From Candidatus Nealsonbacteria bacterium DGGOD1a (GTDB lineage Bacteria > Patescibacteriota > Minisyncoccia > Minisyncoccales > UBA5738): a DNA stretch of 64,000 nucleotides. A program made the translations under genes and the position numbers. Of the stretch, positions 1-64,000 are shown in pieces. The DNA is taken from positions 198,222 through 262,221 of the forward strand of contig CP092821.1 in the NCBI GenBank assembly GCA_022530585.1. Direction: 5' to 3'. The notes beneath the pieces were generated by a model. The model saw nothing but the letters and a program-made list of their open reading frames with translations, was not told the origin of the DNA and made no database searches. Numbering within the stretch: the first letter of the stretch is position 1; every line of letters begins with the position of its first letter.

Positions 1-237
1 CTTTTGCGCGATTACGGCATTTCGGTGACACTTTCGGGAAGCTATGCCAATTTTAAGGATTTTCTGTCCCGGATTGAAAATTCCAGCCGCATGATCAAGG
101 TGAATTCGGTTGGCGTGAGCACAGAAAAGGAATCATCTTCGGAAGAGCCGCGGTTCAAGGCCGATAAGACCGGAGAAACCGGCGAGGTTCTTGAATATAC
201 GGTGGAAATGAAGGCTAATTATTGCGAGCAGCCCTAA
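1..237 (+). CDS. PilO-like type IV pilus assembly protein, C-terminal part (5' end lies outside the window)
   Basis: The frame is open from base 1 to TAA at 235-237. The segment ISVTLSGSYANFKDFLSRIENSSRMIKVNSV resembles the C-terminal domain of PilO. It lies immediately upstream of pilB/pilT/pilC. Confidence 0.5.
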   Translation, partial: LLRDYGISVTLSGSYANFKDFLSRIENSSRMIKVNSVGVSTEKESSSEEPRFKADKTGETGEVLEYTVEMKANYCEQP

Positions 238-284
238 AGGTTCGTATTTTCTTTAATCTTTTCAATCAATAACCATTACTTAAT

Positions 285-614
285 ATGGCAATTACTTTTG
301 AAGAAAAAAACAATAATGTCAGAAATATCGCAATCGTCGCGGTAATCGCGGTATTTTTAATCGTGGCGGGAATTTTCGCGTGGAAATCAATTCAGGAACC
401 GCCGGTTGTTAATTTGATTCCGGCGGAGAGCGCGATTCAAATCAGAACCGAGATATTGGACGATCCGCGGCTTGCCGCGCTGGAGCTGTTTCCCGAAATA
501 CCGCCGGCCGCCGCGCCGGCCGTCAGGGACAATCCTTTCGTAAAGAATAAGGCTCAATCGGCGACAAGCACATTCGTTCTTGAAAATCAACCGTCCGAAA
601 ATATCGCGCCATAA
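285..614 (+). CDS. small membrane-anchored protein of the pilus locus (function unknown)
   Basis: 109-aa ORF with one N-terminal TM helix (IAIVAVIAVFLIVAGIFAW) followed by a Pro/Ala-rich tail. It sits between the pilO-like gene and pilB. No motif was recognised. Confidence 0.4.
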   Translation: MAITFEEKNNNVRNIAIVAVIAVFLIVAGIFAWKSIQEPPVVNLIPAESAIQIRTEILDDPRLAALELFPEIPPAAAPAVRDNPFVKNKAQSATSTFVLENQPSENIAP

Positions 615-665
615 CGGATTCGCGGCAAAGAAACCGCAGATTCAGTTTAATTTTTGAGTTGGAAA

Positions 666-2426
666 ATGTCATTTTTAACCAAACAACTTATTATCAGTAA
701 AGCAATCACCCAGGAGCAAGCGGTCGCGATTGAAACGGATTTAAGAAATAATCCCGCCAAAACCGAAGAAGAATTGTTATTGTCGAGCGGGTTGATTGAA
801 GAAGGAAAGCTGTTCGAATTGAAAAGCCAGGTTTTGGGCATGCCTTTTGTTTCCAGTCCGCCCGAGGATCTTTCTTTGGAAGTGTTGCAAACCATTCCCG
901 AGGAAACCGCCAAATTCTACCGGATGATACCTTTGGGCGAAAAAAAATCCGAGGTTACCGTCGGTATGGTTTATCCCGAAGATTTGAAGGCGCAGGAAGC
1001 GCTCAAATTTCTGGCGCGGAAAAATGATTTTGCCTACCAGGTGGTTTTGATAACGCCAAAAATATTCAATGCCCTTTTGGGAAAATACCGCGATTTAAAA
1101 AAAGAAGTCGGCAAGGCGCTGGAAGAGTTCAGGGAAGAGGAAGAGACCGAAACGGATACTTCGCGCCGTCCGCAGTTTGAAACGATGTCGAATGTTGAGG
1201 ACGCGCCGATCGCCAAAATCGTGAATGTTGTTTTGCGCAACGCGCTTGACGGAGCGGCGTCGGATATTCATATCGAGCCCAGCCGCACCAAATTGCGGGT
1301 GCGTTTTCGGGTGATGGGCGAGCTTTATTCTTCGATATTTTTACCGTTGAACATTGCCAACGCGGTGTTGGCGCGCATCAAAATAATGTCGAATATGAAA
1401 ATTGACGAGAATCGCGTGCCGCAGGACGGCCGTTTTTCAATGAAGATTGATTCCAAAAATATTGATTTTCGCGTGTCCACGCTGCCGACGGCTTTGGGGG
1501 AAAAAGTGGTAATGAGAATCCTTGATCCGGATGCCGGATACAAAACATTCGAAGATTTGGGGCTTGACGGGAGGAATCTTGAACTGGTCAGAAAGGCGAT
1601 TGATGAACCGTTCGGCTTGATTTTGGTTACCGGCCCCACCGGATCGGGCAAGAGCACGACTCTTTACGCGGTTTTGCAGGAAGTCAACAGCGACAAGATC
1701 AATATCATCAGTTTGGAGGATCCGGTGGAATATTTTTGCGACGGCGTGAACCAATCGCAAGTCCGGCCGGAGATCGGTTTTGATTTCGCTTCCGGTTTGC
1801 GCAGTATTTTGCGCCAGGATCCGGATGTGATTATGGTTGGTGAAATCCGCGACGAAGAAACCGCGCTTTTAACGATTCATTCGGCATTGACCGGCCATTT
1901 GGTGCTGTCAACGCTCCATACCAATGATTCTTTGGGCGTGGTGCCGCGCCTCGTTGATTTGAAAGTGCAATCATATTTAATTCCTTCGACCCTTACCCTG
2001 GCGCTGGCTCAGCGTTTGGTGCGGCGGCTTTGTCCGGATTGCAAGAAAAAAGTCGAAGCAAAAGGGTTTTTAAAGGAAAAAATTATTGATGAGTTCAAGG
2101 ATATTCCGGCCGCGTCGCGGGTTGATGTCGAATTGGGGGATCCGATCTATATTTGGGAGCCGGTTGGCTGTCCCAAATGCAATCGACAGGGATTTTCGGG
2201 CCGGGTTGGTATTTTTGAAACGCTGGAAATGACTCCGGAATTGGGCGAAATAATATTAAAAGACCTTTCCGGAACCGCGCTTAGCGCGGAAGGAAAACGC
2301 CAGGGGATGACAACGATGCGCCAGGACGGAATTTTAAAGGCTTTAAGAGGAGTGACCACGATTGAAGAAGTTTTGAAAGCGACCGAAGAAGACGCGGTGC
2401 CGGTGGTGATCGAACCCAAATCGTAA
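666..2426 (+). CDS. pilB: type IV pilus assembly (extension) ATPase PilB/GspE family
   Basis: ATG at 666 lies in frame with the TTG at 654. Features: N-terminal T2SSE_N-like region, Walker A GPTGSGKST, RQDPDVIMVGEIRD, His box STLHTND, and the tetracysteine CPDC...CPKC. Confidence 0.9.
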   Translation: MSFLTKQLIISKAITQEQAVAIETDLRNNPAKTEEELLLSSGLIEEGKLFELKSQVLGMPFVSSPPEDLSLEVLQTIPEETAKFYRMIPLGEKKSEVTVGMVYPEDLKAQEALKFLARKNDFAYQVVLITPKIFNALLGKYRDLKKEVGKALEEFREEEETETDTSRRPQFETMSNVEDAPIAKIVNVVLRNALDGAASDIHIEPSRTKLRVRFRVMGELYSSIFLPLNIANAVLARIKIMSNMKIDENRVPQDGRFSMKIDSKNIDFRVSTLPTALGEKVVMRILDPDAGYKTFEDLGLDGRNLELVRKAIDEPFGLILVTGPTGSGKSTTLYAVLQEVNSDKINIISLEDPVEYFCDGVNQSQVRPEIGFDFASGLRSILRQDPDVIMVGEIRDEETALLTIHSALTGHLVLSTLHTNDSLGVVPRLVDLKVQSYLIPSTLTLALAQRLVRRLCPDCKKKVEAKGFLKEKIIDEFKDIPAASRVDVELGDPIYIWEPVGCPKCNRQGFSGRVGIFETLEMTPELGEIILKDLSGTALSAEGKRQGMTTMRQDGILKALRGVTTIEEVLKATEEDAVPVVIEPKS

Positions 2427-2499
2427 TTTCGATTTTTCTTTCCATTGTTTCGCCGAATGCGCTATACTTATATTAATTGGATGGCCGCAAATAAAAAAT

Positions 2500-2922
2500 A
2501 TGCCGATAAAAAATAACGAAAAAAATAACGAAGGAAAAAGAATTCTTGTCGTTGAAGACGATCCGTTTTTGTCCGATATTTACAATACCAAATTGAAACA
2601 AGGCGGATTCGATGTCGATTCGGCGATGACCGGAGAGGAGTGTTTGCAAAAACTGAATTCCAAGAATTACGATTTGATGCTGCTTGATATCGTATTGCCG
2701 CAACTGGACGGATGGGAAGTGATGGCGCGCGTCAGGGAAATGCGGCAGAAAAACCCGGATTCCGATCTTAATCGTTTGAAAATTATTATTTTATCCAACC
2801 TCGGGCAAAAAGAGGAGATTAAGAAAGGATTGGAGCTTGGAGCCGACGGTTTTATGATCAAGGCGCATTTCACTCCCAGCGAAATCGCGGAAGAAATAAA
2901 CAAAACATTAAATATAAAATGA
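2500..2922 (+). CDS. stand-alone response-regulator receiver (CheY/PilH-like)
   Basis: 140 aa. Motifs VVEDD, LMLLDIVLPQLDG (phospho-acceptor Asp) and IKAHF (conserved Lys). There is no output domain. Confidence 0.85.
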   Translation: MPIKNNEKNNEGKRILVVEDDPFLSDIYNTKLKQGGFDVDSAMTGEECLQKLNSKNYDLMLLDIVLPQLDGWEVMARVREMRQKNPDSDLNRLKIIILSNLGQKEEIKKGLELGADGFMIKAHFTPSEIAEEINKTLNIK

Positions 2923-3065
2923 AATTGAAGAATTGGTTCGGCGGACGGTTTTACCGAACCGATAATGTTAGATTCTCGGAGTTGAAATTTTGCCGAACGA
3001 AATTTTAACGATATATTTTTTCCCCGAATTTTGATTTTTGATATTTACATTTTAAATTCGCGATT

Positions 3066-4127
3066 ATGGATTATTCCCAATTACTTGAAAAATTTCTCGC
3101 GGTTACGGTGCAAAAAGAAGCGTCCGATCTTCATATGTCGGCCGGATATCCTCCCATCATCCGCGTCAACGGCGAGTTGTGGGCGATTCCAAAAGAGCCC
3201 AATCTTTCGCCGCGCGACAGCCAGGGGCTGGCGTTTGCCATGATGACTCCCGAACAGCAGAACCAATTTTTGAAGTTCAAAGAAATCGATTTTTCCTACG
3301 CGTTTCAGGGCAAAGAGCGTTTCCGCACCAATATCTTTTTCCAGAAGGGATGCATATCGTGCGCTTTGCGGTTGATTCCGACCAAAATACGCACATTGAA
3401 AGAACTTAATCTGCCGCCGGTTTTGCAGAAATTCGTTGAAGCGGAACAGGGTTTCGTTCTGATCACCGGCCCGGCGTCGCACGGCAAGTCTACCACATTG
3501 GCGGCGTTTATCGACGCGATCAATCATTCGCGCTGCGATCATATAATTACCATCGAGGATCCGATCGAATACTTGTTTACCCCGGATGCTTCCGTGATCG
3601 AGCAAAGAGAGTTGAATTCCGACACCTATTCGTTTTCAATGGCGTTGCGGTCGGTTTTCCGCCAGGATCCGGATGTGATCATGATCGGTGAAATGCGCGA
3701 TGTGGAAACGATTTCCACGGCGCTGACCGCCGCGGAAACCGGCCATTTGGTGTTCGCGACATTGCACACGAATTCGGCTTCGCAAAGCATCCACCGCATC
3801 GTTGATTCGTTCCCGGCCGAACAGCAGGCGCAAATCCGCGCCCAGCTTTCCTCTTCGCTTTTGGGAATTGTATCCCAGCGGCTGATTTTATCGAACAAAG
3901 GAGGCATGGTGCCCGCCTGTGAAGTGCTTTTCAATAATTTTGCCGTGGGCAATCTTATCCGTGAAAACAAAATTCACGAAATTCCGCTGGTCATCGAAAC
4001 TTCTTCGAAGGACGGGATGATTTCGCTTAACAAATCGCTGGCCAATCTGGTGAAAAACGGCGACATTTCACTGGAAAAAGCGATATCGCATTCTTTGAAT
4101 CCGCAGGAGTTGGAAGCGTTAATCTAA
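3066..4127 (+). CDS. pilT: twitching-motility (retraction) ATPase PilT family
   Basis: 353 aa. Motifs ASDLH, Walker A variant GPASHGKST, IEDPIEY, RQDPDVIMIGEMRD and ATLHTNSA. Confidence 0.9.
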   Translation: MDYSQLLEKFLAVTVQKEASDLHMSAGYPPIIRVNGELWAIPKEPNLSPRDSQGLAFAMMTPEQQNQFLKFKEIDFSYAFQGKERFRTNIFFQKGCISCALRLIPTKIRTLKELNLPPVLQKFVEAEQGFVLITGPASHGKSTTLAAFIDAINHSRCDHIITIEDPIEYLFTPDASVIEQRELNSDTYSFSMALRSVFRQDPDVIMIGEMRDVETISTALTAAETGHLVFATLHTNSASQSIHRIVDSFPAEQQAQIRAQLSSSLLGIVSQRLILSNKGGMVPACEVLFNNFAVGNLIRENKIHEIPLVIETSSKDGMISLNKSLANLVKNGDISLEKAISHSLNPQELEALI

Positions 4128-4281
4128 AAAATTCGAAGCACGAATGTCGAATATCGAAACAAATTTAAAATTCGAATGTTCAAATGTCCGAAACGAAATT
4201 TAAAATTCGTTTTAAAATTTCGAAATTTGAAACTTCAGATTTGTTTCGATATTCGATATTCGATATTCGAAATCTGAAATT
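4128..4281. repeat. AT-rich palindromic intergenic module, 'TTCGAA/CGAATAT' dialect (P1)
   Basis: Fills the pilT-pilC spacer. The arms cgaatatcgaaacaaat and atttgtttcgatattcg are inverted copies. The left ~40 nt (aaaattcgaagcacgaa..tcgaata.tcgaaacaa) recur at 38880-38920. Confidence 0.6.
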
Positions 4282-5487
4282 ATGAGGTTCGTATATCAAG
4301 CCAGGTTGAAAAACGGGGAAGTCAAATCCGGGGTGATGGAGGCTGATTCGGTGCAGACCGCGGCCGAGATTTTGCGCCGCGACGATCTTTTCGTCACATT
4401 CCTGAAGAAAGAGGATCAGAGCCTCGCCAAAAGATTTCATTTTTTCGAGGGGGTTTCGGGAAAAGATGTCGCGATTTTTTCGCGCCAGCTGGCGGTGATG
4501 TTTCACGCCAATGTGTCGCTGGTCGAGTCTTTGCGGGTTATCGGCGCCCAGCTTGCCAACCAGAATTTTCGGGAAAAGATTCTAAAGATTTCCCAAGTCG
4601 TCGAGGCGGGATCGCCCTTGTCGGCCGCCTTGGCCAAATATCCGGATATTTTTTCGCCGTTTTTCGTCGCCATGGTGCGCGCCGGCGAGGTTTCGGGCAA
4701 CCTTTCGGAACAGTTCAATTATCTGGCCAATTATCTTGAAAAACAATATTATCTGGAAGGGAAAGTGAAGGGCGCCATGGTTTATCCGATCGTCATTCTG
4801 GTGGTGATGGTGGCCGTGCTGTTCCTTTTGGCCTATTTCGTGATGCCGAGTATGGTGGAAATGCTGACCAGCGCCGGCGTTGAATTGCCGCCGCTGACCC
4901 AGTTTGTGATTGCCGCCACGAATTTCATCCGGGGTATCGGGGGAGTTTTGGCATTGCTCGCGGCGATCGCTTCGGTGGTGGTCATCATGAGGGTTTCCCG
5001 GACGAAAAAAGGCAAAGAATTTTTTGATCGTCTGGCGCTGCGCATTCCAATATTCAACAATCTCACGAAAATGCTTTGCGTGAGCCGTTTCGCGGACAAT
5101 CTTTCCACGCTGATCACGGGCGGAATTCCGATCACCCAGGCTCTGGAAATTACCAGCACGATCGTCGGGAACACGGTTTACCGCGATGTGATTATGAAAA
5201 CCTGCGACGGGGTGCGCAAGGGGCAAACGATTTCTTCGATACTCTTTAATTATCCCGAACTCTTTGCGCCGATGTTTTCACAAATGATCCTCGTGGGCGA
5301 GCAAACCGGTTCGCTGGATAAAAGCTTGCTGGTTATGGTGTCGTTTTATGAAAAAGAGACGGAGCGGTCGATTGACAGTATGCTGATACTTATCGAACCG
5401 ATAATGATCATTGTCCTCGGTTTGGTCGTGGGCGGAGTGGTGGCGTCGGTGATGATACCGCTTTATTCGTCGATGGGAGCCGCCTAA
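4282..5487 (+). CDS. pilC: type IV pilus platform protein PilC/GspF family
   Basis: 401 aa with duplicated T2SSF-type domains, three hydrophobic TM segments, and the motifs LSxALxxYPxxFSPxFVAMVRAGEVSG and FAPMFSQMILVGEQTGSL. Confidence 0.9.
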   Translation: MRFVYQARLKNGEVKSGVMEADSVQTAAEILRRDDLFVTFLKKEDQSLAKRFHFFEGVSGKDVAIFSRQLAVMFHANVSLVESLRVIGAQLANQNFREKILKISQVVEAGSPLSAALAKYPDIFSPFFVAMVRAGEVSGNLSEQFNYLANYLEKQYYLEGKVKGAMVYPIVILVVMVAVLFLLAYFVMPSMVEMLTSAGVELPPLTQFVIAATNFIRGIGGVLALLAAIASVVVIMRVSRTKKGKEFFDRLALRIPIFNNLTKMLCVSRFADNLSTLITGGIPITQALEITSTIVGNTVYRDVIMKTCDGVRKGQTISSILFNYPELFAPMFSQMILVGEQTGSLDKSLLVMVSFYEKETERSIDSMLILIEPIMIIVLGLVVGGVVASVMIPLYSSMGAA

Positions 5488-5584
5488 AACAATTTCTATC
5501 TTGCAATCTACCGCGTAAATTTGATAAAATAAACGAACCGCGAACCGGTGCGGCCGCCAGAAGCGGCAACCGGCGCGGCCAATT

Positions 5585-5998
5585 ATGAAAACAAACAAAA
5601 ATCGCTTATCAGCCGATATCGATTGGGGAATGAATTCTGTTTTTATCGTGCCGATTTTGGTGGTTTTTTTTGGCGTCGTCATAACCGCGCAGATGGCGGC
5701 GATCAAGCTGGTGGGCGGATTTTTTTACTCCAGAGAAGTTGACACGCAAAATGTTTTAAAAAACAGCCGCAGTATTGAAATTCCGGCAATTTCCCGCTTG
5801 AGTCCGCTTTCCGAATTTTCAATGTCGGGATCGGACGGACGGATAGTTTCCGGCGCGGATATTCTTGAATTCTTGCCCGCGGATATTTTTGTTTTGCCGT
5901 TTGCCGCCGCCGCTTTGTTTTTGGCGCGGCGCGGGGAAACGGTTGCCGAATTTATTTATGAGAGCGATTGTATTCGGATTCGTCCGCCGATAGTTTGA
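5585..5998 (+). CDS. hypothetical membrane protein (weak call)
   Basis: 137-aa ORF with one TM helix ([22 protein letters not shown]) between pilC and the pilin. No recognisable motif. Confidence 0.3.
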
Positions 5999-6138
5999 TA
6001 AATCCCTTTTTGTTTTTTCGGAATTTATCTAAAACTAAAGCGAGATTGTTGAATAATTGTTTTTGGACAATTTTAAACTTGACGGTATCGGCAAATTGGC
6101 CAAGTCCAATAATTATCCGGCGATCCGGGAATAATCAT

Positions 6139-6654
6139 ATGTTGATAGCCAATAAAAAAAACGGTTTGCCAAGGCAAGGTTTCACCCTTATTGAATTGCT
6201 GGTGGTTATCGCCATTATCGGCATTTTGGCCGGTATGGTGCTGGTGTCGATGGGCGGCGCGCGAGCCAAAGCCCGGGACGCCAAAAGAATGTCGGATATG
6301 CGCCAGCTGGTTTCGGCGCAGGAGATGTATTACGGCGAGGCGGATATGTATCATCCCGCGGCAAGCGGCATGGCTACGGGAACGATTTCTTATTTGGGTA
6401 ATGTTTACATGAGGATTCCGGCGGATCCGGGCGGACACGCGACTCAAATCGCGTGCGGAACCGCCGACAGCAAAGGCTATTATTGCGCGATTGCCAATAC
6501 CGCCAGTCCTGCTACCCGCCAGCAGTTTTGCTATTACGCTCGGTTGGAAGGCGAATCGAAATATTACACCGCGTCCCACGGCGGCAATGTTAAAAGAACC
6601 GCCGGCGTGGGTATTGCCGTGCCCACATTGGCCAATTGCAATACGGCCAATTAG
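6139..6654 (+). CDS. type IV major pilin, paralog 1 (prepilin with class III signal)
   Basis: The internal ATG at 6139 gives the leader [14 protein letters not shown]|[21 protein letters not shown], i.e. a G|F cleavage/methylation site followed by a hydrophobic helix. The longer ORF from 5968 would bury this signal. Confidence 0.85.
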
Positions 6655-6722
6655 TCAGTATGGGTGAAACCTATTTGATAACGATAATGATAGTGATAGA
6701 ATAATAAAAGGTCGAACTATCC

Positions 6723-6749
6723 GGCAATAAATAGTAAATATTTATTGCC
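6723..6749 (+). terminator. hairpin downstream of pilin 1 (weak terminator candidate)
   Basis: ggcaataaata-gtaaa-tatttattgcc forms an 11-bp perfect stem. No clear T-run follows. Confidence 0.35.
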
Positions 6750-6790
6750 ATTGATTGAGAATGTCAGTTTAAAAAAAATTATAAAGAATT

Positions 6791-7261
6791 ATGACAAATC
6801 GCAAAGAGGGTTTCACCCTTATTGAATTGCTGGTGGTTATCGCCATTATCGGCATTTTGGCCGGCATGGTGTTGGTGTCGATGGGCGGCGCGCGGCAAAA
6901 AGCCCGGGACGCCAAAAGAATGTCGGATATGCGCCAATTGCTTTCGGCGCAGGAGATGTATTACGGCGAAAAGGACGCGTATTATCCGGTATTGACGGAC
7001 AATAGCGTGGCTACGGGAACGATTGCCAACGGCACTACGGTTTATATGACTGTTCCGGTGGATCCGGGATCTCCTGCCAGTGCTTGCACTGCCGGTACCA
7101 CTGCCAATGTTTACTGCGCGATGGCAAACACCGGCGACCTGCAGAAGTTTTGCTATTTCGCGCGTTTGGAGGGCGAGGCGAAATATTACACCGCGTCCCA
7201 AGGCGGCAATGTCAAGAAGACCACAAAACCGACTTTGGCCACTTGCAATACGGCGGACTAG
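6791..7261 (+). CDS. type IV major pilin, paralog 2
   Basis: Leader MTNRKEG|[26 protein letters not shown]. The N-terminal ~55 codons and the C-terminal FCYxARLEGExKYYTASxGGNVK block are near-identical to paralog 1. The centre is divergent. Confidence 0.85.
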   Translation: MTNRKEGFTLIELLVVIAIIGILAGMVLVSMGGARQKARDAKRMSDMRQLLSAQEMYYGEKDAYYPVLTDNSVATGTIANGTTVYMTVPVDPGSPASACTAGTTANVYCAMANTGDLQKFCYFARLEGEAKYYTASQGGNVKKTTKPTLATCNTAD

Positions 7262-7282
7262 CCAAGGAATCGAACACAGAGA

Positions 7283-7306
7283 ATCGGCGAGTTTCGCCGA
7301 TTTTTC
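7283..7306 (+). terminator. intrinsic terminator after pilin 2
   Basis: atcggcga-gtt-tcgccgat forms an 8-bp stem followed by ttttt. Confidence 0.7.
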
Positions 7307-7359
7307 GTTACGCGGCCGTTGTGATAAAATAAATTCGTCGAATGATTTTTCCAAGATGT

Positions 7360-7461
7360 CTTGAATTATGAAACGCTTTGCATTCGGGGTCTATCCCTTG
7401 CGTAATCGCAAGGGTTAGACCCCTCTAAAGCATTTGCATTTAATGATTTCGCAATTCAAAG
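7360..7461. mobile_element. 102-bp palindromic MITE-like element, copy 1
   Basis: Terminal inverted repeats cttgaattatgaaacgctttg / gatttcgcaattcaaag. The central hairpin is ggggtctatcccttgcg-taatc-gcaagggttagacccc. A near-identical copy lies at 57395-57496. Confidence 0.6.
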
Positions 7462-7464
7462 AAT

Positions 7465-7626
7465 ATGGATATTTTATTTTGGTATGTTTTTGTTTCGATA
7501 TTCGCCGTCGGTATGATTGTCGGCAGTTTTTTGAATTGCTTGATCTGGCGATTGCATAATAATGAAAGCGCGCGGGGAGGGTTGACTTTGCAATTACTGT
7601 TTGCGCAATTAAAATACAGACAGTAA
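7465..7626 (+). pseudogene. orphan 5' fragment of prepilin peptidase gene (pilD remnant, 53 codons)
   Basis: MDILFWYVFVSIFAVGMIVGSFLNCLIWR... 7465-7574 matches 8621-8730 and includes a 73-nt exact run. After the homology ends it reads into unrelated sequence, with a stop at 7624-7626. Confidence 0.75.
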
Positions 7627-7642
7627 CACTATTTGTATTTGA

Positions 7643-8420
7643 ATGATACGGATGGAAAATAAAAAAATTGCATCATACGCTTTTATTGACGCTTCCAATC
7701 TGTTCTATGGCGGGGAGAAAAGTTTGGGTTGGAAAATAGATTACGAAAATCTTTTTGAATATTTAACGGAAAAATATTCAGTAAGAAAAGTTTTTTATTT
7801 TGGCGGCGCGGAAATCCATAAATTCAATTTTGACTATTTAAAAAATGATACCGTGCCGATTGCCGAATTGAAAAAATATCTTAAAAATGAAATCAAAACC
7901 GGCGGCAGTAAGTTAAATGAAGCGGATATGATATTATTAAGCCGGCATTTGCAGAGAGTTAAGTTCTATTCCAAGCTTGAGTCTTTTGGATATGAATTGC
8001 GGCTTAAACCCGTAAAATTATATTATCACGATAGTAGTACGGTTAAAAAAGCGAATTGCGATGTTGATATGGCCTTTTATTGAGTGCAATACCTCGGGGC
8101 TTTGCCCCGGGGTGCACCAAGAGGATTCCAAAGGGGTGCCCCCTTTGGTCGTCGTGCGGGGTTCATACCCCGCTCGACGAAATACATTTGGAAAATATAT
8201 TTTTGATTTGATGAAGGAAATGAACAATTTTGATAAAGCGATCATTCTTTCCGGCGATGGCGATTTTTTACCGGTTTTGAAATATTTGAAAGCGTGCGGC
8301 AAGGGAATAACCATATTATCCCGCGGCCCGAGAACCGCGCGCGAAATTCGGCAATTTGCCGGTTCTGATTTCAGGGATTTTACCAGGCTGGAAAGAATAT
8401 TGAAGTTTGACGGGAAATAA
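7643..8420 (+). pseudogene. NYN/LabA-like (PIN-related) nuclease-domain gene interrupted by a 118-nt insertion
   Basis: The N-part ends ...KANCDVDMAFY* at 8083. The C-part resumes as IFDLMKEMNNFDKAIILSGDGDFLPVLKYLK in another frame. Deleting 8081-8198 joins the two in frame. The motifs FIDASNL, CDVD and SGDGDF fit the NYN fold. Confidence 0.7.
8081..8198 (+). mobile_element. three-hairpin repeat element, copy A (inserted inside the NYN gene)
   Basis: Three hairpins: cggggc-ttt-gccccg, ccaaagggg-tgc-cccctttgg and gcgggg-ttcata-ccccgc. Linker aagaggattcc. Flanked by tat/tat. Copies at 18578-18690 and 55153-55267 share the same architecture. Confidence 0.6.
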
Positions 8421-8424
8421 ACTA

Positions 8425-8512
8425 CCGCGCGTCGTCAGGGTATTCTTGCGGAAAAGTTTGTTTCCCCGCCATTCATCCCCGGGGCAAAGCCCCGAGGTAT
8501 TCTGGCGGGTAA
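8425..8512 (-). repeat. partial/diverged copy D of the three-hairpin element (inverted relative to copy A)
   Basis: 8474-8498 is the exact reverse complement of the 25 nt aatacctcggggctttgccccgggg at 8088-8112. An atgaatggcgggg segment (cf. ttgatggcgggg) follows. The middle hairpin is missing. Confidence 0.4.
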
Positions 8513-8620
8513 ATAACAAAAAGCGGACATGCGAAATATCCGCTTCACGTTTAGTAAGCATATACTATCATTCGACAAGACATTGTCAATAGCGAGCGTA
8601 GCAAGCATTGTATAAACATT

Positions 8621-9460
8621 ATGGATTTTATTTTTTGGTATGTTTTTGTTTCGATATTCGCCGTCGGTATGATTGTCGGCAGTTTTTTGAATTGCTTGAT
8701 CTGGCGATCCTATAATAACGAAAGCGCGCTGGCCGGCCGGTCGTATTGCCCGAATTGCCGCCATAAACTGGCGTGGTTTGATTTGGTTCCTTTGTTCAGT
8801 TTTTTATTTTTGCGCGCCAAATGCCGTTATTGCGAAAAACCGATATCGTGGCAATATCCTTTGGTTGAGTTGGCAACCGGAATTCTTTTCGTCGCCGCGG
8901 CGCGGGCGTTCGCCTCCGGGATTTTTAACGGTTATCTGCCGGTGATTTCCGCGCTTGAGCTGTTGGCGTATTGGGCGATTTTGTCTTCGCTGGTTGTGGT
9001 GTTTGTCGCGGATTTGCGCTGGTATTTTATTCCCGACGGCGCGATCGCCGCGGGGATTTTTGGCGCCGCGGTTTTAACGATCGCGCGATTTTTTGAAAGC
9101 GATTTTATTTTTCACCGATTCGATTGGAACATAATTTTCAATCCGCTGTTGTCGGGGCTGTTCGCCGCGCTGTTTTTTCTGGCGATATTTTTGTTTTCGC
9201 GCGGAAAGTGGATCGGCTTTGGCGATGTCAAATACGCGCTTTTGATGGGATTGGCGCTTGGTTTTCCCGAGACTTTGCTGGCGCTGTTCCTTGCGAATTT
9301 TTTTGGTGCTATAATAGGTTTAGGATTGATCGCGGTTCGGCGCAAGAAGATGTCGTCGGAGATTCCTTTCGGGCCGTTTCTGGTTGGCGGAACGCTGGTC
9401 GCGCTGTTCTTTTCCGGTTCGATACTGAATTGGTATTTGTCGATAGGGATGCATAATTAA
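8621..9460 (+). CDS. pilD: prepilin peptidase / N-methyltransferase (A24 family)
   Basis: 279 aa. N-terminal Zn-finger-like CPNCRHKL...CRYCEKPISWQYPLVELATG, multiple TM helices, and the catalytic-Asp contexts ADLRWYFIPD and IGFGDVKYA. Confidence 0.9.
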   Translation: MDFIFWYVFVSIFAVGMIVGSFLNCLIWRSYNNESALAGRSYCPNCRHKLAWFDLVPLFSFLFLRAKCRYCEKPISWQYPLVELATGILFVAAARAFASGIFNGYLPVISALELLAYWAILSSLVVVFVADLRWYFIPDGAIAAGIFGAAVLTIARFFESDFIFHRFDWNIIFNPLLSGLFAALFFLAIFLFSRGKWIGFGDVKYALLMGLALGFPETLLALFLANFFGAIIGLGLIAVRRKKMSSEIPFGPFLVGGTLVALFFSGSILNWYLSIGMHN

Positions 9461-9576
9461 AAATTTAAAAATCAAAATGAAAAACGACAAATTAAAATAT
9501 TAAAATGTCGAATTTCAATTTTGTCATTTTCCATTTTGATTTTTACATTTTGCATTAAGCTTCATAAATAGGCGCG
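9461..9576. repeat. AT-rich palindromic intergenic module, 'AAATCAAAATG/TGACAA' dialect (P2)
   Basis: aaaaatcaaaatgaaaaacgacaaa ... ttttgtcattttccattttgattttt are long imperfect inverted arms spanning the whole pilD-to-minor-pilin spacer. Confidence 0.6.
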
Positions 9577-10158
9577 ATGGAAATATTACACATAAAGCAA
9601 TTTGCCGGGGCAATTCGCTCAAAACGAGGGTTCACCTTAATTGAGCTGATTACGGTAACCGCGATCATTTTGGTTATCAGCGCCATCTCCATTCCCAATT
9701 ACCGCCAGGGCGGCCGCCAAACGGCGCTGGATATGCAGGCCAATCGGTTCGCGCAGGATTTGCGGCGGATTCAGGAATGGTCGCTGGCGGCGCATCAGGT
9801 GGGCGGCCAGGCAAAACGCGGCTACGGAATATCTTTATCCCAAGGAAACGGCCCGTACATAATTTATCTTGACGACGGCAATAATGGCGGGTCGATTCTT
9901 CCCGGCAACGGGAAATATGACGCTTCTTTCGATACCGTTCAGGAAACTATCGCTCTTGACGGCAAAATTGAAATCGCGGCGTGCGTACCGGCGTGCGCGG
10001 CGACTCCGGCCAGCGTCGAATATATGCCGTCCAATTCGGCGACATGGATAAACGGGATTGAAAGCCAGCCGACCCAGCAGATTAATTTTCGCGTAAAGAA
10101 TACTTCAATGATTCGTTCGGTGATTGCGAATAAAGCAGGATTGATCTATGTCCAATAA
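9577..10158 (+). CDS. minor pilin / pseudopilin with N-terminal methylation motif
   Basis: Leader ...SKRG|FTLIELITVTAIILVISAISIPNY, with no similarity to the major pilins beyond the helix. Confidence 0.75.
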   Translation: MEILHIKQFAGAIRSKRGFTLIELITVTAIILVISAISIPNYRQGGRQTALDMQANRFAQDLRRIQEWSLAAHQVGGQAKRGYGISLSQGNGPYIIYLDDGNNGGSILPGNGKYDASFDTVQETIALDGKIEIAACVPACAATPASVEYMPSNSATWINGIESQPTQQINFRVKNTSMIRSVIANKAGLIYVQ

Positions 10159-10708
10159 TTGTCCGAGAAAAACAAATAACCGATGTTTCGGGTTCACGCT
10201 TATCGAGGTGATGACGGCGCTGACCATAATTATGGTGGGCATTGTGGGTGTTTACGGGCTGGTCAATCAAACTCTTTCCGCGTCAAAAGCCGCGTCAATG
10301 CAATTAACCGCGGCTTATCTGGGAAAGGAGGGGGTCGAGATCGTCAGAAACATTCGCGACGGCAATTATTTAAAATCGCTTAATGGCGAGCCGGGTTATG
10401 ACCAAGATCGCGGTTGGATGAGCGGACTGGCATCTTCCGGGAGTCCGGACAATGTTAATTGCAGTACTGGTTGCGGCGCGGATTATTCGATGCAATTGCT
10501 CAATCGGGATTATGACGCCGTGCCGCTCAAATTTGACGGCAATTTCTATAATTATTCAACGGGCGGCGACACTCCCTATAAAAGAATTATCACCGTGAAT
10601 CATAGTGGCGGCGATTTTTTGGAAGTTATTGTCCGCGTTGACTGGATTGAACATGGCCGAAATCATTCGATGACGGTTCGGGAAAATCTTTACGATTGGT
10701 GGGATTAG
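10148..10708 (+). CDS. minor pilin (PilV/GspI-like) with N-terminal methylation motif
   Basis: Leader ...NRCFG|FTLIEVMTALTIIMVGIVGVYGL. It overlaps the previous gene by 11 nt, which suggests translational coupling. Confidence 0.75.
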   Translation: MSNNCPRKTNNRCFGFTLIEVMTALTIIMVGIVGVYGLVNQTLSASKAASMQLTAAYLGKEGVEIVRNIRDGNYLKSLNGEPGYDQDRGWMSGLASSGSPDNVNCSTGCGADYSMQLLNRDYDAVPLKFDGNFYNYSTGGDTPYKRIITVNHSGGDFLEVIVRVDWIEHGRNHSMTVRENLYDWWD

Positions 10709-10823
10709 CAAGACGCCGCGCCCGTTTCGGCGGTTGTGGCAATTTTAAAATTTATTTATAATAAAAACAGCGCGGTTTGATTTGTCCGTCCGGCCGCGGG
10801 ATATTTTAATTTTAATTTAAAAA

Positions 10824-13088
10824 ATGAATAAAAAAACATTGTTGAATTCTGTTTTGGCGATTTCTTTGGCGGCGTTGCTCTTTGGAACGAATGTCGTTTC
10901 GGTCAATGCTTCGGCCACGAAAGCCAATTTGGAAATTTGCGCTTCCGCCGGCGAATGTATTTCAGGCAATTGCAATAGTTTGATTTGCTGTCCTTCGGGC
11001 ACTTGCGGATGGGGCGATGGAGTTAATTTTGTCCGCGAATGCGTTGCCAGCGGCCAAATTCGAGAAAATTCCTGGGCGAGTTTGATTTGCCGTTCCGGGA
11101 TATGGAAAGTGCGGTTGAATGGCTGGGGTTGCAATAATTCGGCTTGGGGCGGTTGCGATGAGGGATGGTGCCAAACTTTCGGCGATGCCGGTTTTTGCCG
11201 AAGTTGCGCTTTTGACTCTGGCTTGGCTCAAGGTTGTGCCAACGGTGAAGCATGTCCTTCGGGAACTTTATGCAATAATACGGTTTGCTGCCCTTCGGGT
11301 ACTTGCGGTTATGGAGACGGCCTTGTTTTTGGTCGCCAATGCGTGGCTAGCGGCGAAATAAGAGAAAATCTTTGGGGCCGGCAGATATGCCGCAACGGGG
11401 TTTGGAAGACCTTGGTGGGCGGCTGGGGTTGTGATGTTTTTGGGGAGTGCGAATCCGGAAGTTGCCAGGAGATTGGCGGTTACCATTATTGCATATCTTC
11501 CTTGCCGTTTTCTTCTGCGTACACTTCAACCGCTTACAATACGGGAATGTATTGCCAGGGGACTTGCCGTACTTGCGCGTCAGAGGGCAATGTTTGCGGC
11601 AATATGAGCGATAATTGCGGCAGTACAATTAATTGCGGCACATGCACCGGTGGCCAGAGTTGTTACAATAACCGTTGCGTTTTTTGTTTGCCGGGAACTG
11701 TTTCCGGGTGCAAAGTATGTAAATCCGATGGTAGTGCTTGGCAGGATGACGATGCCAAATGTTTAACCAACCAAATCTGTTCTTTGGGGGTTTGTATGGC
11801 CCGTAGTAGTTCCGATAGTCTCTACATTGTTTCAATTGCCATTGCCAACGGCGGCGCCGCCGGATACATCGATATCGGCGATACCATCAAAATTACTTTC
11901 AGCAAAGCCATCGATCCGGCTTCAATCAACAGCGGCCTTTCATCGGGAAGTTATGTTTCCGGCGTCTCTTCTTCCCAGATCGGCGGCGTGAGCGTTTCTT
12001 CGACGGGCATAGTGAATATTAACGGCATCGCCCTTTTTGATACGGGAACGGTGGACGATTCCGGCACTTTCACTTCCAAACTGGCGCTTGATTCCGCGGG
12101 GAAAGTTTTGACCGTAACACTGACGAGCGGCAATGCCATTAGAGTCGTCAGCGAGAATTATAGCGGTACCGTTCAGTTCGGAAATACGGTGAAAGATACC
12201 AACGGCAACGCAATGGCAAGCGATGCGGCCATCGATGATCCGATCGGAGGTTCCGCCGGCACGCTTTCCATTTCTTCCATTGCCATTACCAACGGCGGCG
12301 ATAAAAATTACATTGATATTGGCGATACTGTCAGAATCGCTTTTAGCGAGGCCATCGACCCGGCTTCAATCAGCGGCGGCCTTAATGAAGGCGATTATGT
12401 TTCCGGCGTTTCTTCTTCCCAGACCGGCGGCGTGAGCGTCTCTTCGACAGGCATCGTGACCATCAAAAATATCGCTGTTTTCGACGCTGGTTCGGTGGAT
12501 GATTCCGGCACTTTCACTTCCAAGCTGGCTTTGAGTTCCACCGGCAAAATTTTAACCATTACGCTGACCGGCGGTGGCAATATCAGGATTGCCAATGAGA
12601 GTTTCGGCAGTGCCAGCCAGATTGGCGGTACGGTGGAAAATGTCGATGGCAACGCGATGGAAGAAAAAACTTCCATCGGCAAGCCCGCGGGCGGGTTTGG
12701 GGAAGAAGGCAGTATCGGTGCCAGCGGCGACCTTTCCGTGCTTTATGCCCAGATTGAAGCCTTGAAAGCTGAAATTACGGCTTTGCAAAAACAGTTGGCG
12801 GCGATGGGGACAACGGGAACCGGTTCTTATTCTTGCGCCGGAATCACCAAATACCTTTATTACGGGATAACCGATCCGGAAGTTTCTTGTTTGCAAAATT
12901 TTTTGAAATCGCAAGGTTACGCGGTGTTGGCAACCGGTACCTACGATTTAGCCACTAAAGCCGCCGTCAAGCAGTTTCAGGAAAAATATGCTCGCGAGAT
13001 ACTTGCTCCTTACGGATTAACCTCGGGTTCGGGCAATGTGGGCAATGATACCCGCGGCAAGATTAATCAGCTTATGGCGGTAAAATAA
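10824..13088 (+). CDS. secreted Cys-rich surface protein: 2x Cys-knot-like module, 2x Ig-like (SbsA-type) repeat, coiled coil, C-terminal peptidoglycan-binding domain
   Basis: Sec signal (..VSVNA|SA). The module CxxGxxCxSGxxCNNTVCCPSGxCGxGD...C(V/R)ASG(Q/E)IREN..W occurs twice. A 146-aa repeat (IAIxNGGxxxYIDIGDTxxIxFSxAIDPASI) occurs twice. Coiled coil LSVLYAQIEALKAEITALQKQL. PG_binding_1-like segment GITDPEVSCLQNFLKSQGY...AVKQFQEKY. Confidence 0.75.
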   Translation: MNKKTLLNSVLAISLAALLFGTNVVSVNASATKANLEICASAGECISGNCNSLICCPSGTCGWGDGVNFVRECVASGQIRENSWASLICRSGIWKVRLNGWGCNNSAWGGCDEGWCQTFGDAGFCRSCAFDSGLAQGCANGEACPSGTLCNNTVCCPSGTCGYGDGLVFGRQCVASGEIRENLWGRQICRNGVWKTLVGGWGCDVFGECESGSCQEIGGYHYCISSLPFSSAYTSTAYNTGMYCQGTCRTCASEGNVCGNMSDNCGSTINCGTCTGGQSCYNNRCVFCLPGTVSGCKVCKSDGSAWQDDDAKCLTNQICSLGVCMARSSSDSLYIVSIAIANGGAAGYIDIGDTIKITFSKAIDPASINSGLSSGSYVSGVSSSQIGGVSVSSTGIVNINGIALFDTGTVDDSGTFTSKLALDSAGKVLTVTLTSGNAIRVVSENYSGTVQFGNTVKDTNGNAMASDAAIDDPIGGSAGTLSISSIAITNGGDKNYIDIGDTVRIAFSEAIDPASISGGLNEGDYVSGVSSSQTGGVSVSSTGIVTIKNIAVFDAGSVDDSGTFTSKLALSSTGKILTITLTGGGNIRIANESFGSASQIGGTVENVDGNAMEEKTSIGKPAGGFGEEGSIGASGDLSVLYAQIEALKAEITALQKQLAAMGTTGTGSYSCAGITKYLYYGITDPEVSCLQNFLKSQGYAVLATGTYDLATKAAVKQFQEKYAREILAPYGLTSGSGNVGNDTRGKINQLMAVK
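11029..11620 (+). repeat. ~590-nt block nearly identical to 15871-16462 (dispersed duplicate inside two different genes)
   Basis: At an offset of 4842 nt I see only a handful of substitutions: gatgttt/gatcttt, caggagatt/caaaagatt, ttctgcg/ttccgcg. The flanks diverge on both sides. Confidence 0.85.
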
Positions 13089-13091
13089 TAA

Positions 13092-15584
13092 ATGGCGCCA
13101 GTTCGAAAATTATTTGATTTTGAAAATTTCAATAAAAAAACAGCGGGGGCGGTTTTGGCCGTTGCCGCGGTTTTTTGTTTCGCGTTTTTCGCCGCCGCGC
13201 GGGCCGAAGAAGATTGCGTTCCCAATTTCGTCCATAGCCGCTATGAGTGCGGCGACGCGGAAAAAGACGGTTGTAAAGGAACTTTGAAGGATATTTGGTG
13301 CGATACGGCTTGCGGCTCCGGTTGTACGGTTCATTCGCAAACCGCGTGCCAAGGATGGCAAAAATGCGACGCGGGCAAAGGGTCTTGCGCTTGCGCCGGA
13401 TCGTGTTTGGCAAAAAAAGAATATCAAGCAAAAAACGACCGATATTACGATAAACCGTTTTGCGATCATGGCAAACCGCCGGATGCGTGTGGCAATAATG
13501 GCCCCGACGACCGCACTATGCCGCTGAAATTCGATTGGGAAAACAACGCTCTTTTTGGCGGCGCGGGCAATATTCAATCCTATACGATAGAAATTGACAA
13601 CGACAATTACCAGCTTCAGCAGGAAGGCGAATTCAAGAAAGTTTTGCCTTATGACCATTTTGTTTCGACGATCGACGGCGGAACCTGTTTTTTTAATTCT
13701 TCTTCGGAGATAACTTGGCGGGTTAAGCCGTGCTGCAAGGCCGATGGAACGGAATGCGGCAGTTATAAAGACTTCAAATTTTCCACGACCTCGGCACCGG
13801 AATTGATTGCTCCTTATGACGCGGATTGGGTATATGGCAAATGCACTTCATGGATATATAATCCCACGCCTCCGCCGCAGTTATGCCAAAATGTGCTGCA
13901 ATCCGAACCGGGCGATTGGGTTCTGCGGTGCCAGCCGTTTTGCGTTTCGAACAGTTATTCTTTCAAGGGGATGCAATTAAGGTGGTGTGCGGCCAAATTA
14001 CCGGCCGAATACCAGACATCGGATAAAGTGGCATATGCCAAATCGTACAAGCTGATGGTTTTATCCGATGAAAAAGAGAAAAATGCTCTGAAATGCCATC
14101 CGCTTTTGAGTTCAACCGGCAAATGCAAAGCTGAAGATGTTATTGTCGACCCGCAATTGCCGGATAATTCGGTTGTTAAGTATCCGGAGCAGAGCCGCCA
14201 GCATTTCGCGCTTTTCACGCGCGATCGGCTTTATGACTGGTCGGTGCAAACTTGTTTTGACGATATTGCCTATAAATGCGGCGGCGGCAGTCAATCATGG
14301 AAATTTACAACCAAGATCGAATTGATCGGAGTTCCGGGAGCGGTTTCGCCCAAAAACGATCCGAACGGAATTGAACCGGTGGGCTTGCCGCTGGCGATAA
14401 CATGGACTATTCCGGACGGCGCGAATTCATTCGTTTATCAGGCTTCTTTTTTACCGGGCAGCAAAAAAGTCGACTGGCCGACGGTTCCGAATGAAAAAAT
14501 GAATGCCAATGAAAAAAAATTATTCGATGCGGATAATTTAAAGCCCGACACGGAATACAAGTGGCGAGTTAAAGCTTGCGCTTATTTCAATTCTTCCGAT
14601 TGCGACAGCTGGTCCGAATGGTTTGTTTTCCGTACCACGGGCCGGCCGCCCAAGCCCGAAACGATGAAAGTCGAAGGCAATGTCCCGGCGATTTTTTCCT
14701 GGGAAGCGGTACCCGGCGCGAAATCCTACAATTTCAGCCTTTTCAAATCCAGCGGCGAAACCAAAACCGCGCTTTTAAACGATATTGAATTTTTGAAAAA
14801 CCCGAAATACACTCTTGGGTATCCCGACATTGGCCAGGCGCAAAGTTATTCGTGGAAAGTCCAGACCTGCGCTCATTCCGATGGCACGGTTTGCGGCGCG
14901 TGGAGCGGCGAAAAACCGTTCACCGCTTCCGAGCTGCAGGGGGCGGCCGATTTGAAGCCCGGGGCCGGTTCCACGGTCTGGGCCGATCAAGTATCGCAAA
15001 ATATATCCTGGGGAGAAGTTAAGGGCGCAGTTGCCTACCATTATGTTTTGGAATTTGTTTCATCGGCGGAAAAGCAAGAATGTGTTCAGGAAAAGATCGA
15101 CAAAATAATTTCGCGGACATCGGATGTCGCGGAATTAAAATGCCTGGGCGGTTACCGTTTGGCGGTGCGGCCTTGCGCCGATGCCGGATGCGAAAGCTCC
15201 GGTCCGGAAAGCGAAACAGATTTTATTTTGTCCCAGCATATTCCGGAAAACAAATCCGCGTTCGCGCTTTGCGGCGTCGGTTATGATGATCCGCAAACCG
15301 CTTGGAACGATCGGGAAGCTTGTCAGCCCAAGCATTTGCTGCTGCTGGCAAAAGTTTTTATTGATTTTCTGCTTTTTAAATTATCGGTGTTTCTTTTGCC
15401 GATTCTGGCATTGATCACGGGCTTGATTTTCTATTCGCCGCTGGGCGGTCAGGATATCATGGGAAAAATCAAAATGATGTGGAAAGCGATCGGCATCGGT
15501 TACGCGCTTATGATTTTTGCCTGGATTATCGTCGGAATTTTAATGCAAATCGCCGGTTTTTCCGGGAGTTGGTGGAGGTTGTAG
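13092..15584 (+). CDS. secreted multi-FN3-like Cys-containing protein with C-terminal two-helix VirB2/TrbC-pilin-like membrane domain
   Basis: Sec signal (..FAAARA|EE). Five repeats end in [YT]xW[RKS]V[KQ]xC...C..W..F.T (TWRVKPC, YDWSVQTC, YKWRVKAC, YSWKVQTC, YRLAVRPC). FN3-type starts such as FSWEAVPGAKSY. C-terminus LPILALITGLIFYSPLGGQDIMGKIKMMWKAIGIGYALMIFAWIIVGIL. It starts 4 nt after the previous gene. Confidence 0.7.
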   Translation: MAPVRKLFDFENFNKKTAGAVLAVAAVFCFAFFAAARAEEDCVPNFVHSRYECGDAEKDGCKGTLKDIWCDTACGSGCTVHSQTACQGWQKCDAGKGSCACAGSCLAKKEYQAKNDRYYDKPFCDHGKPPDACGNNGPDDRTMPLKFDWENNALFGGAGNIQSYTIEIDNDNYQLQQEGEFKKVLPYDHFVSTIDGGTCFFNSSSEITWRVKPCCKADGTECGSYKDFKFSTTSAPELIAPYDADWVYGKCTSWIYNPTPPPQLCQNVLQSEPGDWVLRCQPFCVSNSYSFKGMQLRWCAAKLPAEYQTSDKVAYAKSYKLMVLSDEKEKNALKCHPLLSSTGKCKAEDVIVDPQLPDNSVVKYPEQSRQHFALFTRDRLYDWSVQTCFDDIAYKCGGGSQSWKFTTKIELIGVPGAVSPKNDPNGIEPVGLPLAITWTIPDGANSFVYQASFLPGSKKVDWPTVPNEKMNANEKKLFDADNLKPDTEYKWRVKACAYFNSSDCDSWSEWFVFRTTGRPPKPETMKVEGNVPAIFSWEAVPGAKSYNFSLFKSSGETKTALLNDIEFLKNPKYTLGYPDIGQAQSYSWKVQTCAHSDGTVCGAWSGEKPFTASELQGAADLKPGAGSTVWADQVSQNISWGEVKGAVAYHYVLEFVSSAEKQECVQEKIDKIISRTSDVAELKCLGGYRLAVRPCADAGCESSGPESETDFILSQHIPENKSAFALCGVGYDDPQTAWNDREACQPKHLLLLAKVFIDFLLFKLSVFLLPILALITGLIFYSPLGGQDIMGKIKMMWKAIGIGYALMIFAWIIVGILMQIAGFSGSWWRL

Positions 15585-15653
15585 TGTAGTTCTGTTATGA
15601 TATCTTTTTAATTCTAAAAATAGGTTTCGGTTTATAAACTTGTATGAACATAT

Positions 15654-18509
15654 ATGATTAGACTTGGAAAAAATATAGGATTTGCCATTTTGATTTCCGT
15701 GCTTGCAATCGGCGGTTGTTGGCACTTTTTCAACTTTCAAAATGATTCCTTGGTTGAGGCTGACAGCTTGCAGGGTTGCGCCAGCGGTGAAGCCTGCCCT
15801 TCAGGTACGGCTTGCAACAATACGGTCTGTTGCCCGTCCGGTTATTGCGGTTGGGGCGATAATGTTTATTTTGTCCGCGAATGCGTTGCCAGCGGCCAAA
15901 TTCGAGAAAATTCCTGGGCGAGTTTGATTTGCCGTTCCGGGATATGGAAAGTGCGGTTGAATGGCTGGGGTTGCAATAATTCGGCTTGGGGCGGTTGCGA
16001 TGAGGGATGGTGCCAAACTTTCGGCGATGCCGGTTTTTGCCGAAGTTGCGCTTTTGACTCTGGCTTGGCTCAAGGTTGTGCCAACGGTGAAGCATGTCCT
16101 TCGGGAACTTTATGCAATAATACGGTTTGCTGCCCTTCGGGTACTTGCGGTTATGGAGACGGCCTTGTTTTTGGTCGCCAATGCGTGGCTAGCGGCGAAA
16201 TAAGAGAAAATCTTTGGGGCCGGCAGATATGCCGCAACGGGGTTTGGAAGACCTTGGTGGGCGGCTGGGGTTGTGATCTTTTTGGGGAGTGCGAATCCGG
16301 AAGTTGCCAAAAGATTGGCGGTTACCATTATTGCATATCTTCCTTGCCGTTTTCTTCCGCGTACACTTCAACCGCTTACAATACGGGAATGTATTGCCAG
16401 GGGACTTGCCGTACTTGCGCGTCAGAGGGCAATGTTTGCGGCAATATGAGCGATAATTGCGGCGGTACGATTTATTGCGGCGATTGTTCTTCCGGCCAAA
16501 CTTGCGCTTCCGGCCAATGCGTTTCTAGTTGTGTCAATGATTGTTCTTCCAGCGGCGCCAAGCAATGCGGCGGCAACGGTGTCCAAACCTGCGGCAATTA
16601 CGATGCCGACAGCTGTTTGGAATGGAGTGCGGCGGTTGCCTGTTCTTCGGGACAAATCTGTGCGTCCGGCCAATGCGTTTCTAGTTGTGTCAATGATTGT
16701 TCTTCCAGCGGCGCCAAGCAATGCGGCGGCAACGGTGTCCAAACCTGCGGCAATTACGATGCCGACAGCTGTTTGGAATGGAGCGCGGCGGTTGCCTGTT
16801 CTTCGGGACAAATCTGTGCGTCCGGCGTTTGCGTTGCCAGTAGCGACGATTGTACCGCCGAGTATTCCAAAAAATGTTATAACGGCAATGTTTATTGGTA
16901 TGATTCTTGCGGAGTTCGCGGCGATGTTTACCAGAATTGCGGTAATAGCGGGTCGACCTCAAATTATCAATGCGGCGGTAATTGGCTTCAGCAGGAAACC
17001 GTTGTTAGAGATTGCGCCGCCGGCGCGTGCACTCAAGATTCATCATGGAATAATGTTCAGGATTGCGCTTTGAGCGGCAAGATATGTAAAAATGGCGTTT
17101 GTATTGCCGCCTGTGTCAATGATTGTTCTTCTAGCGGCGCCAAGCAATGCGGCGGCAACGGTGTCCAAACCTGCGGCAATTACGATGCCGACAGCTGTTT
17201 GGAATGGAGCGCGGCGGTTGCCTGTTCTTCGGGACAAATCTGTGCGTCCGGCGTTTGCGGCGTTAAAGACGCGCTTGCGCCTGTAATTTCAGGTTTGGCG
17301 CCTTCGGGGAAAGCATACAATTCCAGCGTGGTTTTGGTTGCGACCACCAACGAGGCCGCGGATTGCCGTTATAGCTGGTATGATAGAAGTTTTGACCAGA
17401 TGACTTTACCGTTCAAAACTTCAAACAAGCTTTATCATTCGGCGCCGGTATCTTTGAGTTCTTACGGCAAGTACACTTATTATGTGCGTTGCAAAGACGC
17501 TTTCGGCAATGCCAATCAGATACCAAGCAAAATATCGTTTGATTATGTTTCGGCAACCGGTGCCGCCACTATTGCCGCGCCAAATATTCAAGCGTCTTCA
17601 ACTGTTTCATCCACCGCGGGTCTCGCGGATAAAACTCCGGCGGCGATTTCCGGTCTGGCGCCATCGGGCGCCATCACCAATGCCACGACCGTTATTTCTT
17701 GCGTTACCGGCGAAAAAGCGACTTGCAGGTACGATATTGCCGATACGGATTACGATTCGATGGAAAATACGATGGATACCGCCGCCGGCGTTCATCAGAG
17801 CAAAACAATAACATTGTCCAGTCCCGGAAATTACAATTACTATGTCCGTTGCAAAGACGCGGCGGGCAACAAGAACGCCGATTCGGTTAAAATCAATTTT
17901 GATTACGCGCCAGCTTCAAAAGTTCCGCCGGTAGTTTCCGAATTGCAACCTGCCAGCCCGGTTTATCAGAAAAGCGTAATGCTGACGGCGGTTACCGATA
18001 AGGCGGCTCAATGCCGCTGGTCAACCCGGGATCAGGATTTTGACGCGATGCCGGGACAATTTTCGGCAACCGATGGCCAAAACCAGCAAGCGATAGTGGA
18101 TTTAAACGATTACGGCCGATACGATTATTATGTGCGGTGCAAAGATGACGCGGGCGGCAAGGCCGCGGTTTCTTCGGTGATTAGTTTTGAATATAAAAAT
18201 CCGGAGCTGGAAGCCGCGGTTTTAAATGAAGTCGCCATTCCCGCTCAACAAGAACCTGTCGCTTGCGGAAAACCGGTTGCCGGCGCCAGCGACGGCGCTT
18301 GCAGCGCCGCGGTTGATTGTGTTTGCGATCCGGACTGCTCGGCCGGCGGCGGCGATGATCCTGATTGCGCCGCCGCGGCTGATAATTCAAGCGCCGCCGG
18401 CAATTTGTTGATTATCGCTATTCCGGTTGTCCTGATCGTTGTTGTCGTCGCGTTGATCGCGGCGGTGAAAAAAAGACGCGGCGGGGAAGACGGCGGCGAA
18501 GAAAACTAA
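15654..18509 (+). CDS. giant Cys-rich surface protein: shared N-terminal Cys modules, 52-aa Cys repeats, 3x Ig-like repeats, C-terminal TM anchor
   Basis: N-terminal signal/possible lipobox LAIGGC. Residues ~70-270 are near-identical to the 10824 protein. Four copies of C(V/x)NDCSSSGAKQCGGNGVQTCGNYDADSCLEWSAAVACSSGQICASG. Three repeats of SGLAPSG...CRY...Y.YYVRCKDxxGN. C-terminal LLIIAIPVVLIVVVVALIAAV-KKRRGGEDGGEEN. Confidence 0.75.
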   Translation: MIRLGKNIGFAILISVLAIGGCWHFFNFQNDSLVEADSLQGCASGEACPSGTACNNTVCCPSGYCGWGDNVYFVRECVASGQIRENSWASLICRSGIWKVRLNGWGCNNSAWGGCDEGWCQTFGDAGFCRSCAFDSGLAQGCANGEACPSGTLCNNTVCCPSGTCGYGDGLVFGRQCVASGEIRENLWGRQICRNGVWKTLVGGWGCDLFGECESGSCQKIGGYHYCISSLPFSSAYTSTAYNTGMYCQGTCRTCASEGNVCGNMSDNCGGTIYCGDCSSGQTCASGQCVSSCVNDCSSSGAKQCGGNGVQTCGNYDADSCLEWSAAVACSSGQICASGQCVSSCVNDCSSSGAKQCGGNGVQTCGNYDADSCLEWSAAVACSSGQICASGVCVASSDDCTAEYSKKCYNGNVYWYDSCGVRGDVYQNCGNSGSTSNYQCGGNWLQQETVVRDCAAGACTQDSSWNNVQDCALSGKICKNGVCIAACVNDCSSSGAKQCGGNGVQTCGNYDADSCLEWSAAVACSSGQICASGVCGVKDALAPVISGLAPSGKAYNSSVVLVATTNEAADCRYSWYDRSFDQMTLPFKTSNKLYHSAPVSLSSYGKYTYYVRCKDAFGNANQIPSKISFDYVSATGAATIAAPNIQASSTVSSTAGLADKTPAAISGLAPSGAITNATTVISCVTGEKATCRYDIADTDYDSMENTMDTAAGVHQSKTITLSSPGNYNYYVRCKDAAGNKNADSVKINFDYAPASKVPPVVSELQPASPVYQKSVMLTAVTDKAAQCRWSTRDQDFDAMPGQFSATDGQNQQAIVDLNDYGRYDYYVRCKDDAGGKAAVSSVISFEYKNPELEAAVLNEVAIPAQQEPVACGKPVAGASDGACSAAVDCVCDPDCSAGGGDDPDCAAAADNSSAAGNLLIIAIPVVLIVVVVALIAAVKKRRGGEDGGEEN
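16512..16823 (+). repeat. tandem 156-nt (52-codon) coding repeat, two near-identical units; third unit at 17112-17258
   Basis: ggccaatgcgtttctagttgtgtcaatgattgttcttccagcggcgccaagcaatgcggc... restarts at 16668. A related module lies in the 53119 gene. Confidence 0.85.
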
Positions 18510-18577
18510 AAAAAGATCCGTGTTTTTCAGGCGTTTGTTTTTGCCATACCCTCTTGCGAATGAGAGTTTGAGGTTTA

Positions 18578-18690
18578 TTCTTTTTATACCCCGTCGGCTT
18601 GCCGCGGGGGACAAAAAGAATGAGGATTCCAAAGGAAGCATCTTTTGGTTGATGGCGGGGTTAATACCCCGACATCAATGCATTTTTTAT
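18578..18690 (+). repeat. three-hairpin repeat element, copy B
   Basis: ttctttttataccccgtcggcttgccgcgggggacaaaaagaatgaggattccaaaggaagcatcttttggttgatggcggggttaataccccgacatcaatgcattttttat. Located between the giant protein gene and the SEDS gene. Confidence 0.6.
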
Positions 18691-18723
18691 TTTTGGCGCT
18701 TGTTGGTTTAATATGGAGGGTAT

Positions 18724-19842
18724 ATGAATTTTATAATTGCCCATTTTAAGCGGTTTGATTGGATTATGGCTTTCGCGGCTGTTTTTTTGGCGTCGATCGG
18801 CCTGTTGTCGCTTTATAGCAGTTCGCTTCATTCCGGAGATTTTACCAATTTCAATAAACAGCTGGTCTTTTTGGGGATCGGATTCGTTCTGATGCTGGCA
18901 ATGAGTTTTTTTGACTGGCGGATTTTTCGCGAAAATTCGGCGATTATTTTGGCGCTTTATTTTTTGTCGGTGGCGGCGCTGGCCGGGCTGTTTTTTTTCG
19001 GCTCGGACAACCGCGGCGTGCGGACTTGGTACGACCTTGGGTTGGTCACGCTTGATCCGATCGAGTTGTTGAAACCCGTACTTTTGATTTTGCTGGCGAA
19101 ATATTTTTCCAGCCGCCATGTGGCGATGTACCAGATCCGCCATACTTTGCTTACCGGAGCGTACATAGCTTTGCCCGCGGCGTTGATATTTTTTCAGCCG
19201 AATCTTGGGCCGTGTTTGGTGATTCTCGGCCTTTGGGTCGGGATGCTGGCGATTTCAGGAATAAAGTTGCGCCATTTTTTATTGTTATTTTTGGTTTTTT
19301 TGGTCACTTTCGTCCTTGGTTGGATGTTTTTGATGAAAGATTATCAGAAAGCGCGGCTGATGAGTTTCTTTGTTCCGTACGATCCGTTGGGGGTGTCGTG
19401 GAGCCAGAACCAGACCAAAATCGCGGTGGGAACCGGCGGGTTGCTGGGCAAGGGTATCGGCGGAGGATCGCAAACCCAGTATGGTTTTCTGTCTGAACCG
19501 CAAACGGATTTTATTTTTGCCGCGATCAGCGAAGAATTCGGCATTGTCGGGATAACCGTGCTGTTGTTGCTGCTGTTGGCGTTGATATGGCGCGTTACGC
19601 GCGCGGCGGCGCGGGCGCGGGATAATTTTTTTCGGCTTTTCGCGGCCGGTTTTGCGACTTTGTTGCTGGTTGAGGCGGCAATTCATATTGGCGTGAATAT
19701 CGGATTTTTACCGATTATCGGCCTGCCTTTGCCGCTGGTCAGCTATGGCGGTTCCAATCTCGTTGCCACTTTCGCGGCGCTGGGGATTGTTCAAGGAATA
19801 GTTTCTTGCTCCAAAACCGACATTGAAACGGAGAATCGATAA
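18724..19842 (+). CDS. SEDS-family peptidoglycan glycosyltransferase (RodA/FtsW)
   Basis: 372 aa with ~10 TM segments. Motifs GxxTWYxLG..LDPIELLKP, FQPNLGP, QTDFIFAAISEEFG and LPLVSYGGS. ggaggg lies 5 nt upstream of the ATG. Confidence 0.85.
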   Translation: MNFIIAHFKRFDWIMAFAAVFLASIGLLSLYSSSLHSGDFTNFNKQLVFLGIGFVLMLAMSFFDWRIFRENSAIILALYFLSVAALAGLFFFGSDNRGVRTWYDLGLVTLDPIELLKPVLLILLAKYFSSRHVAMYQIRHTLLTGAYIALPAALIFFQPNLGPCLVILGLWVGMLAISGIKLRHFLLLFLVFLVTFVLGWMFLMKDYQKARLMSFFVPYDPLGVSWSQNQTKIAVGTGGLLGKGIGGGSQTQYGFLSEPQTDFIFAAISEEFGIVGITVLLLLLLALIWRVTRAAARARDNFFRLFAAGFATLLLVEAAIHIGVNIGFLPIIGLPLPLVSYGGSNLVATFAALGIVQGIVSCSKTDIETENR

Positions 19843-19926
19843 GCAACGGGTTTTCCACAGGCCGTCGGGTTGTGTTTGTCGCCGACAAAGAATATAATAT
19901 CAATATCAGTGTTTTAAAAATACAAT

Positions 19927-22197
19927 ATGTTAAAAATTATTCCCAAAATCGTTGTTTATCTGGCTTTGTTTTTGATACCGTTGTTCACGCTGCCGTTCAC
20001 GGGAGACGCGCTTGATTTTCAGAAACAGTTTTTGCTGTTCACTCTTACCGGCGCGGGAATTTTCTTTTGGATATGGAATGTTCTAAGCGAAAAGAAGCTG
20101 GATATCAATCTTAATCCTTTGCATTTTTTCGCGGCCGGTTCCGTGGTCGTGATCTTGATTTCGAGCATCTTTTCCTTATATAGTTACGGGAGTTTGTGGG
20201 GCGCGCCTTTGCCGGTGGCGGAAAGTTTTGTCACGGCGTTGAGTTTTATATTTTTATATTTTTTGATCGTCAACAATTTTAAAAAGATCGAAACATATAA
20301 TTTAATCGCGGTTGCGACGATTTCGGCGACAATCGCGGCCATATACGGTATTTTGCAGGCGTGGGGGGTTTATTTGTTGCCGTTCTTGAGCTATACCAAA
20401 GAAGCCTCGTTCAATACGATCGGAACGGCCAACAGTCTGTCTCTTTACGCGGCGATAATCTTGGCGACGATTTTCCCGCTTTTGTTTGTCAAAAAAAATC
20501 CTTACCGGCGCTTAATGGCCGTTTGCACCGGATTTTTGTTTTTCGCGCTGGTGTTTTTCAACGGCGTTATCACTTACTTTTTCCCGGTAAAAGCCGGGAG
20601 CGGCGGCTATGAGCTTTCGTTGGCGCCGTGGATCGTGCTGGCGGTCAGCGGGTTGGCGACATTTGTTTTTTCCGTCAGCGATCAAAAATTTTTGACCAAA
20701 AATTCGCGCGCCAAGAGCGCTTCTTTCGCGGTGCTGTTTGTGGCGCTTTTGTTTCTTGTTTTCAATATTTTCGCCAAAGATATGGTTTTTGGAGTCCATG
20801 GATCGTCGATGAAGGCGATAAAAGCGCAAACGGCCGTGGAACTGGCGTTGGATTCGCGCGCCTCGACGGATATCGCGATCAATGTGTTAAAACAGTCTTC
20901 GCAGGTATTTTTTCTGGGGTCCGGTCCCGGAACTTTCATTTATGATTATGTAAAATTCAAACCCCAGGATTTAAACCAGGATAATTTCGCTTGGAATATA
21001 ACTTTCTTTGCCGGGTCTTCCGAGATGATCAATCGGCTCGCGACCACCGGATTGCTGGGCATAGTCGCTTTGCTGTTGATCGTGGTGTTCTGGACCATAG
21101 AAGCATTCCGCACGCTGACCGGGGAAGACGATGACGAAGGATTGCCGCTGGCGGTTTTTGGCGGTTGGCTGGCGATTGTGGTGGCAATGTTTTTCTATCC
21201 GTTCAATTTCAGCTTGGCAATGCTTTTTTGGGTGTTTATGGCAATGATTATTGTGATGGACGAAGAAAAGATGGTGTCGTTGCCGTTAAAATCGGTGCGG
21301 ATGAATTACGCGATAACTCTGACATTTGTCGCGATATTGGTGTTGGAGCTCGGATTGTTGGTTTGGACTTCAAGGCGCTATTACGCCGAAGCGGAATATC
21401 TGTCGGCGGTCAAAGCTTTGCAAAGCAACAACCTTGCCGGCGCCATCAAGAGTCTCGAATCGGCGGCCAATTCCACCGATCGCTTGCAGGACAATTATTT
21501 AACCGGATTATCGCAAATATATTTGGCGCAGGCGCGCGAAGAATTGAACAAGCAGGATGCCAAACCCGAGGACGCGATGAAAGCCGCTTCTCCCTATATC
21601 CAAACCGCGGTTAACGCGGCAATGTTAAGCACCGATACGGCCAATCCGAACAATTCGACTAATTGGGCGGCTCGGGGCTATATTTACCGCCAATTGGTCG
21701 GGATTAGCGACGGATTTGATATTTGGGCGATCAATATGTACCAAAAATCCATCAGTTTGGAACCGAACAATCCTTCGCTGTGGACCGAGCTCGGCCAGGT
21801 ATACATATTGAAAAAAGATTTGGACAAAGCCAAAGACAGTTTTAACCGGGCTATAATCCTGCGTCCGCAATATATTGATCCTCATTACTACTTGGCGTTG
21901 ATTCACGACCAGCAAAACAACAAAGAGGAGGCGATCAAAGAATTGGAAATCGTGGCTCAGCTTTTGCCCGCTACGGATCAAGCTTCGATCGATAATGTTT
22001 CCAAGGCCATTGAAAATTTGCGGCAAGGCAATTCGCTTGGCGGCCAGTCGGCCGATCAAACCGCGAACGGGTTTCAAGCGGAAACAATAGTCCCGCAGGA
22101 CGGTTCGGATTCCGCTTCGACCACTAATCCTGGAGCCGCGGGCGAGTCTGAATTCGTTCCTTTTGCGCCTTCCGGCGATAATCCGGTACAGCCGTAA
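19927..22197 (+). CDS. polytopic membrane protein (O-antigen ligase/Wzy-like) fused to C-terminal TPR repeats
   Basis: 756 aa. The N-terminal ~470 aa are a series of TM helices. The C-terminal ~250 aa show TPR-type periodicity (AEAEYLSAVKALQSNNLAGAI..., LEPNNPSLWTELGQVYILKKDLDKAKDSFNRAIILRPQY). The family assignment is tentative. Confidence 0.55.
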   Translation: MLKIIPKIVVYLALFLIPLFTLPFTGDALDFQKQFLLFTLTGAGIFFWIWNVLSEKKLDINLNPLHFFAAGSVVVILISSIFSLYSYGSLWGAPLPVAESFVTALSFIFLYFLIVNNFKKIETYNLIAVATISATIAAIYGILQAWGVYLLPFLSYTKEASFNTIGTANSLSLYAAIILATIFPLLFVKKNPYRRLMAVCTGFLFFALVFFNGVITYFFPVKAGSGGYELSLAPWIVLAVSGLATFVFSVSDQKFLTKNSRAKSASFAVLFVALLFLVFNIFAKDMVFGVHGSSMKAIKAQTAVELALDSRASTDIAINVLKQSSQVFFLGSGPGTFIYDYVKFKPQDLNQDNFAWNITFFAGSSEMINRLATTGLLGIVALLLIVVFWTIEAFRTLTGEDDDEGLPLAVFGGWLAIVVAMFFYPFNFSLAMLFWVFMAMIIVMDEEKMVSLPLKSVRMNYAITLTFVAILVLELGLLVWTSRRYYAEAEYLSAVKALQSNNLAGAIKSLESAANSTDRLQDNYLTGLSQIYLAQAREELNKQDAKPEDAMKAASPYIQTAVNAAMLSTDTANPNNSTNWAARGYIYRQLVGISDGFDIWAINMYQKSISLEPNNPSLWTELGQVYILKKDLDKAKDSFNRAIILRPQYIDPHYYLALIHDQQNNKEEAIKELEIVAQLLPATDQASIDNVSKAIENLRQGNSLGGQSADQTANGFQAETIVPQDGSDSASTTNPGAAGESEFVPFAPSGDNPVQP

Positions 22198-22211
22198 CCC
22201 AATCGCTCGCA

Positions 22212-22417
22212 GGGGATAGGCCCTTGCCGGCGAATCGCGGATGCAAAATTAAAGGGGCCAATCTTCGCATTAACGAGGGATATTGAAATCAGATTTAGAA
22301 ACCGCGCTAAAAGTGCGAAAATTAAGGAATCAAATGATTTCAATGATTCCCATCACCGGTGCGGGTTCATAGTGTGATGTGAATAGGCCCTTTAATTTTA
22401 GGTTTCGGCGAATGGCC
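22212..22417. repeat. nested-hairpin region containing degenerate arms of the GGGATAGACCC palindromic family
   Basis: Outer pairing is aaaattaaaggggcc (22247) with ggccctttaatttt (22386). Inner pairing is gggatattgaaatca (22277) with tgatttcaatgattccc (22335). The motifs gggataggccctt..ccggcgaatcg and attaacgagggata recur at 52840-52893. Confidence 0.45.
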
Positions 22418-22428
22418 ACGCGACAAAA

Positions 22429-22457
22429 TTGACAGATTTTGATTCATCTGCTAGAAT
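22429..22457 (+). promoter_or_regulatory. sigma70-like promoter (TTGACA-17-TAGAAT) upstream of rpoB
   Basis: ttgaca at 22429-22434, an exact 17-nt spacer, and tagaat at 22452-22457. It is ~290 nt upstream of the rpoB ATG. Confidence 0.45.
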
Positions 22458-22536
22458 TATAAGTTGTTGGAGCCCGATTGCGTCAGTTAATTAAATTTTC
22501 CGCCTTGATCGCAATTAATTCATAAATTTTGGACAA

Positions 22537-22577
22537 AAGCATACCCCGTAATTCAAGAGGGTATTTTTGCTTTTTTG
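22537..22577 (+). terminator. terminator/attenuator-like hairpin plus T-run within the rpoB leader
   Basis: ataccc-cgtaattcaaga-gggtat followed by ttttgctttttt, ~80-110 nt downstream of the predicted promoter. Confidence 0.4.
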
Positions 22578-22619
22578 TTGCGTCTTAGCCTCGTTTTTCT
22601 GTTTTTCAGTGGAATTTTA

Positions 22620-22748
22620 GTGAAAATTTAAAATTTAGAAATCAAAAATCAAAATGACAATGTAAAATTGAAAAATTATTCAATTCGATGATTCTCAATT
22701 TTAAAATGTAATTTTCAATTTTGATATTTTATTTTTTAATTTATTATT
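22620..22748. repeat. AT-rich palindromic intergenic module, P2 dialect
   Basis: gaaatcaaaaatcaaaatgacaatgtaaaattgaaaaatta ... aaaatgtaattttcaattttgatatttt, ending at the rpoB start codon. Confidence 0.55.
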
Positions 22749-25700
22749 ATGGCGGCGCTTAAAACAAAAAATTTCGGCAAAGCAAATGTATCGCTGCCTT
22801 TGCCGTATTTGCTCGTGCTTCAAAAAGAAAGCTGGGATATGTTCTGGGGAAACGATTTAAAAGAGCTTTTTACCGAGATTTCGCCCATTCGCGATTACAC
22901 CGGCAAAGAGCTTGAGCTTTGGATCGAGGATTTTAAACTCGACGAAACCAAATATAAAAACGATCTTGAAGCGCGGATGAACAATGATTCCTATGAAGCG
23001 TCGATCCGGGTTAAGGTCAGGCTGGTTAATTTAAAAACCAAGGAATCCAAGACGCAGGAAATTTTTCTGTGCGATTTTCCGTTAATGACCGAAAGGGGAA
23101 CCTTTATCGTCAATGGCGTGGAGCGCGTTTGCATTTCCCAGTTGATCCGTTCGGCGGGCGTGTTTTTTTCGGCGCAAAACATCGGCGGAAAAAACTTTTT
23201 TGGCACTAAAATTATTCCCAATCGCGGTTCCTGGCTGGAGTTGGAAACCGCCCATACCGGCTTTATCGGCGTGAAAATCGACCGCAAGCGCCGCGTTCCG
23301 GCGACGACTTTGTTGCGAGCCTTCGGCATTGACAACGACAACGCGATCAAAGAGCTTTTCGCCGATGTTAACAAAGGCGAGGTTGATTTTATCGAGGAAA
23401 CCATTAAAAAAGATCCGACCCACAACCAGGCCGAGGCCTTGGTGGAAATATACCAGCGTTTGCGGCCCGGAGATCTGGCCACCGCCGACACGGCCAAGGA
23501 ATTGATTTGGAATATGTTCTTTAATTTTGAACGGTATGACCTTTCCAAAGTGGGGCGCTGGAAGATGTGGAAGCGTCTGCCGCAACTCAAAGCCAAAGAC
23601 AAAACCGGCGATAAAGTTGAAATGAAAGACCGGGTTTTAACCGTGGACGATATCGTCGCGGTGATCAAAGAAATTATTCGTTTGAACAACGATCCTTTGG
23701 CAAAACCCGACGAAATCGATCATTTGGGCAATCGCCGCGTGCGGACTTTGAATGAGCTTTTGGTTAACCGCCTGCGGTTGGGTTTTATGAGAATGGAGCG
23801 CATCATCAAAGACCGGATGTCGACTTTGGAAGTTGTCGATTTGTCGCCGATGCAGTTGATCAACCCCCGGCCGGTGATGGCGGTGATCAAGGAATTTTTT
23901 TCCAGTTCGCAATTATCGCAGTTTATGGACAACGAAAATCCGCTGTCGGAACTTGAACACAAACGCCGTCTGGCGGCAACCGGCCCGGGCGGTTTGACCC
24001 GCGAACGCGCGGGATTTGAAGTGCGCGATGTCCAGCCTTCGCATTACGGCCGCATTTGTCCGATCCAAACTCCGGAAGGCCCCAATGTGGGCTTGGTGGG
24101 CTATTTGGCGTCTTACACCAAGATCAATAATTTCGGTTTTCTGGAAACGCCGTATTATAAAGTTACCAAAGGCAGAGTGACCGATGAACTGGTATATATG
24201 ACCGCGGACGAAGAAGAAAAATACAATATCGCCACCGCGATCGCGCCTTTGGACGAAAAGAACAATATCATTCCCAAAAAACTGGAAGCCAGAATGAAGG
24301 GCGAACCGGAAATTTGCGCCAAGGAAGATATTGATTATATTGATGTTTCGCCGCAGCAAATTCTTTCGGTGGGTACTTCGCTGATTCCGTTTTTACAGAA
24401 CGACGATGCCAACCGCGCGTTGATGGGTTCTAATATGCAGCGGCAATCGACGCCGCTGGTTAAGCCCGATCCGCCGCTGGTGATGACTGGCAGCGAGGAA
24501 AGGATTGCCCATGATTCGGGCCATATTTTGTTGGCCGAGGGCGCGGGCGTGGTCACCGAAGTTGACGGCAGCCATATCACCGTCAAATACGATGACAAGG
24601 AACTGGGCGAAAAAACTTATTATTTGAGAACATTTTTGAGAACCAATCAATATACTTGTTTCCATCAGAGCGCGATTGCCAAAAAAGGCAAAAAAGTGAA
24701 AAAGGGCGAAGCGATGTGCGATGGCGGTTCGATTGTCAACGGCCATCTGGCTTTGGGCCACAATATTCTGGTGGCGTTCACTTCATGGCGCGGCGGAAAT
24801 TTTGAAGACGCGATTTTGCTTTCGGAGAAATTGGTCGCCAACGACAAATTCACCACGATCCATATGGAGAATTTCGCCTGCGATGTGCGCGAAACCAAAC
24901 TGGGTCCGGAAATGACCACCTATGATATCCCCAATGTCTCCGAGGAAAAACTTAAAGATTTGGACGAAGAAGGAGTGGTTCGTATCGGCGCCGAAGTCAA
25001 GCCCAATGATATTTTGGTGGGCAAGATTTCGCCCAAGGGCGAACAGGAGCTGACCGCCGAAGAGCGTTTGTTGCGCTCGATTTTCGGCGAGAAAGCCAAA
25101 GATGTAAAAGACACTTCGTTGATGATGGAACATGGCAAGCGCGGCCGCGTGGTGGGAGTTAAGGTGTTTTCGCGCGAACAGGGCCACAAGCTTGAGCCGG
25201 GCGTGATCAAAAGGATCGAAATTGAAATCGCGGAATTGAGAAAAGTGCGCGCGGGCGACAAGCTTGCCGGACGCCACGGGAACAAAGGCGTTATTTCGCG
25301 CGTTTTGCCGATAGAAGAAATGCCCTATTTGGAAGACGGCACGCCTGTGGATATGGTGTTAAATCCGATGGCGGTGGCGTCCCGTATGAATTTGGGACAG
25401 ATTTTGGAAACGCATTTGGGTTACGCGGCGCATGAATTGGGTTATCACGCGGTTACGCCGTCGCTTTCCGGCGCCAAGGAATCCGATATCAAAGTGGAAT
25501 TAAAAAAGGCCGGATTGTCCGAAGACGGCAAGGAAAAACTTTTTGACGGCCGGACCGGTTTGCAGTTTCCGGGAAAAATTACCGTTGGTTACATTTATAT
25601 GATGAAACTTATCCACATGGTCGAGGATAAGATACATACCCGCAGTATTGGACCGTATTCGCTGATCACGCAGCAGCCTCTGGGAGGCAAAGCGCAGTTT

Positions 25701-25943
25701 GGCGGCCAGCGGTTCGGTGAGATGGAAGTGTGGGCTCTTGAAGGTTACGGCGCGGCATTTACCTTGCAGGAAATGCTGACGATCAAATCCGACGATATCG
25801 CTGGACGCGCGGCTACTTACGAGACCATTCTTCGGGGAGAAGAAATTAAACATCCAAACATACCGGCAGCGTTTAATCTTATGGTCAGCGAACTCAAATC
25901 GCTGGGGTTGAGCGTCGAGGTAAAAGAAAAACAATGCGAGTAG
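22749..25943 (+). CDS. rpoB: DNA-directed RNA polymerase subunit beta
   Basis: 1064 aa. Canonical blocks: [18 protein letters not shown], [44 protein letters not shown] and [14 protein letters not shown]. Confidence 0.97.
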
Positions 25944-28900
25944 AAGACTTACAATCGATCCGAATTAAGCTGGCATCGCCCGAGGAGGTAATTTCCTGGT
26001 CGCATGGCGAGATTACCAAACCCGAAACCATCAATTACCGCACTCAGCGGCCGGAAAAGGATGGCTTGTTTTGCGAGAAGATTTTTGGTCCCGAGCGCGA
26101 TTATGAGTGTTATTGCGGCAAATACAAACGAGTGCGCTATAAGGGCATAGTTTGCGATCGTTGCGGCGTTGAAGTTACCAAAAGCAGCGTTCGCCGCGAC
26201 CGGATGGGCCATATCAAACTGGCTTGCCCGGTTTCGCATATCTGGTTTTTGAGGGGCGTGCCGTCGCGCATCGGACAGGTTTTGGATCTGCCCATGTTGC
26301 AGTTGGAAAAGGTGATCTATTTCGCGTCGTATGTGATTATCACCGTTGACGAAGAGGAAAAGAAAAGTATCGCCGCGCAGATTGAAGCGGAATTTAACGA
26401 AAAAACAAAAACCCAGAAAAAAATACTCGGTTTGGAAAATTCGCAAAACACGGCAAAAGACGATAAAGCCGCGCAAAAAGAACTTCAGGGGGCGCTGGAA
26501 GAATTGCGCGACGCCCGCGACCGGGCCAAATCCGAATTGAACAGCATTCAGTTTATGCGCGTGATTTCGGAAGCGGAATACCGCAATTTGTCGTTGAAAT
26601 ACGGCCAATGTTTTTCGGCCGGTACCGGCGCGGAAACCATTCGCAAACTTTGCGAGAAAGTCGATATCGACAAGACCATCGAGGTTTTGAAAAAGAAACT
26701 GGAAGAATCTTCGCCCGAAGAAAAACGCAAGATATATATCAGGTTGAAACTTTTGCAGGGGATACAGCAAGCCGGAATCCGTCCGGAATGGATGCTGATC
26801 ACCGCGTTGCCGGTTTTACCCGCGGATTTGCGCCCGATCGTCCAACTGGATGGCGGCCGCTATGCCAGCTCGGATTTGAACGATCTTTACCGCCGCGTGA
26901 TCAATCGCAACAACCGTTTGAAATATCTGCAGGAGATCGGCGCGCCCGAAGTGATCGTGCGCAACGAAAAAAGAATGTTGCAGGAAGCCGTGGATTCGCT
27001 GATCGATAACGGGATGAGAAAAGGCACCACGACGCAGGCAACCACCGGCGGCCGCAGGCTTTTGAAATCCTTGGCCGATATGCTGAAAGGCAAACAGGGC
27101 CGGTTCCGCCAGAATCTTTTGGGCAAGCGCGTGGATTATTCGGGCCGTTCGGTTATCGTGGTCGGGCCGCATTTGCGTTTGAACCAGGTGGGCATTCCCA
27201 AGAAAATGGCGCTGGAATTGTTTAAGCCTTTTGTCATCCGCCGCATTTTGGAAAAAGAAATGGCGTTTAATGTGCGCGGCGCGTCGCGTTTGATCGAGGC
27301 CGAGACCGACGAAATCTGGGCGATTTTGGAAGAAGTGGTAAAAAATAAATTGGTGTTGATCAACCGCGCGCCGACTTTGCATCGTTTGAGCATTCAGGCG
27401 TTCAATCCGGTTTTGATCGAGGGCGAAGCTTTGCAAATCCATCCGATGGTCTGCAAGGCGTTTAACGCTGATTTTGACGGCGATCAAATGGCGGTTCATC
27501 TGCCGTTGTCGGAGATGGCCCAAAAAGAAGCGCGCGAAAGGATGCTTTCGAGTTTGAATTTGCTCAAGCCCGCCAAAGGTACGCCCGTAGTCACGGTTTA
27601 TCAGGATATGGTGCTGGGTTGTTATTGGCTGACCACCCAAGTGCCCGGCGCCAAAGGCGAAGGCAAAGTCTTTGCCACGCCCGGAGAAGCGATTTTATAC
27701 TATGAATTTGGCGAAGTTGATTTGCGCGCCAAGATCAAAGTGCGCGACATCAAGCCGTCGGCGCCCGGGTTTATCGAGACCACCGCGGGCCGCATTATCT
27801 TTAACCAGACTTTGCCCGATGATTTCCGTTATGTGAATCAAATGGTGAAAGTTAAGGATTTGGAGAGCATTGCCGAAGATATCATTCGCAAATACGACAC
27901 CGCGACCACCGAGGATACTTTGGATTTGATAAAGGAACTCGGTTTTGAATACTCAACCGTGTCCGGGATTTCATGGGGCATGGATGATTTGCATGTTCCG
28001 GTGGAAAAAGCCGGCATCGTCAAAGACGCGGAAAAGGAAGTGGAGAAAACCGAGGACTATTACGCCAAAGGCCTTCTTTCCCGCGATGAAAAGAAAAACA
28101 AGATCATCGATATCTGGTCAAAAGCCAAATCGACAATCGAGGCTTTGGTGCCGAAAACTTTGTCCAATACCAGCTCGGTATACCAAATGATCGACGCGGG
28201 CGCGCGCGGTTCATGGTCCCAGCCGGTACAAATGGCGGGTATGAAAGGTTTGGTGGTTGATCCTTCCGGCGATATTATCGAACTGCCGGTGAAGAATTCC
28301 TACAAAGAAGGTTTGGATGTGTTGGAATACTTTAATTCCACTCATGGCGCGCGCAAAGGCACGGTGGATACGGCATTGCGCACTTCAACCGCCGGCTATC
28401 TGACGCGGCGCTTGGTTGATGTGGCGCATGAAGCGATAATCTCCGAAAATGATTGCGGCGATACCGAAGGTTTTGATGTGCTTTTCCGCGACTCCGAAGA
28501 GATCGGCCAAAATTTTCTTTATAAAGTTGTCGGCCATGTTTCGATGGAGAATATCAAATCTTCCAAGACCAAGGAGATGATTGTCAAGGAAGGCGAATTG
28601 ATCGATTGGGAAACCGGCCGCAAATTGATTGACGAGAATATCGAGAAGATTAAAGTACGCTCGCCTTTGTCGTGCAAATCAATTCATGGTCTTTGCCAGA
28701 AATGCTACGGTTGGGATTTGGGCAACAACAAGATGGTGCGTATGGGCGAAGCGGTTGGCATTATCGCGGCCCAGTCCATTGGCGAACCGGGAACTCAATT
28801 GACAATGAGAACATTTCATACCGGCGGCGTGGCTTCGGGCGCGGATATTACTTCGGGTCTTCCGCGCGTGGAAGAAATTTTTGAAGCGCGCATTCCCGGC

Positions 28901-29698
28901 GGCAAGGCCGAAATTTGTCCGGCGGACGGCACAGTTCTCGAGATAATCTCCGAAAAAGGACAAAATAAAATTATCAAGATCAAGATAAAATCCAAAGACG
29001 CGGCCAAGGATGCGAAAGAAACCAAAGCTTCCCGCGAAGCCAAGGCGGCTGAAGCGCAGAAGGCGGCCAAAGAAGGCCAGCTGCCCAAAGGTTACCAGAT
29101 TATTGATTTTTCGGCGCCTTCAAATGTCAATGTTTTGGTGAAAGCGGGCGACGAAATCAAGAAAGGCCAGCCGCTTTGGGAAGGCAGTTTGGATTTAAAA
29201 GAATTATACAAATTTGTCGGCAAAGATGTGGCCCAAAGATACATTCTCAAGGAAGTCCAGCGCATTTACAGTTCGCAGGGCGCGACCATCCACGACAAAC
29301 ACATAGCGGTGATTATCCGCCAAATGTTCTCGCGGGTGAAGATCAAAGACCCGGGCGACAGTTTGTTCACTCCCAAGGAAGTGATCGAAATCAAACAGGT
29401 GCTTGAGGCCAATGAAATACTTGCCAAACAAGGCAAAAAATTGGTGGAATTCGTGCCGGTGCTTTTGGGTGTTTCCAAGGTGGCGTTAACGACCGGTTCA
29501 TGGTTGTCATCGGCATCGTTCCAAGAAACTTCGCGCGTGTTGATCAAGGCCAGCCTTGAACGGTTGGAGGACAAACTCGACGGTTTGAAAGAAAATGTGA
29601 TCATCGGCAAGCTTATTCCGGCGGGCACGGGTTTTCATTATCAAATCAACAAAGACGCGGCCCAAGCCGCGGCGCGGGAAGAAGCGGGCAAAGAGTAA
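25934..29698 (+). CDS. rpoC: DNA-directed RNA polymerase subunit beta'
   Basis: 1254 aa. Motifs: Zn finger CxCGKY...[28 protein letters not shown] and the trigger-loop region [16 protein letters not shown]. The ATG overlaps the rpoB 3' end by 10 nt. Confidence 0.97.
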
Positions 29699-29723
29699 TT
29701 GTGTGATTTTCATAATTCTGCGT

Positions 29724-32700
29724 ATGAAAAGAAACGCCAATCGCCATAATCGTTTTTTAAATTTTGGATTGGCCGCGCAAGCGGCCATTTTGGCGTTGGT
29801 GCTGTTGTCGGTATCGTTCTTGCCGCGCGTTATTTTTGCCGCCACATTCACCGTTGCGCCGGATAGCGAATACCAAACCATCCAATCCGCGATTGGCGCG
29901 TCGAGCAATGGCGATACGGTTTTGGTTGCGCCCGGAGTTTACCGCGAGAATGTGGCTTTCGGGGGCAGGATTATTTTAAAAGCTGAAAATGCTGCGCCGG
30001 GCGCCACGGTTATCGAAGCCGTTGATCCCGCCGTGTCGGCGATCACGGCGGCGGGTCCGGCTGAAATCAACGGCTTTACCATCCGCGGCGCGACCAACAG
30101 CGCCGGCATCCGCTTGAATTACGGCGCTTGGGAAGCCAAGATTAGCAACAACATCATCGAATCCAATCTGGATGGAATATATATCGTGAACTATGGTTCC
30201 GGCAATTCCGAAATCACCCGCAATATCTTCCGCGACAATACCGGATATGACATCAATCTGCCGGCGGAATATAACTCGTCGGCTGGAGTGAGTACTCAAA
30301 GCGCCGGCAACATTATCTATCTGAATGATTTCTACGGCACGCTGTATCCCTACCAAGACTATGTCAATTACTGGAATTCGCAAGAAGAGCTTGGCTATAA
30401 ATATCAAAACAAAATTTATCGCGGCAAACCGGGCAATTACCAGCCCCAATGCCAAACGGAAGATCCGGACGGCGACGGCATTGGCAATGCCGCTTGCCCG
30501 ATCGGCGGCTACACCGACAGTTTCCCGCTGGTCCAACCGTTTGAAAATTACGAGATTGCCGGCGGCAAAGACAAATTCGTCTATGTCGCTTTGGGCGATT
30601 CCTACCAATCCGGCGAAGGCGCGGGGAATTCCATTGAGGGCGCCGAAGAATATCTTGCCCGCGGGTACGAGCAAGGCACCTATACCGACACATTGATTGC
30701 CGGCGACAATTCTTGCCATCGCGCTCTGCAAAACTATGCCAAAATCAACAAAAACAAATTCCATCCCGAATTGAACGACGAAGATATTGTTTTGATCGAT
30801 TTAACCTGCAGCGGCGCAAAGATTGAAAATGGAAGCCAGCCGCCGGTGATCGGCGATATGGCCGCCGATCAAATTGCGCCCGATTCACAGCTTCAACAAG
30901 CATTGAACAAACTGAATGACGCCGGGTTAACTCCTGCTGATGTGGACTTGGTTACCGTTGGCATGGGCGGTAACGGTGCCGGATTCGTAGAAATTATCCA
31001 AGCTTGTCTTTTGCCCAATATCTTGCGCAAAGCGTTACAGGAATATCCCAATCCTCCGGCGGAGATCAAAACTTTGGTGGATATGTTTGCTTCGTGCAAG
31101 AATATTGACGATAATTTATTTGACAGCAATGCCGCGATCAACGCGCTTTATGCCAAAGAAGTTTGGGCGCAAAATAAAATTTTGCAAACTTTTGCCAAGG
31201 CCCGCGTGATTCAAGCGGATTATCCCGACATTCTTCCCCGAAACACCAAATCGCTTTCCTATTGCGGGGGTTTGCGCAAAGAAGACATCGGCTATGCCCG
31301 CGGGAAAGTGAATGCCATCAATGAAAAAATCAATCAAGCAAAGCTTGCGGTTGCGCAAAGCAATCCGCGGCTGGAGCTGGCAAGTTTGCAAAGTTCTTTG
31401 GGCGGCAACGCTCTTTGTCCGGCCAATGCCGCAACCGCGTTGGCAAATGGCGTCAAAGAAGCCAACCTTAACGCCGAAATCAGGCGACTGCTCAATCTTG
31501 ACGGCAACGGCGACGCGCAGTCCCGCGCGCTGATTGATAACTTGTTGGCGGCGTATAATTCTTGGAAGCAATGCTTGGGTGTTCACTTGAATGTATTTGA
31601 CGGTGGCGCGGATTGCGATACGGGAGAGGCGAAAAGGCAGCTATATTATTATTGGCAAAACATAGAGCAGTATTTGAAAGATAGACTTAATAATAAATTA
31701 TTACCTAATTTTATTGAGCCAGAGCAAGTTAGCAGTGAGAATAGTGAAATACGCTATGATCGCTCAAAAGGATTATTCCATCCCAATGCCAAAGGTTATG
31801 ATGTTATCGCTTGCAATATTCTGGCCGCGTACAACAAAACCGGCGCGGAGGATTGCTTGTCCTCCTCGGGCCAAGCGGTGATGGACGCGGTTAACGGGGT
31901 TTTGATTAACAATGTCCCGATCGATATTTTACCCGGGCAAATGATGAGCCTCTATTTGGGCGGCTTCACTTCGGGCGCGATTGTTCCAATAGTGATTCTT
32001 TCCGAGCCCCAAAAAATCGGAGAAGCGACTGCCGATGAAAACGGGATTATTGACACGGAAATTCTATTGCCCGAAATGAGTCCCGGCGCGCATACGATTG
32101 TTTTGGAGAGTCAAAATGACGCAGGGGCGGGCATTGCCAAGCAATTTCGGGTGAATTATCCGGGATTGCCGCGCGCGGGAGAGAGTTATGGCATTTATTT
32201 TGACAATGTTGCCGCCGGCGCGGGAGAAGAGATTAACATTATCTACGGCGGCGCGGATTTTGGCAGTTTGACTTCCGACGAAGACGGCGGGGTCTTCGTG
32301 GAATTGCCGGTCTTTGAAGGCCAAGAGCTGTTTCAAGCAATGGCAAAAAATCAAACCACGGGAGAAGTTTTGCAAACAAGCGCCGAAGTTGAAAAGCCGC
32401 GCCAATCCTTGCGGTCGCTTGCCGTCAAAACCGCTTTCATCAAATGGCAAAAAGCGAAAAATAAAAATCAAGAATTTGCCATTGCCGGGCAATTTGAATT
32501 GCCGCGAGATTTTTCAAAAGACAATTTGGCGAAAAACATAGAGTTAAAATTGATTTTTTCCGGCGGTAAAACTGCCGTTGCCAGTTTAAGTTTCAAAGAA
32601 AACAATATCTTTTGGAAATATGAAAAATTGGCCGCCGCGCAAAATCTGAAAATCAGCCGCGCGATTGTCTATTGGTCGCCGGAGAAAAAGTTCTGCGGCA

Positions 32701-32948
32701 ACAGCAAAATTTGCGCCGCCGCGCTCAAAAACAAAAATTGGTTCTATCTGCAAGGCGAGCTGGAAAATCTCGGCTTGGAAATTGATAAAACCGGCGAGAT
32801 GGAAATTGAGATTGTCCTGCCGGCAAGGATCGCCGACTTGGCCGGCAGGCAAAAATTGCCGATGAAAAAAATCGGCAATCAAAGATTTTACAATTCCGCT
32901 TGGCCGTTGAGTTTTTGGCCGCAAAACTTGGAAAGTTTCTATAAATAA
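29724..32948 (+). CDS. secreted right-handed beta-helix protein fused to an SGNH/GDSL-type esterase domain
   Basis: The ATG at 29724 gives the signal MKRNANRHNRFLNFGLAAQAAILALVLLSVSFLPRVIFA. Beta-helix start YQTIQSAIGASSNGDTVLVAPGVYREN. Ca-binding-like DPDGDGIGN. SGNH block I FVYVALGDSYQSGEGAG, then CHRALQNYAK. Confidence 0.7.
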   Translation: MKRNANRHNRFLNFGLAAQAAILALVLLSVSFLPRVIFAATFTVAPDSEYQTIQSAIGASSNGDTVLVAPGVYRENVAFGGRIILKAENAAPGATVIEAVDPAVSAITAAGPAEINGFTIRGATNSAGIRLNYGAWEAKISNNIIESNLDGIYIVNYGSGNSEITRNIFRDNTGYDINLPAEYNSSAGVSTQSAGNIIYLNDFYGTLYPYQDYVNYWNSQEELGYKYQNKIYRGKPGNYQPQCQTEDPDGDGIGNAACPIGGYTDSFPLVQPFENYEIAGGKDKFVYVALGDSYQSGEGAGNSIEGAEEYLARGYEQGTYTDTLIAGDNSCHRALQNYAKINKNKFHPELNDEDIVLIDLTCSGAKIENGSQPPVIGDMAADQIAPDSQLQQALNKLNDAGLTPADVDLVTVGMGGNGAGFVEIIQACLLPNILRKALQEYPNPPAEIKTLVDMFASCKNIDDNLFDSNAAINALYAKEVWAQNKILQTFAKARVIQADYPDILPRNTKSLSYCGGLRKEDIGYARGKVNAINEKINQAKLAVAQSNPRLELASLQSSLGGNALCPANAATALANGVKEANLNAEIRRLLNLDGNGDAQSRALIDNLLAAYNSWKQCLGVHLNVFDGGADCDTGEAKRQLYYYWQNIEQYLKDRLNNKLLPNFIEPEQVSSENSEIRYDRSKGLFHPNAKGYDVIACNILAAYNKTGAEDCLSSSGQAVMDAVNGVLINNVPIDILPGQMMSLYLGGFTSGAIVPIVILSEPQKIGEATADENGIIDTEILLPEMSPGAHTIVLESQNDAGAGIAKQFRVNYPGLPRAGESYGIYFDNVAAGAGEEINIIYGGADFGSLTSDEDGGVFVELPVFEGQELFQAMAKNQTTGEVLQTSAEVEKPRQSLRSLAVKTAFIKWQKAKNKNQEFAIAGQFELPRDFSKDNLAKNIELKLIFSGGKTAVASLSFKENNIFWKYEKLAAAQNLKISRAIVYWSPEKKFCGNSKICAAALKNKNWFYLQGELENLGLEIDKTGEMEIEIVLPARIADLAGRQKLPMKKIGNQRFYNSAWPLSFWPQNLESFYK

Positions 32949-32953
32949 AAAAT

Positions 32954-33463
32954 ATGAACAAAAAATTAAAGGTGGTTTTGCGCATTATTCTGATAGTAAT
33001 TGCGGTGGTGACGGTTGTCGCGATGATTGTGTTGTTGGCGATGTTTAATCAGTTAAAACAGGGAGTAATTACGCCTTTAGCACCACTAGGATTAGAGACC
33101 TTGCCTTGCGAGCCAAAGAGCCAAGTTGAGCTTGGTTCGCCATACACCGGCGGAGAAACTGCTGAGTTTTCAACAAGCGGAAGTGATTTATATTTTATCG
33201 CGAGGTATTTTCATCATGGCGGTATTTTGGATCTTAAAAAATATACAACAGGGGTCTATGTTGGGTTATTAGAAAAAAAACCAATATGGGATACTCAAAG
33301 AAATATAATCAGCAATATTTCTATGGAAATTAATTTTAGTGAAGGGTATTATGGCACATTAACTTTGCCTGCCGGCCGTTATTGGCTTTGGTCGGGGTCG
33401 GGGGACATTGTGATTTATAGTTGCGAGGAGGGCGGGGTGAGCGATCCCAAGCCGGTGCGGTAG
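32954..33463 (+). CDS. small N-terminally anchored secreted protein, paralog A
   Basis: 169 aa. TM helix, then LPCEPKSQVELGSPYTGGETAEFSTSGSDLYFIARYFHHGG ... LPAGRYWLWSGSGDIVIYSCEEGGVSDPKPVR. It is paralogous to 34303-34820. Confidence 0.55.
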   Translation: MNKKLKVVLRIILIVIAVVTVVAMIVLLAMFNQLKQGVITPLAPLGLETLPCEPKSQVELGSPYTGGETAEFSTSGSDLYFIARYFHHGGILDLKKYTTGVYVGLLEKKPIWDTQRNIISNISMEINFSEGYYGTLTLPAGRYWLWSGSGDIVIYSCEEGGVSDPKPVR

Positions 33464-33605
33464 GAAATAAATTTGTTTTGGTCGGGGCGGTTGGTTTTTA
33501 CGCCGAAAACAAAAAAGCAAATGATGTTTTAAGTTTTTTACAAAGAGAGGGGGTGAACCCGCTCTTAGGTATTCGCGGGAAAATAAAACAATAATCAAAT
33601 AAAAT

Positions 33606-34070
33606 ATGTTTTTATCAATTGATCCGGACATAGATATCAAAGCCGCCTTTGTTTTGTTGATTATCTGCGGTTTTTTCGCCGCGTGGCTTTTGAAGAAAAC
33701 AAAAAATGTGTTTGTTTCGTTGGCGATGCTGTCGGTTTTTGCAGATTCTATTTTTTTGTTGTATGGGGATTCAATGATATATGGTGTTTATTCAATTGAA
33801 TGGTTATTTAGCTTTTCATTTTTTGTTTGGCCAGTAATAAATACGATATTGGTACTTTTTTTAGTCAAAAATAAACTTTTTATTGTTTGGTGGGTTTCTT
33901 TCGCGATAAATTCAGTCCTTGCTTCCTCTTTCGCTTGGCGGATACCATTTTATTGGTTTACTTTATTTGCTTTAAATATTTGGCCGATGGTTGATTTTAT
34001 TTTGTTTGCAATTATCGCAGCTAAGCTTTTGCATGATCCAAACAAGTTTTTAAATCTTTCAAAGAAGTGA
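33606..34070 (+). CDS. small polytopic membrane protein (unknown function)
   Basis: 154 aa with 4-5 hydrophobic helices. Visibly AT-rich codon usage. Lies between the two paralogs. Confidence 0.5.
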   Translation: MFLSIDPDIDIKAAFVLLIICGFFAAWLLKKTKNVFVSLAMLSVFADSIFLLYGDSMIYGVYSIEWLFSFSFFVWPVINTILVLFLVKNKLFIVWWVSFAINSVLASSFAWRIPFYWFTLFALNIWPMVDFILFAIIAAKLLHDPNKFLNLSKK

Positions 34071-34302
34071 TTTTGTTTTTGGGTCTGTACTACGCATTTA
34101 ATTAGTCTACTTGATTTATGGACTATGGAGGCAGAAAAGTAGGGGAAAAGTTGGGGAAATTTTATTTTTATTTTTGTATTAGTAGGGGTATTGATTTGCT
34201 GGTAAAAGAGATTCAAAAATCGGCGGGCAAGGGGATCAAAATCGATATCGTAAATTTGTTGGTGGATTCGTTGAAATACATTAAAATAAGATTGGGAATA
34301 AA

Positions 34303-34820
34303 ATGAACAAAAAAATCAAAACCACTGTAATAGCCGCGGCCATTCTGGGATTGCTGGCGTTGATATGGTTTTTCGCCGCGGACTATCTGTTTGTGTTCAT
34401 TCTTTCAAAGATTTTCCCGCCCGGCCCGCCGGCGCCGACAACGCAACTGCTTCCCTGCGACGGCAATCCGGCCAGCCAAGTGGAGTTGGGGTATCCTCAT
34501 GAAGGTGGGCCAGTTGCGGAGTTCGTTACATCCGGTGAACCAATATATGTTATTGCGCGGCGATTTGAACATTCTGGGATATTTGGGTCATTTAGAGGAT
34601 CTACTGCCATCAATATAGGGAATGTAGCTATTTTGCCGTCATACGATGAAAGGAGGAATACTATTACTAATTCATTTAAAAATATAAGTATAAAGGAGAA
34701 GGATTTTGGCGAGGTTGATTTGCCTGCCGGCCGTTATTGGCTTTGGTCAAGCGCGGGGGCGATATCGTGGTCTACAGTTGCGATCCCAATGGCGTGAGCG
34801 ATCCCAAGCCGGTAAAATAA
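34303..34820 (+). pseudogene. paralog B of the small secreted protein, with apparent -1 nt frameshift in a G-run near the 3' end
   Basis: The sequence reads LPAGRYWLWSSAGAISWSTVAIPMA* in frame. One extra G in gcgggggcgat (about 34755) would instead give ...SSAGGDIVVYSCDPNGVSDPKPVK*, ending at 34820 and matching the paralog A C-terminus. Confidence 0.5.
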
Positions 34821-34839
34821 TTGTTATTAAACTTTGCGT

Positions 34840-37122
34840 ATGAAAAGAAAATCGAATCGAAATCATAAAAAAAATAATTTTCATTTTGAGCTGCCCGCTT
34901 CAATCAAATTCCCCGGCCAAACCGGGCGGTGGGCGGCGGGTATCGCGCTGATTGTTTTGGCGCTGGTTTTGGCGTTGGGATTTTTTGGGCTCGCGGGCAT
35001 GGTGGGCAATTGGTTCGTCGCGATGCTGGCGGCGGCGGCGGGCGGCGCGGTGTTTGCCTTGCCTTTTGTTTTGTTCTTCGCCGGGATAATTTGTTTTTCC
35101 CGCCGGCAGGAACATTTCGCGGGACCGCTGGTTTTGGCCGGAATTCTATTTTTGTCGGGATTGAGCGGGTTGTTGGCGAATTATGACATTACCGCCCGCA
35201 ACGGCGGCAATATCGGTTATTATTTGGCATTGCCGATGTACAACCTGTTTGGTTTTTGGGTGGCAATGATTTTTTATGCCGGAGTTCTGGCCGCGTCCGC
35301 GTCGATTTTTTGGTGGCTTTTGGGACAGCCGATGCCGGATTTTTCAAAATTGGAGTTTAAAGTTTCTTCGGCAAAAAAAGAAAAGCGGCCGGTTTTGGCG
35401 AATGCCAAAAATCCGTTGTCGACGAGCGGCATTTTTAGAAACCAAAAAACCGATACCAAAACGACAATCAATTTGCCCAAATTCACCAAATTTGATGTCA
35501 AGAAAACGGTTACCAAGAACGATAAAAGCGAAAGCGGGGCCGGGCAAAAAGCCGCCGGGGCGCGGAGCGCGCTGATTGCCAAGCTGCAGTATAAAACTCC
35601 GTCGATCGATCTTTTGGACAAGCGCGATTCGGCGCCGCTGGCGGGCGATACGGCCCAGAACGCGGCGATCATCAAAAAAACTTTGGAAAATTTCGGTATT
35701 CCGGTGGAGATGTCGCCGGAAATTATTGTCGGTCCGTCGGTAACGCAATACGCGCTAAAGCCCGCCGAGGGCATTAAGCTTTCCAAGATTACCGCGCTTT
35801 CCAACGATCTTTCGCTGTCGTTGGCCAGTTCTTCCATCCGCATCGAAGCGCCCATTCCGGGCAAATCTTTGGTCGGAGTTGAGGTTCCGAACAAAAGCCG
35901 CGCGGGCGTGGGTTTGCGCGACCTTATTTCCAACGACCAATTCCAGCAGTCGCCTTCCAATTTATTGCTTGCTTTGGGCAAGGATATTTTGGGCAGTCCG
36001 ATCTATGCCGATATCGCGCGCATGCCGCACTTGCTGGTGGCGGGCGCGACCGGCACGGGCAAAACCATATTCTTGAATAGCGTGTTGACGGCATTGCTGT
36101 ATCGCAACCCGCCGGAAATGTTGCGCTTGATTTTGGTTGATCCCAAACGCGTGGAAATGCGCGGTTATAACAAACTGCCGCATCTTTTAACCCCGGTGAT
36201 TTTCGATGTGAACAAAACTATCGGCGCGCTCAAGTGGGCGATCGCGGAAATGGACCGCCGCTTTGATATTTTGGGCGAAAAAGAATCGCGCAATATCGGC
36301 AGTTATAATGAAAAATGCGCCAAGGACGGCGACGAACCTTTGCCTTATATCGTTTTTGTGATTGATGAAATGGCGGATTTGATGGCCACCAAGGGCAAGG
36401 AAATCGAAGCCGGGATCGTGCGATTGGCGCAAATGGCGCGCGCCGTGGGCATCCATTTGATTGTGGCGACCCAGCGTCCAAGCGTGGAAGTGATCACCGG
36501 TTTGATCAAGGCGAATATCACTTGCCGGGTGGCGTTTCAAGTGGCGTCGCAAATCGATTCACGCACGATTTTGGATATTTCCGGCGCGGAAAAATTGCTG
36601 GGTGCCGGCGATCTGTTGTTTATGTCGGCCGAGTACCCCAAGCCGAAACGGATTCAGGGACCTTATATTTCCGAGAAAGAAAGCAAAAAAGTTTTGGACT
36701 GGATCAAGGAGAACAATCCCCAGCCGGAATTCAAGATCGAAGACGGTGTTTTGGAAAGCTTGGTTATGGGCGAGGCCGGCCGGGAATACAACGGCAATGG
36801 CAGTATGTTCAATGTTACCGAATCCACCGGCGAAGGGTTTGGCGATGATCCGATGTATGAACAGGCAAAAACAGTGGTGGTGCAGGCGCGCAAAGCCTCG
36901 GCGTCGTTTTTGCAGCGCCGGTTGCGCGTGGGTTATGCCCGCGCGGCAAGATTGATCGACTTGCTTGAAGAACGGGGAGTGGTTGGCGCCGGCGATGGCG
37001 CCAAACCCCGCGATGTCTTGGTTTCCGCGATTGACGCGGGAATACAAACTCCGGGAGGGATGTCGGGCGATGTCAATGATATCGAAGGCGGCCAAAGCGA
37101 TGACGGCTGGCAGAAAGTTTGA
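34840..37122 (+). CDS. ftsK: DNA translocase FtsK/SpoIIIE
   Basis: N-terminal TM helices and a linker. Motor domain with Walker A VAGATGTGKT and VIDEMADLM. C-terminal winged-helix gamma domain (ASASFLQRRLRVGYARAARLIDLLEERGVV). Confidence 0.9.
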   Translation: MKRKSNRNHKKNNFHFELPASIKFPGQTGRWAAGIALIVLALVLALGFFGLAGMVGNWFVAMLAAAAGGAVFALPFVLFFAGIICFSRRQEHFAGPLVLAGILFLSGLSGLLANYDITARNGGNIGYYLALPMYNLFGFWVAMIFYAGVLAASASIFWWLLGQPMPDFSKLEFKVSSAKKEKRPVLANAKNPLSTSGIFRNQKTDTKTTINLPKFTKFDVKKTVTKNDKSESGAGQKAAGARSALIAKLQYKTPSIDLLDKRDSAPLAGDTAQNAAIIKKTLENFGIPVEMSPEIIVGPSVTQYALKPAEGIKLSKITALSNDLSLSLASSSIRIEAPIPGKSLVGVEVPNKSRAGVGLRDLISNDQFQQSPSNLLLALGKDILGSPIYADIARMPHLLVAGATGTGKTIFLNSVLTALLYRNPPEMLRLILVDPKRVEMRGYNKLPHLLTPVIFDVNKTIGALKWAIAEMDRRFDILGEKESRNIGSYNEKCAKDGDEPLPYIVFVIDEMADLMATKGKEIEAGIVRLAQMARAVGIHLIVATQRPSVEVITGLIKANITCRVAFQVASQIDSRTILDISGAEKLLGAGDLLFMSAEYPKPKRIQGPYISEKESKKVLDWIKENNPQPEFKIEDGVLESLVMGEAGREYNGNGSMFNVTESTGEGFGDDPMYEQAKTVVVQARKASASFLQRRLRVGYARAARLIDLLEERGVVGAGDGAKPRDVLVSAIDAGIQTPGGMSGDVNDIEGGQSDDGWQKV

Positions 37123-37436
37123 TTTGTATTCGACTTTGAATTACAAAACTAGCGTTTGGGGAAATTTGACTTCAGCTTTTGGGAAGTCAATTTTCACCAA
37201 ACGCGGCGGTAACCGCGCGAATTCTGAAATCAAATTTCCACGATTACATTGAAAATTGATTTCAAAATTCGCTTTGCATGATTTTCCAATTTCAAAACGG
37301 GCGCCCGCCCGTTTTTTGATTGGAATAAAACAAAAAGAGGAAATCTAAATTTTATCATCCGACATATAAATATTTTTAATCATTTACAACAGGTTCCTCG
37401 ACAAATGTATATCATAAAAAACTACTTTTGTCAAGA

Positions 37437-37465
37437 TTGGTGGATGGGCAAATAATCGGTATAAT
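37437..37465 (+). promoter_or_regulatory. candidate promoter TTGGTG-17-TATAAT upstream of recA
   Basis: A perfect -10 tataat at 37460-37465 and ttggtg 17 nt upstream. It is ~95 nt before the recA ATG. Confidence 0.35.
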
Positions 37466-37561
37466 CAATGATACTGCGACTTACCGCGGCACATTTTAGC
37501 GTAAAATATTACCTAATTATTTCGAACATTCGAGTTTCGAATATTCGAACATTGAAAAACT

Positions 37562-38617
<1,056 letters not shown>

Positions 38618-38643
38618 AGATTGCAAGATTTATGAACACACCG

Positions 38644-38671
38644 AAAAACGCCCGCTTTAGCGGGCGTTTTT
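38644..38671. terminator. bidirectional intrinsic terminator between convergent recA and rpsR
   Basis: aaaaacgcccgc-ttta-gcgggcgttttt forms a 7-bp GC stem with an A-run and a T-run on either side. Confidence 0.8.
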
Positions 38672-38688
38672 CAGCGTGAAAGTTTGGA

Positions 38689-38874
38689 TTATGGAAGCAG
38701 GGCCAGGAAGCGGGCGCGTTTCACTTCGCGCGCAACCATTCGCTGGTGCGTGGCGCACACGCCGGTTTTCTTTTTGGGTTTGATTTTTCCCATTCCGGAA
38801 GTGAAATGCTGGAGGGTCTCGGTGTCTTTGTAGTTGATTTCTTGAATATTTCTTTGGCAAAAATAGCAAGCCAT
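38689..38874 (-). CDS. rpsR: 30S ribosomal protein S18
   Basis: The internal ATG at 38874 gives MACYFCQRNIQEINYKDTETLQHFTSGMGKIKPKKKTGVCATHQRMVAREVKRARFLALLP. Confidence 0.9.
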   Translation of the reverse strand: MACYFCQRNIQEINYKDTETLQHFTSGMGKIKPKKKTGVCATHQRMVAREVKRARFLALLP

Positions 38875-39033
38875 AATTTTAGGAAAATTCGAAGCACGAA
38901 ACTCGAATATTCGAAACAATTTTCAAATTATCAAATGGCCAAATTTTCAAAATGAATCCGTTTGAATATTTGGAAATTTGAACATTCGAATTTGTTTCGG
39001 ATTTCGAACATTCGGATATTCGGATTTAGCAGT
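38875..39033. repeat. AT-rich palindromic intergenic module, P1 dialect
   Basis: aaaattcgaagcacgaaactcgaatattcgaaacaa ... gaacattcgaatttgtttcggatttcgaacattcgg. It shares its left ~40 nt with 4130-4170. Confidence 0.6.
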
Positions 39034-39543
39034 TTAGAAAGGGATGTCCTTTACATTGATGTCGCCGTCTTCTTCGATGATCGGGATATCGGTTTCCTCG
39101 GGCGCGGATTTGGCCGCCGGATTTGCTTCGCCATAACCTTGGGCGGAGGCGGGTTTCTGGTTGTAATTCGCCGGTGTTTGCGGAGATTGATAGCCGCCGC
39201 TTGATTCATTGTTGCGCGGGCCCAATTGCATCGATTCGGCGATGATTTCGGTGCGATAGCGTTTATTGCCCGCCTGATCTTGCCAATCCCGCGTTTGGAG
39301 CCGGCCTTCAAACATTGCCAGAGATCCTTTTTTCAGATACTGTCCGGCGATTTCCGCCAGCCGTCCAAAGAGAACCAGATTGTGAAATTCGGTTTTTTGC
39401 TGGCGCTGGTTGGTGTTTTTGTCGACATAGAACCGGTCGGTCGCCAGACCGAAATTCGCCACTTGCTGGCCGCTGGGCATGACTCGGATTTCCGGATCGC
39501 GCGTGAGCCGGCCGATCAAGAATACTTTGTTTAGATTCATCAA
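39034..39543 (-). CDS. ssb: single-stranded DNA-binding protein
   Basis: OB fold [19 protein letters not shown]...[14 protein letters not shown], a Gly/Pro/Gln-rich linker, and the acidic tip [18 protein letters not shown]. Confidence 0.92.
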
Positions 39544-39670
39544 ATTAAAATCAAAATGTAAAAATCAAAATGAAAAATGACAATGCAAAATTAAAAATTA
39601 TTAAATTTTAAAATTTGCCCATTTCACATTTTAAATTGTAATTTTGATTTTTGATTTTTCAATTTACAAT
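39544..39670. repeat. AT-rich palindromic intergenic module, P2 dialect
   Basis: aaaatcaaaatgtaaaaatcaaaatgaaaaatgacaatgcaaaattaaaaatta ... cacattttaaattgtaattttgatttttgatttt, inside the rpsF-ssb-rpsR operon. Confidence 0.6.
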
Positions 39671-40282
39671 TTACTTTAGGATTTCGTCCAGTTTTTCCTC
39701 AATGTCGCGCAATTCGGCTTTGATTTTTGTCCGGCGTTTGGGTTTGGCGGGTTTCGCTTCTTCGGAAGCGGGTTTTTCTTCCTTGGTTTCTTCTTTGGGA
39801 ATTTCGATTTTTTCTTCCTTGGTTTCTTTAATTTCTTTTTCCGCAATTTCCGCCGCGGGTTTTTCCGCCTTTTTTTCTTCCGCCGCGGGGAAGCTTTGCG
39901 CTACGGTTGTTTCGATTCCCGCGGACGCGGTTCTTGCCGCGGGCCGTTCGCGCCGCGGTTCTCTTTTCAGCTTTTCCGGGTCATACCAAATTACCAAGCC
40001 GCGCAGTATTTCGGGGATCGTGTCGGTTTCTTTTTTAAAATCAACCGCGAACGCCGGTTCGCTCTGAAATAGGATGGTATTAACATAGGCCGCATCTTGT
40101 TTTTTAATGCGGTAAGCCAGCCTTTTTTTATAGGATTTGGGCAGGTCGGTGACAGTGCCGTTTTTGGCGGTTATCAGCGCGACCAACTTATCTTGAAGCT
40201 TTTTGGCCTCATCCTCGGGCATATCCTGCCGGGTCAGGTAAGTGAACTCGTAATGCTTCATCATATTGCTTTTTTCGGCCAT
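39671..40282 (-). CDS. rpsF: 30S ribosomal protein S6 with long Lys/Glu-rich C-terminal extension
   Basis: MKHYEFTYLTRQDMPEDEAKKLQDKLVALI... forms the S6 core (~100 aa). About 100 aa of KE-rich low complexity follow. The start may be the MMKHYE Met. Confidence 0.85.
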   Translation of the reverse strand: MAEKSNMMKHYEFTYLTRQDMPEDEAKKLQDKLVALITAKNGTVTDLPKSYKKRLAYRIKKQDAAYVNTILFQSEPAFAVDFKKETDTIPEILRGLVIWYDPEKLKREPRRERPAARTASAGIETTVAQSFPAAEEKKAEKPAAEIAEKEIKETKEEKIEIPKEETKEEKPASEEAKPAKPKRRTKIKAELRDIEEKLDEILK

Positions 40283-40421
40283 CTGTTAATGGGTCCGGCG
40301 TATTTTTGTTGTCGCCGGAGATGGCTTTGATTATAAGCATATATTAGCAACAAAATTCGGATTAGTCAATGTTGGCCACTCTCGGTATTTTTGGTAAAAT
40401 ATAACATAAAAATAAATTCTT

Positions 40422-41837
40422 ATGATTAAAGATAATATCTTTCGAGGTTATGATATTCGCGGTACTTATCCCGACGAGTTGAATGAAAACGCGGTTTATT
40501 GGACTACCAAGGCATTTTGCGAGCTTTACCCCGCTTTGCACAAGGTAGTTTTGGCGCGCGATCCTCGTCCCAGTTCGCCGGTGCTGGCCGATGCCGCCCG
40601 CAAAGCGTTTTTAGAAGCGGGAATGGAAGTGATTGACTTGGATATCGCGCCGGATCCGTTGTGGTATTTTTCCATATTTCATTATAAATATGATGGCGGT
40701 TTGATGATTTCCGGGTCGCATAACCCTTCGCATCATAACGGGCTGACTTACCATGCAAGAAAAACCGCAGATGTCGCCAGCGAGGAGCTGATGGGTGAAT
40801 CATTGCAGGAGTTGAGATGCTTGGCGCAATCTTTGGAAACAGAGGGTGCAACGGGAAATCCGACGGGGAAAGTTGTCAAAACCGATGTCTCTCAAGAATA
40901 TATTGATTATATTGCTTCAAGAATAAAAATCAGCCGACCGTTAAAAATTGTTTTGGATACCGGCAATGGCGCGTGCGGTTACTTGCCGGAAAAAGTTTTC
41001 AAGCGTCTTGGTTGCCATGTGGAAACAATGTACGCCGATTTTGACGGAACCTTCCCGCATCATTTACCCGATCCGTATGTAGAAGCCAATCGCAAAGATT
41101 TGGAAGCCAGGGTTTTGGAAACCGGCGCCGATATGGGTTTTATATATGATACGGACGGCGATCGGGTGGGTATTATCGACAATCGCGGTCGGGCGGCCAA
41201 TGGCGATGACACTTTGTTGATTTTGGCGCGGCAGGCCGTGGCGCGGAAAAACGGGCTGGTGGTGCATTGCATGCGCGCTTCCAAAGCGCTTATTGACGAT
41301 ATGAATCGCCTTGGCGCGACCACAATGTTTTCGGTTTCGCACCATAATGCCATTCGCGAAAATGTAAAAAAATTCAACGCGGTTTTTGGCGGCGAAATAA
41401 CTTTTCACTATGCGTTTCCGCAGGATTATTATTTGGTGGACGATGCGATTTTCGCTTCCATTAAATTGGCGCAAGTCGCCGCCGATCAGCCGGATTTTGC
41501 CGCGTATGTCGATTCACTGCCGCGTTATAGCGCGAGTCCGGAATTGAATGTCGATTGCGCCGATGATGTGAAATTCGGCGTAATCGCCAATTTGCAAAAA
41601 TATCTGCGCGACAATGATTATGATTTTATCGATGTTGACGGTGCGCGCATAAATTTTGAACATGGCTGGGCGCTGGCAAGATGCTCTAACACCGCGCCGG
41701 TGATCAAATGCAAATTTGAAGGCGAAACCTCCGAAGCCCTGCGCGAAATCGAGCAAACTGCCCTGCCGATATTTAAAAATTGCGGCATTCCCATCACCGA
41801 AAAAGATTACCAAACATTGAAATTGATTGAAAAATAA
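40422..41837 (+). CDS. phosphomannomutase/phosphoglucomutase (alpha-D-phosphohexomutase family)
   Basis: 471 aa. Active-site loop ISGSHNPSHHNG, metal loop YDTDGDRVG, and sugar-binding GGEITFHY. Confidence 0.85.
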   Translation: MIKDNIFRGYDIRGTYPDELNENAVYWTTKAFCELYPALHKVVLARDPRPSSPVLADAARKAFLEAGMEVIDLDIAPDPLWYFSIFHYKYDGGLMISGSHNPSHHNGLTYHARKTADVASEELMGESLQELRCLAQSLETEGATGNPTGKVVKTDVSQEYIDYIASRIKISRPLKIVLDTGNGACGYLPEKVFKRLGCHVETMYADFDGTFPHHLPDPYVEANRKDLEARVLETGADMGFIYDTDGDRVGIIDNRGRAANGDDTLLILARQAVARKNGLVVHCMRASKALIDDMNRLGATTMFSVSHHNAIRENVKKFNAVFGGEITFHYAFPQDYYLVDDAIFASIKLAQVAADQPDFAAYVDSLPRYSASPELNVDCADDVKFGVIANLQKYLRDNDYDFIDVDGARINFEHGWALARCSNTAPVIKCKFEGETSEALREIEQTALPIFKNCGIPITEKDYQTLKLIEK

Positions 41838-41877
41838 GCCACAGGGGTTCAACCCCTGTTAGACTGTTGGTTATGAG

Positions 41878-41903
41878 AAACGCCCGGTTTGAGGGCGTTT
41901 TTT
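41878..41903. terminator. intrinsic terminator between convergent phosphohexomutase and trpS
   Basis: aacgccc-ggtttga-gggcgtt followed by ttttt. A second hairpin, acagggg-ttcaa-cccctgt, lies at 41842-41860. Confidence 0.75.
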
Positions 41904-41905
41904 GA

Positions 41906-42898
41906 TTAAGATATTAAACCCATGGCGGTTTTTACTTCGTGCATGGTTTCGCTGGCGAGAGTTTGCGCTTTTGCCGCGCCTTTTTTTAATATGTCGTTTA
42001 TATAAACTTGGCGCGTCATCAGCTCGTTGCGCTTGCGGCGCAGCGGCTCCAAATAATCAATCAGCGTTTGCGCGGTTATTTTTTTGAATTCGGAATAGCT
42101 TTTTCCTTTAAATTCCTGTTCCAGCCGGCTTACCGGTAAATTCCGTATCAGCGCGTTGATCGCCAAAAGGTTTGAAATCCCCGGCTTTTTCTTGGAGTCG
42201 AATTTAATAACTTTTTCGGTGTCGGTAACCGCGCTTGTTATTTTCTTCCGGATTGATTCGGGTTCCTCGAACAGGCCGATGCATCCTTTGGGATTGCCGG
42301 TCTTGGACATTTTCTTTTCCGGCTCGGCCAGCGACATTACTTTGGCTCCGGTTTCGGGAATTATTGATTGCGGTTCCTTTAAAATTTTTCCGAATTGGTT
42401 GTTGAAATAACGCGCGATCGCGCGGGTTAATTCAACATGCTGTTGCTGGTCTTTGCCGATCGGCACCCCGTCGGTTTTATAAAGCAGGATGTCGGCGGCC
42501 ATCAGCAAAGGATAATTGAACAATCCGGCGTTTACATACTCGGGATGCTGTTTTGATTTGTCTTTGAATTGCGTCATCCGCTTTAATTCGCCCATGGGCG
42601 TCACGGTTCCCAAGAGCCATGCCAATTCGCAATGTTCTTTGACCGCGGATTGCGTGAACAAAACGCATTTGTCGGGATTCAACCCGACCGCCAGATAATC
42701 CACGGCCAATTCGAATATCCGGGATTGCAATTTTCGCGGATCAAAAGGCGTGGTTATCGCGTGCAAGTCAACCACGCAAAATATCGATTCGGCTTGATTT
42801 TGCAAATCGATCCATTGCCTGATCGCGCCCAGATAGTTTCCCAAATGAATGTCGCCCGTGGGGCGAATGCCGGAAAAAATTCTCATAACAATTTTCAA
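41906..42898 (-). CDS. trpS: tryptophan--tRNA ligase
   Basis: 330 aa, class I synthetase. HIGH-type GIRPTGDIHLGNYLGA, KMSKT present, and GxDQxQH as GKDQQQHVE. Confidence 0.93.
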   Translation of the reverse strand: MKIVMRIFSGIRPTGDIHLGNYLGAIRQWIDLQNQAESIFCVVDLHAITTPFDPRKLQSRIFELAVDYLAVGLNPDKCVLFTQSAVKEHCELAWLLGTVTPMGELKRMTQFKDKSKQHPEYVNAGLFNYPLLMAADILLYKTDGVPIGKDQQQHVELTRAIARYFNNQFGKILKEPQSIIPETGAKVMSLAEPEKKMSKTGNPKGCIGLFEEPESIRKKITSAVTDTEKVIKFDSKKKPGISNLLAINALIRNLPVSRLEQEFKGKSYSEFKKITAQTLIDYLEPLRRKRNELMTRQVYINDILKKGAAKAQTLASETMHEVKTAMGLIS

Positions 42899-43030
42899 TT
42901 TTCAAGATCCAATTTTCAATGAATGATTCAATGTTTCAATGAATCAAACGGGATGCGCGGCATTTCGTTTGGAAATTGATTCATTGGAAATTGATTCTAA
43001 ATTGAAAATTGTAAATTGAAAATTATGATT
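42899..43030. repeat. AT-rich palindromic intergenic module, 'CAATTTTCAATTTTCAA' dialect (P3)
   Basis: caattttcaattttcaag...caatgaatcaaacgggatgcgcggcatttcgtttgg...ttgaaaattgtaaattgaaaatt, with terminal inverted arms and an inner caaacg/cgtttg hairpin. Confidence 0.55.
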
Positions 43031-45064
43031 TTAGATTTCAATGATGACCGGTAAAATCATCGGCCTTCTTTCCGTCCGCGTGAACAGAAAATCGCCGATC
43101 TTGTTGCGGATATCGTCTTTGACATAGCTCCAATTTACCGCGCCGTTGGCACTGGTGGCTTTATCGATGATTTCCACGGTTTTGCGCCGAGTTTCTTTCA
43201 GCAGGTCTTTTGATTCGCGCAGATAAACAAAGCCGCGCGAAATGATATCGGGAGATCCTTTTACTTTGCCGGTGAGCCGGTCGATGACGGTTACGATCAC
43301 GAACATACCGTCATGCGCCAGCACTTGCCGGTCGCGTAAAACCACTTCGCCGATATCTCCCACTCCCAAACCGTCGACCATAATATACGAGGCCGGGACA
43401 TTTTCTTTTTCAAGGATTATCTGGCGCGGGTCTACCGTGACCACTTGGCCGTTTTCCGCGATTACGATACAATTGTCGGGAATTCCCACCGAACGCGCAA
43501 GATCGGTATTGGCCACCAGCATCGAATATTGGCCGTGGATCGGCATAAAGAATTTGGGCCGCATAATGCGCATCATCTCCGTCAATTCTTCCTGTTGGGC
43601 ATGGCCGCCGGCATGAATATCCATCATTTTATAATGGTATACTTTGACGCCTTGGCGCAAAATTTCGTCTTTCAGATTTTGTACCGTGCGTTCGTTGCCG
43701 GGAATCACCGAAGACGAGAAGATCACCGAATCGCCTTTTCTGAAGCGCAGAAAGCGATGTTCGCGATTGACGATTTTCATCAATACCGCGTCGGCTTCGC
43801 CTTGGGCGCCGGTGCAGATCACGGTTGACCGGTCGTCGGGATAGTTGTCGACTTCGCCTAGCTGGATAAAAGTATTTTTATTGGCGTGGATGTATTTTAA
43901 TTGGCGGCAAACTTCGACATTGTTTTTCATTGAATAACCGTCAATGGCAACTTTGCGCCCGTATTTTTCCGAAAGAAAAATAAGCTGCTGGATGCGGTTT
44001 AGCAGGGATCCGAAAGTGGCCGCGATGATCCTGCCTTTTGATTCTTGAAATATCTTTTCCAGATTTTCGAAAATTTCCTTTTCCGACAACGAATGGCCCG
44101 GTTCTTCGGCGCCGGTTGAATCGGAAAGCAGAAGCAATATGCGGCGGTTTCCGATATCCCGCAGGCGTTTGAAGTCGGTGGGTTTTTCGTTCACCGGGTT
44201 GCTGTCGAACTTGAAGTCGGAAGTATCGATAATATTGCCCACGGGCGTTTGCACGAATATCCCGAAATTGTCGGGGATGTTGTGGTTCAGCCGGAAAAAT
44301 TCCACGGTGAATGGCCCGAGCGTCGCGCGCGTGCCGTCATGAGCTTCTTCAATATCCATTTTTGGCAAACCGGGGAAATCGTCTTGGCGTTTCATAATGA
44401 TCGCTTTGGTGAGCGGAGAGGCGATCATCCTCAATCCCGGATGCCAGATTTTATCGATGATGTAGGGCACGGCGCCGATATGGTCATAATGGCCATGCGT
44501 GAAAACAACGCCGACAATATTTTTCGTTTTGTTTTTCAGATAATCGATATTGGGAATGATATAGTCGATCCCGGGCATATCTTCGCCGGGCATTCTGAAT
44601 CCCATGTCCAAAATCAAAATTGAGTTCTCGTATTCCAGCAATGTCATATTGCGGCCGACTTCTCCCAACCCTCCCAGAGGAATAACGCGCAGAGTTTTGC
44701 CGCCGGCGGGCCGGAGAGGCGTCGGAGGCAAATTGCCGCCCGGTTGAATTTGCCGCGGCGCGAATCGCCGCCTTCGAGAATCACGATTCCGGTTTTGCCG
44801 CGGGTTGCGTTTTAAAACCGGTTCGGTTTCTTTTGGCGCGAATACCGTGTCGTTTTGGGAAGCGTTTTCGGCTTGTTGCCGCCGCGGCGCGACGGAAGTC
44901 TGTTTTAGTATTCTTTCAAGCGCGCCGTCAAGCTCGTTGGCGGGAAGTTTTTGTTTCTTCGGCGGCATCGGCGGGCGGTTTTGGCCGCGCGCTCTTTGGT
45001 TGGCCGGATTGTTTCGGCCGTTTGATAAATTATCCGAGTTAACGGAATTTTGTGAGAAATCCAT
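43031..45064 (-). CDS. rnj: ribonuclease J (metallo-beta-lactamase/beta-CASP) with Arg/Asn/Pro-rich N-terminal extension
   Basis: Motifs VFTHGHYDHIG, beta-CASP and a C-terminal domain. The start is set at MDFSQNS (45064), but the ORF is open to 45193, so the true start is uncertain. Confidence 0.85.
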   Translation of the reverse strand: MDFSQNSVNSDNLSNGRNNPANQRARGQNRPPMPPKKQKLPANELDGALERILKQTSVAPRRQQAENASQNDTVFAPKETEPVLKRNPRQNRNRDSRRRRFAPRQIQPGGNLPPTPLRPAGGKTLRVIPLGGLGEVGRNMTLLEYENSILILDMGFRMPGEDMPGIDYIIPNIDYLKNKTKNIVGVVFTHGHYDHIGAVPYIIDKIWHPGLRMIASPLTKAIIMKRQDDFPGLPKMDIEEAHDGTRATLGPFTVEFFRLNHNIPDNFGIFVQTPVGNIIDTSDFKFDSNPVNEKPTDFKRLRDIGNRRILLLLSDSTGAEEPGHSLSEKEIFENLEKIFQESKGRIIAATFGSLLNRIQQLIFLSEKYGRKVAIDGYSMKNNVEVCRQLKYIHANKNTFIQLGEVDNYPDDRSTVICTGAQGEADAVLMKIVNREHRFLRFRKGDSVIFSSSVIPGNERTVQNLKDEILRQGVKVYHYKMMDIHAGGHAQQEELTEMMRIMRPKFFMPIHGQYSMLVANTDLARSVGIPDNCIVIAENGQVVTVDPRQIILEKENVPASYIMVDGLGVGDIGEVVLRDRQVLAHDGMFVIVTVIDRLTGKVKGSPDIISRGFVYLRESKDLLKETRRKTVEIIDKATSANGAVNWSYVKDDIRNKIGDFLFTRTERRPMILPVIIEI

Positions 45065-45262
45065 TTCTAAAATGTTAAAGATTGGCGTTTCGCGGGCGCG
45101 ATGAGTGCATTGCGTTTCGCGGAAACCGCTTATCTTTTTAATTATACTAAGTTCTGCGCGAGAATTGGTATTAAGGAAGTTTTCCAAAGACAATCGGCGT
45201 CTTTTATGGAATAATACCGAATGTTGCGCGGGACATTTTGTGTCCTTTGCGCAACGCTTAGC

Positions 45263-45347
45263 GTGGTGCGGGCAGGAGGGGTTGAACCTCCATGATGTTA
45301 CTCACACGGCCCTGAACCGTGCGCGTCTGCCAATTCCGCCATGCCCG
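45263..45347 (-). tRNA. tRNA-Leu (anticodon CAG), CCA encoded
   Basis: The reverse complement GCGGGCA-TG-GCG-GAATTGGCAGA-CGC-G-CACGG-TTCAGGG-CCGTG-(13-nt variable arm)-GGAGG-TTCAACC-CCTCC-TGCCCGC-A-CCA folds as a class II cloverleaf. Confidence 0.9.
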
Positions 45348-45374
45348 CGAGAGCCCTTCGCCCGAAGGCGAAGG

Positions 45375-45513
45375 AATTTTCAATAAACAATTTTCAATTT
45401 TCAAACAAATGCGAATAACGCGTTTCGTTTGCCTTATTGAATCATAAGCAAAGCTTGATTTCGTTTTGCTCAATTTGAAAATTCAATGAAAATTAAAAAT
45501 TGTAAATTGAAAA
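45375..45513. repeat. AT-rich palindromic intergenic module, P3 dialect
   Basis: caattttcaattttcaaac ... gaaaattaaaaattgtaaattgaaaatt. The inner module gcaaagcttgatttcg... is the reverse complement of 49477-49510. Confidence 0.55.
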
Positions 45514-46416
45514 TTAATTGAGCTTCAGGTTCTTGATGTATTCCCGGATGTCTTCCGAATAATCCGGGTGGTTGAGGGCGAACTCAATCACGGTTTTTAG
45601 GTATTCGGTCTTGTTGCCGGTGTCATAGTATTTTCCGTTTTTGATTTCGCAGGCGTACATCGGATAGCCTTCTTGTATCAGTTTGTTGATCGCGTCCACC
45701 AGCCAGATTTCGCCGCCTTTTGACGGTTGAAGATTTTCAATGATGCCAAAAACTTGCGGAGGAAGAATGTAGGCGCCGTGGGTGGCCAGATTGGAAGGCG
45801 CTTCTTCGGGCAAGGGTTTTTCCACGATTTTTTTAATTCGGAAAATACCGTCTTCAACTTTTTCCATATCCGCGATGCCATAGCGGGTTACATCGTCTTT
45901 GGATTCGATGCGGACTCCGGAAATAACTCCGCCGCCGTATTTTTCGTGCACATCGATGATTTGCCGCAGGCGGGGAGGATTGGCCGTGATAAATTCGTCT
46001 CCCCACATCACCGCGAAATATTCGCCGCTGATGACCGGTTTTGCGGCCAACACCGGCATGGCGTTGCCGTAGTAATCGCTCTTTTGCCGGATATATAAAA
46101 AGTTTGCCAATCCGGCGATGTCTTTAATCGTTTGCAAAGCTTTGGTTTTGCCTTGAGTTTCCAAAAATCTTTCCAGATCGCTTGATCGGTCAAAATGGTC
46201 TTCGATGGCTCGCTTTTGCCATCCGGTGATAAGAATCACATCTTTAATGCCGCTGGCGACCGCTTCTTCGACCACATATTGAATCACCGGTTTATCGATG
46301 ATCGGCAACATTTCTTTGGGCATTGCTTTGGTGGCGGGCAAAAAACGGGTGCCCCAACCCGCGGCCGGGATTACCACTTTCGTTATTTTATCTCCGGTAT
46401 TGTTTTGTTTTTGCAT
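45514..46416 (-). CDS. galU: UTP--glucose-1-phosphate uridylyltransferase
   Basis: Motifs VIPAAGWGTRFLPATKAMPKEMLPIIDKPVIQYVVEEA and VDLxxKP-like EKP. ATG at 46416; an in-frame TTG at 46431 is also possible. Confidence 0.88.
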   Translation of the reverse strand: MQKQNNTGDKITKVVIPAAGWGTRFLPATKAMPKEMLPIIDKPVIQYVVEEAVASGIKDVILITGWQKRAIEDHFDRSSDLERFLETQGKTKALQTIKDIAGLANFLYIRQKSDYYGNAMPVLAAKPVISGEYFAVMWGDEFITANPPRLRQIIDVHEKYGGGVISGVRIESKDDVTRYGIADMEKVEDGIFRIKKIVEKPLPEEAPSNLATHGAYILPPQVFGIIENLQPSKGGEIWLVDAINKLIQEGYPMYACEIKNGKYYDTGNKTEYLKTVIEFALNHPDYSEDIREYIKNLKLN

Positions 46417-46536
46417 ATTGTTTTTTCGCAACGCAAGTTTCCCTTATGAAGGGGAATCAATCTTTGAGATTTTTTCAACCGCGATTCTCGGCTGATTTGA
46501 ATTATTTGATAATAACATATTTTAAAGAATTTGCAA

Positions 46537-48510
46537 CTATTTCCAAATCCTTTTTGTGTCGGTATACCAGTCGGCGATGCCGGCGAAGCGTTGGCCCGGG
46601 CCGGTGATGATGCCGGTTTTCACTCCTTTGACATCTTTGGAAGCGATGAAAATATAACTTGGATTGTAAAGGAATATCGCGGGTTCTTCTTTGGCTATCA
46701 TATCCTGGAAAATACGCAGTTTCTCTTCGCGCGCGTTTTGGTCGGTTAGGCCGCGTATTTCTTCCAGAAGCTTATCGGCGTCTTTGTTTTCGTATTGCGC
46801 GAAATTTAATCCCGGATCGGCTTTTTGGCTGGAATGCCAGAAAGGGTACGGGTCGGGGATCGTGCCCAGCGCTTGTCCGAAAAGCAAGGCTTCGTAGGCG
46901 CGCGGTTTGACGCTGTCGCGTTCGATATTGGCAATATCCACCGCGTTGATATTCACGGTTACGCCAATTTTGGCCCATTGGTTTTTGATGATTTGGGCCA
47001 CCGCGTTGAACGGCTCTTGTTTGGCGATAGTTAAGGTTATGTTTAATTGCGCGGTTGTGTTGCCCGAAGGGAAACAAACCGCGTTTAATTTCTCGCGCGT
47101 GGCAAGCTTGACTTCGCCGGTGGCTTTCTCGATCTTTTGCGGATCAAGAATGTCGGCGCGGTATTTTTCTTGGAATAATTTAACCGCTTCCAAGGTTTGA
47201 TCGCCGAAATTGCCGTTGGCTTCCAAAGAGGGCATTACTTCGCGGGCCAGGCATTTTTGCAGTTCTTTTACATCGGAGTTCAAGTTCGTTCCTTTTACCA
47301 GCGTTTTGTTGAATTGAAATGCCGGTTGCCGGCTGGTGTTTTTCGCCCGCAAACCGTCCGATCCCTGTTTGTAGCCGGCATCGTCAAGGATTTGGTTCGC
47401 TTTTTGAATGTCGTAATCATAAACTGTTGCCGGAGCCGCGAGAGAATATATATCCGTTGGCACGGGCGAATCAACGGTTGCGCCTTTGCCGCCCAAGGCA
47501 TTGGTCAGTATCTCGTTTTTATCGGTGGCGTAAGCCAATGCCGCGCGCACCTGCGCGTCTTCAAGAACTTTGTTGGCGTCGGGGTTGAAAAATATCGCGA
47601 AATAGCGCGGCATTGAATAATTGAAAGAATTCGCGCCCGCCAGTCCGGAGACGCCGATATCCGCGGAAGGGACGAAGCCTTGCACGCGCCCGCGCTTAAA
47701 GGCCGAGACCAGATCGGCGTAATTGTCAAAGAAAACAAAGGTTATCTTTTGCAGGTTCGATTTTTGGCCGTAAAATTTGGGATTTCTTTCCAATTCGATT
47801 GATGTGGCCTGGCCGTCTTTGGCAAGATTCAGTTTTTTAACGAGGTATGCTCCGGAAACTACCGGATTCAGATTGAACGGCGAAAGCGGAAAATTATCCG
47901 AATTGGCGGCGGTCCAAATATGCGAGGGAATGAGCTTGAGAGTGCAATTTTCCAAGAAAGAAGCGTAAGGATTTTTCAATTTGAGGCGGAAGCCGGTGTC
48001 GGAAATTTTTTCGGTTTCCACGCCGATCCATTGCGGCCGCAAAGGACTTTTATAGGCCGGGTCCTGGATGGTTTTGATGGTATAAATCGCGTCTTCGCTG
48101 GTAATCGGCGCGCCGTCGGACCAATAAAGGTTGTCTTTTAATGTGAATTCATAGGTTTTGCCATCATCGGAGATATTATAGTCGGCCAATCCGCTCGTGA
48201 TTCGGCCGTTTGAATCGTATTCCAGCAATCCGGCAAAAAGCAGGCGCGCGATATCCTGGTCGGCGCTGTATGAATCCGAATAGACCGGATTCAAAAAACG
48301 CGGTTGGCCCACAATGCCTTCGATGTAACTGCCGTTATCGGCGGCGACAGTCATTGTGCGGTTGGCGTACAAGGCCGCGGTTAAAGTTATCGCCGAAGCA
48401 ACCGCCAAAAACGCAAAAATAAAAAACGCCGGTTTTTCTTTGCGGGAGAGGATTTTAAAAAATTGCTTCCATTGAACGAGCGAAGGAAACTTCATTAATT
48501 CGCTTCGCAA
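46537..48510 (-). CDS. extracellular solute-binding protein, family 5 (peptide/nickel type) with inserted peptidoglycan-binding-like domain
   Basis: 657 aa. N-terminal anchor, then SBP_bac_5-like body (YIEGIVGQPRFLNP, YEFTLKDNLYWSDGAPITSED). Residues ~401-480 (DVKELQKCLAR...GNFGDQTLEAVKLFQEKY) resemble the PG_binding_1 domain of the 10824 protein. Confidence 0.75.
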   Translation of the reverse strand: MRSELMKFPSLVQWKQFFKILSRKEKPAFFIFAFLAVASAITLTAALYANRTMTVAADNGSYIEGIVGQPRFLNPVYSDSYSADQDIARLLFAGLLEYDSNGRITSGLADYNISDDGKTYEFTLKDNLYWSDGAPITSEDAIYTIKTIQDPAYKSPLRPQWIGVETEKISDTGFRLKLKNPYASFLENCTLKLIPSHIWTAANSDNFPLSPFNLNPVVSGAYLVKKLNLAKDGQATSIELERNPKFYGQKSNLQKITFVFFDNYADLVSAFKRGRVQGFVPSADIGVSGLAGANSFNYSMPRYFAIFFNPDANKVLEDAQVRAALAYATDKNEILTNALGGKGATVDSPVPTDIYSLAAPATVYDYDIQKANQILDDAGYKQGSDGLRAKNTSRQPAFQFNKTLVKGTNLNSDVKELQKCLAREVMPSLEANGNFGDQTLEAVKLFQEKYRADILDPQKIEKATGEVKLATREKLNAVCFPSGNTTAQLNITLTIAKQEPFNAVAQIIKNQWAKIGVTVNINAVDIANIERDSVKPRAYEALLFGQALGTIPDPYPFWHSSQKADPGLNFAQYENKDADKLLEEIRGLTDQNAREEKLRIFQDMIAKEEPAIFLYNPSYIFIASKDVKGVKTGIITGPGQRFAGIADWYTDTKRIWK

Positions 48511-48623
48511 TTTTCAATTTTTCCGCCAAAGGACGGGTCCGCCTCCGGCGGACAATTTTCAAACAAAATACAAATTCGCATTTCGTTTGATATATTGAAT
48601 CATTGAAAATTGGAGTTTGAAAA
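48511..48623. repeat. AT-rich palindromic intergenic module, P3 dialect, with embedded GC hairpin
   Basis: gcaattttcaattttt-ccgccaaaggacgggtccgcctccggcggac-aattttcaaac...gaaaattggagtttgaaaatt. The GC module is repeated at 49431-49466. Confidence 0.55.
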
Positions 48624-48845
48624 TTATTTTTGGAACAGGTTGTAGATTGCCAAGCCGATGAAAACGACCGCCAGGGCGATGGTGGCGCGGAATATCTTTT
48701 TTTGGATGCCGCGCTGGGTCGAATAAGCGCCGCTGGATTGTCCGAACGCCGAACCCAAGCCCGCGCCGCCGCGCTGTTGCAGTAAAACCAAGCCGATGAT
48801 GGCCGCGGAAATCACGATTTGAACGATGGCGATAATATTGTCCAT
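48624..48845 (-). CDS. secG: preprotein translocase subunit SecG
   Basis: 73 aa with two TM helices and a Gly-rich loop LLQQRGGAGLGSAFGQSSGAYSTQRG. Confidence 0.8.
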   Translation of the reverse strand: MDNIIAIVQIVISAAIIGLVLLQQRGGAGLGSAFGQSSGAYSTQRGIQKKIFRATIALAVVFIGLAIYNLFQK

Positions 48846-49171
48846 AAAATAGAATTAAATATCATTATTGTCAGGGTCGCGGCCAAAAGCGGCCAAATTC
48901 CTTGAATGCGCAATTCCGGCACCAGGGCGTCGGCCAGCCAAACCATTGACATATCTATTACTAAACTAAATAAATTTAAAGTCAAGATTCGCAGGGGCAG
49001 CGACAACAATTTCAAGATCGGCGCGATTGCCAGATTCAGCAGGGCGATGCAAAATCCGGCAAACAGCAAAATTTGCCATTCGCCGCTATATTCAATGTTT
49101 GGCACGAACCGCGCCGCGACATACAGTCCCATCCCGCTTCCGATTGTGTAAGCGATCAATTTTCCCAACAT
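48812..49171 (-). CDS. small 4-TM membrane protein (phage-holin-4_2/DUF360-like)
   Basis: 119 aa. GLYVAARFVPNIEYSGEWQILLFAGFCIALLNLAIAPILKLLSLPLRILTLNLFSLVID fits that family's pattern. It overlaps the secG start by 34 nt. Confidence 0.55.
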   Translation of the reverse strand: MLGKLIAYTIGSGMGLYVAARFVPNIEYSGEWQILLFAGFCIALLNLAIAPILKLLSLPLRILTLNLFSLVIDMSMVWLADALVPELRIQGIWPLLAATLTIMIFNSILWTILSPSFKS

Positions 49172-49394
49172 TTAATTTGAATTGAGGTCGTTCCCCTGCG
49201 AAGCTTGGCGTAGCAGGGGTGCGACCTCGGCAAACTGTATTTTGAATTCCGTATCATTCTTCCATTCTACCAAACCCTACTGAATTGGCAATAAAAAATG
49301 TAAATCATTTTGACAAGAATTTGACAAACAATTTGGGAAATTATACATAGATAGTACGGATTATCAGTCGAAGGTCGCGATTGATAATCGCAAA

Positions 49395-49611
49395 CATTAA
49401 AACAATTTTCAATTTTCAAACTCCAATTTTCCCGCCAAAGGACGGATCCGCCTCCGGCGGACAATGAATTTCCAAATTGAGCGTAGCGAAATCAAGCTTT
49501 GCTTATTTTCAATGAATCAAACAGAATGCCAATTTAAATTTTGTTTGTAATATTGGAATTTGGAACATTCATCGAAAATTGATAATTGGAAATTGAAAAT
49601 TATCCAGAATT
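49395..49611. repeat. AT-rich palindromic intergenic module(s), P3 dialect, upstream of groES
   Basis: caattttcaattttcaaactccaatttt-cccgccaaaggacggatccgcctccggcggac-...-gaaaattgataattggaaattgaaaatt. Confidence 0.55.
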
Positions 49612-49908
49612 ATGAAAATATCTCCGTGCGCCGATAATATATTGATCGAATCGATCAAAGGCGAAGAAAAAACCAAATCAGGCATATTTTTACCGGAAAC
49701 CGCTTCAAAGGAACGGCCCGAACAGGGCAAGGTGATTGCCGCGGGTCCGGGCAAAAAAAATAAAAAGGGCGAAATAATCCCTGTTTCAATAAAAGTGGGC
49801 CAGAAAGTTTTGTTTTCAAAATACGGCCCCAACGAAATCAAAGTCGACGGCAAAGAATATTTGATCGCCAAAGAAGACGATATACTTGCGATAATCGAAG
49901 AAAATTAA
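49612..49908 (+). CDS. groES: co-chaperonin GroES
   Basis: 98 aa. Motifs P..D.ILIE....EEKTKSGIFLPETA, GKVIAAGPG and KVGQKVLFSKYG. Confidence 0.95.
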   Translation: MKISPCADNILIESIKGEEKTKSGIFLPETASKERPEQGKVIAAGPGKKNKKGEIIPVSIKVGQKVLFSKYGPNEIKVDGKEYLIAKEDDILAIIEEN

Positions 49909-51654
<1,746 letters not shown>

Positions 51655-51693
51655 AGAAATAATCATTGATAAATTATCATTGATTGGCGCAAA

Positions 51694-51720
51694 CGCCCCC
51701 GCAAGGGGGCGCTTGCTTTT
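51694..51720 (+). terminator. terminator-like hairpin after groEL
   Basis: cgccccc-gcaa-gggggcg followed by cttgctttt. Confidence 0.6.
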
Positions 51721-51752
51721 GACAAGCTGGTTAAAAGTGTTAAATTCAAAAT

Positions 51753-51986
51753 ATGAAACAGATGTTGCATTATAATATTATTTTGCGGCCCGAGCCGGAG
51801 GGCGGTTTTACGGTGTTGGTGCCGGCATTGCCCGGGTGCGTCACCTATGGCAAGGATTTAGACGAAGCGCGGCGAATGGCAAAAGAAGCGATTGAATTAT
51901 ACATAGAAGATTTAAAGGCGCATAAAGATGAAATTCCCAATGGCAGGGATTATTTGATCTCGTCTTTGGAAATCGTTTCCGTCTAA
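51753..51986 (+). CDS. hicB: HicB-family antitoxin (UPF0150 fold)
   Basis: 77 aa. YNIILRPEPEGGFTVLVPALPGCVTYGKDLDEARRMAKEAIELYIEDL is the classic HicB N-domain pattern. Confidence 0.8.
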   Translation: MKQMLHYNIILRPEPEGGFTVLVPALPGCVTYGKDLDEARRMAKEAIELYIEDLKAHKDEIPNGRDYLISSLEIVSV

Positions 51987-51987
51987 T

Positions 51988-52212
51988 ATGGCCAAACTAC
52001 CCGCGATTACCCCGAAAAAGCTGATAAGCATATTGGAGAAATCCGGCTTTGCGGTGAGTCGCGTTTCGGGCAGTCATGTTATTTTGAATCGTCCGACTGA
52101 CAAAAGAAGGATAATCGTGCCTTGCCATACGAAAGATTTGCCGAAAGGAACATTGATGTCAATTTTGCATGAGGCGGGAATTGATAAAGATCAATTAAAA
52201 GATTTGGTTTAA
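51988..52212 (+). CDS. hicA: HicA mRNA-interferase toxin
   Basis: 74 aa. PKKLISILEKSGFAVSRVSGSHVILNRP....IVPCHTKDLPKGTLMSILHEAG, including the catalytic GSH motif. It starts 2 nt after hicB. Confidence 0.85.
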   Translation: MAKLPAITPKKLISILEKSGFAVSRVSGSHVILNRPTDKRRIIVPCHTKDLPKGTLMSILHEAGIDKDQLKDLV

Positions 52213-52376
52213 ATAAATATGGAAATTTTGATCAATCAAGATTTTTGTTGCCGCGGCTTCACTTTTATCAAAAAGCGGCGTTTTGTGAATGTAAAGCGTA
52301 AAGCGTGAAACTCAAAGTTCAATATTCAAAGTTTATTCATCGCCGCCCGGGAGCGGTTTTTAATTTTATTCACACA

Positions 52377-52775
52377 ATGCCCAAATATCAAATCAAAAAC
52401 ATTGCCGCCGGTTTGTTGAAACCCCACGAAGAAATTTGCCCGATTCATTCGCGAAACTTGCTGGCTCAAATCAAAAAAGACCGATGCCTCAAAAATCCGA
52501 TAATCGTCGACAAAGATACGATGGTGATTTTGGACGGCCATCATCGTTATAATTTGTTGAAACTGCTGGGTTGTAATTTTATTCCGTGCTGTTTGGTTGA
52601 TTATCAAGCCCCGGAGATCGGCGTTTCCTGCTGGCGCGAGGGTGAAAAAATCAGCAAAAAAGAAGTTCTTGCCGCCGGCTTATCCGGCAAGCTGTTGCCT
52701 CAAAAAACTTCTCGCCATATCATTCCCGACCGCCCCATCGGCATGGATATCGCGCTTTCGGAATTGAAATTGTGA
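52377..52775 (+). CDS. ParB/Srx-fold nuclease-domain protein (stand-alone)
   Basis: ATG at 52377. LLKPHEEI...NPIIVDKDTMVILDGHHRYNLLKLLG matches the ParB-like N-terminal nuclease domain. There is no HTH/dimerisation part. Confidence 0.65.
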   Translation: MPKYQIKNIAAGLLKPHEEICPIHSRNLLAQIKKDRCLKNPIIVDKDTMVILDGHHRYNLLKLLGCNFIPCCLVDYQAPEIGVSCWREGEKISKKEVLAAGLSGKLLPQKTSRHIIPDRPIGMDIALSELKL

Positions 52776-52776
52776 C

Positions 52777-52893
52777 CGTTCGCCGGGATGCGGGTTTTCG
52801 TATTTCAAAAGGGTCTATTCTTGCTGCCCGTCCCGAAGCTTGTCCCGAGATTAACGAGGGATAGACCCTTGAAATCCCGTCCCCGGCGAATCG
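52777..52893. repeat. long palindromic element related to the GGGATAGACCC family (variant M3)
   Basis: The arms cgttcgccgggatgcgggttttcgtatttcaaaagggtctat and atagacccttgaaatcccgtccccggcgaatcg are inverted. The core gggtctat/atagaccc is shared with 7388-7432 and 57422-57466. Confidence 0.5.
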
Positions 52894-53118
52894 TTGCTTG
52901 AAATTACCTTTACAATCCGTGGCCTTATTATAAAGTAAAGATGGAGGTAATTACTTTAAATTATGGGATTGGTCCGCAGTGAAAAATTTTGAATTGGAAT
53001 CGCGTCGGAAAAAATTTTGAAATATACTTGGCAAAAAGTATGTTGAAAATTTTTTTCAACGGCACAACCCAAAATAAAATTTTGTAGTGGGATTGATTTC
53101 GTAATTCAAAGGAATAAG

Positions 53119-55086
53119 ATGATTTTATTTATGCGCTCGCTGTTTTTGCTATCGTTGGTTTTTTTTGGGTTTTCGGCGCTGAATGCCGATGCCGCCAGCG
53201 GTTATTTTATCAAGGTAAACACCCACACCCATACGGCATGGGATAATACTAATGGTTACGGGTCCGATGGGCGAAACACTTTGGCGGAAATGGTTGATGC
53301 TTACAAATCAAAGGGATATAATTTGCTGGTGATCACCGATCATAATTCCTATGATGGAACAAAAACAAGCAGTTTGACTCAAGGTTATTTTGTAAATCGG
53401 GTCAATCCTTTTACGCCTTGCGATTCTTACAGCGATCCGGCGAACAAGTTTTTGTGCATCAGCGGCGAAGAGCTGACTCCCGGCATTGGAGTTTTCGGCG
53501 ATCATGCTCATCATGCCTTATTGGTGGGAGGAAAAAAACCATGGACAAATTTCGATGATAACGCGGATAATATCAAGAAAGCTTTCAGTTCGACGATATC
53601 TCAAGGAGGTTTTGCGGTTATTGCCCATCCAAGCTCAAAAAATCCGCTTTATGATCACAAAGGATTCAAGTTGGCGGACAATGAAACATATTGGACGCTT
53701 CCCGAATTAAAGAGTTTTGATTATACCGCGATGGAAATTAGCGCCACTACATCTGTCGCGTGGTGGGACGAGGTTCTGAAGTCCAAGCTTGACAGAAAAG
53801 TTTTTGGAATTCTTGGCGACGACGCGCACAGCGCGGCGGCGGCGGGGAAAAAATGGATACAGGCGTATGTGGCGGAATTGTCAAAAGAAGCGTTTCTAAA
53901 CGCGGTCAATCAGGGATACTTTTATTCTTCTACCGGGCCAAGTATGAATAGCGACGCGTTTTCATTTAAATGCGACAATGGCACAACTTACAATATGGGC
54001 CAAACCATTGGAACCATTGAATGCGGTAAAGGAAAATTCAAAGCCGGCGTGGTTGCCAGTGCCTCAAACGCTTTCGTTAAAAATATCAAAATCATTAAAA
54101 ACGGAGCGGTGATTTATAATAAAACTGATTGCCCAAAAGCTCAACAGTGTTCGTTTGAGTTTCCTCAAACAATAAAGGATGCCGCTTATTACCGTATGGA
54201 AGCCACGGATTCGGCGGGTAAATCATTATGGAGCAATCCAATCTGGTCGGTGGTTGAGTCCGCCCGTGTTGCCGTGTGCGCCAATGATTGCGCTTCCGGT
54301 ACCAAGCAATGCAGCGGCAACGGCGTCCAGACCTGCGGCAATTACGATACCGACAGCTGTCTGGAATGGTCTTTGCCAACCCCTTGCTCCTCCGGCCAGA
54401 TTTGTTCCTCGGGTTCTTGTTCCGCCGCCAGTTGTACCGGAGAATGTTCCGAATCCGGTACCAAGCAATGCAGCGGCAACGGCGTCCAGACCTGCGGCAA
54501 TTACGATACCGACAGCTGTCTGGAATGGAGCGCGGCGGTTAATTGCGCTTCCGGCCAGACCTGCTCCCAGGGCGTTTGCGTTGCCGCGTGCGCCAATGAT
54601 TGCGCTTCCGGTACCAAGCAATGCAGCGGCAACGGCGTCCAGACCTGCGGCAATTACGATACCGACAGCTGTCTGGAATGGTCTTTGCCAACCCCTTGCT
54701 CCTCCGGCCAGATTTGTTCCTCGGGTTCTTGTTCCGCCGCCAGTTGTACCGGAGAATGTTCCGAATCCGGCGCCAAGCAATGCAGCGGCAACGGCGTCCA
54801 GACCTGCGGCAATTACGATACCGACAGCTGTCTGGAATGGTCTTTGCCAACCCCTTGCTCCTCCGGCCAGATTTGTTCCTCGGGTTCTTGTTCCGCCGCC
54901 AGTTGTACCGGAGAATGTTCCGAATCCGGCGCCAATAGCAGCGATTATGATATCGATAGCGCTGATCAGGTTTGTCCCAACGGCGTTTGTTCAAATTTGG
55001 ATTATATACAATCGCAGATCAATGTGATACAAAAAGCAATCAGCCGGCTCTTTGACCTGTTGGCAGCATTGAGAGAGGGCCGTTAA
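53119..55086 (+). CDS. secreted PHP-domain phosphoesterase fused to 4.3 copies of the 52-aa Cys-rich module
   Basis: Signal ..SALNADA|AS. PHP motifs KVNTHTHTAWD, LLVITDHN, AIAHP and GDDAH. Then CANDCASGTKQCSGNGVQTCGNYDTDSCLEWS... repeats, and a C-terminal amphipathic helix. Confidence 0.7.
   Translation: MILFMRSLFLLSLVFFGFSALNADAASGYFIKVNTHTHTAWDNTNGYGSDGRNTLAEMVDAYKSKGYNLLVITDHNSYDGTKTSSLTQGYFVNRVNPFTPCDSYSDPANKFLCISGEELTPGIGVFGDHAHHALLVGGKKPWTNFDDNADNIKKAFSSTISQGGFAVIAHPSSKNPLYDHKGFKLADNETYWTLPELKSFDYTAMEISATTSVAWWDEVLKSKLDRKVFGILGDDAHSAAAAGKKWIQAYVAELSKEAFLNAVNQGYFYSSTGPSMNSDAFSFKCDNGTTYNMGQTIGTIECGKGKFKAGVVASASNAFVKNIKIIKNGAVIYNKTDCPKAQQCSFEFPQTIKDAAYYRMEATDSAGKSLWSNPIWSVVESARVAVCANDCASGTKQCSGNGVQTCGNYDTDSCLEWSLPTPCSSGQICSSGSCSAASCTGECSESGTKQCSGNGVQTCGNYDTDSCLEWSAAVNCASGQTCSQGVCVAACANDCASGTKQCSGNGVQTCGNYDTDSCLEWSLPTPCSSGQICSSGSCSAASCTGECSESGAKQCSGNGVQTCGNYDTDSCLEWSLPTPCSSGQICSSGSCSAASCTGECSESGANSSDYDIDSADQVCPNGVCSNLDYIQSQINVIQKAISRLFDLLAALREGR
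54277..54935 (+). repeat. tandem coding repeats (~156-nt unit, 312-nt higher-order period)
   Basis: tgcgccaatgattgcgcttccggtaccaagcaatgcagcggcaacggcgtccagacctgcggcaattacgataccgacagctgtctggaatgg recurs at 54277 and 54589. tgtaccggagaatgttccgaatccgg units alternate with it. Confidence 0.85.
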
Positions 55087-55152
55087 TTTTGGCAGGGGAA
55101 TCTTGATTATCATTTACAATTTTGAATTTTATTGTAGAGTAGAATTACAATA

Positions 55153-55267
55153 ATAAAAAAATACATTGATGTCGGGGCATTAACCCCGCCATCAACCAAA
55201 GGATGTTTCCTTTGGAATTCTCATTCTTTTTGTTCCCCGCAGCGAGCTGACGGGGTATAAAAAGAAT
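55153..55267 (-). repeat. three-hairpin repeat element, copy C
   Basis: The reverse complement reads ttctttttataccccgtcagctcgctgcggggaacaaaaagaatgagaattccaaaggaaacatcctttggttgatggcggggttaatgccccgacatcaatgtatttttttat. Confidence 0.6.
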
Positions 55268-55275
55268 CAAAAAAT

Positions 55276-55842
55276 ATGGATATTATCACAATCGGTATTT
55301 TGGCGGTCGCGGCGGTTTTTTTCGTGTGGCTGGTTTCGGCCTATAACGGTTTGGTGGCGTTGAAAAACCGCGCCAAAGAAGCGTGGGCCGATATTGATGT
55401 GCAATTAAAACGCCGGTATGATTTGATTCCCAATTTGATGGAAACCGTGAAGGGTTACGCGGCGCACGAAAAACAAGTGTTGGAAAATGTCACCGCGGCC
55501 AGATCCGCGGCGATGGACGCCAAGACGCCGGAAGAGAAAATCGAAAAAGAAAACGCGCTGTCGCAAACCTTAAAGAGCCTGTTTGCCGTGGCGGAAAACT
55601 ATCCCGATTTGAAAGCATCGGCGAACTTTTTGGAACTTCAGCGCGAATTGTCCGATACCGAAGACAAAATTCAGGCGGCGCGCCGGTTCTATAACGGCAA
55701 TGTGCGCGACTTCAATATCAAGATCGAAAGCTTTCCGTCAAATATCGTGGCCGGCATATTCAGCTTCAAGCAAATGGCGCTGTTTGAAATCGCCAACCAA
55801 GCCGAACGCGAAGCTCCCAAGGTGAGCTTTGAGCAGAAATAA
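55276..55842 (+). CDS. lemA: LemA family protein
   Basis: 188 aa. N-terminal TM, YNGLVALKNRAKEAWADIDVQLKRRYDLIPNL, ENYPDLKA and ARRFYNGNVRDFN. Confidence 0.88.
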   Translation: MDIITIGILAVAAVFFVWLVSAYNGLVALKNRAKEAWADIDVQLKRRYDLIPNLMETVKGYAAHEKQVLENVTAARSAAMDAKTPEEKIEKENALSQTLKSLFAVAENYPDLKASANFLELQRELSDTEDKIQAARRFYNGNVRDFNIKIESFPSNIVAGIFSFKQMALFEIANQAEREAPKVSFEQK

Positions 55843-55933
55843 AACTTTTAATGTTTATAATTTCTTCGCGCTGTTTTTATAAAAAAACGGCGCGGATTTG
55901 TCTTGTCGGAGAATTTCAATTTTTCATTTTTTT

Positions 55934-56830
55934 ATGGCTACCATATACACCCATGCGGATGAAAATATCAGAAAAACATGGTTGTTGCTAACCTTCTTTT
56001 TTGTTTTTCTCATCGGTTTGGGATGGCTGTTGTCGCAGGCGCTGGGGGATTCGGGCTTTCTTTATGTCGCGGCGGCGATCGCGGTGTTTCAAAGTTTTTT
56101 CAGCTATTGGTTTAGCGATAAAATCGTGCTTTCAATGGCGGGCGCGCGCCCGATTGAAAAGCGCGATAAACCCGAACTTTATCGAATCGTGGAGAACCTT
56201 TGCATTACCGCCGGTTTGCCTTTGCCCAAAATTTATATCATTGAAGAAGCCCAGCCCAACGCGTTTGCCACCGGGCGCGACAAAAATCACGCCGTGGTGG
56301 CGGTAACCCGCGGCTTGCTGGAACGGCTTGATAAGCCGGAATTGGAAGGCGTGATCGCGCACGAATTGTCGCACATCGGCAACAAAGATATGCTTTTGCA
56401 AACAATCGTGGTGATTTTGGTGGGCGTTGTCGCCATTATTTCAGACCTGTTTTTTCGCGTCAGTTTTTGGGGCGGCGGGCGGCGCGACGATCGCGGCAAT
56501 GCCGGTTTGGTAATGCTGGCGTTTGGAATTATCGCCGCGATTTTGGCGCCGCTGGCGGCAACGATGATCCAGCTGGCGATCTCGCGCAAACGCGAATTTT
56601 TGGCGGATGCAAGTGCCGCGCTGTTAACCCGCTATCCCGATGGCTTGGCAAGCGCTTTGCGAAAAATTTCGGCCGATCCCAATCCTCTGCGCGCGGCCAA
56701 AGATTCCACCGCGCATTTATACATTGCCAATCCGTTTCGCGGCAAGCAAAAAAACTGGTTTTCCAAATTGTTTTTGACCCACCCGCCGGTGGAAGACCGC
56801 ATCAAAGCGCTCACCGATATGGCAATCTAG
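55934..56830 (+). CDS. htpX: zinc metalloprotease HtpX (M48 family)
   Basis: ATG at 55934. TM helices, NAFATG, HELSHIGNKD (HExxH) and EFLADASAALLT. Confidence 0.9.
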   Translation: MATIYTHADENIRKTWLLLTFFFVFLIGLGWLLSQALGDSGFLYVAAAIAVFQSFFSYWFSDKIVLSMAGARPIEKRDKPELYRIVENLCITAGLPLPKIYIIEEAQPNAFATGRDKNHAVVAVTRGLLERLDKPELEGVIAHELSHIGNKDMLLQTIVVILVGVVAIISDLFFRVSFWGGGRRDDRGNAGLVMLAFGIIAAILAPLAATMIQLAISRKREFLADASAALLTRYPDGLASALRKISADPNPLRAAKDSTAHLYIANPFRGKQKNWFSKLFLTHPPVEDRIKALTDMAI

Positions 56831-56838
56831 CGAAAATC

Positions 56839-56871
56839 AAAAATCGCATAGGTGAAACCTATGCGATTTTT
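56839..56871. terminator. bidirectional intrinsic terminator between htpX and the convergent gene
   Basis: aaaaatcgcatagg-tgaaa-cctatgcgattttt. Confidence 0.75.
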
Positions 56872-56891
56872 GTTTTAACTGTCTTGCTTGC

Positions 56892-57374
56892 TTAATTAGC
56901 TTTGGCGATGATGGCGGTGTAGTTTTTGCCGTAGGCTTTGGCGCATTTGGGGCAAGTGGTGTACCACATATACATTTTCTCGATTTTCAATCCTTTTTCT
57001 TTGGCGAAATTTTCAAAATCTTGGCACCATTTGCCGGTGTCTTTGAAATCGCCTTCATAGACTTTGCTCAAAAATTTCCCCGACAAAACAATATTCTCCG
57101 CGTCCGGGACGGCTTTATCCACGGCAACATACAAATCCATATTCCATTTTGAGGTATGGTCCGAAAGCGCCAGCCAATCCGGAGCTTTCGCGCCGGCTTT
57201 GTCTATTTTTGCCATCAGTTTCATGATGACGCCGCCGAAATTTACCGGCATATAAAATAAAGTGAAAACCTTGCCTTTGATGAATTTTTTGTCTTGCCAC
57301 TCAAAAACTTTGCCGTCCCATGGTTCGGGATTGAATTTGGGACAGCACCCGGTTTCTTGAATTTCGTTCTCCAT
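56892..57374 (-). CDS. conserved hypothetical cytoplasmic protein with CC...CPKC cysteines
   Basis: 160 aa. GCCPKFNPEPWDGKVFEWQDKKFIKG...YMWYTTCPKCAKAYGKNY. I recall the N-terminal CCPxFxPxxWD pattern from uncharacterised proteins but cannot name the family. Confidence 0.6.
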   Translation of the reverse strand: MENEIQETGCCPKFNPEPWDGKVFEWQDKKFIKGKVFTLFYMPVNFGGVIMKLMAKIDKAGAKAPDWLALSDHTSKWNMDLYVAVDKAVPDAENIVLSGKFLSKVYEGDFKDTGKWCQDFENFAKEKGLKIEKMYMWYTTCPKCAKAYGKNYTAIIAKAN

Positions 57375-57394
57375 ATTTTTACCTTGCTTATATT

Positions 57395-57496
57395 CTTTGA
57401 ATTACGAAACGCTTTGTATTTGGGGTCTATCCCTTGCGTAATCGCAAGGGTTAGACCCCTTCAAGGCATTTGAATTCAATGGTTTCGTAATTCAAG
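57395..57496. mobile_element. 102-bp palindromic MITE-like element, copy 2
   Basis: ctttgaattacgaaacgctttgtatttggggtctatcccttgcgtaatcgcaagggttagaccccttcaaggcatttgaattcaatggtttcgtaattcaag. Most positions are identical to 7360-7461. Confidence 0.6.
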
Positions 57497-57660
57497 ATTA
57501 TATTGATTGTTTGAATTGCTCGACTTTTAATTGATTTTAACTCTTTTTTCGTTTATAGTATATCCGTATCGCGCCAAAAACTGATTTTTGGATGGGAGAT
57601 ATGCAAGCATGATTTAAATCGTATTTAAGTACGATTTAAATATAGTGAATATATTTTTTT

Positions 57661-57748
57661 GGAGGGGTCGCATAGCGGCCGAGTGCGCGCGCTTGGAAAG
57701 CGCGTATACCGCAAGGTATCGCGGGTTCAAATCCCGCCCCCTCCGCCA
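57661..57748 (+). tRNA. tRNA-Ser (anticodon GGA), CCA encoded
   Basis: GGAGGGG...CGCGC-TTGGAAA-GCGCG-(long variable arm TATACCGCAAGGTATC)-GCGGG-TTCAAAT-CCCGC-CCCCTCC-G-CCA. Confidence 0.92.
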
Positions 57749-57776
57749 AGATTACCAAGTTTGAAGAAAAAACATT

Positions 57777-58508
57777 ATGTCGGAATATGTAATTTCAAAA
57801 ACTGAAATTAACCGAAGAAAAAAAGCTTATGCCACATTATCGATTAGCTTGATTGTTGGCCAAATTTTGGCATCGATGATATTAGATTTCCCAATCACTA
57901 TCGTTAATTATTTTTACTTTATCATAGCGTTCTTTCTATTGGGTGTGTTATCTTTTAGATCGCTTAATTTTCTATTGCACGCTAAAATCGTTTTGTCTAC
58001 TCAACTGCTTGAGAGAATAAACAACAAAACAATTGAAAGATTTATAATAGCAAATATTGTTAGAGTAAAAATTAAGAGAACAACTAAAAATACTATCAGG
58101 GAAATTTATATTTGGCTTCGAGATGGAAAGAGTGTATTTATTTCTGCCATTGAAAATTTTGAGCAATTTAAAGATGATCTAATAAGCAAGCTTGATAAAA
58201 ATGTTGCCGTAAAGGAAATACACGAACCAATTTATTTCGATCATCCATTGTTTTATTCAATTCTTGGTTTGCCAATTAGCTTTATTGGCATATATCTTAT
58301 TAAGTTAATCACAAATTTTGATTACGCGAAAATTGGGATAGTTTTACTTACTTTTTTGGTTTATTTATTTGCGGTTGGTATTTATTTTATTTATGCAAAG
58401 CCTATCTCAAAAAGATATGGCGAACAAACACGAATAATAGATTTTTTACTTGGGGCATTTATGGTTTGTTCAGGGATTATGTGTATTGTCCTTATCAAAA
58501 TGGCATAG
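57777..58508 (+). CDS. membrane protein of low-GC islet (2 TM + soluble domain + 3 TM)
   Basis: 243 aa, strongly AT-rich codons, no recognisable catalytic motif. Confidence 0.55.
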   Translation: MSEYVISKTEINRRKKAYATLSISLIVGQILASMILDFPITIVNYFYFIIAFFLLGVLSFRSLNFLLHAKIVLSTQLLERINNKTIERFIIANIVRVKIKRTTKNTIREIYIWLRDGKSVFISAIENFEQFKDDLISKLDKNVAVKEIHEPIYFDHPLFYSILGLPISFIGIYLIKLITNFDYAKIGIVLLTFLVYLFAVGIYFIYAKPISKRYGEQTRIIDFLLGAFMVCSGIMCIVLIKMA

Positions 58509-58625
58509 GATAGTGTATATAATCAACAAATTTTAATCGCAAAGTTTGGCACCTCAAAATATTCTGGTTTTTTTTGGTAAATTAGTCTTAGTTTTCGTAT
58601 AATCAAGTCAAGAGTCCGAATATTG

Positions 58626-58676
58626 AATCGTTTTATCGGTTCAAACTTCCGGACATCGCCACCGCCAGTAGTTTTG
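58626..58676 (+). repeat. 51-nt direct repeat DR1 (partner at 60125-60175)
   Basis: aatcgttttatcggttcaaacttccggacatcgccaccgccagtagttttg versus aaccgtcttatcggttcaaagttgcggacatcgcccccgccaataattttg: 44 of 51 positions match. Confidence 0.7.
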
Positions 58677-58765
58677 AAAAGTAGCAGTGAAAAAGACCTT
58701 ATTCTACCGCTACTTTTCTAAAACGAAATTTGATAAAATGAGTTAACCCTAAAGGGATTCGAACT

Positions 58766-59938
58766 ATGGAAAAATTTGAACAACAAAACAATCCAGAGAC
58801 AATTTCTAAATTCGAAGATTTTAGAGGTTTAGATTTGTCTGGAAAAGATTTAAGAGCGATACCAGTTGAGGTTTTAATAACTGCCGATTTTGATACACAA
58901 ACGACATGGCCAGAACAAAATAAATTACCGGCTGGTTTTAATCCAGAAAAAATAATTGATGAAGCAAAAAATCCTGGGCTTGGAATAGGTGGGTTACATC
59001 AAAAAGGAATAGACGGTCGAGGGGTTAGAGTTGCTATCATTGATCAGACTTTGTCATCCGAAACAGGAGAGTTCGTAGCACATTCAGAGTATGCTACAAA
59101 CATTATTGATTATAAAGAATATGGTGACGCAAAAGACGAAAGTGTAAGCATGCACGGCCCCGCTGTTGTTAGTTTGTTGGTAGGAAAAACATGCGGAGTC
59201 GCATCGAGAGCTGAACTTTTTTACAGAGCTACACCGTCAGGAAGAGATTTTGATCACAAAGCGGATGCATTGTTCGATATCATTGAATTCAATAGAACAC
59301 TTCCTCCTAAAGATAGAATTAGAGTAGTAAGTTGCTCGGTAGGTTATATGGAAGAAAAACCGGAACCGGGTTTGAAAAGATGGATTGAAGCTATTAAGAA
59401 GGCCGAGACAGAAGGCATTATAGTTTCCGATGTTGGTGATAGAACTGGTGTTGACTACATAGGAGGTGGAACGAGTGATGATAAAAATGACCCAGAGAAC
59501 TACAGTCGAGCATTGTTTTCGAAAGATCAAGGAAACGAGGAGTTGGATAAAGTTTTTGCGGAATCTGACGGAGGTGTTGACTTGATTTTGAGAAAAATAA
59601 GAGAAATAAAAAAGGATGAAGTTTCAAATATCCCTGATTCGGTTTTGAGAGAAAAAATACAGAAAGCCGTGGAGGACAGAGGAAAAGAAATAATAATTCC
59701 ATGTGACTACAGAACAATGGCGTCTAATGAGGGGTCGGAAGAATATATGTATAATGGAAAAGGAGGAATGAGCTGGGCTGTCCCATTCTTATCGGGTCTA
59801 TTTGCGTTAGCTTTTCAAGTTAATCCCAACCTTGCAAAAGAGGAAATTGCAGACGCAATAAATACAACTGCAAGTGTAAGCAAAAAAGGATTAAAGGTAG
59901 TTAACCCAAGGGCGTTTATTGAAGCTATTCAAATATAG
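58766..59938 (+). CDS. subtilisin-like serine peptidase (S8 family), no signal peptide
   Basis: Catalytic contexts VAIIDQT (Asp), SMHGPAVVSLL (His) and GGMSWAVPFLSGLFALA (Ser). AT-rich. Confidence 0.7.
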   Translation: MEKFEQQNNPETISKFEDFRGLDLSGKDLRAIPVEVLITADFDTQTTWPEQNKLPAGFNPEKIIDEAKNPGLGIGGLHQKGIDGRGVRVAIIDQTLSSETGEFVAHSEYATNIIDYKEYGDAKDESVSMHGPAVVSLLVGKTCGVASRAELFYRATPSGRDFDHKADALFDIIEFNRTLPPKDRIRVVSCSVGYMEEKPEPGLKRWIEAIKKAETEGIIVSDVGDRTGVDYIGGGTSDDKNDPENYSRALFSKDQGNEELDKVFAESDGGVDLILRKIREIKKDEVSNIPDSVLREKIQKAVEDRGKEIIIPCDYRTMASNEGSEEYMYNGKGGMSWAVPFLSGLFALAFQVNPNLAKEEIADAINTTASVSKKGLKVVNPRAFIEAIQI

Positions 59939-60124
59939 CCGATTGTAGCGATTATAGACTTAAATTCACTTTGTGCACCGGAAGTTGGGAAAAATCACAC
60001 TTCCATCGCATATTGTTGATATTAGTAGATTTTTTGAGCAAAAAGAGGAATTTCGTACCATTCTGGCTTTTCTCTGTAAATTTTCCTTAATTGCCATATA
60101 CTCTTATCAAGATTACTGAAGTCT

Positions 60125-60175
60125 AACCGTCTTATCGGTTCAAAGTTGCGGACATCGCCCCCGCCAATAATTTTG
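60125..60175 (+). repeat. 51-nt direct repeat DR2
   Basis: See DR1. Together they bracket the S8 peptidase gene. Confidence 0.7.
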
Positions 60176-60420
60176 CGGACAAAATTTGCGGTAGTTGGCA
60201 ATCGGCGGTTTGCTTGTGGGCGCTTGCCGCCATTGGCGCGGTCGCGCGGGGCGCGGGAAAGGCGGTTGCCGAGATCTCAACGAGACAGCCGTTGCTTGAA
60301 AATCCGCGGACCGATATTGTTATTGGTTTTTTTGTTTGGAATGGGTTAAAATCAATCAAAAGCGATAAGCGATGTTCCGAGGTGTTCCGGCGGATAAATA
60401 AAAAATAATAATAAAAAATT

Positions 60421-60804
60421 ATGGAAGAAGAAAAAGAGCCAAAAACAGAAAAAGAAGCGGCCGCGGCCATGGGCGGCCAATCCGCGGAAGCGAAAAAAAT
60501 CGCGCCAAAGGAAAAGAATACGGGGATGGCAATGGTGGCTTATATCGTGTTTTTCATTCCTTTGCTCACCGAAAGCAAGGACGATCCGTTCGTGAAATTT
60601 CATGTCAAACAGGGATTAACGCTGTTTGTGGCGTGGATTGCCATGGGCTTTGCGAGTATGATACCGCTCATCGGCTGGACGCTGGCGCCGTTCTTGAGTT
60701 TGGCGATGCTGGCGCTGATGGTCATCGGGATAATGAACGCCAACAAAGGGGAGAAAAAGCCTTTGCCGCTGATCGGCAAATATGCCGACAATTTTAAAAT
60801 CTGA
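60421..60804 (+). CDS. small membrane protein (DUF4870-like)
   Basis: 127 aa. ...ESKDDPFVKFHVKQGLTLFVAWI..., then two further TM helices. This pattern is typical of that family. Confidence 0.6.
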   Translation: MEEEKEPKTEKEAAAAMGGQSAEAKKIAPKEKNTGMAMVAYIVFFIPLLTESKDDPFVKFHVKQGLTLFVAWIAMGFASMIPLIGWTLAPFLSLAMLALMVIGIMNANKGEKKPLPLIGKYADNFKI

Positions 60805-60807
60805 TTT

Positions 60808-60855
60808 ATTAGACCTACTGCGTAAATATTTACGCAGTAGGTCTAATATTTTTTT
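60808..60855 (+). terminator. strong intrinsic terminator
   Basis: attagacctactgcgtaaata/tatttacgcagtaggtctaat form a perfect long stem, followed by attttttt. Confidence 0.85.
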
Positions 60856-60944
60856 GAAAAACCCGCGATTGTTATTTTTCGCGGATTTTTTGTATAATAA
60901 TAATGCGTGCTGTGCCGCGAGTTTTTGCTTAAAGTAATTATAAA

Positions 60945-62210
60945 ATGGTTTTCGCCCTCCCCAAAATTTTAATGTTCGGTTGGGAATTTCCGCCTCACAA
61001 TTCCGGCGGATTGGGTGTGGCCTGCCAAGGTTTGACCGGCGGTTTGGCGTCGTTGGGAGCAAAAATAACTTTTGTTTTGCCCAAAAAAATCAATTGCCAG
61101 CCGGCGCCGTGCCGCTTTGTTTTCGGGGATGCATGGACCGGCAAAAAAAGATATTTGTCCGGAGTTGATATGATCGCGGTTAATTCGCCGCTGTCGCCCT
61201 ACCTGACCGCGGAGAGTTATTCGCGGGAGATTGATCGCTGGGGAGAAAAAGATTTCACGCCGCGGCATTCAATCTGGCGCGAAGATTTGGTGGGGGAAGC
61301 GATGCGCTACGGCGAGATTGCCGAAAATATCGCGCGAGTCGAAGATTTTGATGTGATCCATTGCCATGATTGGCTTTCTTTGCCCGCGGGGATGGCCGCC
61401 AAAAGGGCTTCGGGCAAGCCGCTGGTGTTCCATATCCATGCCACCGAATACGACCGGGTGGGCGAAAACGGGTTGAATCGCGACATTTGCCTTATCGAAA
61501 AACGGGGGTTTGAAATTGCCGACGCGGTGGCCGCGGTGAGCGATTATACCAAGCGGCGTGTTGTCGACTGCTATGGCGCCGCGCCGGAAAAAATCACGGT
61601 GGTGCCCAACGCCGTCAATCACGCGGAATACGCGCCGGCGGTTTCCGACGAATTTTTAAAATTGAAAAAAAACGGCAAAAAAATCGTGTTGTTCGTGGGG
61701 CGGCTCACATTCCAAAAGGGGCCGGATTATTTTTTGAAAGCCGCGCGCGCCGTGGCGCGGATTGATAAAAGCGCGATGTTTGTTTTTTCCGGATCGGGAG
61801 ATATGGAGCGGTGGCTGATCGAAGAAGCCGCGCGGCTGGGATTGGCCGACCGAGTGGTTTTTGCCGGATTCTTGCGCGGCGCGGATTTGGCGCGTCTTTA
61901 CAAAGCCGCGGATTTATATGTGATGCCGTCGGTGTCCGAACCGTTCGGGCTCACTTCGCTTGAAGCGCTGGCCAGCGGCGCGCCGATATTGGTTTCGCGT
62001 CAGTCGGGAGTGGGAGAAATGGTTTCCAATTGCTTGAAGTGCGATTTTTGGGACACAAATCAAATGGCGGCAAAAATTCTGGCGGCATTGCGCTATTCGG
62101 CGCTGGGCGAAGAATTGCGCCAAAACGGATTGGTTGAAGTTAAAAAATTCGACTGGGTCGATTCGGCAAAAAAATGCTTGGGAATTTACCAAAGCGTTAT
62201 GACCGCTTAA
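60945..62210 (+). CDS. glycosyltransferase (glycogen/starch-synthase-like, GT4/GT5 type)
   Basis: 421 aa. N-terminal FPPHNSGGLGVACQGL and C-terminal PSVSEPFGLTSLEALASGAPILVS (EX7E-type). Confidence 0.8.
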   Translation: MVFALPKILMFGWEFPPHNSGGLGVACQGLTGGLASLGAKITFVLPKKINCQPAPCRFVFGDAWTGKKRYLSGVDMIAVNSPLSPYLTAESYSREIDRWGEKDFTPRHSIWREDLVGEAMRYGEIAENIARVEDFDVIHCHDWLSLPAGMAAKRASGKPLVFHIHATEYDRVGENGLNRDICLIEKRGFEIADAVAAVSDYTKRRVVDCYGAAPEKITVVPNAVNHAEYAPAVSDEFLKLKKNGKKIVLFVGRLTFQKGPDYFLKAARAVARIDKSAMFVFSGSGDMERWLIEEAARLGLADRVVFAGFLRGADLARLYKAADLYVMPSVSEPFGLTSLEALASGAPILVSRQSGVGEMVSNCLKCDFWDTNQMAAKILAALRYSALGEELRQNGLVEVKKFDWVDSAKKCLGIYQSVMTA

Positions 62211-62333
62211 AATTAAAAGTTGAAAAATCAAAATGTAAAATGACAATGTAAAATAAAAAATTACAAAATCAGAATTCCGCCAGGAATTCTACCTTAATTT
62301 TTAATTTTGATTTTTACATTTTCAATTTGAAGC
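62211..62333. repeat. AT-rich palindromic intergenic module, P2 dialect, with central GC hairpin
   Basis: gaaaaatcaaaatgtaaaatgacaatgtaaaat...agaattcc-gcca-ggaattct-accttaatttttaattttgatttttacatttt. Almost the whole spacer is repeated at 63564-63698. Confidence 0.65.
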
Positions 62334-63563
62334 GTGCCCAATATTTGTCTTTATCTTCACACCCATCAGCCGCGGCGATTGAAAAAATTCTCGGTTTTCG
62401 ACATTGGCAATCATGGCGACTATTTCGATCACGAGAACAACCGGCGGATTTTGGAAAAAGTCGCGCGCAAAAGTTATTTGCCGGCCAACCGGATGTTTTT
62501 GGATTTGATCCGCAAATCGCGCGGGCGCTTCAAATTGAGCTTGAGCGTCACCGGAATTTTACTGGAGCAATTGGAGGCCGAGTTTCCCGAAGTTTTGAAA
62601 AGTTTCAGGGATTTGGTGGAGACGGGTTGCTGCGAATTGGTTTCGGAAACCTATTACCACTCTTTGGCTTCGGTTTATTCCGCGGATGAATTCCGCCATC
62701 AAGTGGCGTTGCAGAACAATGCTTTGGAAAAACATTTTGATTTCGCGCCGAAATTTTTTCGAAATACGGAATTGGTGTATAATAATAATATCGCCGCCAT
62801 GGTGGAGCAAATGGGGTTTTCCGGAATGTTGGCCGAAGGGTGGGATGAGATTTTGCAATGGCGTTCGCCCAATTTTTTATACAAGGCTAAAAACGGTTCT
62901 TTGCGCCTGCTGGCGCGGAATTACAAGCTTAGCGATGATATCGGGTTCCGTTTTTCCAATCGCGAATGGAAGGAATGGCCGCTCACGGCGGAAAAATACG
63001 CCGAGTGGGTGAATCTTTTAAACATTGATTCGGGCGCGCAAACATTGAATCTCTTTATGGATTATGAAACATTCGGCGAACACCAATGGGAAGAGACCGG
63101 GATTTTCAAATTTTTCAAAGCGCTTTTCTGGAAGATTTCGGAAAATCCGCGCAATCGATTCGTTTTGCCGTCGCGGCTGATCGAGGAAATCCAGCCGGTC
63201 GGAGAATTGGATTTTCACCGTTTGGTTTCCTGGGCGGATATGGAGCGCGATTTGAGCGCGTGGAACGGCAATAAAATGCAGCAGGCGGCGCTGGAAAACA
63301 CATACGCGCTGGAAAACACCATTAAGGAAACAAAGGATGAGGCGCTGTTGGACGAGTGGCGCAAACTGCAAACCAGCGACCACTTCTACTATATGTGCAC
63401 CAAATGGTTTTCCGACGGCGATGTGCACAAATATTTCAATCCGTACGAAAGTCCCTACGAATCGTTTATCGCGTTTATGAATATCCATAATGATTTAAAG
63501 ATTAAGGCGGAAAAAATTTTGGAGTCAAAAAAGGTCGAACAAGCAAGCATGGTTAAAAATTGA
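62334..63563 (+). CDS. glycoside hydrolase family 57 (alpha-amylase/branching-enzyme type)
   Basis: GTG start, 409 aa. Motifs LYLHTHQPRRL, ETYYHSL, FMDYETFGEHQW and WADMERDLSAWxGN. Confidence 0.85.
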   Translation: MPNICLYLHTHQPRRLKKFSVFDIGNHGDYFDHENNRRILEKVARKSYLPANRMFLDLIRKSRGRFKLSLSVTGILLEQLEAEFPEVLKSFRDLVETGCCELVSETYYHSLASVYSADEFRHQVALQNNALEKHFDFAPKFFRNTELVYNNNIAAMVEQMGFSGMLAEGWDEILQWRSPNFLYKAKNGSLRLLARNYKLSDDIGFRFSNREWKEWPLTAEKYAEWVNLLNIDSGAQTLNLFMDYETFGEHQWEETGIFKFFKALFWKISENPRNRFVLPSRLIEEIQPVGELDFHRLVSWADMERDLSAWNGNKMQQAALENTYALENTIKETKDEALLDEWRKLQTSDHFYYMCTKWFSDGDVHKYFNPYESPYESFIAFMNIHNDLKIKAEKILESKKVEQASMVKN

Positions 63564-63698
63564 GAAATCAAAATGTAAAATGACAATTTAAAATTGAAAA
63601 TTACGCGCTCGGACATATTCGTCTCTGGCGATAAAAATCAAAATTCCGCAAGGAATTTTACCTCAATTTTTAATTTTGATTTTTGCATTTTAAATTTT
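63564..63698. repeat. AT-rich palindromic intergenic module, P2 dialect (duplicate of 62211-62333 with ~35-nt insert)
   Basis: gagaaatcaaaatgtaaaatgacaatttaaaattgaaaattac[gcgctcggacatattcgtctctggcgat]aaaaatcaaaattcc-gcaa-ggaatttt-acctcaatttttaattttgatttttgcatttt. Confidence 0.65.
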
Positions 63699-64000
63699 AT
63701 GATTAAAACAGCTCCCAAAAAAAAGTTGCCGTCGATGATCACCGATGTCGAACCGGAAAAAAGTTTTTGGCTAAGCGACGGCCGCACTTTGAAAAATCTG
63801 AAAGAATTGGCAATCGCTCTTGAAACAATGGACGAGTCGGTTTGGAATTATCATGTTACCGCCGAAAAGAACGATTTTGCCAATTGGATCGAAGAGATAT
63901 TCGGGCAAAATTTGTTGGGTTCGTCCATTCGCAAGGTGAAGAGCCCGCGCACCGCCGCCAAAAGGATACAAAGCAAGCTCGAGATACCCAAGTTCTGGTC
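63699..64000 (+). CDS. hypothetical protein, 5' part (continues past window end)
   Basis: ATG at 63699, open to base 64000. FWLSDGRTLKNLKELAIALETMDESVWNYHVTAEKNDFANWIEEIFG. I did not recognise the family with confidence. Confidence 0.5.
   Translation, partial: MIKTAPKKKLPSMITDVEPEKSFWLSDGRTLKNLKELAIALETMDESVWNYHVTAEKNDFANWIEEIFGQNLLGSSIRKVKSPRTAAKRIQSKLEIPKFW

Follow-up and report, generated by a model that had tools for sequence, protein, structure and literature searches.

Six intergenic spacers in a 64,000-nt stretch of the genome of Candidatus Nealsonbacteria bacterium DGGOD1a (hereafter the window) are occupied by AT-rich palindromic modules, among them the spacer between rpsF and ssb. 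What kind of element are these modules, and what do they do at the starts of the genes that they precede? The initial annotation described a left arm and a right arm that is its imperfect reverse complement, usually ending close to the next start codon and present also inside operons. Our check of the sequence at all six coordinates bears this out. The spacers are inverted arms of one repeat family, termed P2, and all twelve arms, the right-hand six taken as reverse complements, align to a single consensus, ...AATGTAAAATTGAAAAATCAAAATGNAAAATGACAATGTAAAATTGAAAA. Each element has an arm end 0-20 nt from a start codon, the intra-operon positions in rpsF-ssb and groES-groEL are confirmed, and the flanking genes are, at all six sites, those previously proposed. 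In order along the window, the flanking pairs are prepilin peptidase/pilin-like, an unassigned gene/rpoB, rpsF/ssb (minus strand; identified by the Pfam models Ribosomal_S6 and SSB), groES/groEL, GT4/GH57, and GH57/next gene. The elements, their nested parts, and one additional arm are the following:

9454-9557: P2 element, arms 9454-9506 and 9511-9557 (HMM scores 57.0 and 48.3 bits), between the stop codon of the prepilin-peptidase gene (9460) and the ATG of the pilin-like gene (9577).
22624-22742: P2 element, arms 22624-22676 and 22691-22742 (44.4 and 24.0 bits), stopping 6 nt 5' of the rpoB ATG (22749).
39547-39672: P2 element, arms 39547-39599 and 39621-39672 (62.5 and 33.0 bits), in the rpsF-ssb spacer; the left arm adjoins the ssb start at 39543.
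49909-50004: P2 element, arms 49909-49954 and 49952-50004 (30.7 and 60.3 bits), filling the groES-groEL spacer; groEL GTG at 50011.
62210-62328: P2 element whose left arm (62210-62262; 59.0 bits) is full-length and whose right arm (62297-62328; 25.4 bits) is shortened, covering only positions 2-33 of the arm model; flanked by the genes for the GT4 glycosyltransferase and GH57.
62271-62290: inner G+C hairpin nested in the preceding element, AGAATTCCGCCAGGAATTCT then ACCTTAATTTTT.
63553-63697: P2 element, left arm 63553-63602 (53.9 bits), right arm 63666-63697 (26.3 bits) shortened; it separates the GH57 gene from the one that follows (ATG 63699).
63604-63659: interior of the preceding element, an insert plus the hairpin AAAATTCCGCAAGGAATTTT at 63640-63659.
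3018-3052, minus strand: solitary P2 arm (22.2 bits, E 1e-4), gaattttgatttttgatatttacattttaaatt, T-rich on the plus strand and 13 nt 5' of an ATG at 3066.

The arm is not a collection of loose words but a tandem array of about eight AAAATKN heptamers, its signature being AAATCAAAATGNAAAATGACAAT. No arm is a palindrome by itself; two of them oppose each other across a short loop to form an element of about 95-130 bp. The last two elements deviate from this plan, with a shortened right arm and a G+C hairpin inside. With the solitary arm at 3018-3052, this makes 13 arms in the 64-kb window.

The P2 spacers have a G+C content of 15-22%, against 47% for the window, and are dominated by A- and T-runs that pair trivially, so that their inverted arms might be a chance product of low-complexity DNA. 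The shuffled-composition control proposed in the initial annotation contradicts this reading. With up to three mismatches, the 24-mer AAAATCAAAATGNAAAATGACAAT occurs 8 times in the window, whereas dinucleotide shuffles predict 0.01 occurrences; AAATCAAAAT is found 17 times against 2.1 expected. The rpsF-ssb element contains the 24-mer exactly, at 39561-39584. Shuffle counts, fold controls in which the two halves were shuffled apart (z down to -6.6), and a 52-nt consensus common to more than 100 other genomes together refute a chance origin, whose probability we regard as negligible.

As RNA, each spacer is predicted to form one long imperfect hairpin of -18 to -31 kcal/mol. The corresponding z-scores range from -2.4 to -6.5 against dinucleotide shuffles, and from -2.5 to -6.6 in a stricter control that shuffles the halves separately and keeps the asymmetry of A-rich left and T-rich right arms. 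The most stable outlier relative to shuffles is the groES-groEL element (z -6.5), followed by those at 62210-62328 (z -5.5), 63553-63697 (z -4.1), and 9454-9557 (-21.3 kcal/mol, z -4.0). Two of the six folds are weak, namely those before rpoB (z -2.4; inverted repeat I4, 51 nt, 78% complementary) and in rpsF-ssb (z -2.7), and the spacer 39544-39670 has the weakest fold of the six. The stems consist of A-U pairs only, save for the inner hairpin of two copies, and are interrupted by a mismatch about every 7 nt. The inner hairpin at 62271-62290 is terminator-like and appears on both strands in the terminator scan; the same layout of a hairpin followed by ACCNNAATTTT recurs in six other loci (L001, L002, L004, L019, L041, and L045). 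MAFFT/RNAalifold analysis of 8 copies of the inner G+C hairpin variant predicted no consensus pairs, which we attribute to stems of unequal length that were misaligned.

Co-variation of the arms, a check suggested by the initial annotation, gave no positive result. At variable heptamer positions the identity within an element's own pair was 0.40, compared with 0.45 for cross pairs, in a test that is biased by the choice of loci with one arm type and therefore indicates only the absence of a positive signal. The partner arm is often of a second type, TAAATATCAAAA.../ACAGTTC. Since the arms do not co-vary, pairing itself is not demonstrably under selection, and a protein could read the sequence instead.

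The family extends far beyond the window. A 20-base core of the arm is present in at least 120 genome stretches, nearly all from Patescibacteria of many classes; the taxon labels of some metagenome-assembled genomes are unreliable (locus L041 is labeled "Saccharibacteria", yet is 74% identical to the Nealsonbacteria window). The core also occurs outside this group, in Planctomycetota (including a closed chromosome of 2.96 Mb) and in metagenome-assembled genomes of Nitrospirae and Elusimicrobia. About 5 of these at least 120 matches are attributable to chance and lack the flanking consensus, which runs over about 52 nt in an alignment of 120 arms. In total, 244 arms were counted in 0.87 Mb comprising the window and loci that were chosen because they bear the motif. 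The proposal of a dispersed repeat family in spacers is thus genuine, and the family recurs in many Patescibacteria classes and in other phyla. A scan of viral contigs returned 4 matches, all at chance level and none with the flanking consensus, which gives no indication of a phage origin. Rfam searches at gathering thresholds returned tRNA only, with no match for P2, and our literature search found no description of these elements in CPR bacteria.

The distances between paired arms are informative about the nature of P2. Gaps in 77 arm pairs show a trimodal distribution, with modes at up to 50 nt (about 48 pairs), 60-200 nt (about 20), and 340-392 nt (about 8). Most pairs are "empty" palindromes of 95-130 bp, and the intermediate gaps correspond to nested small repeats. 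The longest gaps contain an ORF of 123 aa whose ATG lies in the arm and which is followed by the second arm. The start codon and the first ~12 codons of this ORF are written within the arm itself. The product matches PF05635 (E 1e-17) and TIGR02436 (E 5e-22), the S23p/23S rRNA intervening-sequence protein family of four-helix bundles, which is related to the Avd protein of diversity-generating retroelements. Its homologues number more than 5,400 protein clusters; the best 120 of these are all about 123 aa long and ~80% identical, and all begin with M(E/Q)ND(K/N/S)xKFKNEF, the translation of the arm. P2 arms are therefore the terminal inverted repeats of cassettes carrying a PF05635 gene, the only recurrent protein-coding cargo between them. 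A tblastn search of the 64-kb window found no four-helix-bundle gene. As the same arms enclose such a gene elsewhere, the P2 modules of the window look like gene-less relatives of those cassettes.

The association of four-helix-bundle genes with inverted heptamer arrays is not restricted to the P2 sequence. Three other paralogues are enclosed by inverted heptamer arrays whose units differ in sequence from those of P2 and which again overlap the N-terminal codons:

L057, 2690-3091: four-helix-bundle paralogue in an array of another flavor.
L119, 4836-5216: four-helix-bundle paralogue in an array of another flavor.
L001, 2727-3116: four-helix-bundle paralogue in an array of another flavor.

The array units are AACTCAA in L057 and CAAATG(T/C)CAAA / AAATCCAAA in L119 and L133. 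A second four-helix-bundle subfamily (MSNQAQNPNDKK...) shows a like layout in L133 and L135, and a gene-less form of its flavor occupies the groES-groEL spacer in L132. The P2 cassettes examined have neither a reverse transcriptase nor a template or variable repeat beside them.

P2 elements occupy a specific position relative to genes. Among 58 fully classified pairs, 49 are co-directional (stop-start), 8 divergent (start-start), and 1 convergent (stop-stop), and gene-bearing cassettes are co-directional with the host genes in four of five cases. In 50 of 78 cases the distance from the end of the arm to the start codon is -8 to +14 nt. P2 almost always adjoins a start codon, at a distance of about 0-10 nt, and a Shine-Dalgarno sequence is lacking there. 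The ATG-bearing arm points toward the upstream stop in 19 cases and toward the downstream start in 11, with 6 undecided, and thus follows no clear orientation rule.

This distribution bears on whether P2 could be a bidirectional intrinsic terminator or attenuator, composed of an A-tract, a hairpin, and a T-tract. The order of A-rich arm, hairpin, and T-rich arm would suit such a role, as would the elements at 62210-62328 and 63553-63697, in which a T-rich run follows the inner G+C hairpin. However, 57 of the 58 classified elements touch a gene start, two copies sit within groES-groEL and rpsF-ssb, and four of the six stems have no G-C pairs beside the T-run. Apart from the inner hairpins of these two elements, P2 thus shows no G+C stem with a U-run, and it is not enriched in convergent spacers, whereas true G+C terminators are found elsewhere in the window, e.g., at 38650, 51694, and 56838. 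The earlier doubt about a simple terminator holds, and we consider this role very unlikely.

Comparison with related genomes reveals both conservation and turnover. Orthologous P2 copies are found in the groES-groEL spacers of L010, L125, L126, and L117. Relative to the window, the arms are 98% (L125), 93-98% (L126), and 88% (L117) identical, whereas identity at groEL third codon positions is 60%, 68%, and 44%, respectively. By this measure, copies at the 5' ends of essential genes appear to be conserved far above neutral expectation. The orthologous copies also share site-specific variants, such as AAAGATC in the window and L125, a pattern that fits selection on vertically inherited copies better than frequent re-insertion.

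At other positions the occupants change. Upstream of groES, two genomes of 93% identity have different occupants: a P1-type element in the window and, in L010, a second copy of its own groES-groEL P2, identical to it over the compared context. A three-way alignment shows that the interior of the element at 63553-63697 has been swapped between close relatives: L041 (74% related) shares the inner hairpin, in L049 (93% related) its place is taken by a complete second arm, and a 27-nt extra insert at 63604-63630 is missing in both. The groES-groEL spacer is empty (28 nt) in the relative L130 and is filled by ORF-less palindromes of other flavors in further relatives. Among the relatives compared, we found no clean pair of filled and empty sites with alignable flanks. 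Distribution and turnover together suggest that P2 may be mobile.

The position and conservation of the arms would also be expected of a host cis-regulatory cassette, in which each T-rich arm acts as an outward promoter (TTGTCA-N17-TAnATT) for mRNAs with a short leader or none, or as a Shine-Dalgarno-independent translation enhancer, and from which the four-helix-bundle gene merely borrows its signals. The absence of Shine-Dalgarno sequences at the adjoining start codons, the depletion of P2 in convergent spacers, and the arms' conservation relative to synonymous sites, with shared site-specific variants, are in line with such a role. Some copies contain good hexamers, such as TTGTCA-17-TACATT in the spacer at 9461, and the best sigma-70-like match in 15 kb, ATGACA-17-TATAAT, lies inside the groES-groEL element. 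This 11/12 match, however, faces inward rather than toward groEL. Moreover, the invariant A of the -10 hexamer coincides with the free N of the heptamer, which is A in only 34% of the arms in the 120-arm consensus, so the promoter or UP-element cassette considered in the initial annotation fits single copies and is not evident in the arm consensus. In L010 and L125, P2 already lies 3' of a canonical groESL promoter (TTGACA-N17-TATAAA/TATACA) with its operator, between co-transcribed cistrons. A leader or promoter requires no inverted partner arm and no near-identical sequence in several phyla, and the same spacer accepts other unit sequences. On balance, a purely regulatory cassette seems rather unlikely.

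The exchange of occupants among close relatives, the many copies per genome of a small inverted doublet, and the nesting of other small repeats would instead fit REP/REPIN- or MITE-like elements moved in trans by a transposase, for example of the Y1 (IS200-like/RAYT) type, with the four-helix-bundle gene as a passenger. A Y1_Tnp gene is indeed encoded in the close relative L125 (997-1680), but the repeat that flanks it is a G+C-rich hairpin, ACAGGGGTTCAACCCCTGT, unrelated to P2, and we rejected this gene as the mobilizer. A transposase was never found between P2 arms, where the only recurrent cargo is a gene whose N-terminus the arm encodes in the best 120 homologues. A target-site duplication is also not definable: the ends are often TTAA, which is part of the heptamer consensus as well, and they merge with stop and start codons. 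Finally, the arms are not self-palindromic REPs. We judge mobilization by such a transposase to be improbable.

The reading that we favor, and hold to be probable, is that P2 modules are gene-less, IVS-like foldback elements that are co-transcribed with their neighbors, cut by RNase III, and provide the leader of the downstream gene. The element would be transcribed within the flanking operon, and its arms would pair into an A-U stem of ~40 bp with the upstream stop and the downstream start codons at its base. By analogy with rRNA intervening sequences, this stem may form in vivo and serve as an RNase III substrate, so that the cistrons would be separated by processing. The distal arm would then remain as a short AU-rich leader of the downstream gene, devoid of a Shine-Dalgarno sequence. 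Copies would spread or be overwritten locally, and a copy that has come to lead an essential gene would be retained by selection.

A broader proposal, which we put forward tentatively, is that four-helix-bundle proteins (S23p/IVP, Avd-like) are sequence-specific partners of their own heptamer arms, each subfamily with its own flavor, as a transposase is with its terminal repeats. They would then define a class of elements that live inside transcripts, of which the rRNA IVS is the special case seen first, and gene-less copies would have been domesticated in Patescibacteria as leaders or processing sites of groEL, rpoB, ssb, and pilin genes. If so, expression of these genes would be coupled to RNase III, to a four-helix-bundle protein, or to both. 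RNA processing and protein binding are thus candidate functions of P2.

The small proteins of PF05635 form a very large family with no known role outside diversity-generating retroelements, in which the related protein Avd functions. In Patescibacteria, IVS-type inverted heptamer arrays with or without a four-helix-bundle gene lie between protein-coding genes, in several flavors that appear to track protein subfamilies, and gene-less copies are abundant exactly at the 5' ends of essential genes. The relationship between protein and repeat is now directly testable. P2-type elements account for a large share of the odd AT-rich spacers of CPR genomes, and they call for caution in annotation, as arm-encoded ATGs give rise to spurious N-terminal extensions and mini-ORFs.

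Several known repeat classes share features with P2. Tandem heptanucleotide arrays are found in intergenic regions of cyanobacteria (STRR), and eukaryotic foldback elements have long inverted repeats of short tandem units; they differ from P2 in sequence and in the organisms that carry them, and to our knowledge none is tied to four-helix-bundle genes or start codons. The Correia/nemis elements of Neisseria are intergenic inverted-repeat elements of ~100-150 bp that are co-transcribed and form hairpins cut by RNase III, and they can affect the expression of the adjacent gene; their terminal repeats are 26 bp long and come with a TA duplication, and they are known from a single genus. P2 is unrelated to them in sequence and differs in its heptamer arrays, its long form with a four-helix-bundle gene, and its occurrence in several phyla. 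REP/REPIN elements likewise form inverted doublets of short repeats and intergenic hairpins of ~100 nt in many copies, yet REPs are individually palindromic, G+C-rich, and flank their own RAYT gene, whereas P2 does not consist of short G+C palindromes flanking a Y1 gene. As a small (95-130 bp), non-coding, multicopy inverted repeat, P2 resembles a MITE, but no parent with the same terminal repeats and a transposase was found, the only long form being that with the four-helix-bundle gene, whose product is no known transposase. Of the suggested "very small MITE family", the colonization of spacers, intra-operon ones included, therefore stands; the family is not private to this genome, and its nearest kind is another.

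Because the arms flank a PF05635 gene, the closest known kind is the rRNA intervening sequence and not a MITE derived from a transposase. The protein encoded by the long form and Avd, the PF05635-like accessory protein of diversity-generating retroelements (PMC10053308), are members of one four-helix-bundle superfamily. Intervening sequences with an S23p ORF occur in 23S rRNA genes of Leptospira, Coxiella, Xanthomonas, and Brucella and have been known for more than 30 years, with their function and mode of spread still unexplained (PMC4990558). In Coxiella, the 23S IVS forms an inverted-repeat stem that is cut by RNase III, and tandem GACAGAT heptamers of variable copy number lie just 5' of the S23p start codon (PMC4990558). 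Among CPR bacteria, 16S/23S genes with 23S_rRNA_IVP insertions are reported (Tsurumaki et al. 2024, doi 10.1101/2024.02.27.582315). P2 shares with these sequences the stem-forming terminal inverted repeats, present in the window and in gene-carrying copies. The optional and easily lost PF05635 ORF of ~120 aa is found between the P2 arms in about 8 of the 77 arm pairs elsewhere and in none of the six window copies. Like an intervening sequence, P2 is probably transcribed within a host transcript; tandem heptamers directly precede the start codon in both, and the variation of heptamer number among strains has its parallel in a 46-nt difference in arm length between L135 and L136. P2 differs in its location in spacers of protein-coding genes instead of 23S helix 25 or 45 or a 16S gene, with no rRNA motif in the window or the 120 loci. 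It is further set apart by its mostly ORF-less copies, many per genome, its near-pure A/T arms of ~8 heptamers, and ends that coincide with stop and start codons. In our reading, P2 is to mRNA spacers what the classical intervening sequence is to rRNA.

The window belongs to Ca. Nealsonbacteria bacterium DGGOD1a; its GroES shows 100% identity to a protein assigned to that organism on a 1.16-Mb contig. The sequence at all six P2 spacers matches the AT-rich palindromes described in the initial annotation. An nhmmer profile of the arm recovered all 12 known arms and a 13th, solitary arm.

P2 elements in the window, with flanking genes
9461: prepilin peptidase / pilin-like protein
22620: unknown gene / rpoB
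39544: rpsF / ssb, minus strand
49909: groES / groEL
62211: GT4 glycosyltransferase / GH57; sub-variant (62210-62328) with shortened second arm, inner G+C hairpin, then ACCNNAATTTTT
63564: GH57 / next gene; sub-variant (63553-63697), likewise with shortened second arm, inner G+C hairpin, then ACCNNAATTTTT
3018-3052: solitary arm from the nhmmer profile, just ahead of the gene at 3066

The G+C content of the six spacers is 15-22%, compared with 47% for the window. In a window alignment, a single consensus fits all twelve arms once the right ones are reverse-complemented; a 24-mer taken from it has 8 window matches with up to three mismatches (0.01 expected), and AAATCAAAAT has 17 (2.1 expected). 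Every spacer, as RNA, is predicted to fold as a single long imperfect hairpin, with z-scores of -2.4 to -6.5 against dinucleotide shuffles. Chance pairing in AT-rich DNA, named at the outset as a possible refutation, does not account for the arms: with the two halves shuffled separately, which keeps the A-rich-left/T-rich-right composition, z remains at -2.5 to -6.6. An Rfam search of the spacers matched no family.

The P2 arm consists of about eight tandem AAAATKN heptamers, with a conserved stretch of ~52 nt (AAATtnAAAATtnAAAAATCAAAATGnAAAATGACAATgtAAAATTtAAAAaT). The A-runs show over 90% conservation among 120 arms taken from other genomes, and the last base of the heptamer varies freely. 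Two such arrays, inverted, form a foldback, A-rich first and T-rich second, whichever strand carries the element. The inner-hairpin sub-variant is also present in six of the stretches fetched from other genomes (L001, L002, L004, L019, L041, and L045). The window arms contain ATG-TAA and other mini-ORFs.

P2 is a real, widespread, and conserved repeat family. Its recurrence beyond the window was established by scanning one genome per species with a 20-base core, which matched at least 120 stretches; all listed matches except about 5 chance ones carry the extended consensus. They span many classes of Patescibacteria, among them Nealson-, Moran-, Yanofsky-, Falkow-, Magasanik-, Taylor-, Uhr-, Kuenen-, Kerfeld-, Lipton-, Doudna-, and Zambryskibacteria, and others. 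The core is also found in Planctomycetota (including the closed chromosome CP070715), Nitrospirae, and Elusimicrobia MAGs; these non-CPR occurrences should be treated cautiously, because certain MAG labels are clearly mistaken (L041, named Saccharibacteria, is 74% identical to the window). Viral contigs gave only chance matches to the core. The literature searched, with incomplete coverage, contains no description of P2, so an earlier one is possible.

Across 0.87 Mb (120 loci, picked by the core motif, plus the window), the profile finds 244 arms, as 77 inverted pairs and 90 unpaired arms. About 48 pairs are separated by at most 50 nt, giving window-like elements of 95-130 bp, and about 20 have gaps of 60-200 nt filled by other small nested repeats. 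In about eight, a gap of 340-392 nt holds a 123-aa ORF, which starts at an ATG within the arm (AAATCAAA-ATG-NAA-AAT-GAC-AA...); the second arm comes directly behind the stop codon of this ORF. The product matches PF05635 (23S rRNA intervening-sequence protein, E 1e-17) and TIGR02436 (four helix bundle protein, E 5e-22); Avd, a protein of diversity-generating retroelements, is a relative of this family (PMC10053308). A database search returned more than 5,400 homologous protein clusters; the best 120 of these are all about 123 aa, ~80% identical, and from many CPR lineages, and all 120 have the N-terminus M(E/Q)ND(K/N/S)xKFKNEF, which is the arm translated. Extensions such as MQNVKIKMENDK in some homologues translate additional heptamers. 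P2 is tied to PF05635 cassettes, and the gene-bearing cassettes are probably the origin of its copies; the window itself contains no four-helix-bundle gene within its 64 kb. In six loci (L033, L048, L054, L100, L108, and L109), a solitary A-rich arm lies in frame immediately 5' of a housekeeping gene, so that gene callers could add a false MQNDN(V/L)KLKI... N-terminus, for example to MurB or Fmt.

Three more four-helix-bundle paralogues among the fetched loci are each enclosed by inverted heptamer arrays whose unit differs and which extend into the N-terminal codons, and a second large subfamily (MSNQAQNPNDKK...) has an identical layout in L133 and L135. The window holds two further flavours.

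Inverted arrays of other units
L057: four-helix-bundle paralogue, AACTCAA-type
L119: four-helix-bundle paralogue, CAAATG(T/C)CAAA-type
L001: four-helix-bundle paralogue, CTAATTN-type
Window 42885-43029, 45361-45529, 48511-48623, 49404-49601: P1 palindromes, GAAAATT/CAATTTT heptamers
Window 4128-4281, 38920-39033, 37516-37561: third flavour, (A/T)TTCGAA(T/A) units; 154-nt hairpin at 4128-4281 (-54.6 kcal/mol)

P1 and P2 are alike in architecture but differ in unit; P1 opens with the T-rich array, and its A-rich array adjoins the start codon. The inverted-array architecture holds generally, but the unit sequence varies.

Other small repeats accompany these elements. The hairpin CCGCCAAAGGACGG(G/A)TCCGCCTCCGGCGGAC occurs within P1 (window 48523-48556 and 49432-49465) and, in other genomes (L072, L083), within arms of P2, so that small repeats are nested in one another. 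P2 lies within the loop of another palindrome (CCGCGAAAGCGGGAATCCAG...CTGGATTCCCGCTTTCGCGG) in L005 (1500-1700), L099 (1-200), L032, L007, and L046, and conversely hosts GGGAATCC-type repeats; such mutual nesting suggests that insertion or recombination favours hairpin loops. A separate family, the 38-nt G+C-rich palindrome GGGGTCTATCCCTTGCGTAATCGCAAGGGTTAGACCCC, is present identically in two long divergent spacers (window 7386-7423 and 57422-57459), with a similar copy near 52790-52870. The hairpin ACAGGGGTTCAACCCCTGT in a convergent window spacer (41841-41859) is identical to the one directly 3' of the Y1_Tnp (IS200-like/RAYT-like) gene of the close relative L125 (997-1720); hairpin and gene may be a REP-RAYT pair with no relation to P2. 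This transposase was rejected as a mobiliser of P2, being bordered by a different repeat.

Comparison of related genomes, as proposed in the initial annotation, revealed P2 in five of eleven groES-groEL spacers and palindromes of other 7-8-mer units in another five.

Occupants of the groES-groEL spacer in eleven Paceibacteria, window included
Window, L010, L125, L126, L117: P2
L127: palindrome, TTCGAAT units (third flavour, (A/T)TTCGAA(T/A))
L128: palindrome, TTAGCTN units
L129: palindrome, TACGAAT units
L131: palindrome, GAAAATT units (P1 flavour)
L132: palindrome, AAATCCAA/ATGTCAAA units, a gene-less version of the second subfamily (MSNQAQNPNDKK...)
L130: empty; 28 nt, AU-rich, without Shine-Dalgarno

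The site upstream of groES is occupied by a P1-type composite in the window. In L010, which shares 93% identity with the window, a second copy of that genome's groES-groEL P2 lies there, without a difference in the context shown, and L125 has a ~90% copy. After GH57, the inner-hairpin variant is common to the window and L041, whereas L049 (93%-related) has a full second arm. Spacer occupants are therefore swapped on short time scales. At groES-groEL, arm identity to the window is 98% in L125, 93-98% in L126, and 88% in L117, above that of groEL third codon positions (60%, 68%, and 44%), and orthologous elements have site-specific variants in common, such as AAAGATC in the window and L125. These observations rule out neutral decay and point either to purifying selection at the site or to highly efficient homogenisation. 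P2 shows turnover together with conservation.

The repeat elements here are located between a CIRCE-like operator and the groES start. The groESL control region of the window (49321-49388) has a canonical TTGACA-N17-TATACA promoter, followed by an inverted repeat (ATTATCAGTC-N9-GATTGATAAT) that looks like a diverged CIRCE operator; L128-L131 have a near-canonical TTAGCACTC-N9-...TGCTAA operator.

P2 is sited at gene 5' ends. Among 58 pairs with both flanks classifiable by the longest neighbouring ORF, 49 occupy stop-start, 8 start-start, and 1 stop-stop spacers. The adjacent start codon (58 ATG, 15 TTG, and 5 GTG) is -8 to +14 nt from the outer arm end in 50 of 78 cases, leaving no space for a Shine-Dalgarno sequence, and the upstream stop codon is usually at or just within the outer end of the opposite arm. 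The arm itself is thus the likely translation-initiation region, and in the predicted fold the stem base would place the stop and start codons side by side. Depletion from convergent spacers and residence in operons (groES-groEL, rpsF-ssb) argue against a terminator, in line with the early remark that one would be counter-productive there; the inner G+C hairpin of two window copies is the sole terminator-like feature. A promoter (TTGTCA-N17-TAnATT) suits some copies, but not the consensus. In L010 and L125, P2 belongs to the transcript, since it lies downstream of the groESL promoter (TTGACA-N17-TATAAA/TATACA) and CIRCE-like operator. The proposed small MITE family agrees with P2 as a dispersed spacer repeat. 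P2 is present in many genomes and linked to PF05635 cassettes, and the finding is more interesting than a private MITE. The check for co-variation between the arms of one element, suggested in the initial annotation, gave no positive signal in loci chosen with one arm type (own-pair identity 0.40 vs 0.45 for cross pairs), and the partner arm is often of a distinct type. Both points weigh against a role in structure alone; sequence recognition by a factor suits P2 at least as well as pairing, with the cognate four-helix-bundle protein as the obvious candidate.

P2 is best placed among elements of the intervening-sequence kind, here residing in the mRNA spacers of Patescibacteria, mostly without a gene. 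By analogy with rRNA intervening sequences, the transcript would fold at P2 and be cut by RNase III, plausibly requiring perfect helices of about 13-14 bp inside the ~40-bp stem, and the distal arm would provide the downstream gene with its leader. Insertions bearing 23S_rRNA_IVP are on record in CPR rRNA genes (doi 10.1101/2024.02.27.582315). The 23S intervening sequence of Coxiella is reported to form a stem from inverted repeats, which RNase III cuts, and to carry, depending on the strain, two or three tandem GACAGAT heptamers immediately 5' of the S23p start codon (PMC4990558). L135 and L136, with an identical four-helix-bundle protein and the same neighbours, differ in arm length by 46 nt, through a deletion between direct repeats of the 3' arm (L135 1873-1926 vs L136 1873-1880), a repeat-number polymorphism that resembles the varying heptamer count of the Coxiella element.

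Follow-up and report, generated by a model that had tools for sequence, protein, structure and literature searches.

A putative exported, stalked PHP-fold metallohydrolase in the archaeon-attached bacterium Candidatus Nealsonbacteria bacterium DGGOD1a

The open reading frame at positions 53119-55086 (+) of the window, by which we mean the whole 64,000-nucleotide stretch of the DGGOD1a genome analysed here, encodes a 655-residue protein that is almost certainly a PHP hydrolase of the CehA/McbA family. Our best explanation of the whole, which we favour with modest confidence, is that the protein is an exported, stalked PHP metallohydrolase that would act on phosphoesters and feed an epibiont. 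The reading frame is real, as are the features ascribed to it in the first-pass annotation: its boundaries are exact, and because the orthologues P0001 and P0002 are recovered with E-values of 1e-183 and 1e-117, the observation is not due to chance. The features of the gene and its product are collected in Table 1.

Table 1. Sequence features of the PHP-hydrolase gene and of the module-bearing adhesin-like gene, in window coordinates.
Feature	Position (strand)	Residues	Description and basis
Ribosome-binding-site-like AAGGA	53109..53113 (+)		5 nt 5' of the ATG at 53119; read from the upstream sequence
Sec-type signal peptide	53119..53193 (+)	1-25	Hydropathy and n/h/c layout; predicted cleavage between ADA and AS
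PHP-fold barrel	53203..53940 (+)	about 29-274	NF038032, alignments, ligand census, AlphaFold, Foldseek, profile-to-PDB comparison
Clade-specific loops in the barrel		about 77-98 and 172-190	Low confidence in the AlphaFold model
C-terminal beta-sandwich	53941..54252 (+)	about 275-378	Belongs to the family domain; strands at domain positions 249-352 in the AlphaFold model
Four tandem 8-Cys modules	54277..54903 (+)	387-438, 439-490, 491-542, 543-595	Order A-B-A-B'
Degenerate fifth module	54904..54993 (+)		CTGECSESGA ... QVCPNGVCS, with an acidic linker in place of the middle
C-terminal amphipathic heptad (a/d) helix	54994..55074 (+)	626-652	AlphaFold, hydrophobic moment, orthologues
Terminator-like hairpin	55196..55215 (+)		Within the 189-bp gap before lemA; consensus scan only
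Three 8-Cys module copies in ORF 15654-18509	16530..17264 (+)		Membrane-anchored adhesin-like protein; HMM matches of 89-94 bits

The public gene models (JGI and NCBI) start at M5 (53131) and give a product of 651 residues; no AAGGA-like motif lies ahead of this alternative start. The identical protein UMX48154.1 carries the NCBI (PGAP) name CehA/McbA family metallohydrolase, and we found no expression, proteomic or annotation mention of the gene in the OR-consortium papers. Its neighbours in DGGOD1a are groES/groEL, hicAB, lemA and htpX, which give no functional clue, while those in the P0001-type relative are ligA and an adhesin-like gene. Conserved gene neighbourhood was dropped as a guide to function because synteny differs between these two genomes.

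The family assignment is carried by the NCBIfam model NF038032, which matches residues 31-376 across profile positions 3-313 of 315 with a score of 104 bits against a cutoff of 80 (E = 9.9e-30). A match to Pfam PF02811, which the first-pass annotation had looked to as a check, instead fell below threshold (15.5 bits against a gathering cutoff of 26.4) and covered only residues 47-81; this Pfam model is too narrow for the divergent branch to which the protein belongs. The HTHT, DHN, HP and DDAH motifs noted earlier are all present and correspond to H36/H38, D74/H75, H170 and D234/D235/H237, respectively. The barrel carries the ligands H36, H38, D50, H75 (with D74), E118, H132, H170, D235 and H237, together with the invariant E206; D50, E118, H132 and E206 had been overlooked in that reading. 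A full set of nine ligands is the pattern of the characterised PHP phosphoesterases. The HxH, DH and HP motifs align with the matching motifs of YcdX, which are reportedly metal ligands in the structure of that enzyme.

Modelling of the enzyme domain with AlphaFold gave a confident structure (pLDDT 87, pTM 0.88) that is all-beta over residues of about 275-378, bearing out the beta-sandwich-like middle proposed for the protein. Two Cys pairs, C285-C302 and C338-C344, lie in this sandwich together with an invariant YYR...SNPIW motif, and in Foldseek the sandwich matches the N-terminal domain of chitinase A and folds of the CARDB and SoxZ types. For the enzyme domain as a whole the best Foldseek match is 3e38 (E = 1e-9), followed by 2anu, RNase AM, PsfC and EndoQ; a probability of 1.00 was returned for 3e38, 2anu, 7ug9, 9etk, 5zb8 and the PHP domains of Pol III and PolX. 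Sequence-profile searches of the PDB likewise gave 2anu, 3e38, YcdX, RNase AM and PolX. The profile score, alignments, ligand census and structural comparisons all support a metal hydrolase of the PHP fold whose ligand set is intact.

Retention of the ligands also bears on whether the domain is still an enzyme. The protein has an adhesin-like architecture, with repeats, copy-number variation and modules in common with an adhesin-like protein, and the fold might have been kept mainly as a binding module in a pseudo-enzyme adhesin. Pseudo-enzymes typically lose metal-ligand residues; here, however, every ligand is invariant in 14 of 14 sequences of the exported subfamily described below, each is kept in at least 108 of 115 remote, cytoplasmic-type homologues, and the loss of His or Asp residues that would have spoken against the original proposal was not seen. 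We therefore consider a pseudo-enzyme highly improbable, and the hydrolase is likely to be catalytically active.

The chemistry of the enzyme is less firmly indicated than its fold. CehA of Rhizobium sp. AC100 and McbA of Pseudomonas sp. C5pp and XWY-1 are carbaryl hydrolases; the only characterised members of the family, they hydrolyse carbamate esters, carbaryl or oxamyl, and not phosphoesters, and McbA relies on histidines of its PHP-like domain for catalysis (PMC8292978). The DGGOD1a protein passes the model of this family, whose characterised members are exported enzymes, and it could be a carbon-ester esterase or amidase and not a phosphoesterase. We consider this quite unlikely: the nine-ligand set lines up with the YcdX motifs, structural comparison brings up RNase AM, EndoQ, PolX and PsfC as neighbours, identity to annotated CehA/McbA-family plasmid proteins is only 22-26%, and carbamate pesticides are no part of the described benzene-degrading, methanogenic culture. 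No carbaryl hydrolase gene was among the plasmid matches at E <= 0.01, in a collection that may not include the cehA/mcbA plasmids. From the trinuclear-type ligand set we infer a phosphoesterase; a phosphoester substrate would be the most likely chemistry, a judgement that we hold at about even strength. Of the extracellular metal-dependent phosphoesterase that had been proposed, the metal hydrolase stands on its intact ligands and export is very probable, while phosphoester cleavage is the part that depends on this inference.

The clear signal peptide reported in the first-pass annotation was borne out by hydropathy and by the layout of the leader, which comprises an n-region MILFMR, an h-region SLFLLSLVFFGFSAL with a Kyte-Doolittle value of about 2, and the sequence NADA ahead of the AS at which the mature protein would begin. 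Inspection by eye and hydropathy both place the elements of a type I signal peptide at R6, the hydrophobic stretch S7-L21, and A23-D24-A25 preceding A26. The AxA site is kept in register in the orthologues P0001 and P0002, equally far from the first strand of the barrel (ANA followed by ADGGYF, and ADA followed by GFF), and an N-terminal hydrophobic leader is found in every full-length member of the exported subfamily. Export of the hydrolase is very probable because the signal peptide is accompanied by three Cys pairs that are seen only in relatives that bear signal peptides. There is less reason to regard export of a PHP domain as unusual, since the characterised CehA/McbA members have signal peptides, McbA of strain C5pp has been found experimentally in the periplasm (PMC8292978), and the whole subfamily is extracytoplasmic.

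Sequence comparison places the enzyme in a small subfamily of exported proteins, of which these three conserved Cys pairs are the hallmark: the six cysteines occur in 13-14 of the 14 members and in none of the 115 homologues without signal peptides, and C285 and C302 are absent together in the member P0010. The pair C101-C113 in the barrel probably forms a disulfide, and disulfides would be expected in both the enzyme domain and the modules. The culture is strictly anoxic and reduced; disulfides are plausible under such conditions, and an alternative for the 8-Cys modules would be the binding of metals. A word-indexed search for relatives of the enzyme domain gave four matches, and an exhaustive search of representatives was used in its place. 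The genome matches of the subfamily are all DPANN archaea apart from three Nealsonbacteria-type clusters; the DPANN assignment is based on the names of nine MAG records, one of them an 856-kb contig, and flanking genes at two archaeal loci do not independently prove an archaeal origin. A distance-based neighbour-joining bootstrap tree does not resolve a direction of transfer, and a literature search on the enzyme family in DPANN or CPR organisms found nothing specific. That the subfamily is confined to DPANN surface proteins and a few Nealsonbacteria may point to a toolkit common to these two groups of ultra-small organisms, or to gene transfer between them.

Beyond the enzyme domain lies an array of cysteine-rich modules, which the first-pass annotation had counted as four or more copies of a module shared with the adhesin-like protein. 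This count holds, with four full copies and one degenerate copy here and three in ORF 15654-18509, the only two reading frames of the window that contain the module. Each full copy was identified by an HMM match of 85-91 bits and by a regular expression, and at the DNA level the array is a tandem repeat with a period of 312 bp and 98% identity. Of the fifth copy only the two ends remain, the first 10 residues (596-605) and roughly the last 10 (about 614-626), which the HMM matches in part at module positions 1-11 and 39-51. The DNA of the copies in ORF 15654-18509 is 76-94% identical, in patches, to that of the modules in the hydrolase. Copy number varies among strain variants, with four and three (P0301) in full-length proteins and one in the gene fragment P0017; this suggests that the modules form a stalk or spacer of changing length. 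The differences in count may be true polymorphism or may come from repeats collapsed in short-read assemblies. The module occurs in 19 metagenome loci, and other metagenomic proteins combine it with PKD, InlB-B, M60, LamG and Ig domains. Comparison of the module with Pfam, NCBIfam and the PDB returned only noise at E <= 10; a word-indexed search with the 52-residue module alignment, a query too short for this method that raised only 21 candidates, gave no match.

The protein ends in a heptad helix that had been overlooked in the first reading of the sequence. Its hydrophobic residues (L627, I630, I634, I637, I641, L644, L648 and L651) follow a 3-4-3-4 spacing, and its hydrophobic moment is 1.85. 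When the whole protein was modelled with AlphaFold without an alignment the mean pLDDT was 34.7 and only the signal peptide and this helix were confident, with values of 71-82 over residues 625-652. The helix is kept in P0001 and P0002, and unrelated proteins that bear the module (L014, L020 and L027) also end in such a helix; within the window, a surface protein encoded by ORF 10824-13088 has a heptad helix directly ahead of a PG_binding_1 domain.

Display on the cell surface, as originally envisaged for this enzyme, finds less support than export. The leader has no lipobox Cys, there is no LPXTG motif or C-terminal transmembrane segment, and no PG_binding or SLH domain was matched in Pfam or NCBIfam. 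A lipoprotein was rejected for want of a lipobox, and a C-terminal transmembrane anchor because the terminal helix is amphipathic; the adhesin-like protein of ORF 15654-18509, unlike the hydrolase, ends in a transmembrane segment and a basic tail. With no anchor motif found, the protein could simply be released; its retention on the cell surface is conceivable, at somewhat short of an even chance. The helix may oligomerise the protein or tether it non-covalently to helix-bearing surface proteins, as opposed to anchoring it covalently or in a membrane.

Consideration of the lifestyle of the organism gives some insight into what such an enzyme might do. DGGOD1a has a published, closed CPR genome and lives attached to the archaeon Methanothrix; it has neither nucleotide nor lipid synthesis and grows best on crude cell lysate. 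In our preferred explanation, cleavage of the signal peptide would yield a mature protein of four parts, in which a barrel binding up to three divalent metals through its nine ligands would be followed by the fused beta-sandwich, a rapidly evolving 8-Cys spacer and the heptad helix. Metal-activated hydrolysis of phosphoesters in extracellular or host-derived material, whether nucleic acids, nucleotides or other phosphodiesters, would then supply products to an epibiont that cannot make nucleotides. Nucleotide or phosphate scavenging is compatible with an organism that lacks nucleotide synthesis and grows best on lysate. Scavenging of nucleic acids or nucleotides in particular is possible but on the doubtful side.

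The same activity could alternatively serve attachment or penetration, with the protein acting as a host-envelope or cell-wall phosphodiesterase. At the point of contact it would cleave phosphodiester-linked surface polymers or lipid head groups belonging to the archaeal host or to necromass, and the modules and helix would hold the enzyme in place there. The closest relatives are domains of giant DPANN surface proteins, where they are surrounded by LamG, fn3, Ig, cadherin-like and receptor-binding-like domains that would suit binding of a partner surface; small genomes and a lifestyle described as symbiotic or host-attached are common to both lineages, with an archaeon as host in the case of DGGOD1a; and the lack of lipid synthesis in DGGOD1a fits as well. 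In a relative the gene lies directly upstream of a homologue of the adhesin-like gene; however, DGGOD1a does not keep this arrangement, and 37 kb separate the two genes there. We regard this role as unlikely, and as it shares one chemistry with scavenging, the two cannot be separated from sequence alone. A further, improbable reading would be a family of extracellular PHP hydrolases peculiar to ultra-small organisms attached to hosts, which would span the boundary between DPANN archaea and a CPR lineage living on archaea and would serve, where the cells meet, to harvest or breach host material that contains phosphoesters. In the CPR members a device not described before would hold the enzyme on the surface: the helix would dock onto matching helices of peptidoglycan- or membrane-bound surface proteins, and the stalk, rapidly changing in length, would set the reach.

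CPR bacteria and DPANN archaea must draw their nucleotides and lipids from other cells, and few extracellular enzymes by which they obtain them are known. The 655-residue protein is an expressible candidate for such an enzyme, from an organism with a closed genome, a stable laboratory culture, a known host in Methanothrix and a known response to lysate. Should it prove no more than a common secreted phosphatase or nuclease, what is gained would be a useful annotation and not a discovery. The CehA/McbA family name is already known at NCBI; the 8-Cys module is uncatalogued, and together with the recurring C-terminal helix it provides markers for finding CPR surface proteins.

Comparison with known systems places the protein within an established fold and sets its additions apart. 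It matches the whole 315-position CehA/McbA model, comprising the PHP barrel and the C-terminal beta-sandwich, but is only about 22-26% identical to annotated members of the family, has no pesticide-degradation context, and differs from them in its three Cys pairs, Cys-module array and C-terminal helix. The best matches by both sequence profile and fold are the PDB entries 3e38 (BVU_3505 of Bacteroides vulgatus) and 2anu (TM0559), which are structural-genomics entries without known function; 3e38, entitled 'two-domain protein containing predicted PHP-like metal-dependent phosphoesterase', has the same order of domains, first a PHP barrel and then a beta-sandwich. Both are 13-18% identical to the DGGOD1a protein and lack the Cys modules and the helix. 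YcdX, RNase AM (YciV/TrpH), the PolX PHP domain, EndoQ and the pAp phosphatase Cv1693 (2yb1) share the fold; these characterised phosphoesterases and nucleases are, however, cytoplasmic, lack the beta-sandwich of the family and are remote, with profile E-values of 1e-4 to 1e-10. The giant surface proteins of DPANN archaea (Pacearchaeota, Woesearchaeota and Nanoarchaeia MAGs) are 33-44% identical across the whole enzyme domain and have in common with the DGGOD1a protein the three Cys pairs, the YYR...SNPIW motif and an extracytoplasmic location. In these proteins of 900-1760 residues, rich in N-glycosylation sequons, the enzyme domain is internal and is accompanied by LamG, fn3 and Ig-type domains and, in some (P0007 and P0012), by a C-terminal transmembrane anchor, whereas the protein described here is bacterial, carries other partner modules and has two clade-specific loop insertions.

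The PHP gene (on JGI contig Ga0310376_1000051) has an AAGGA motif 5 nt upstream of the ATG at 53119; public gene calls start at M5, four codons downstream, and give 651 aa. Its product, UMX48154.1, carries the NCBI name 'CehA/McbA family metallohydrolase', so that it belongs to a named family and is already annotated in the published genome; discussion of this accession was not found in the accessible literature. The NCBIfam model of the CehA/McbA family (NF038032) matched residues 31-376 with 104 bits against a cutoff of 80, and the Pfam PHP model (PF02811), which the first-pass annotation had put forward as a check, stayed under threshold (15.5 bits vs 26.4). HMMER, run exhaustively against 1.84 billion representatives, returned 918 relatives, just 13 of them at E < 1e-30.

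The four metal-binding motifs first noticed are a subset of a full PHP ligand set, identified by alignments and a residue census (H36, H38, D50, D74/H75, E118, H132, H170, E206, D235 and H237). These conserved His and Asp ligands are kept on alignment, and the census found the set invariant across the 14 sequences nearest the protein (the close set) and near-invariant in 115 distant homologues. In a confident, alignment-based AlphaFold model of the enzyme domain (pLDDT 87.2, pTM 0.88), the barrel gives way to an all-beta domain at residues about 275-378, which matches the beta-sandwich-like middle described earlier; two loops (aa about 77-98 and 172-190) that only the bacterial clade has are of low confidence. 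The best Foldseek match in the PDB was 3e38, a two-domain 'PHP-like metal-dependent phosphoesterase' (E = 1e-9), followed by TM0559 (2anu), RNase AM, PsfC, EndoQ and polymerase PHP domains, while the beta-sandwich by itself matched the chitinase A N-terminal domain and CARDB-type folds. Profile searches concur, and the HxH, DH and HP motifs line up with their YcdX counterparts.

By hydropathy the N-terminus has the classical Sec layout (MILFMR and a hydrophobic core of 15 residues ahead of NADA|AS), and the AxA site is found in both bacterial orthologues, P0001 and P0002, at equal distance to the first barrel strand. Hydropathy and conservation agree with the signal peptide that had been claimed, and the protein is a ligand-complete PHP-fold hydrolase that is very probably exported. 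A hydrophobic leader begins every full-length member of the close set, and six cysteines in three pairs (101/113, 285/302 and 338/344) are kept in 13-14 of the 14 sequences; subfamily member P0010 lacks C285 and C302 jointly, as expected of a disulfide pair. None of the 115 distant homologues (~355 aa each, many annotated as Anaerolineae or Chloroflexota) has cysteine at these six positions or an N-terminal hydrophobic stretch. Characterised CehA/McbA enzymes also include exported members (PMC8292978). Given the cysteine pairs, the leaders and this family precedent, export is the rule for this PHP branch, and the premise that an exported PHP domain is unusual is weakened.

The C-terminal region contains four complete 8-Cys units of ~52 aa (C-x3-C-x6/7-C-x7-C-x7-C-x8-C-x5-C-x4-C) and a fifth with both ends kept and the remainder lost, in agreement with the four-plus copies reported. 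At the DNA level the array is a 312-bp repeat (units 1+2, then 3+4) whose copies are 98% identical. The four-unit form is that of the long-read-closed DGGOD1a genome; of two near-identical proteins from other assemblies, P0301 (598 aa) has three units and two other substitutions, and is therefore a distinct strain, and the fragment P0017 has one, which could reflect assembly collapse. Within the 64-kb window the module recurs only in the membrane-anchored adhesin-like ORF 15654-18509, in three copies, so the sharing noted at first reading stands; module DNA of the two genes is 76-94% identical, in patches. Neither Pfam and NCBIfam nor the PDB gave a match to the module. In metagenomes, a scan with a narrow pattern located it in 19 further loci, alongside PKD, InlB-B-repeat, peptidase M60, LamG and Ig-like domains. 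It varies in copy number and in partners, which is the behaviour of a mobile spacer or binding module outside the cell. Its cysteines would form disulfides, which are plausible in the reduced, anoxic culture of the organism, or may bind metals instead.

At its C-terminus the protein has an amphipathic helix of 27 residues in clean 3-4 heptad spacing, kept in both orthologues. Similar heptad helices terminate secreted, module-bearing proteins that are unrelated in other respects (L014, L020 and L027), and these CPR bacteria may share the helix as a means of tethering or sorting. In the protein described here, the enzyme domain is thus joined to both an uncatalogued, variable-copy Cys module and a recurring C-terminal helix. 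Sequence inspection, Pfam and NCBIfam revealed no transmembrane segment, lipobox, LPXTG, PG-binding or SLH domain, leaving the proposed surface display without a recognised anchor. In ORF 10824-13088, which encodes a further surface protein, a heptad helix directly precedes a PG_binding_1 domain. Because of this arrangement and the missing anchor motif, we propose that the C-terminal helix would let the protein oligomerise or dock non-covalently onto surface proteins, ORF 10824-13088 being a possible partner for helix-only proteins. The first-pass observation as a whole is confirmed; its interpretation is supported in part, in that the PHP fold, ligands, export and shared Cys modules are retained, export as an oddity is weakened and surface display stays a conjecture.

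The nine-ligand set is the pattern of characterised PHP phosphoesterases and, with the nuclease and phosphatase structural neighbours, is the reason to infer phosphoester chemistry. We consider phosphoester hydrolysis an evenly balanced prediction, since the only characterised CehA/McbA members cleave carbamates (PMC8292978) and identity to annotated members of that family is just 22-26%. The GroEL, LemA, RpoB and neighbouring proteins of the window are identical to those of DGGOD1a (closed genome CP092821, 1.16 Mb; Patescibacteria, Paceibacterales, UBA5738). In its benzene-degrading culture DGGOD1a sits attached to Methanothrix, a methanogen; it cannot make nucleotides, lipids or most amino acids, and grew best upon addition of crude cell lysate (bioRxiv 10.1101/2022.04.20.488981). 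The missing pathways and lysate-stimulated growth would fit scavenging of nucleic acids or nucleotides, a role we suggest only tentatively. Equal chemistry could attack host-envelope phosphodiesters at the contact site, in keeping with the adhesin-like domain company of the DPANN proteins and with a relative in which the PHP gene adjoins an adhesin-like gene; we regard this as unlikely. The DGGOD1a neighbourhood (groES/groEL, hicAB, lemA, htpX) is uninformative for function. In the P0001-type relative the adhesin-like homologue (L025 261-2288; L002 1877-3145) lies directly downstream, and its product has at its C-terminal end a heptad helix and a region that, on visual comparison with ORF 10824-13088, is PG-binding-like. 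In DGGOD1a, 37 kb separate the two genes.

Features of the PHP gene and of the wider window
Feature	Position	Strand	Description
PHP gene ORF	53119-55086	+	655 aa, confirmed
C-terminal heptad helix	54994-55074		in PHP gene
Type IV pilus genes	654-5487	+	PilB-like ATPase with MshEN domain, PilT-like ATPase, PilC-like platform protein
Tandem repeat	4141-4209		35 bp, in gap ahead of platform gene
Secreted protein	10824-13088	+	754 aa; Cys-rich N-terminus, Big_5, helix LSVLYAQIEALKAEITALQKQLAAM, then PG_binding_1
Adhesin-like ORF	15654-18509	+	signal peptide; two ~100-aa Cys/Trp-rich N-terminal units; three 8-Cys modules; second Cys module type (also in P0002); three Ig-like repeats; TM anchor; basic tail
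ORF after rpoC	29703-32948	+	1081 aa; begins 5 nt downstream of rpoC; only weak matches (beta-helix, DUF1565, GDSL-lipase-like)
Solute-binding protein	46537-48510	-	family 5 (oligopeptide type); PG_binding_1 inserted mid-protein, aa 412-451
Phage_holin_4_2 membrane protein	48812-49171	-	probably one of two 'holins' mentioned in genome paper
HicB-like antitoxin, HicA toxin	about 51753-52212	+	between groEL and PHP gene (precomputed Pfam hits, JGI gene calls)
ORF directly 5' of PHP gene	52305-52775	+	132-156 aa by start; ILDGHHRY motif reminiscent of ParB/sulfiredoxin-fold; no Pfam match at E <= 0.01
PF20603 'Bacterial hydrolase'	56892-57374	-	160 aa, Cys- and Trp-rich
tRNA-Ser	57661-57748		adjoins ORF 58766-59938
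Low-GC segment	58001-60000		GC 0.354 vs window mean ~0.47; may be acquired
Subtilase-like (S8) ORF	58766-59938	+	divergent; in low-GC segment

The bacterial clade, as recovered by the searches, has just three members: the DGGOD1a cluster; P0001, which is 78% identical and carries a single module besides the helix; and P0002, which is 55% identical and has the helix with a single module of a different Cys type. In a neighbour-joining tree this trio had 100% support and was sister to an archaeal radiation, and the split between exported subfamily and cytoplasmic type had 97%. The suggested survey of similar proteins, which scanned a single genome for each GTDB species with one peptide pattern and took taxonomy from record titles, did recover the domain, in nine loci, all of them DPANN archaeal MAGs (Pacearchaeota, Woesearchaeota, Nanoarchaeia; one on an 856-kb contig) and no bacterial genome among them. 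The taxonomy of shared genes carries a caveat: an RpoB fragment of bacterial type that shares at least 90% identity with Nealsonbacteria RpoB (P0321, HPO06716.1) is deposited as 'Candidatus Pacearchaeota archaeon', so mis-binning between CPR and DPANN does occur in public MAGs. The exported subfamily is undescribed and shared with DPANN archaea, whose proteins with this domain are rich in N-glycosylation sequons and combine it with domains of the LamG, fn3 and Ig types; some of them (P0007, P0012) end in a C-terminal anchor. In these DPANN surface proteins the enzyme domain is internal to chains of 900-1760 aa, whereas the protein described here is a 655-aa bacterial one.
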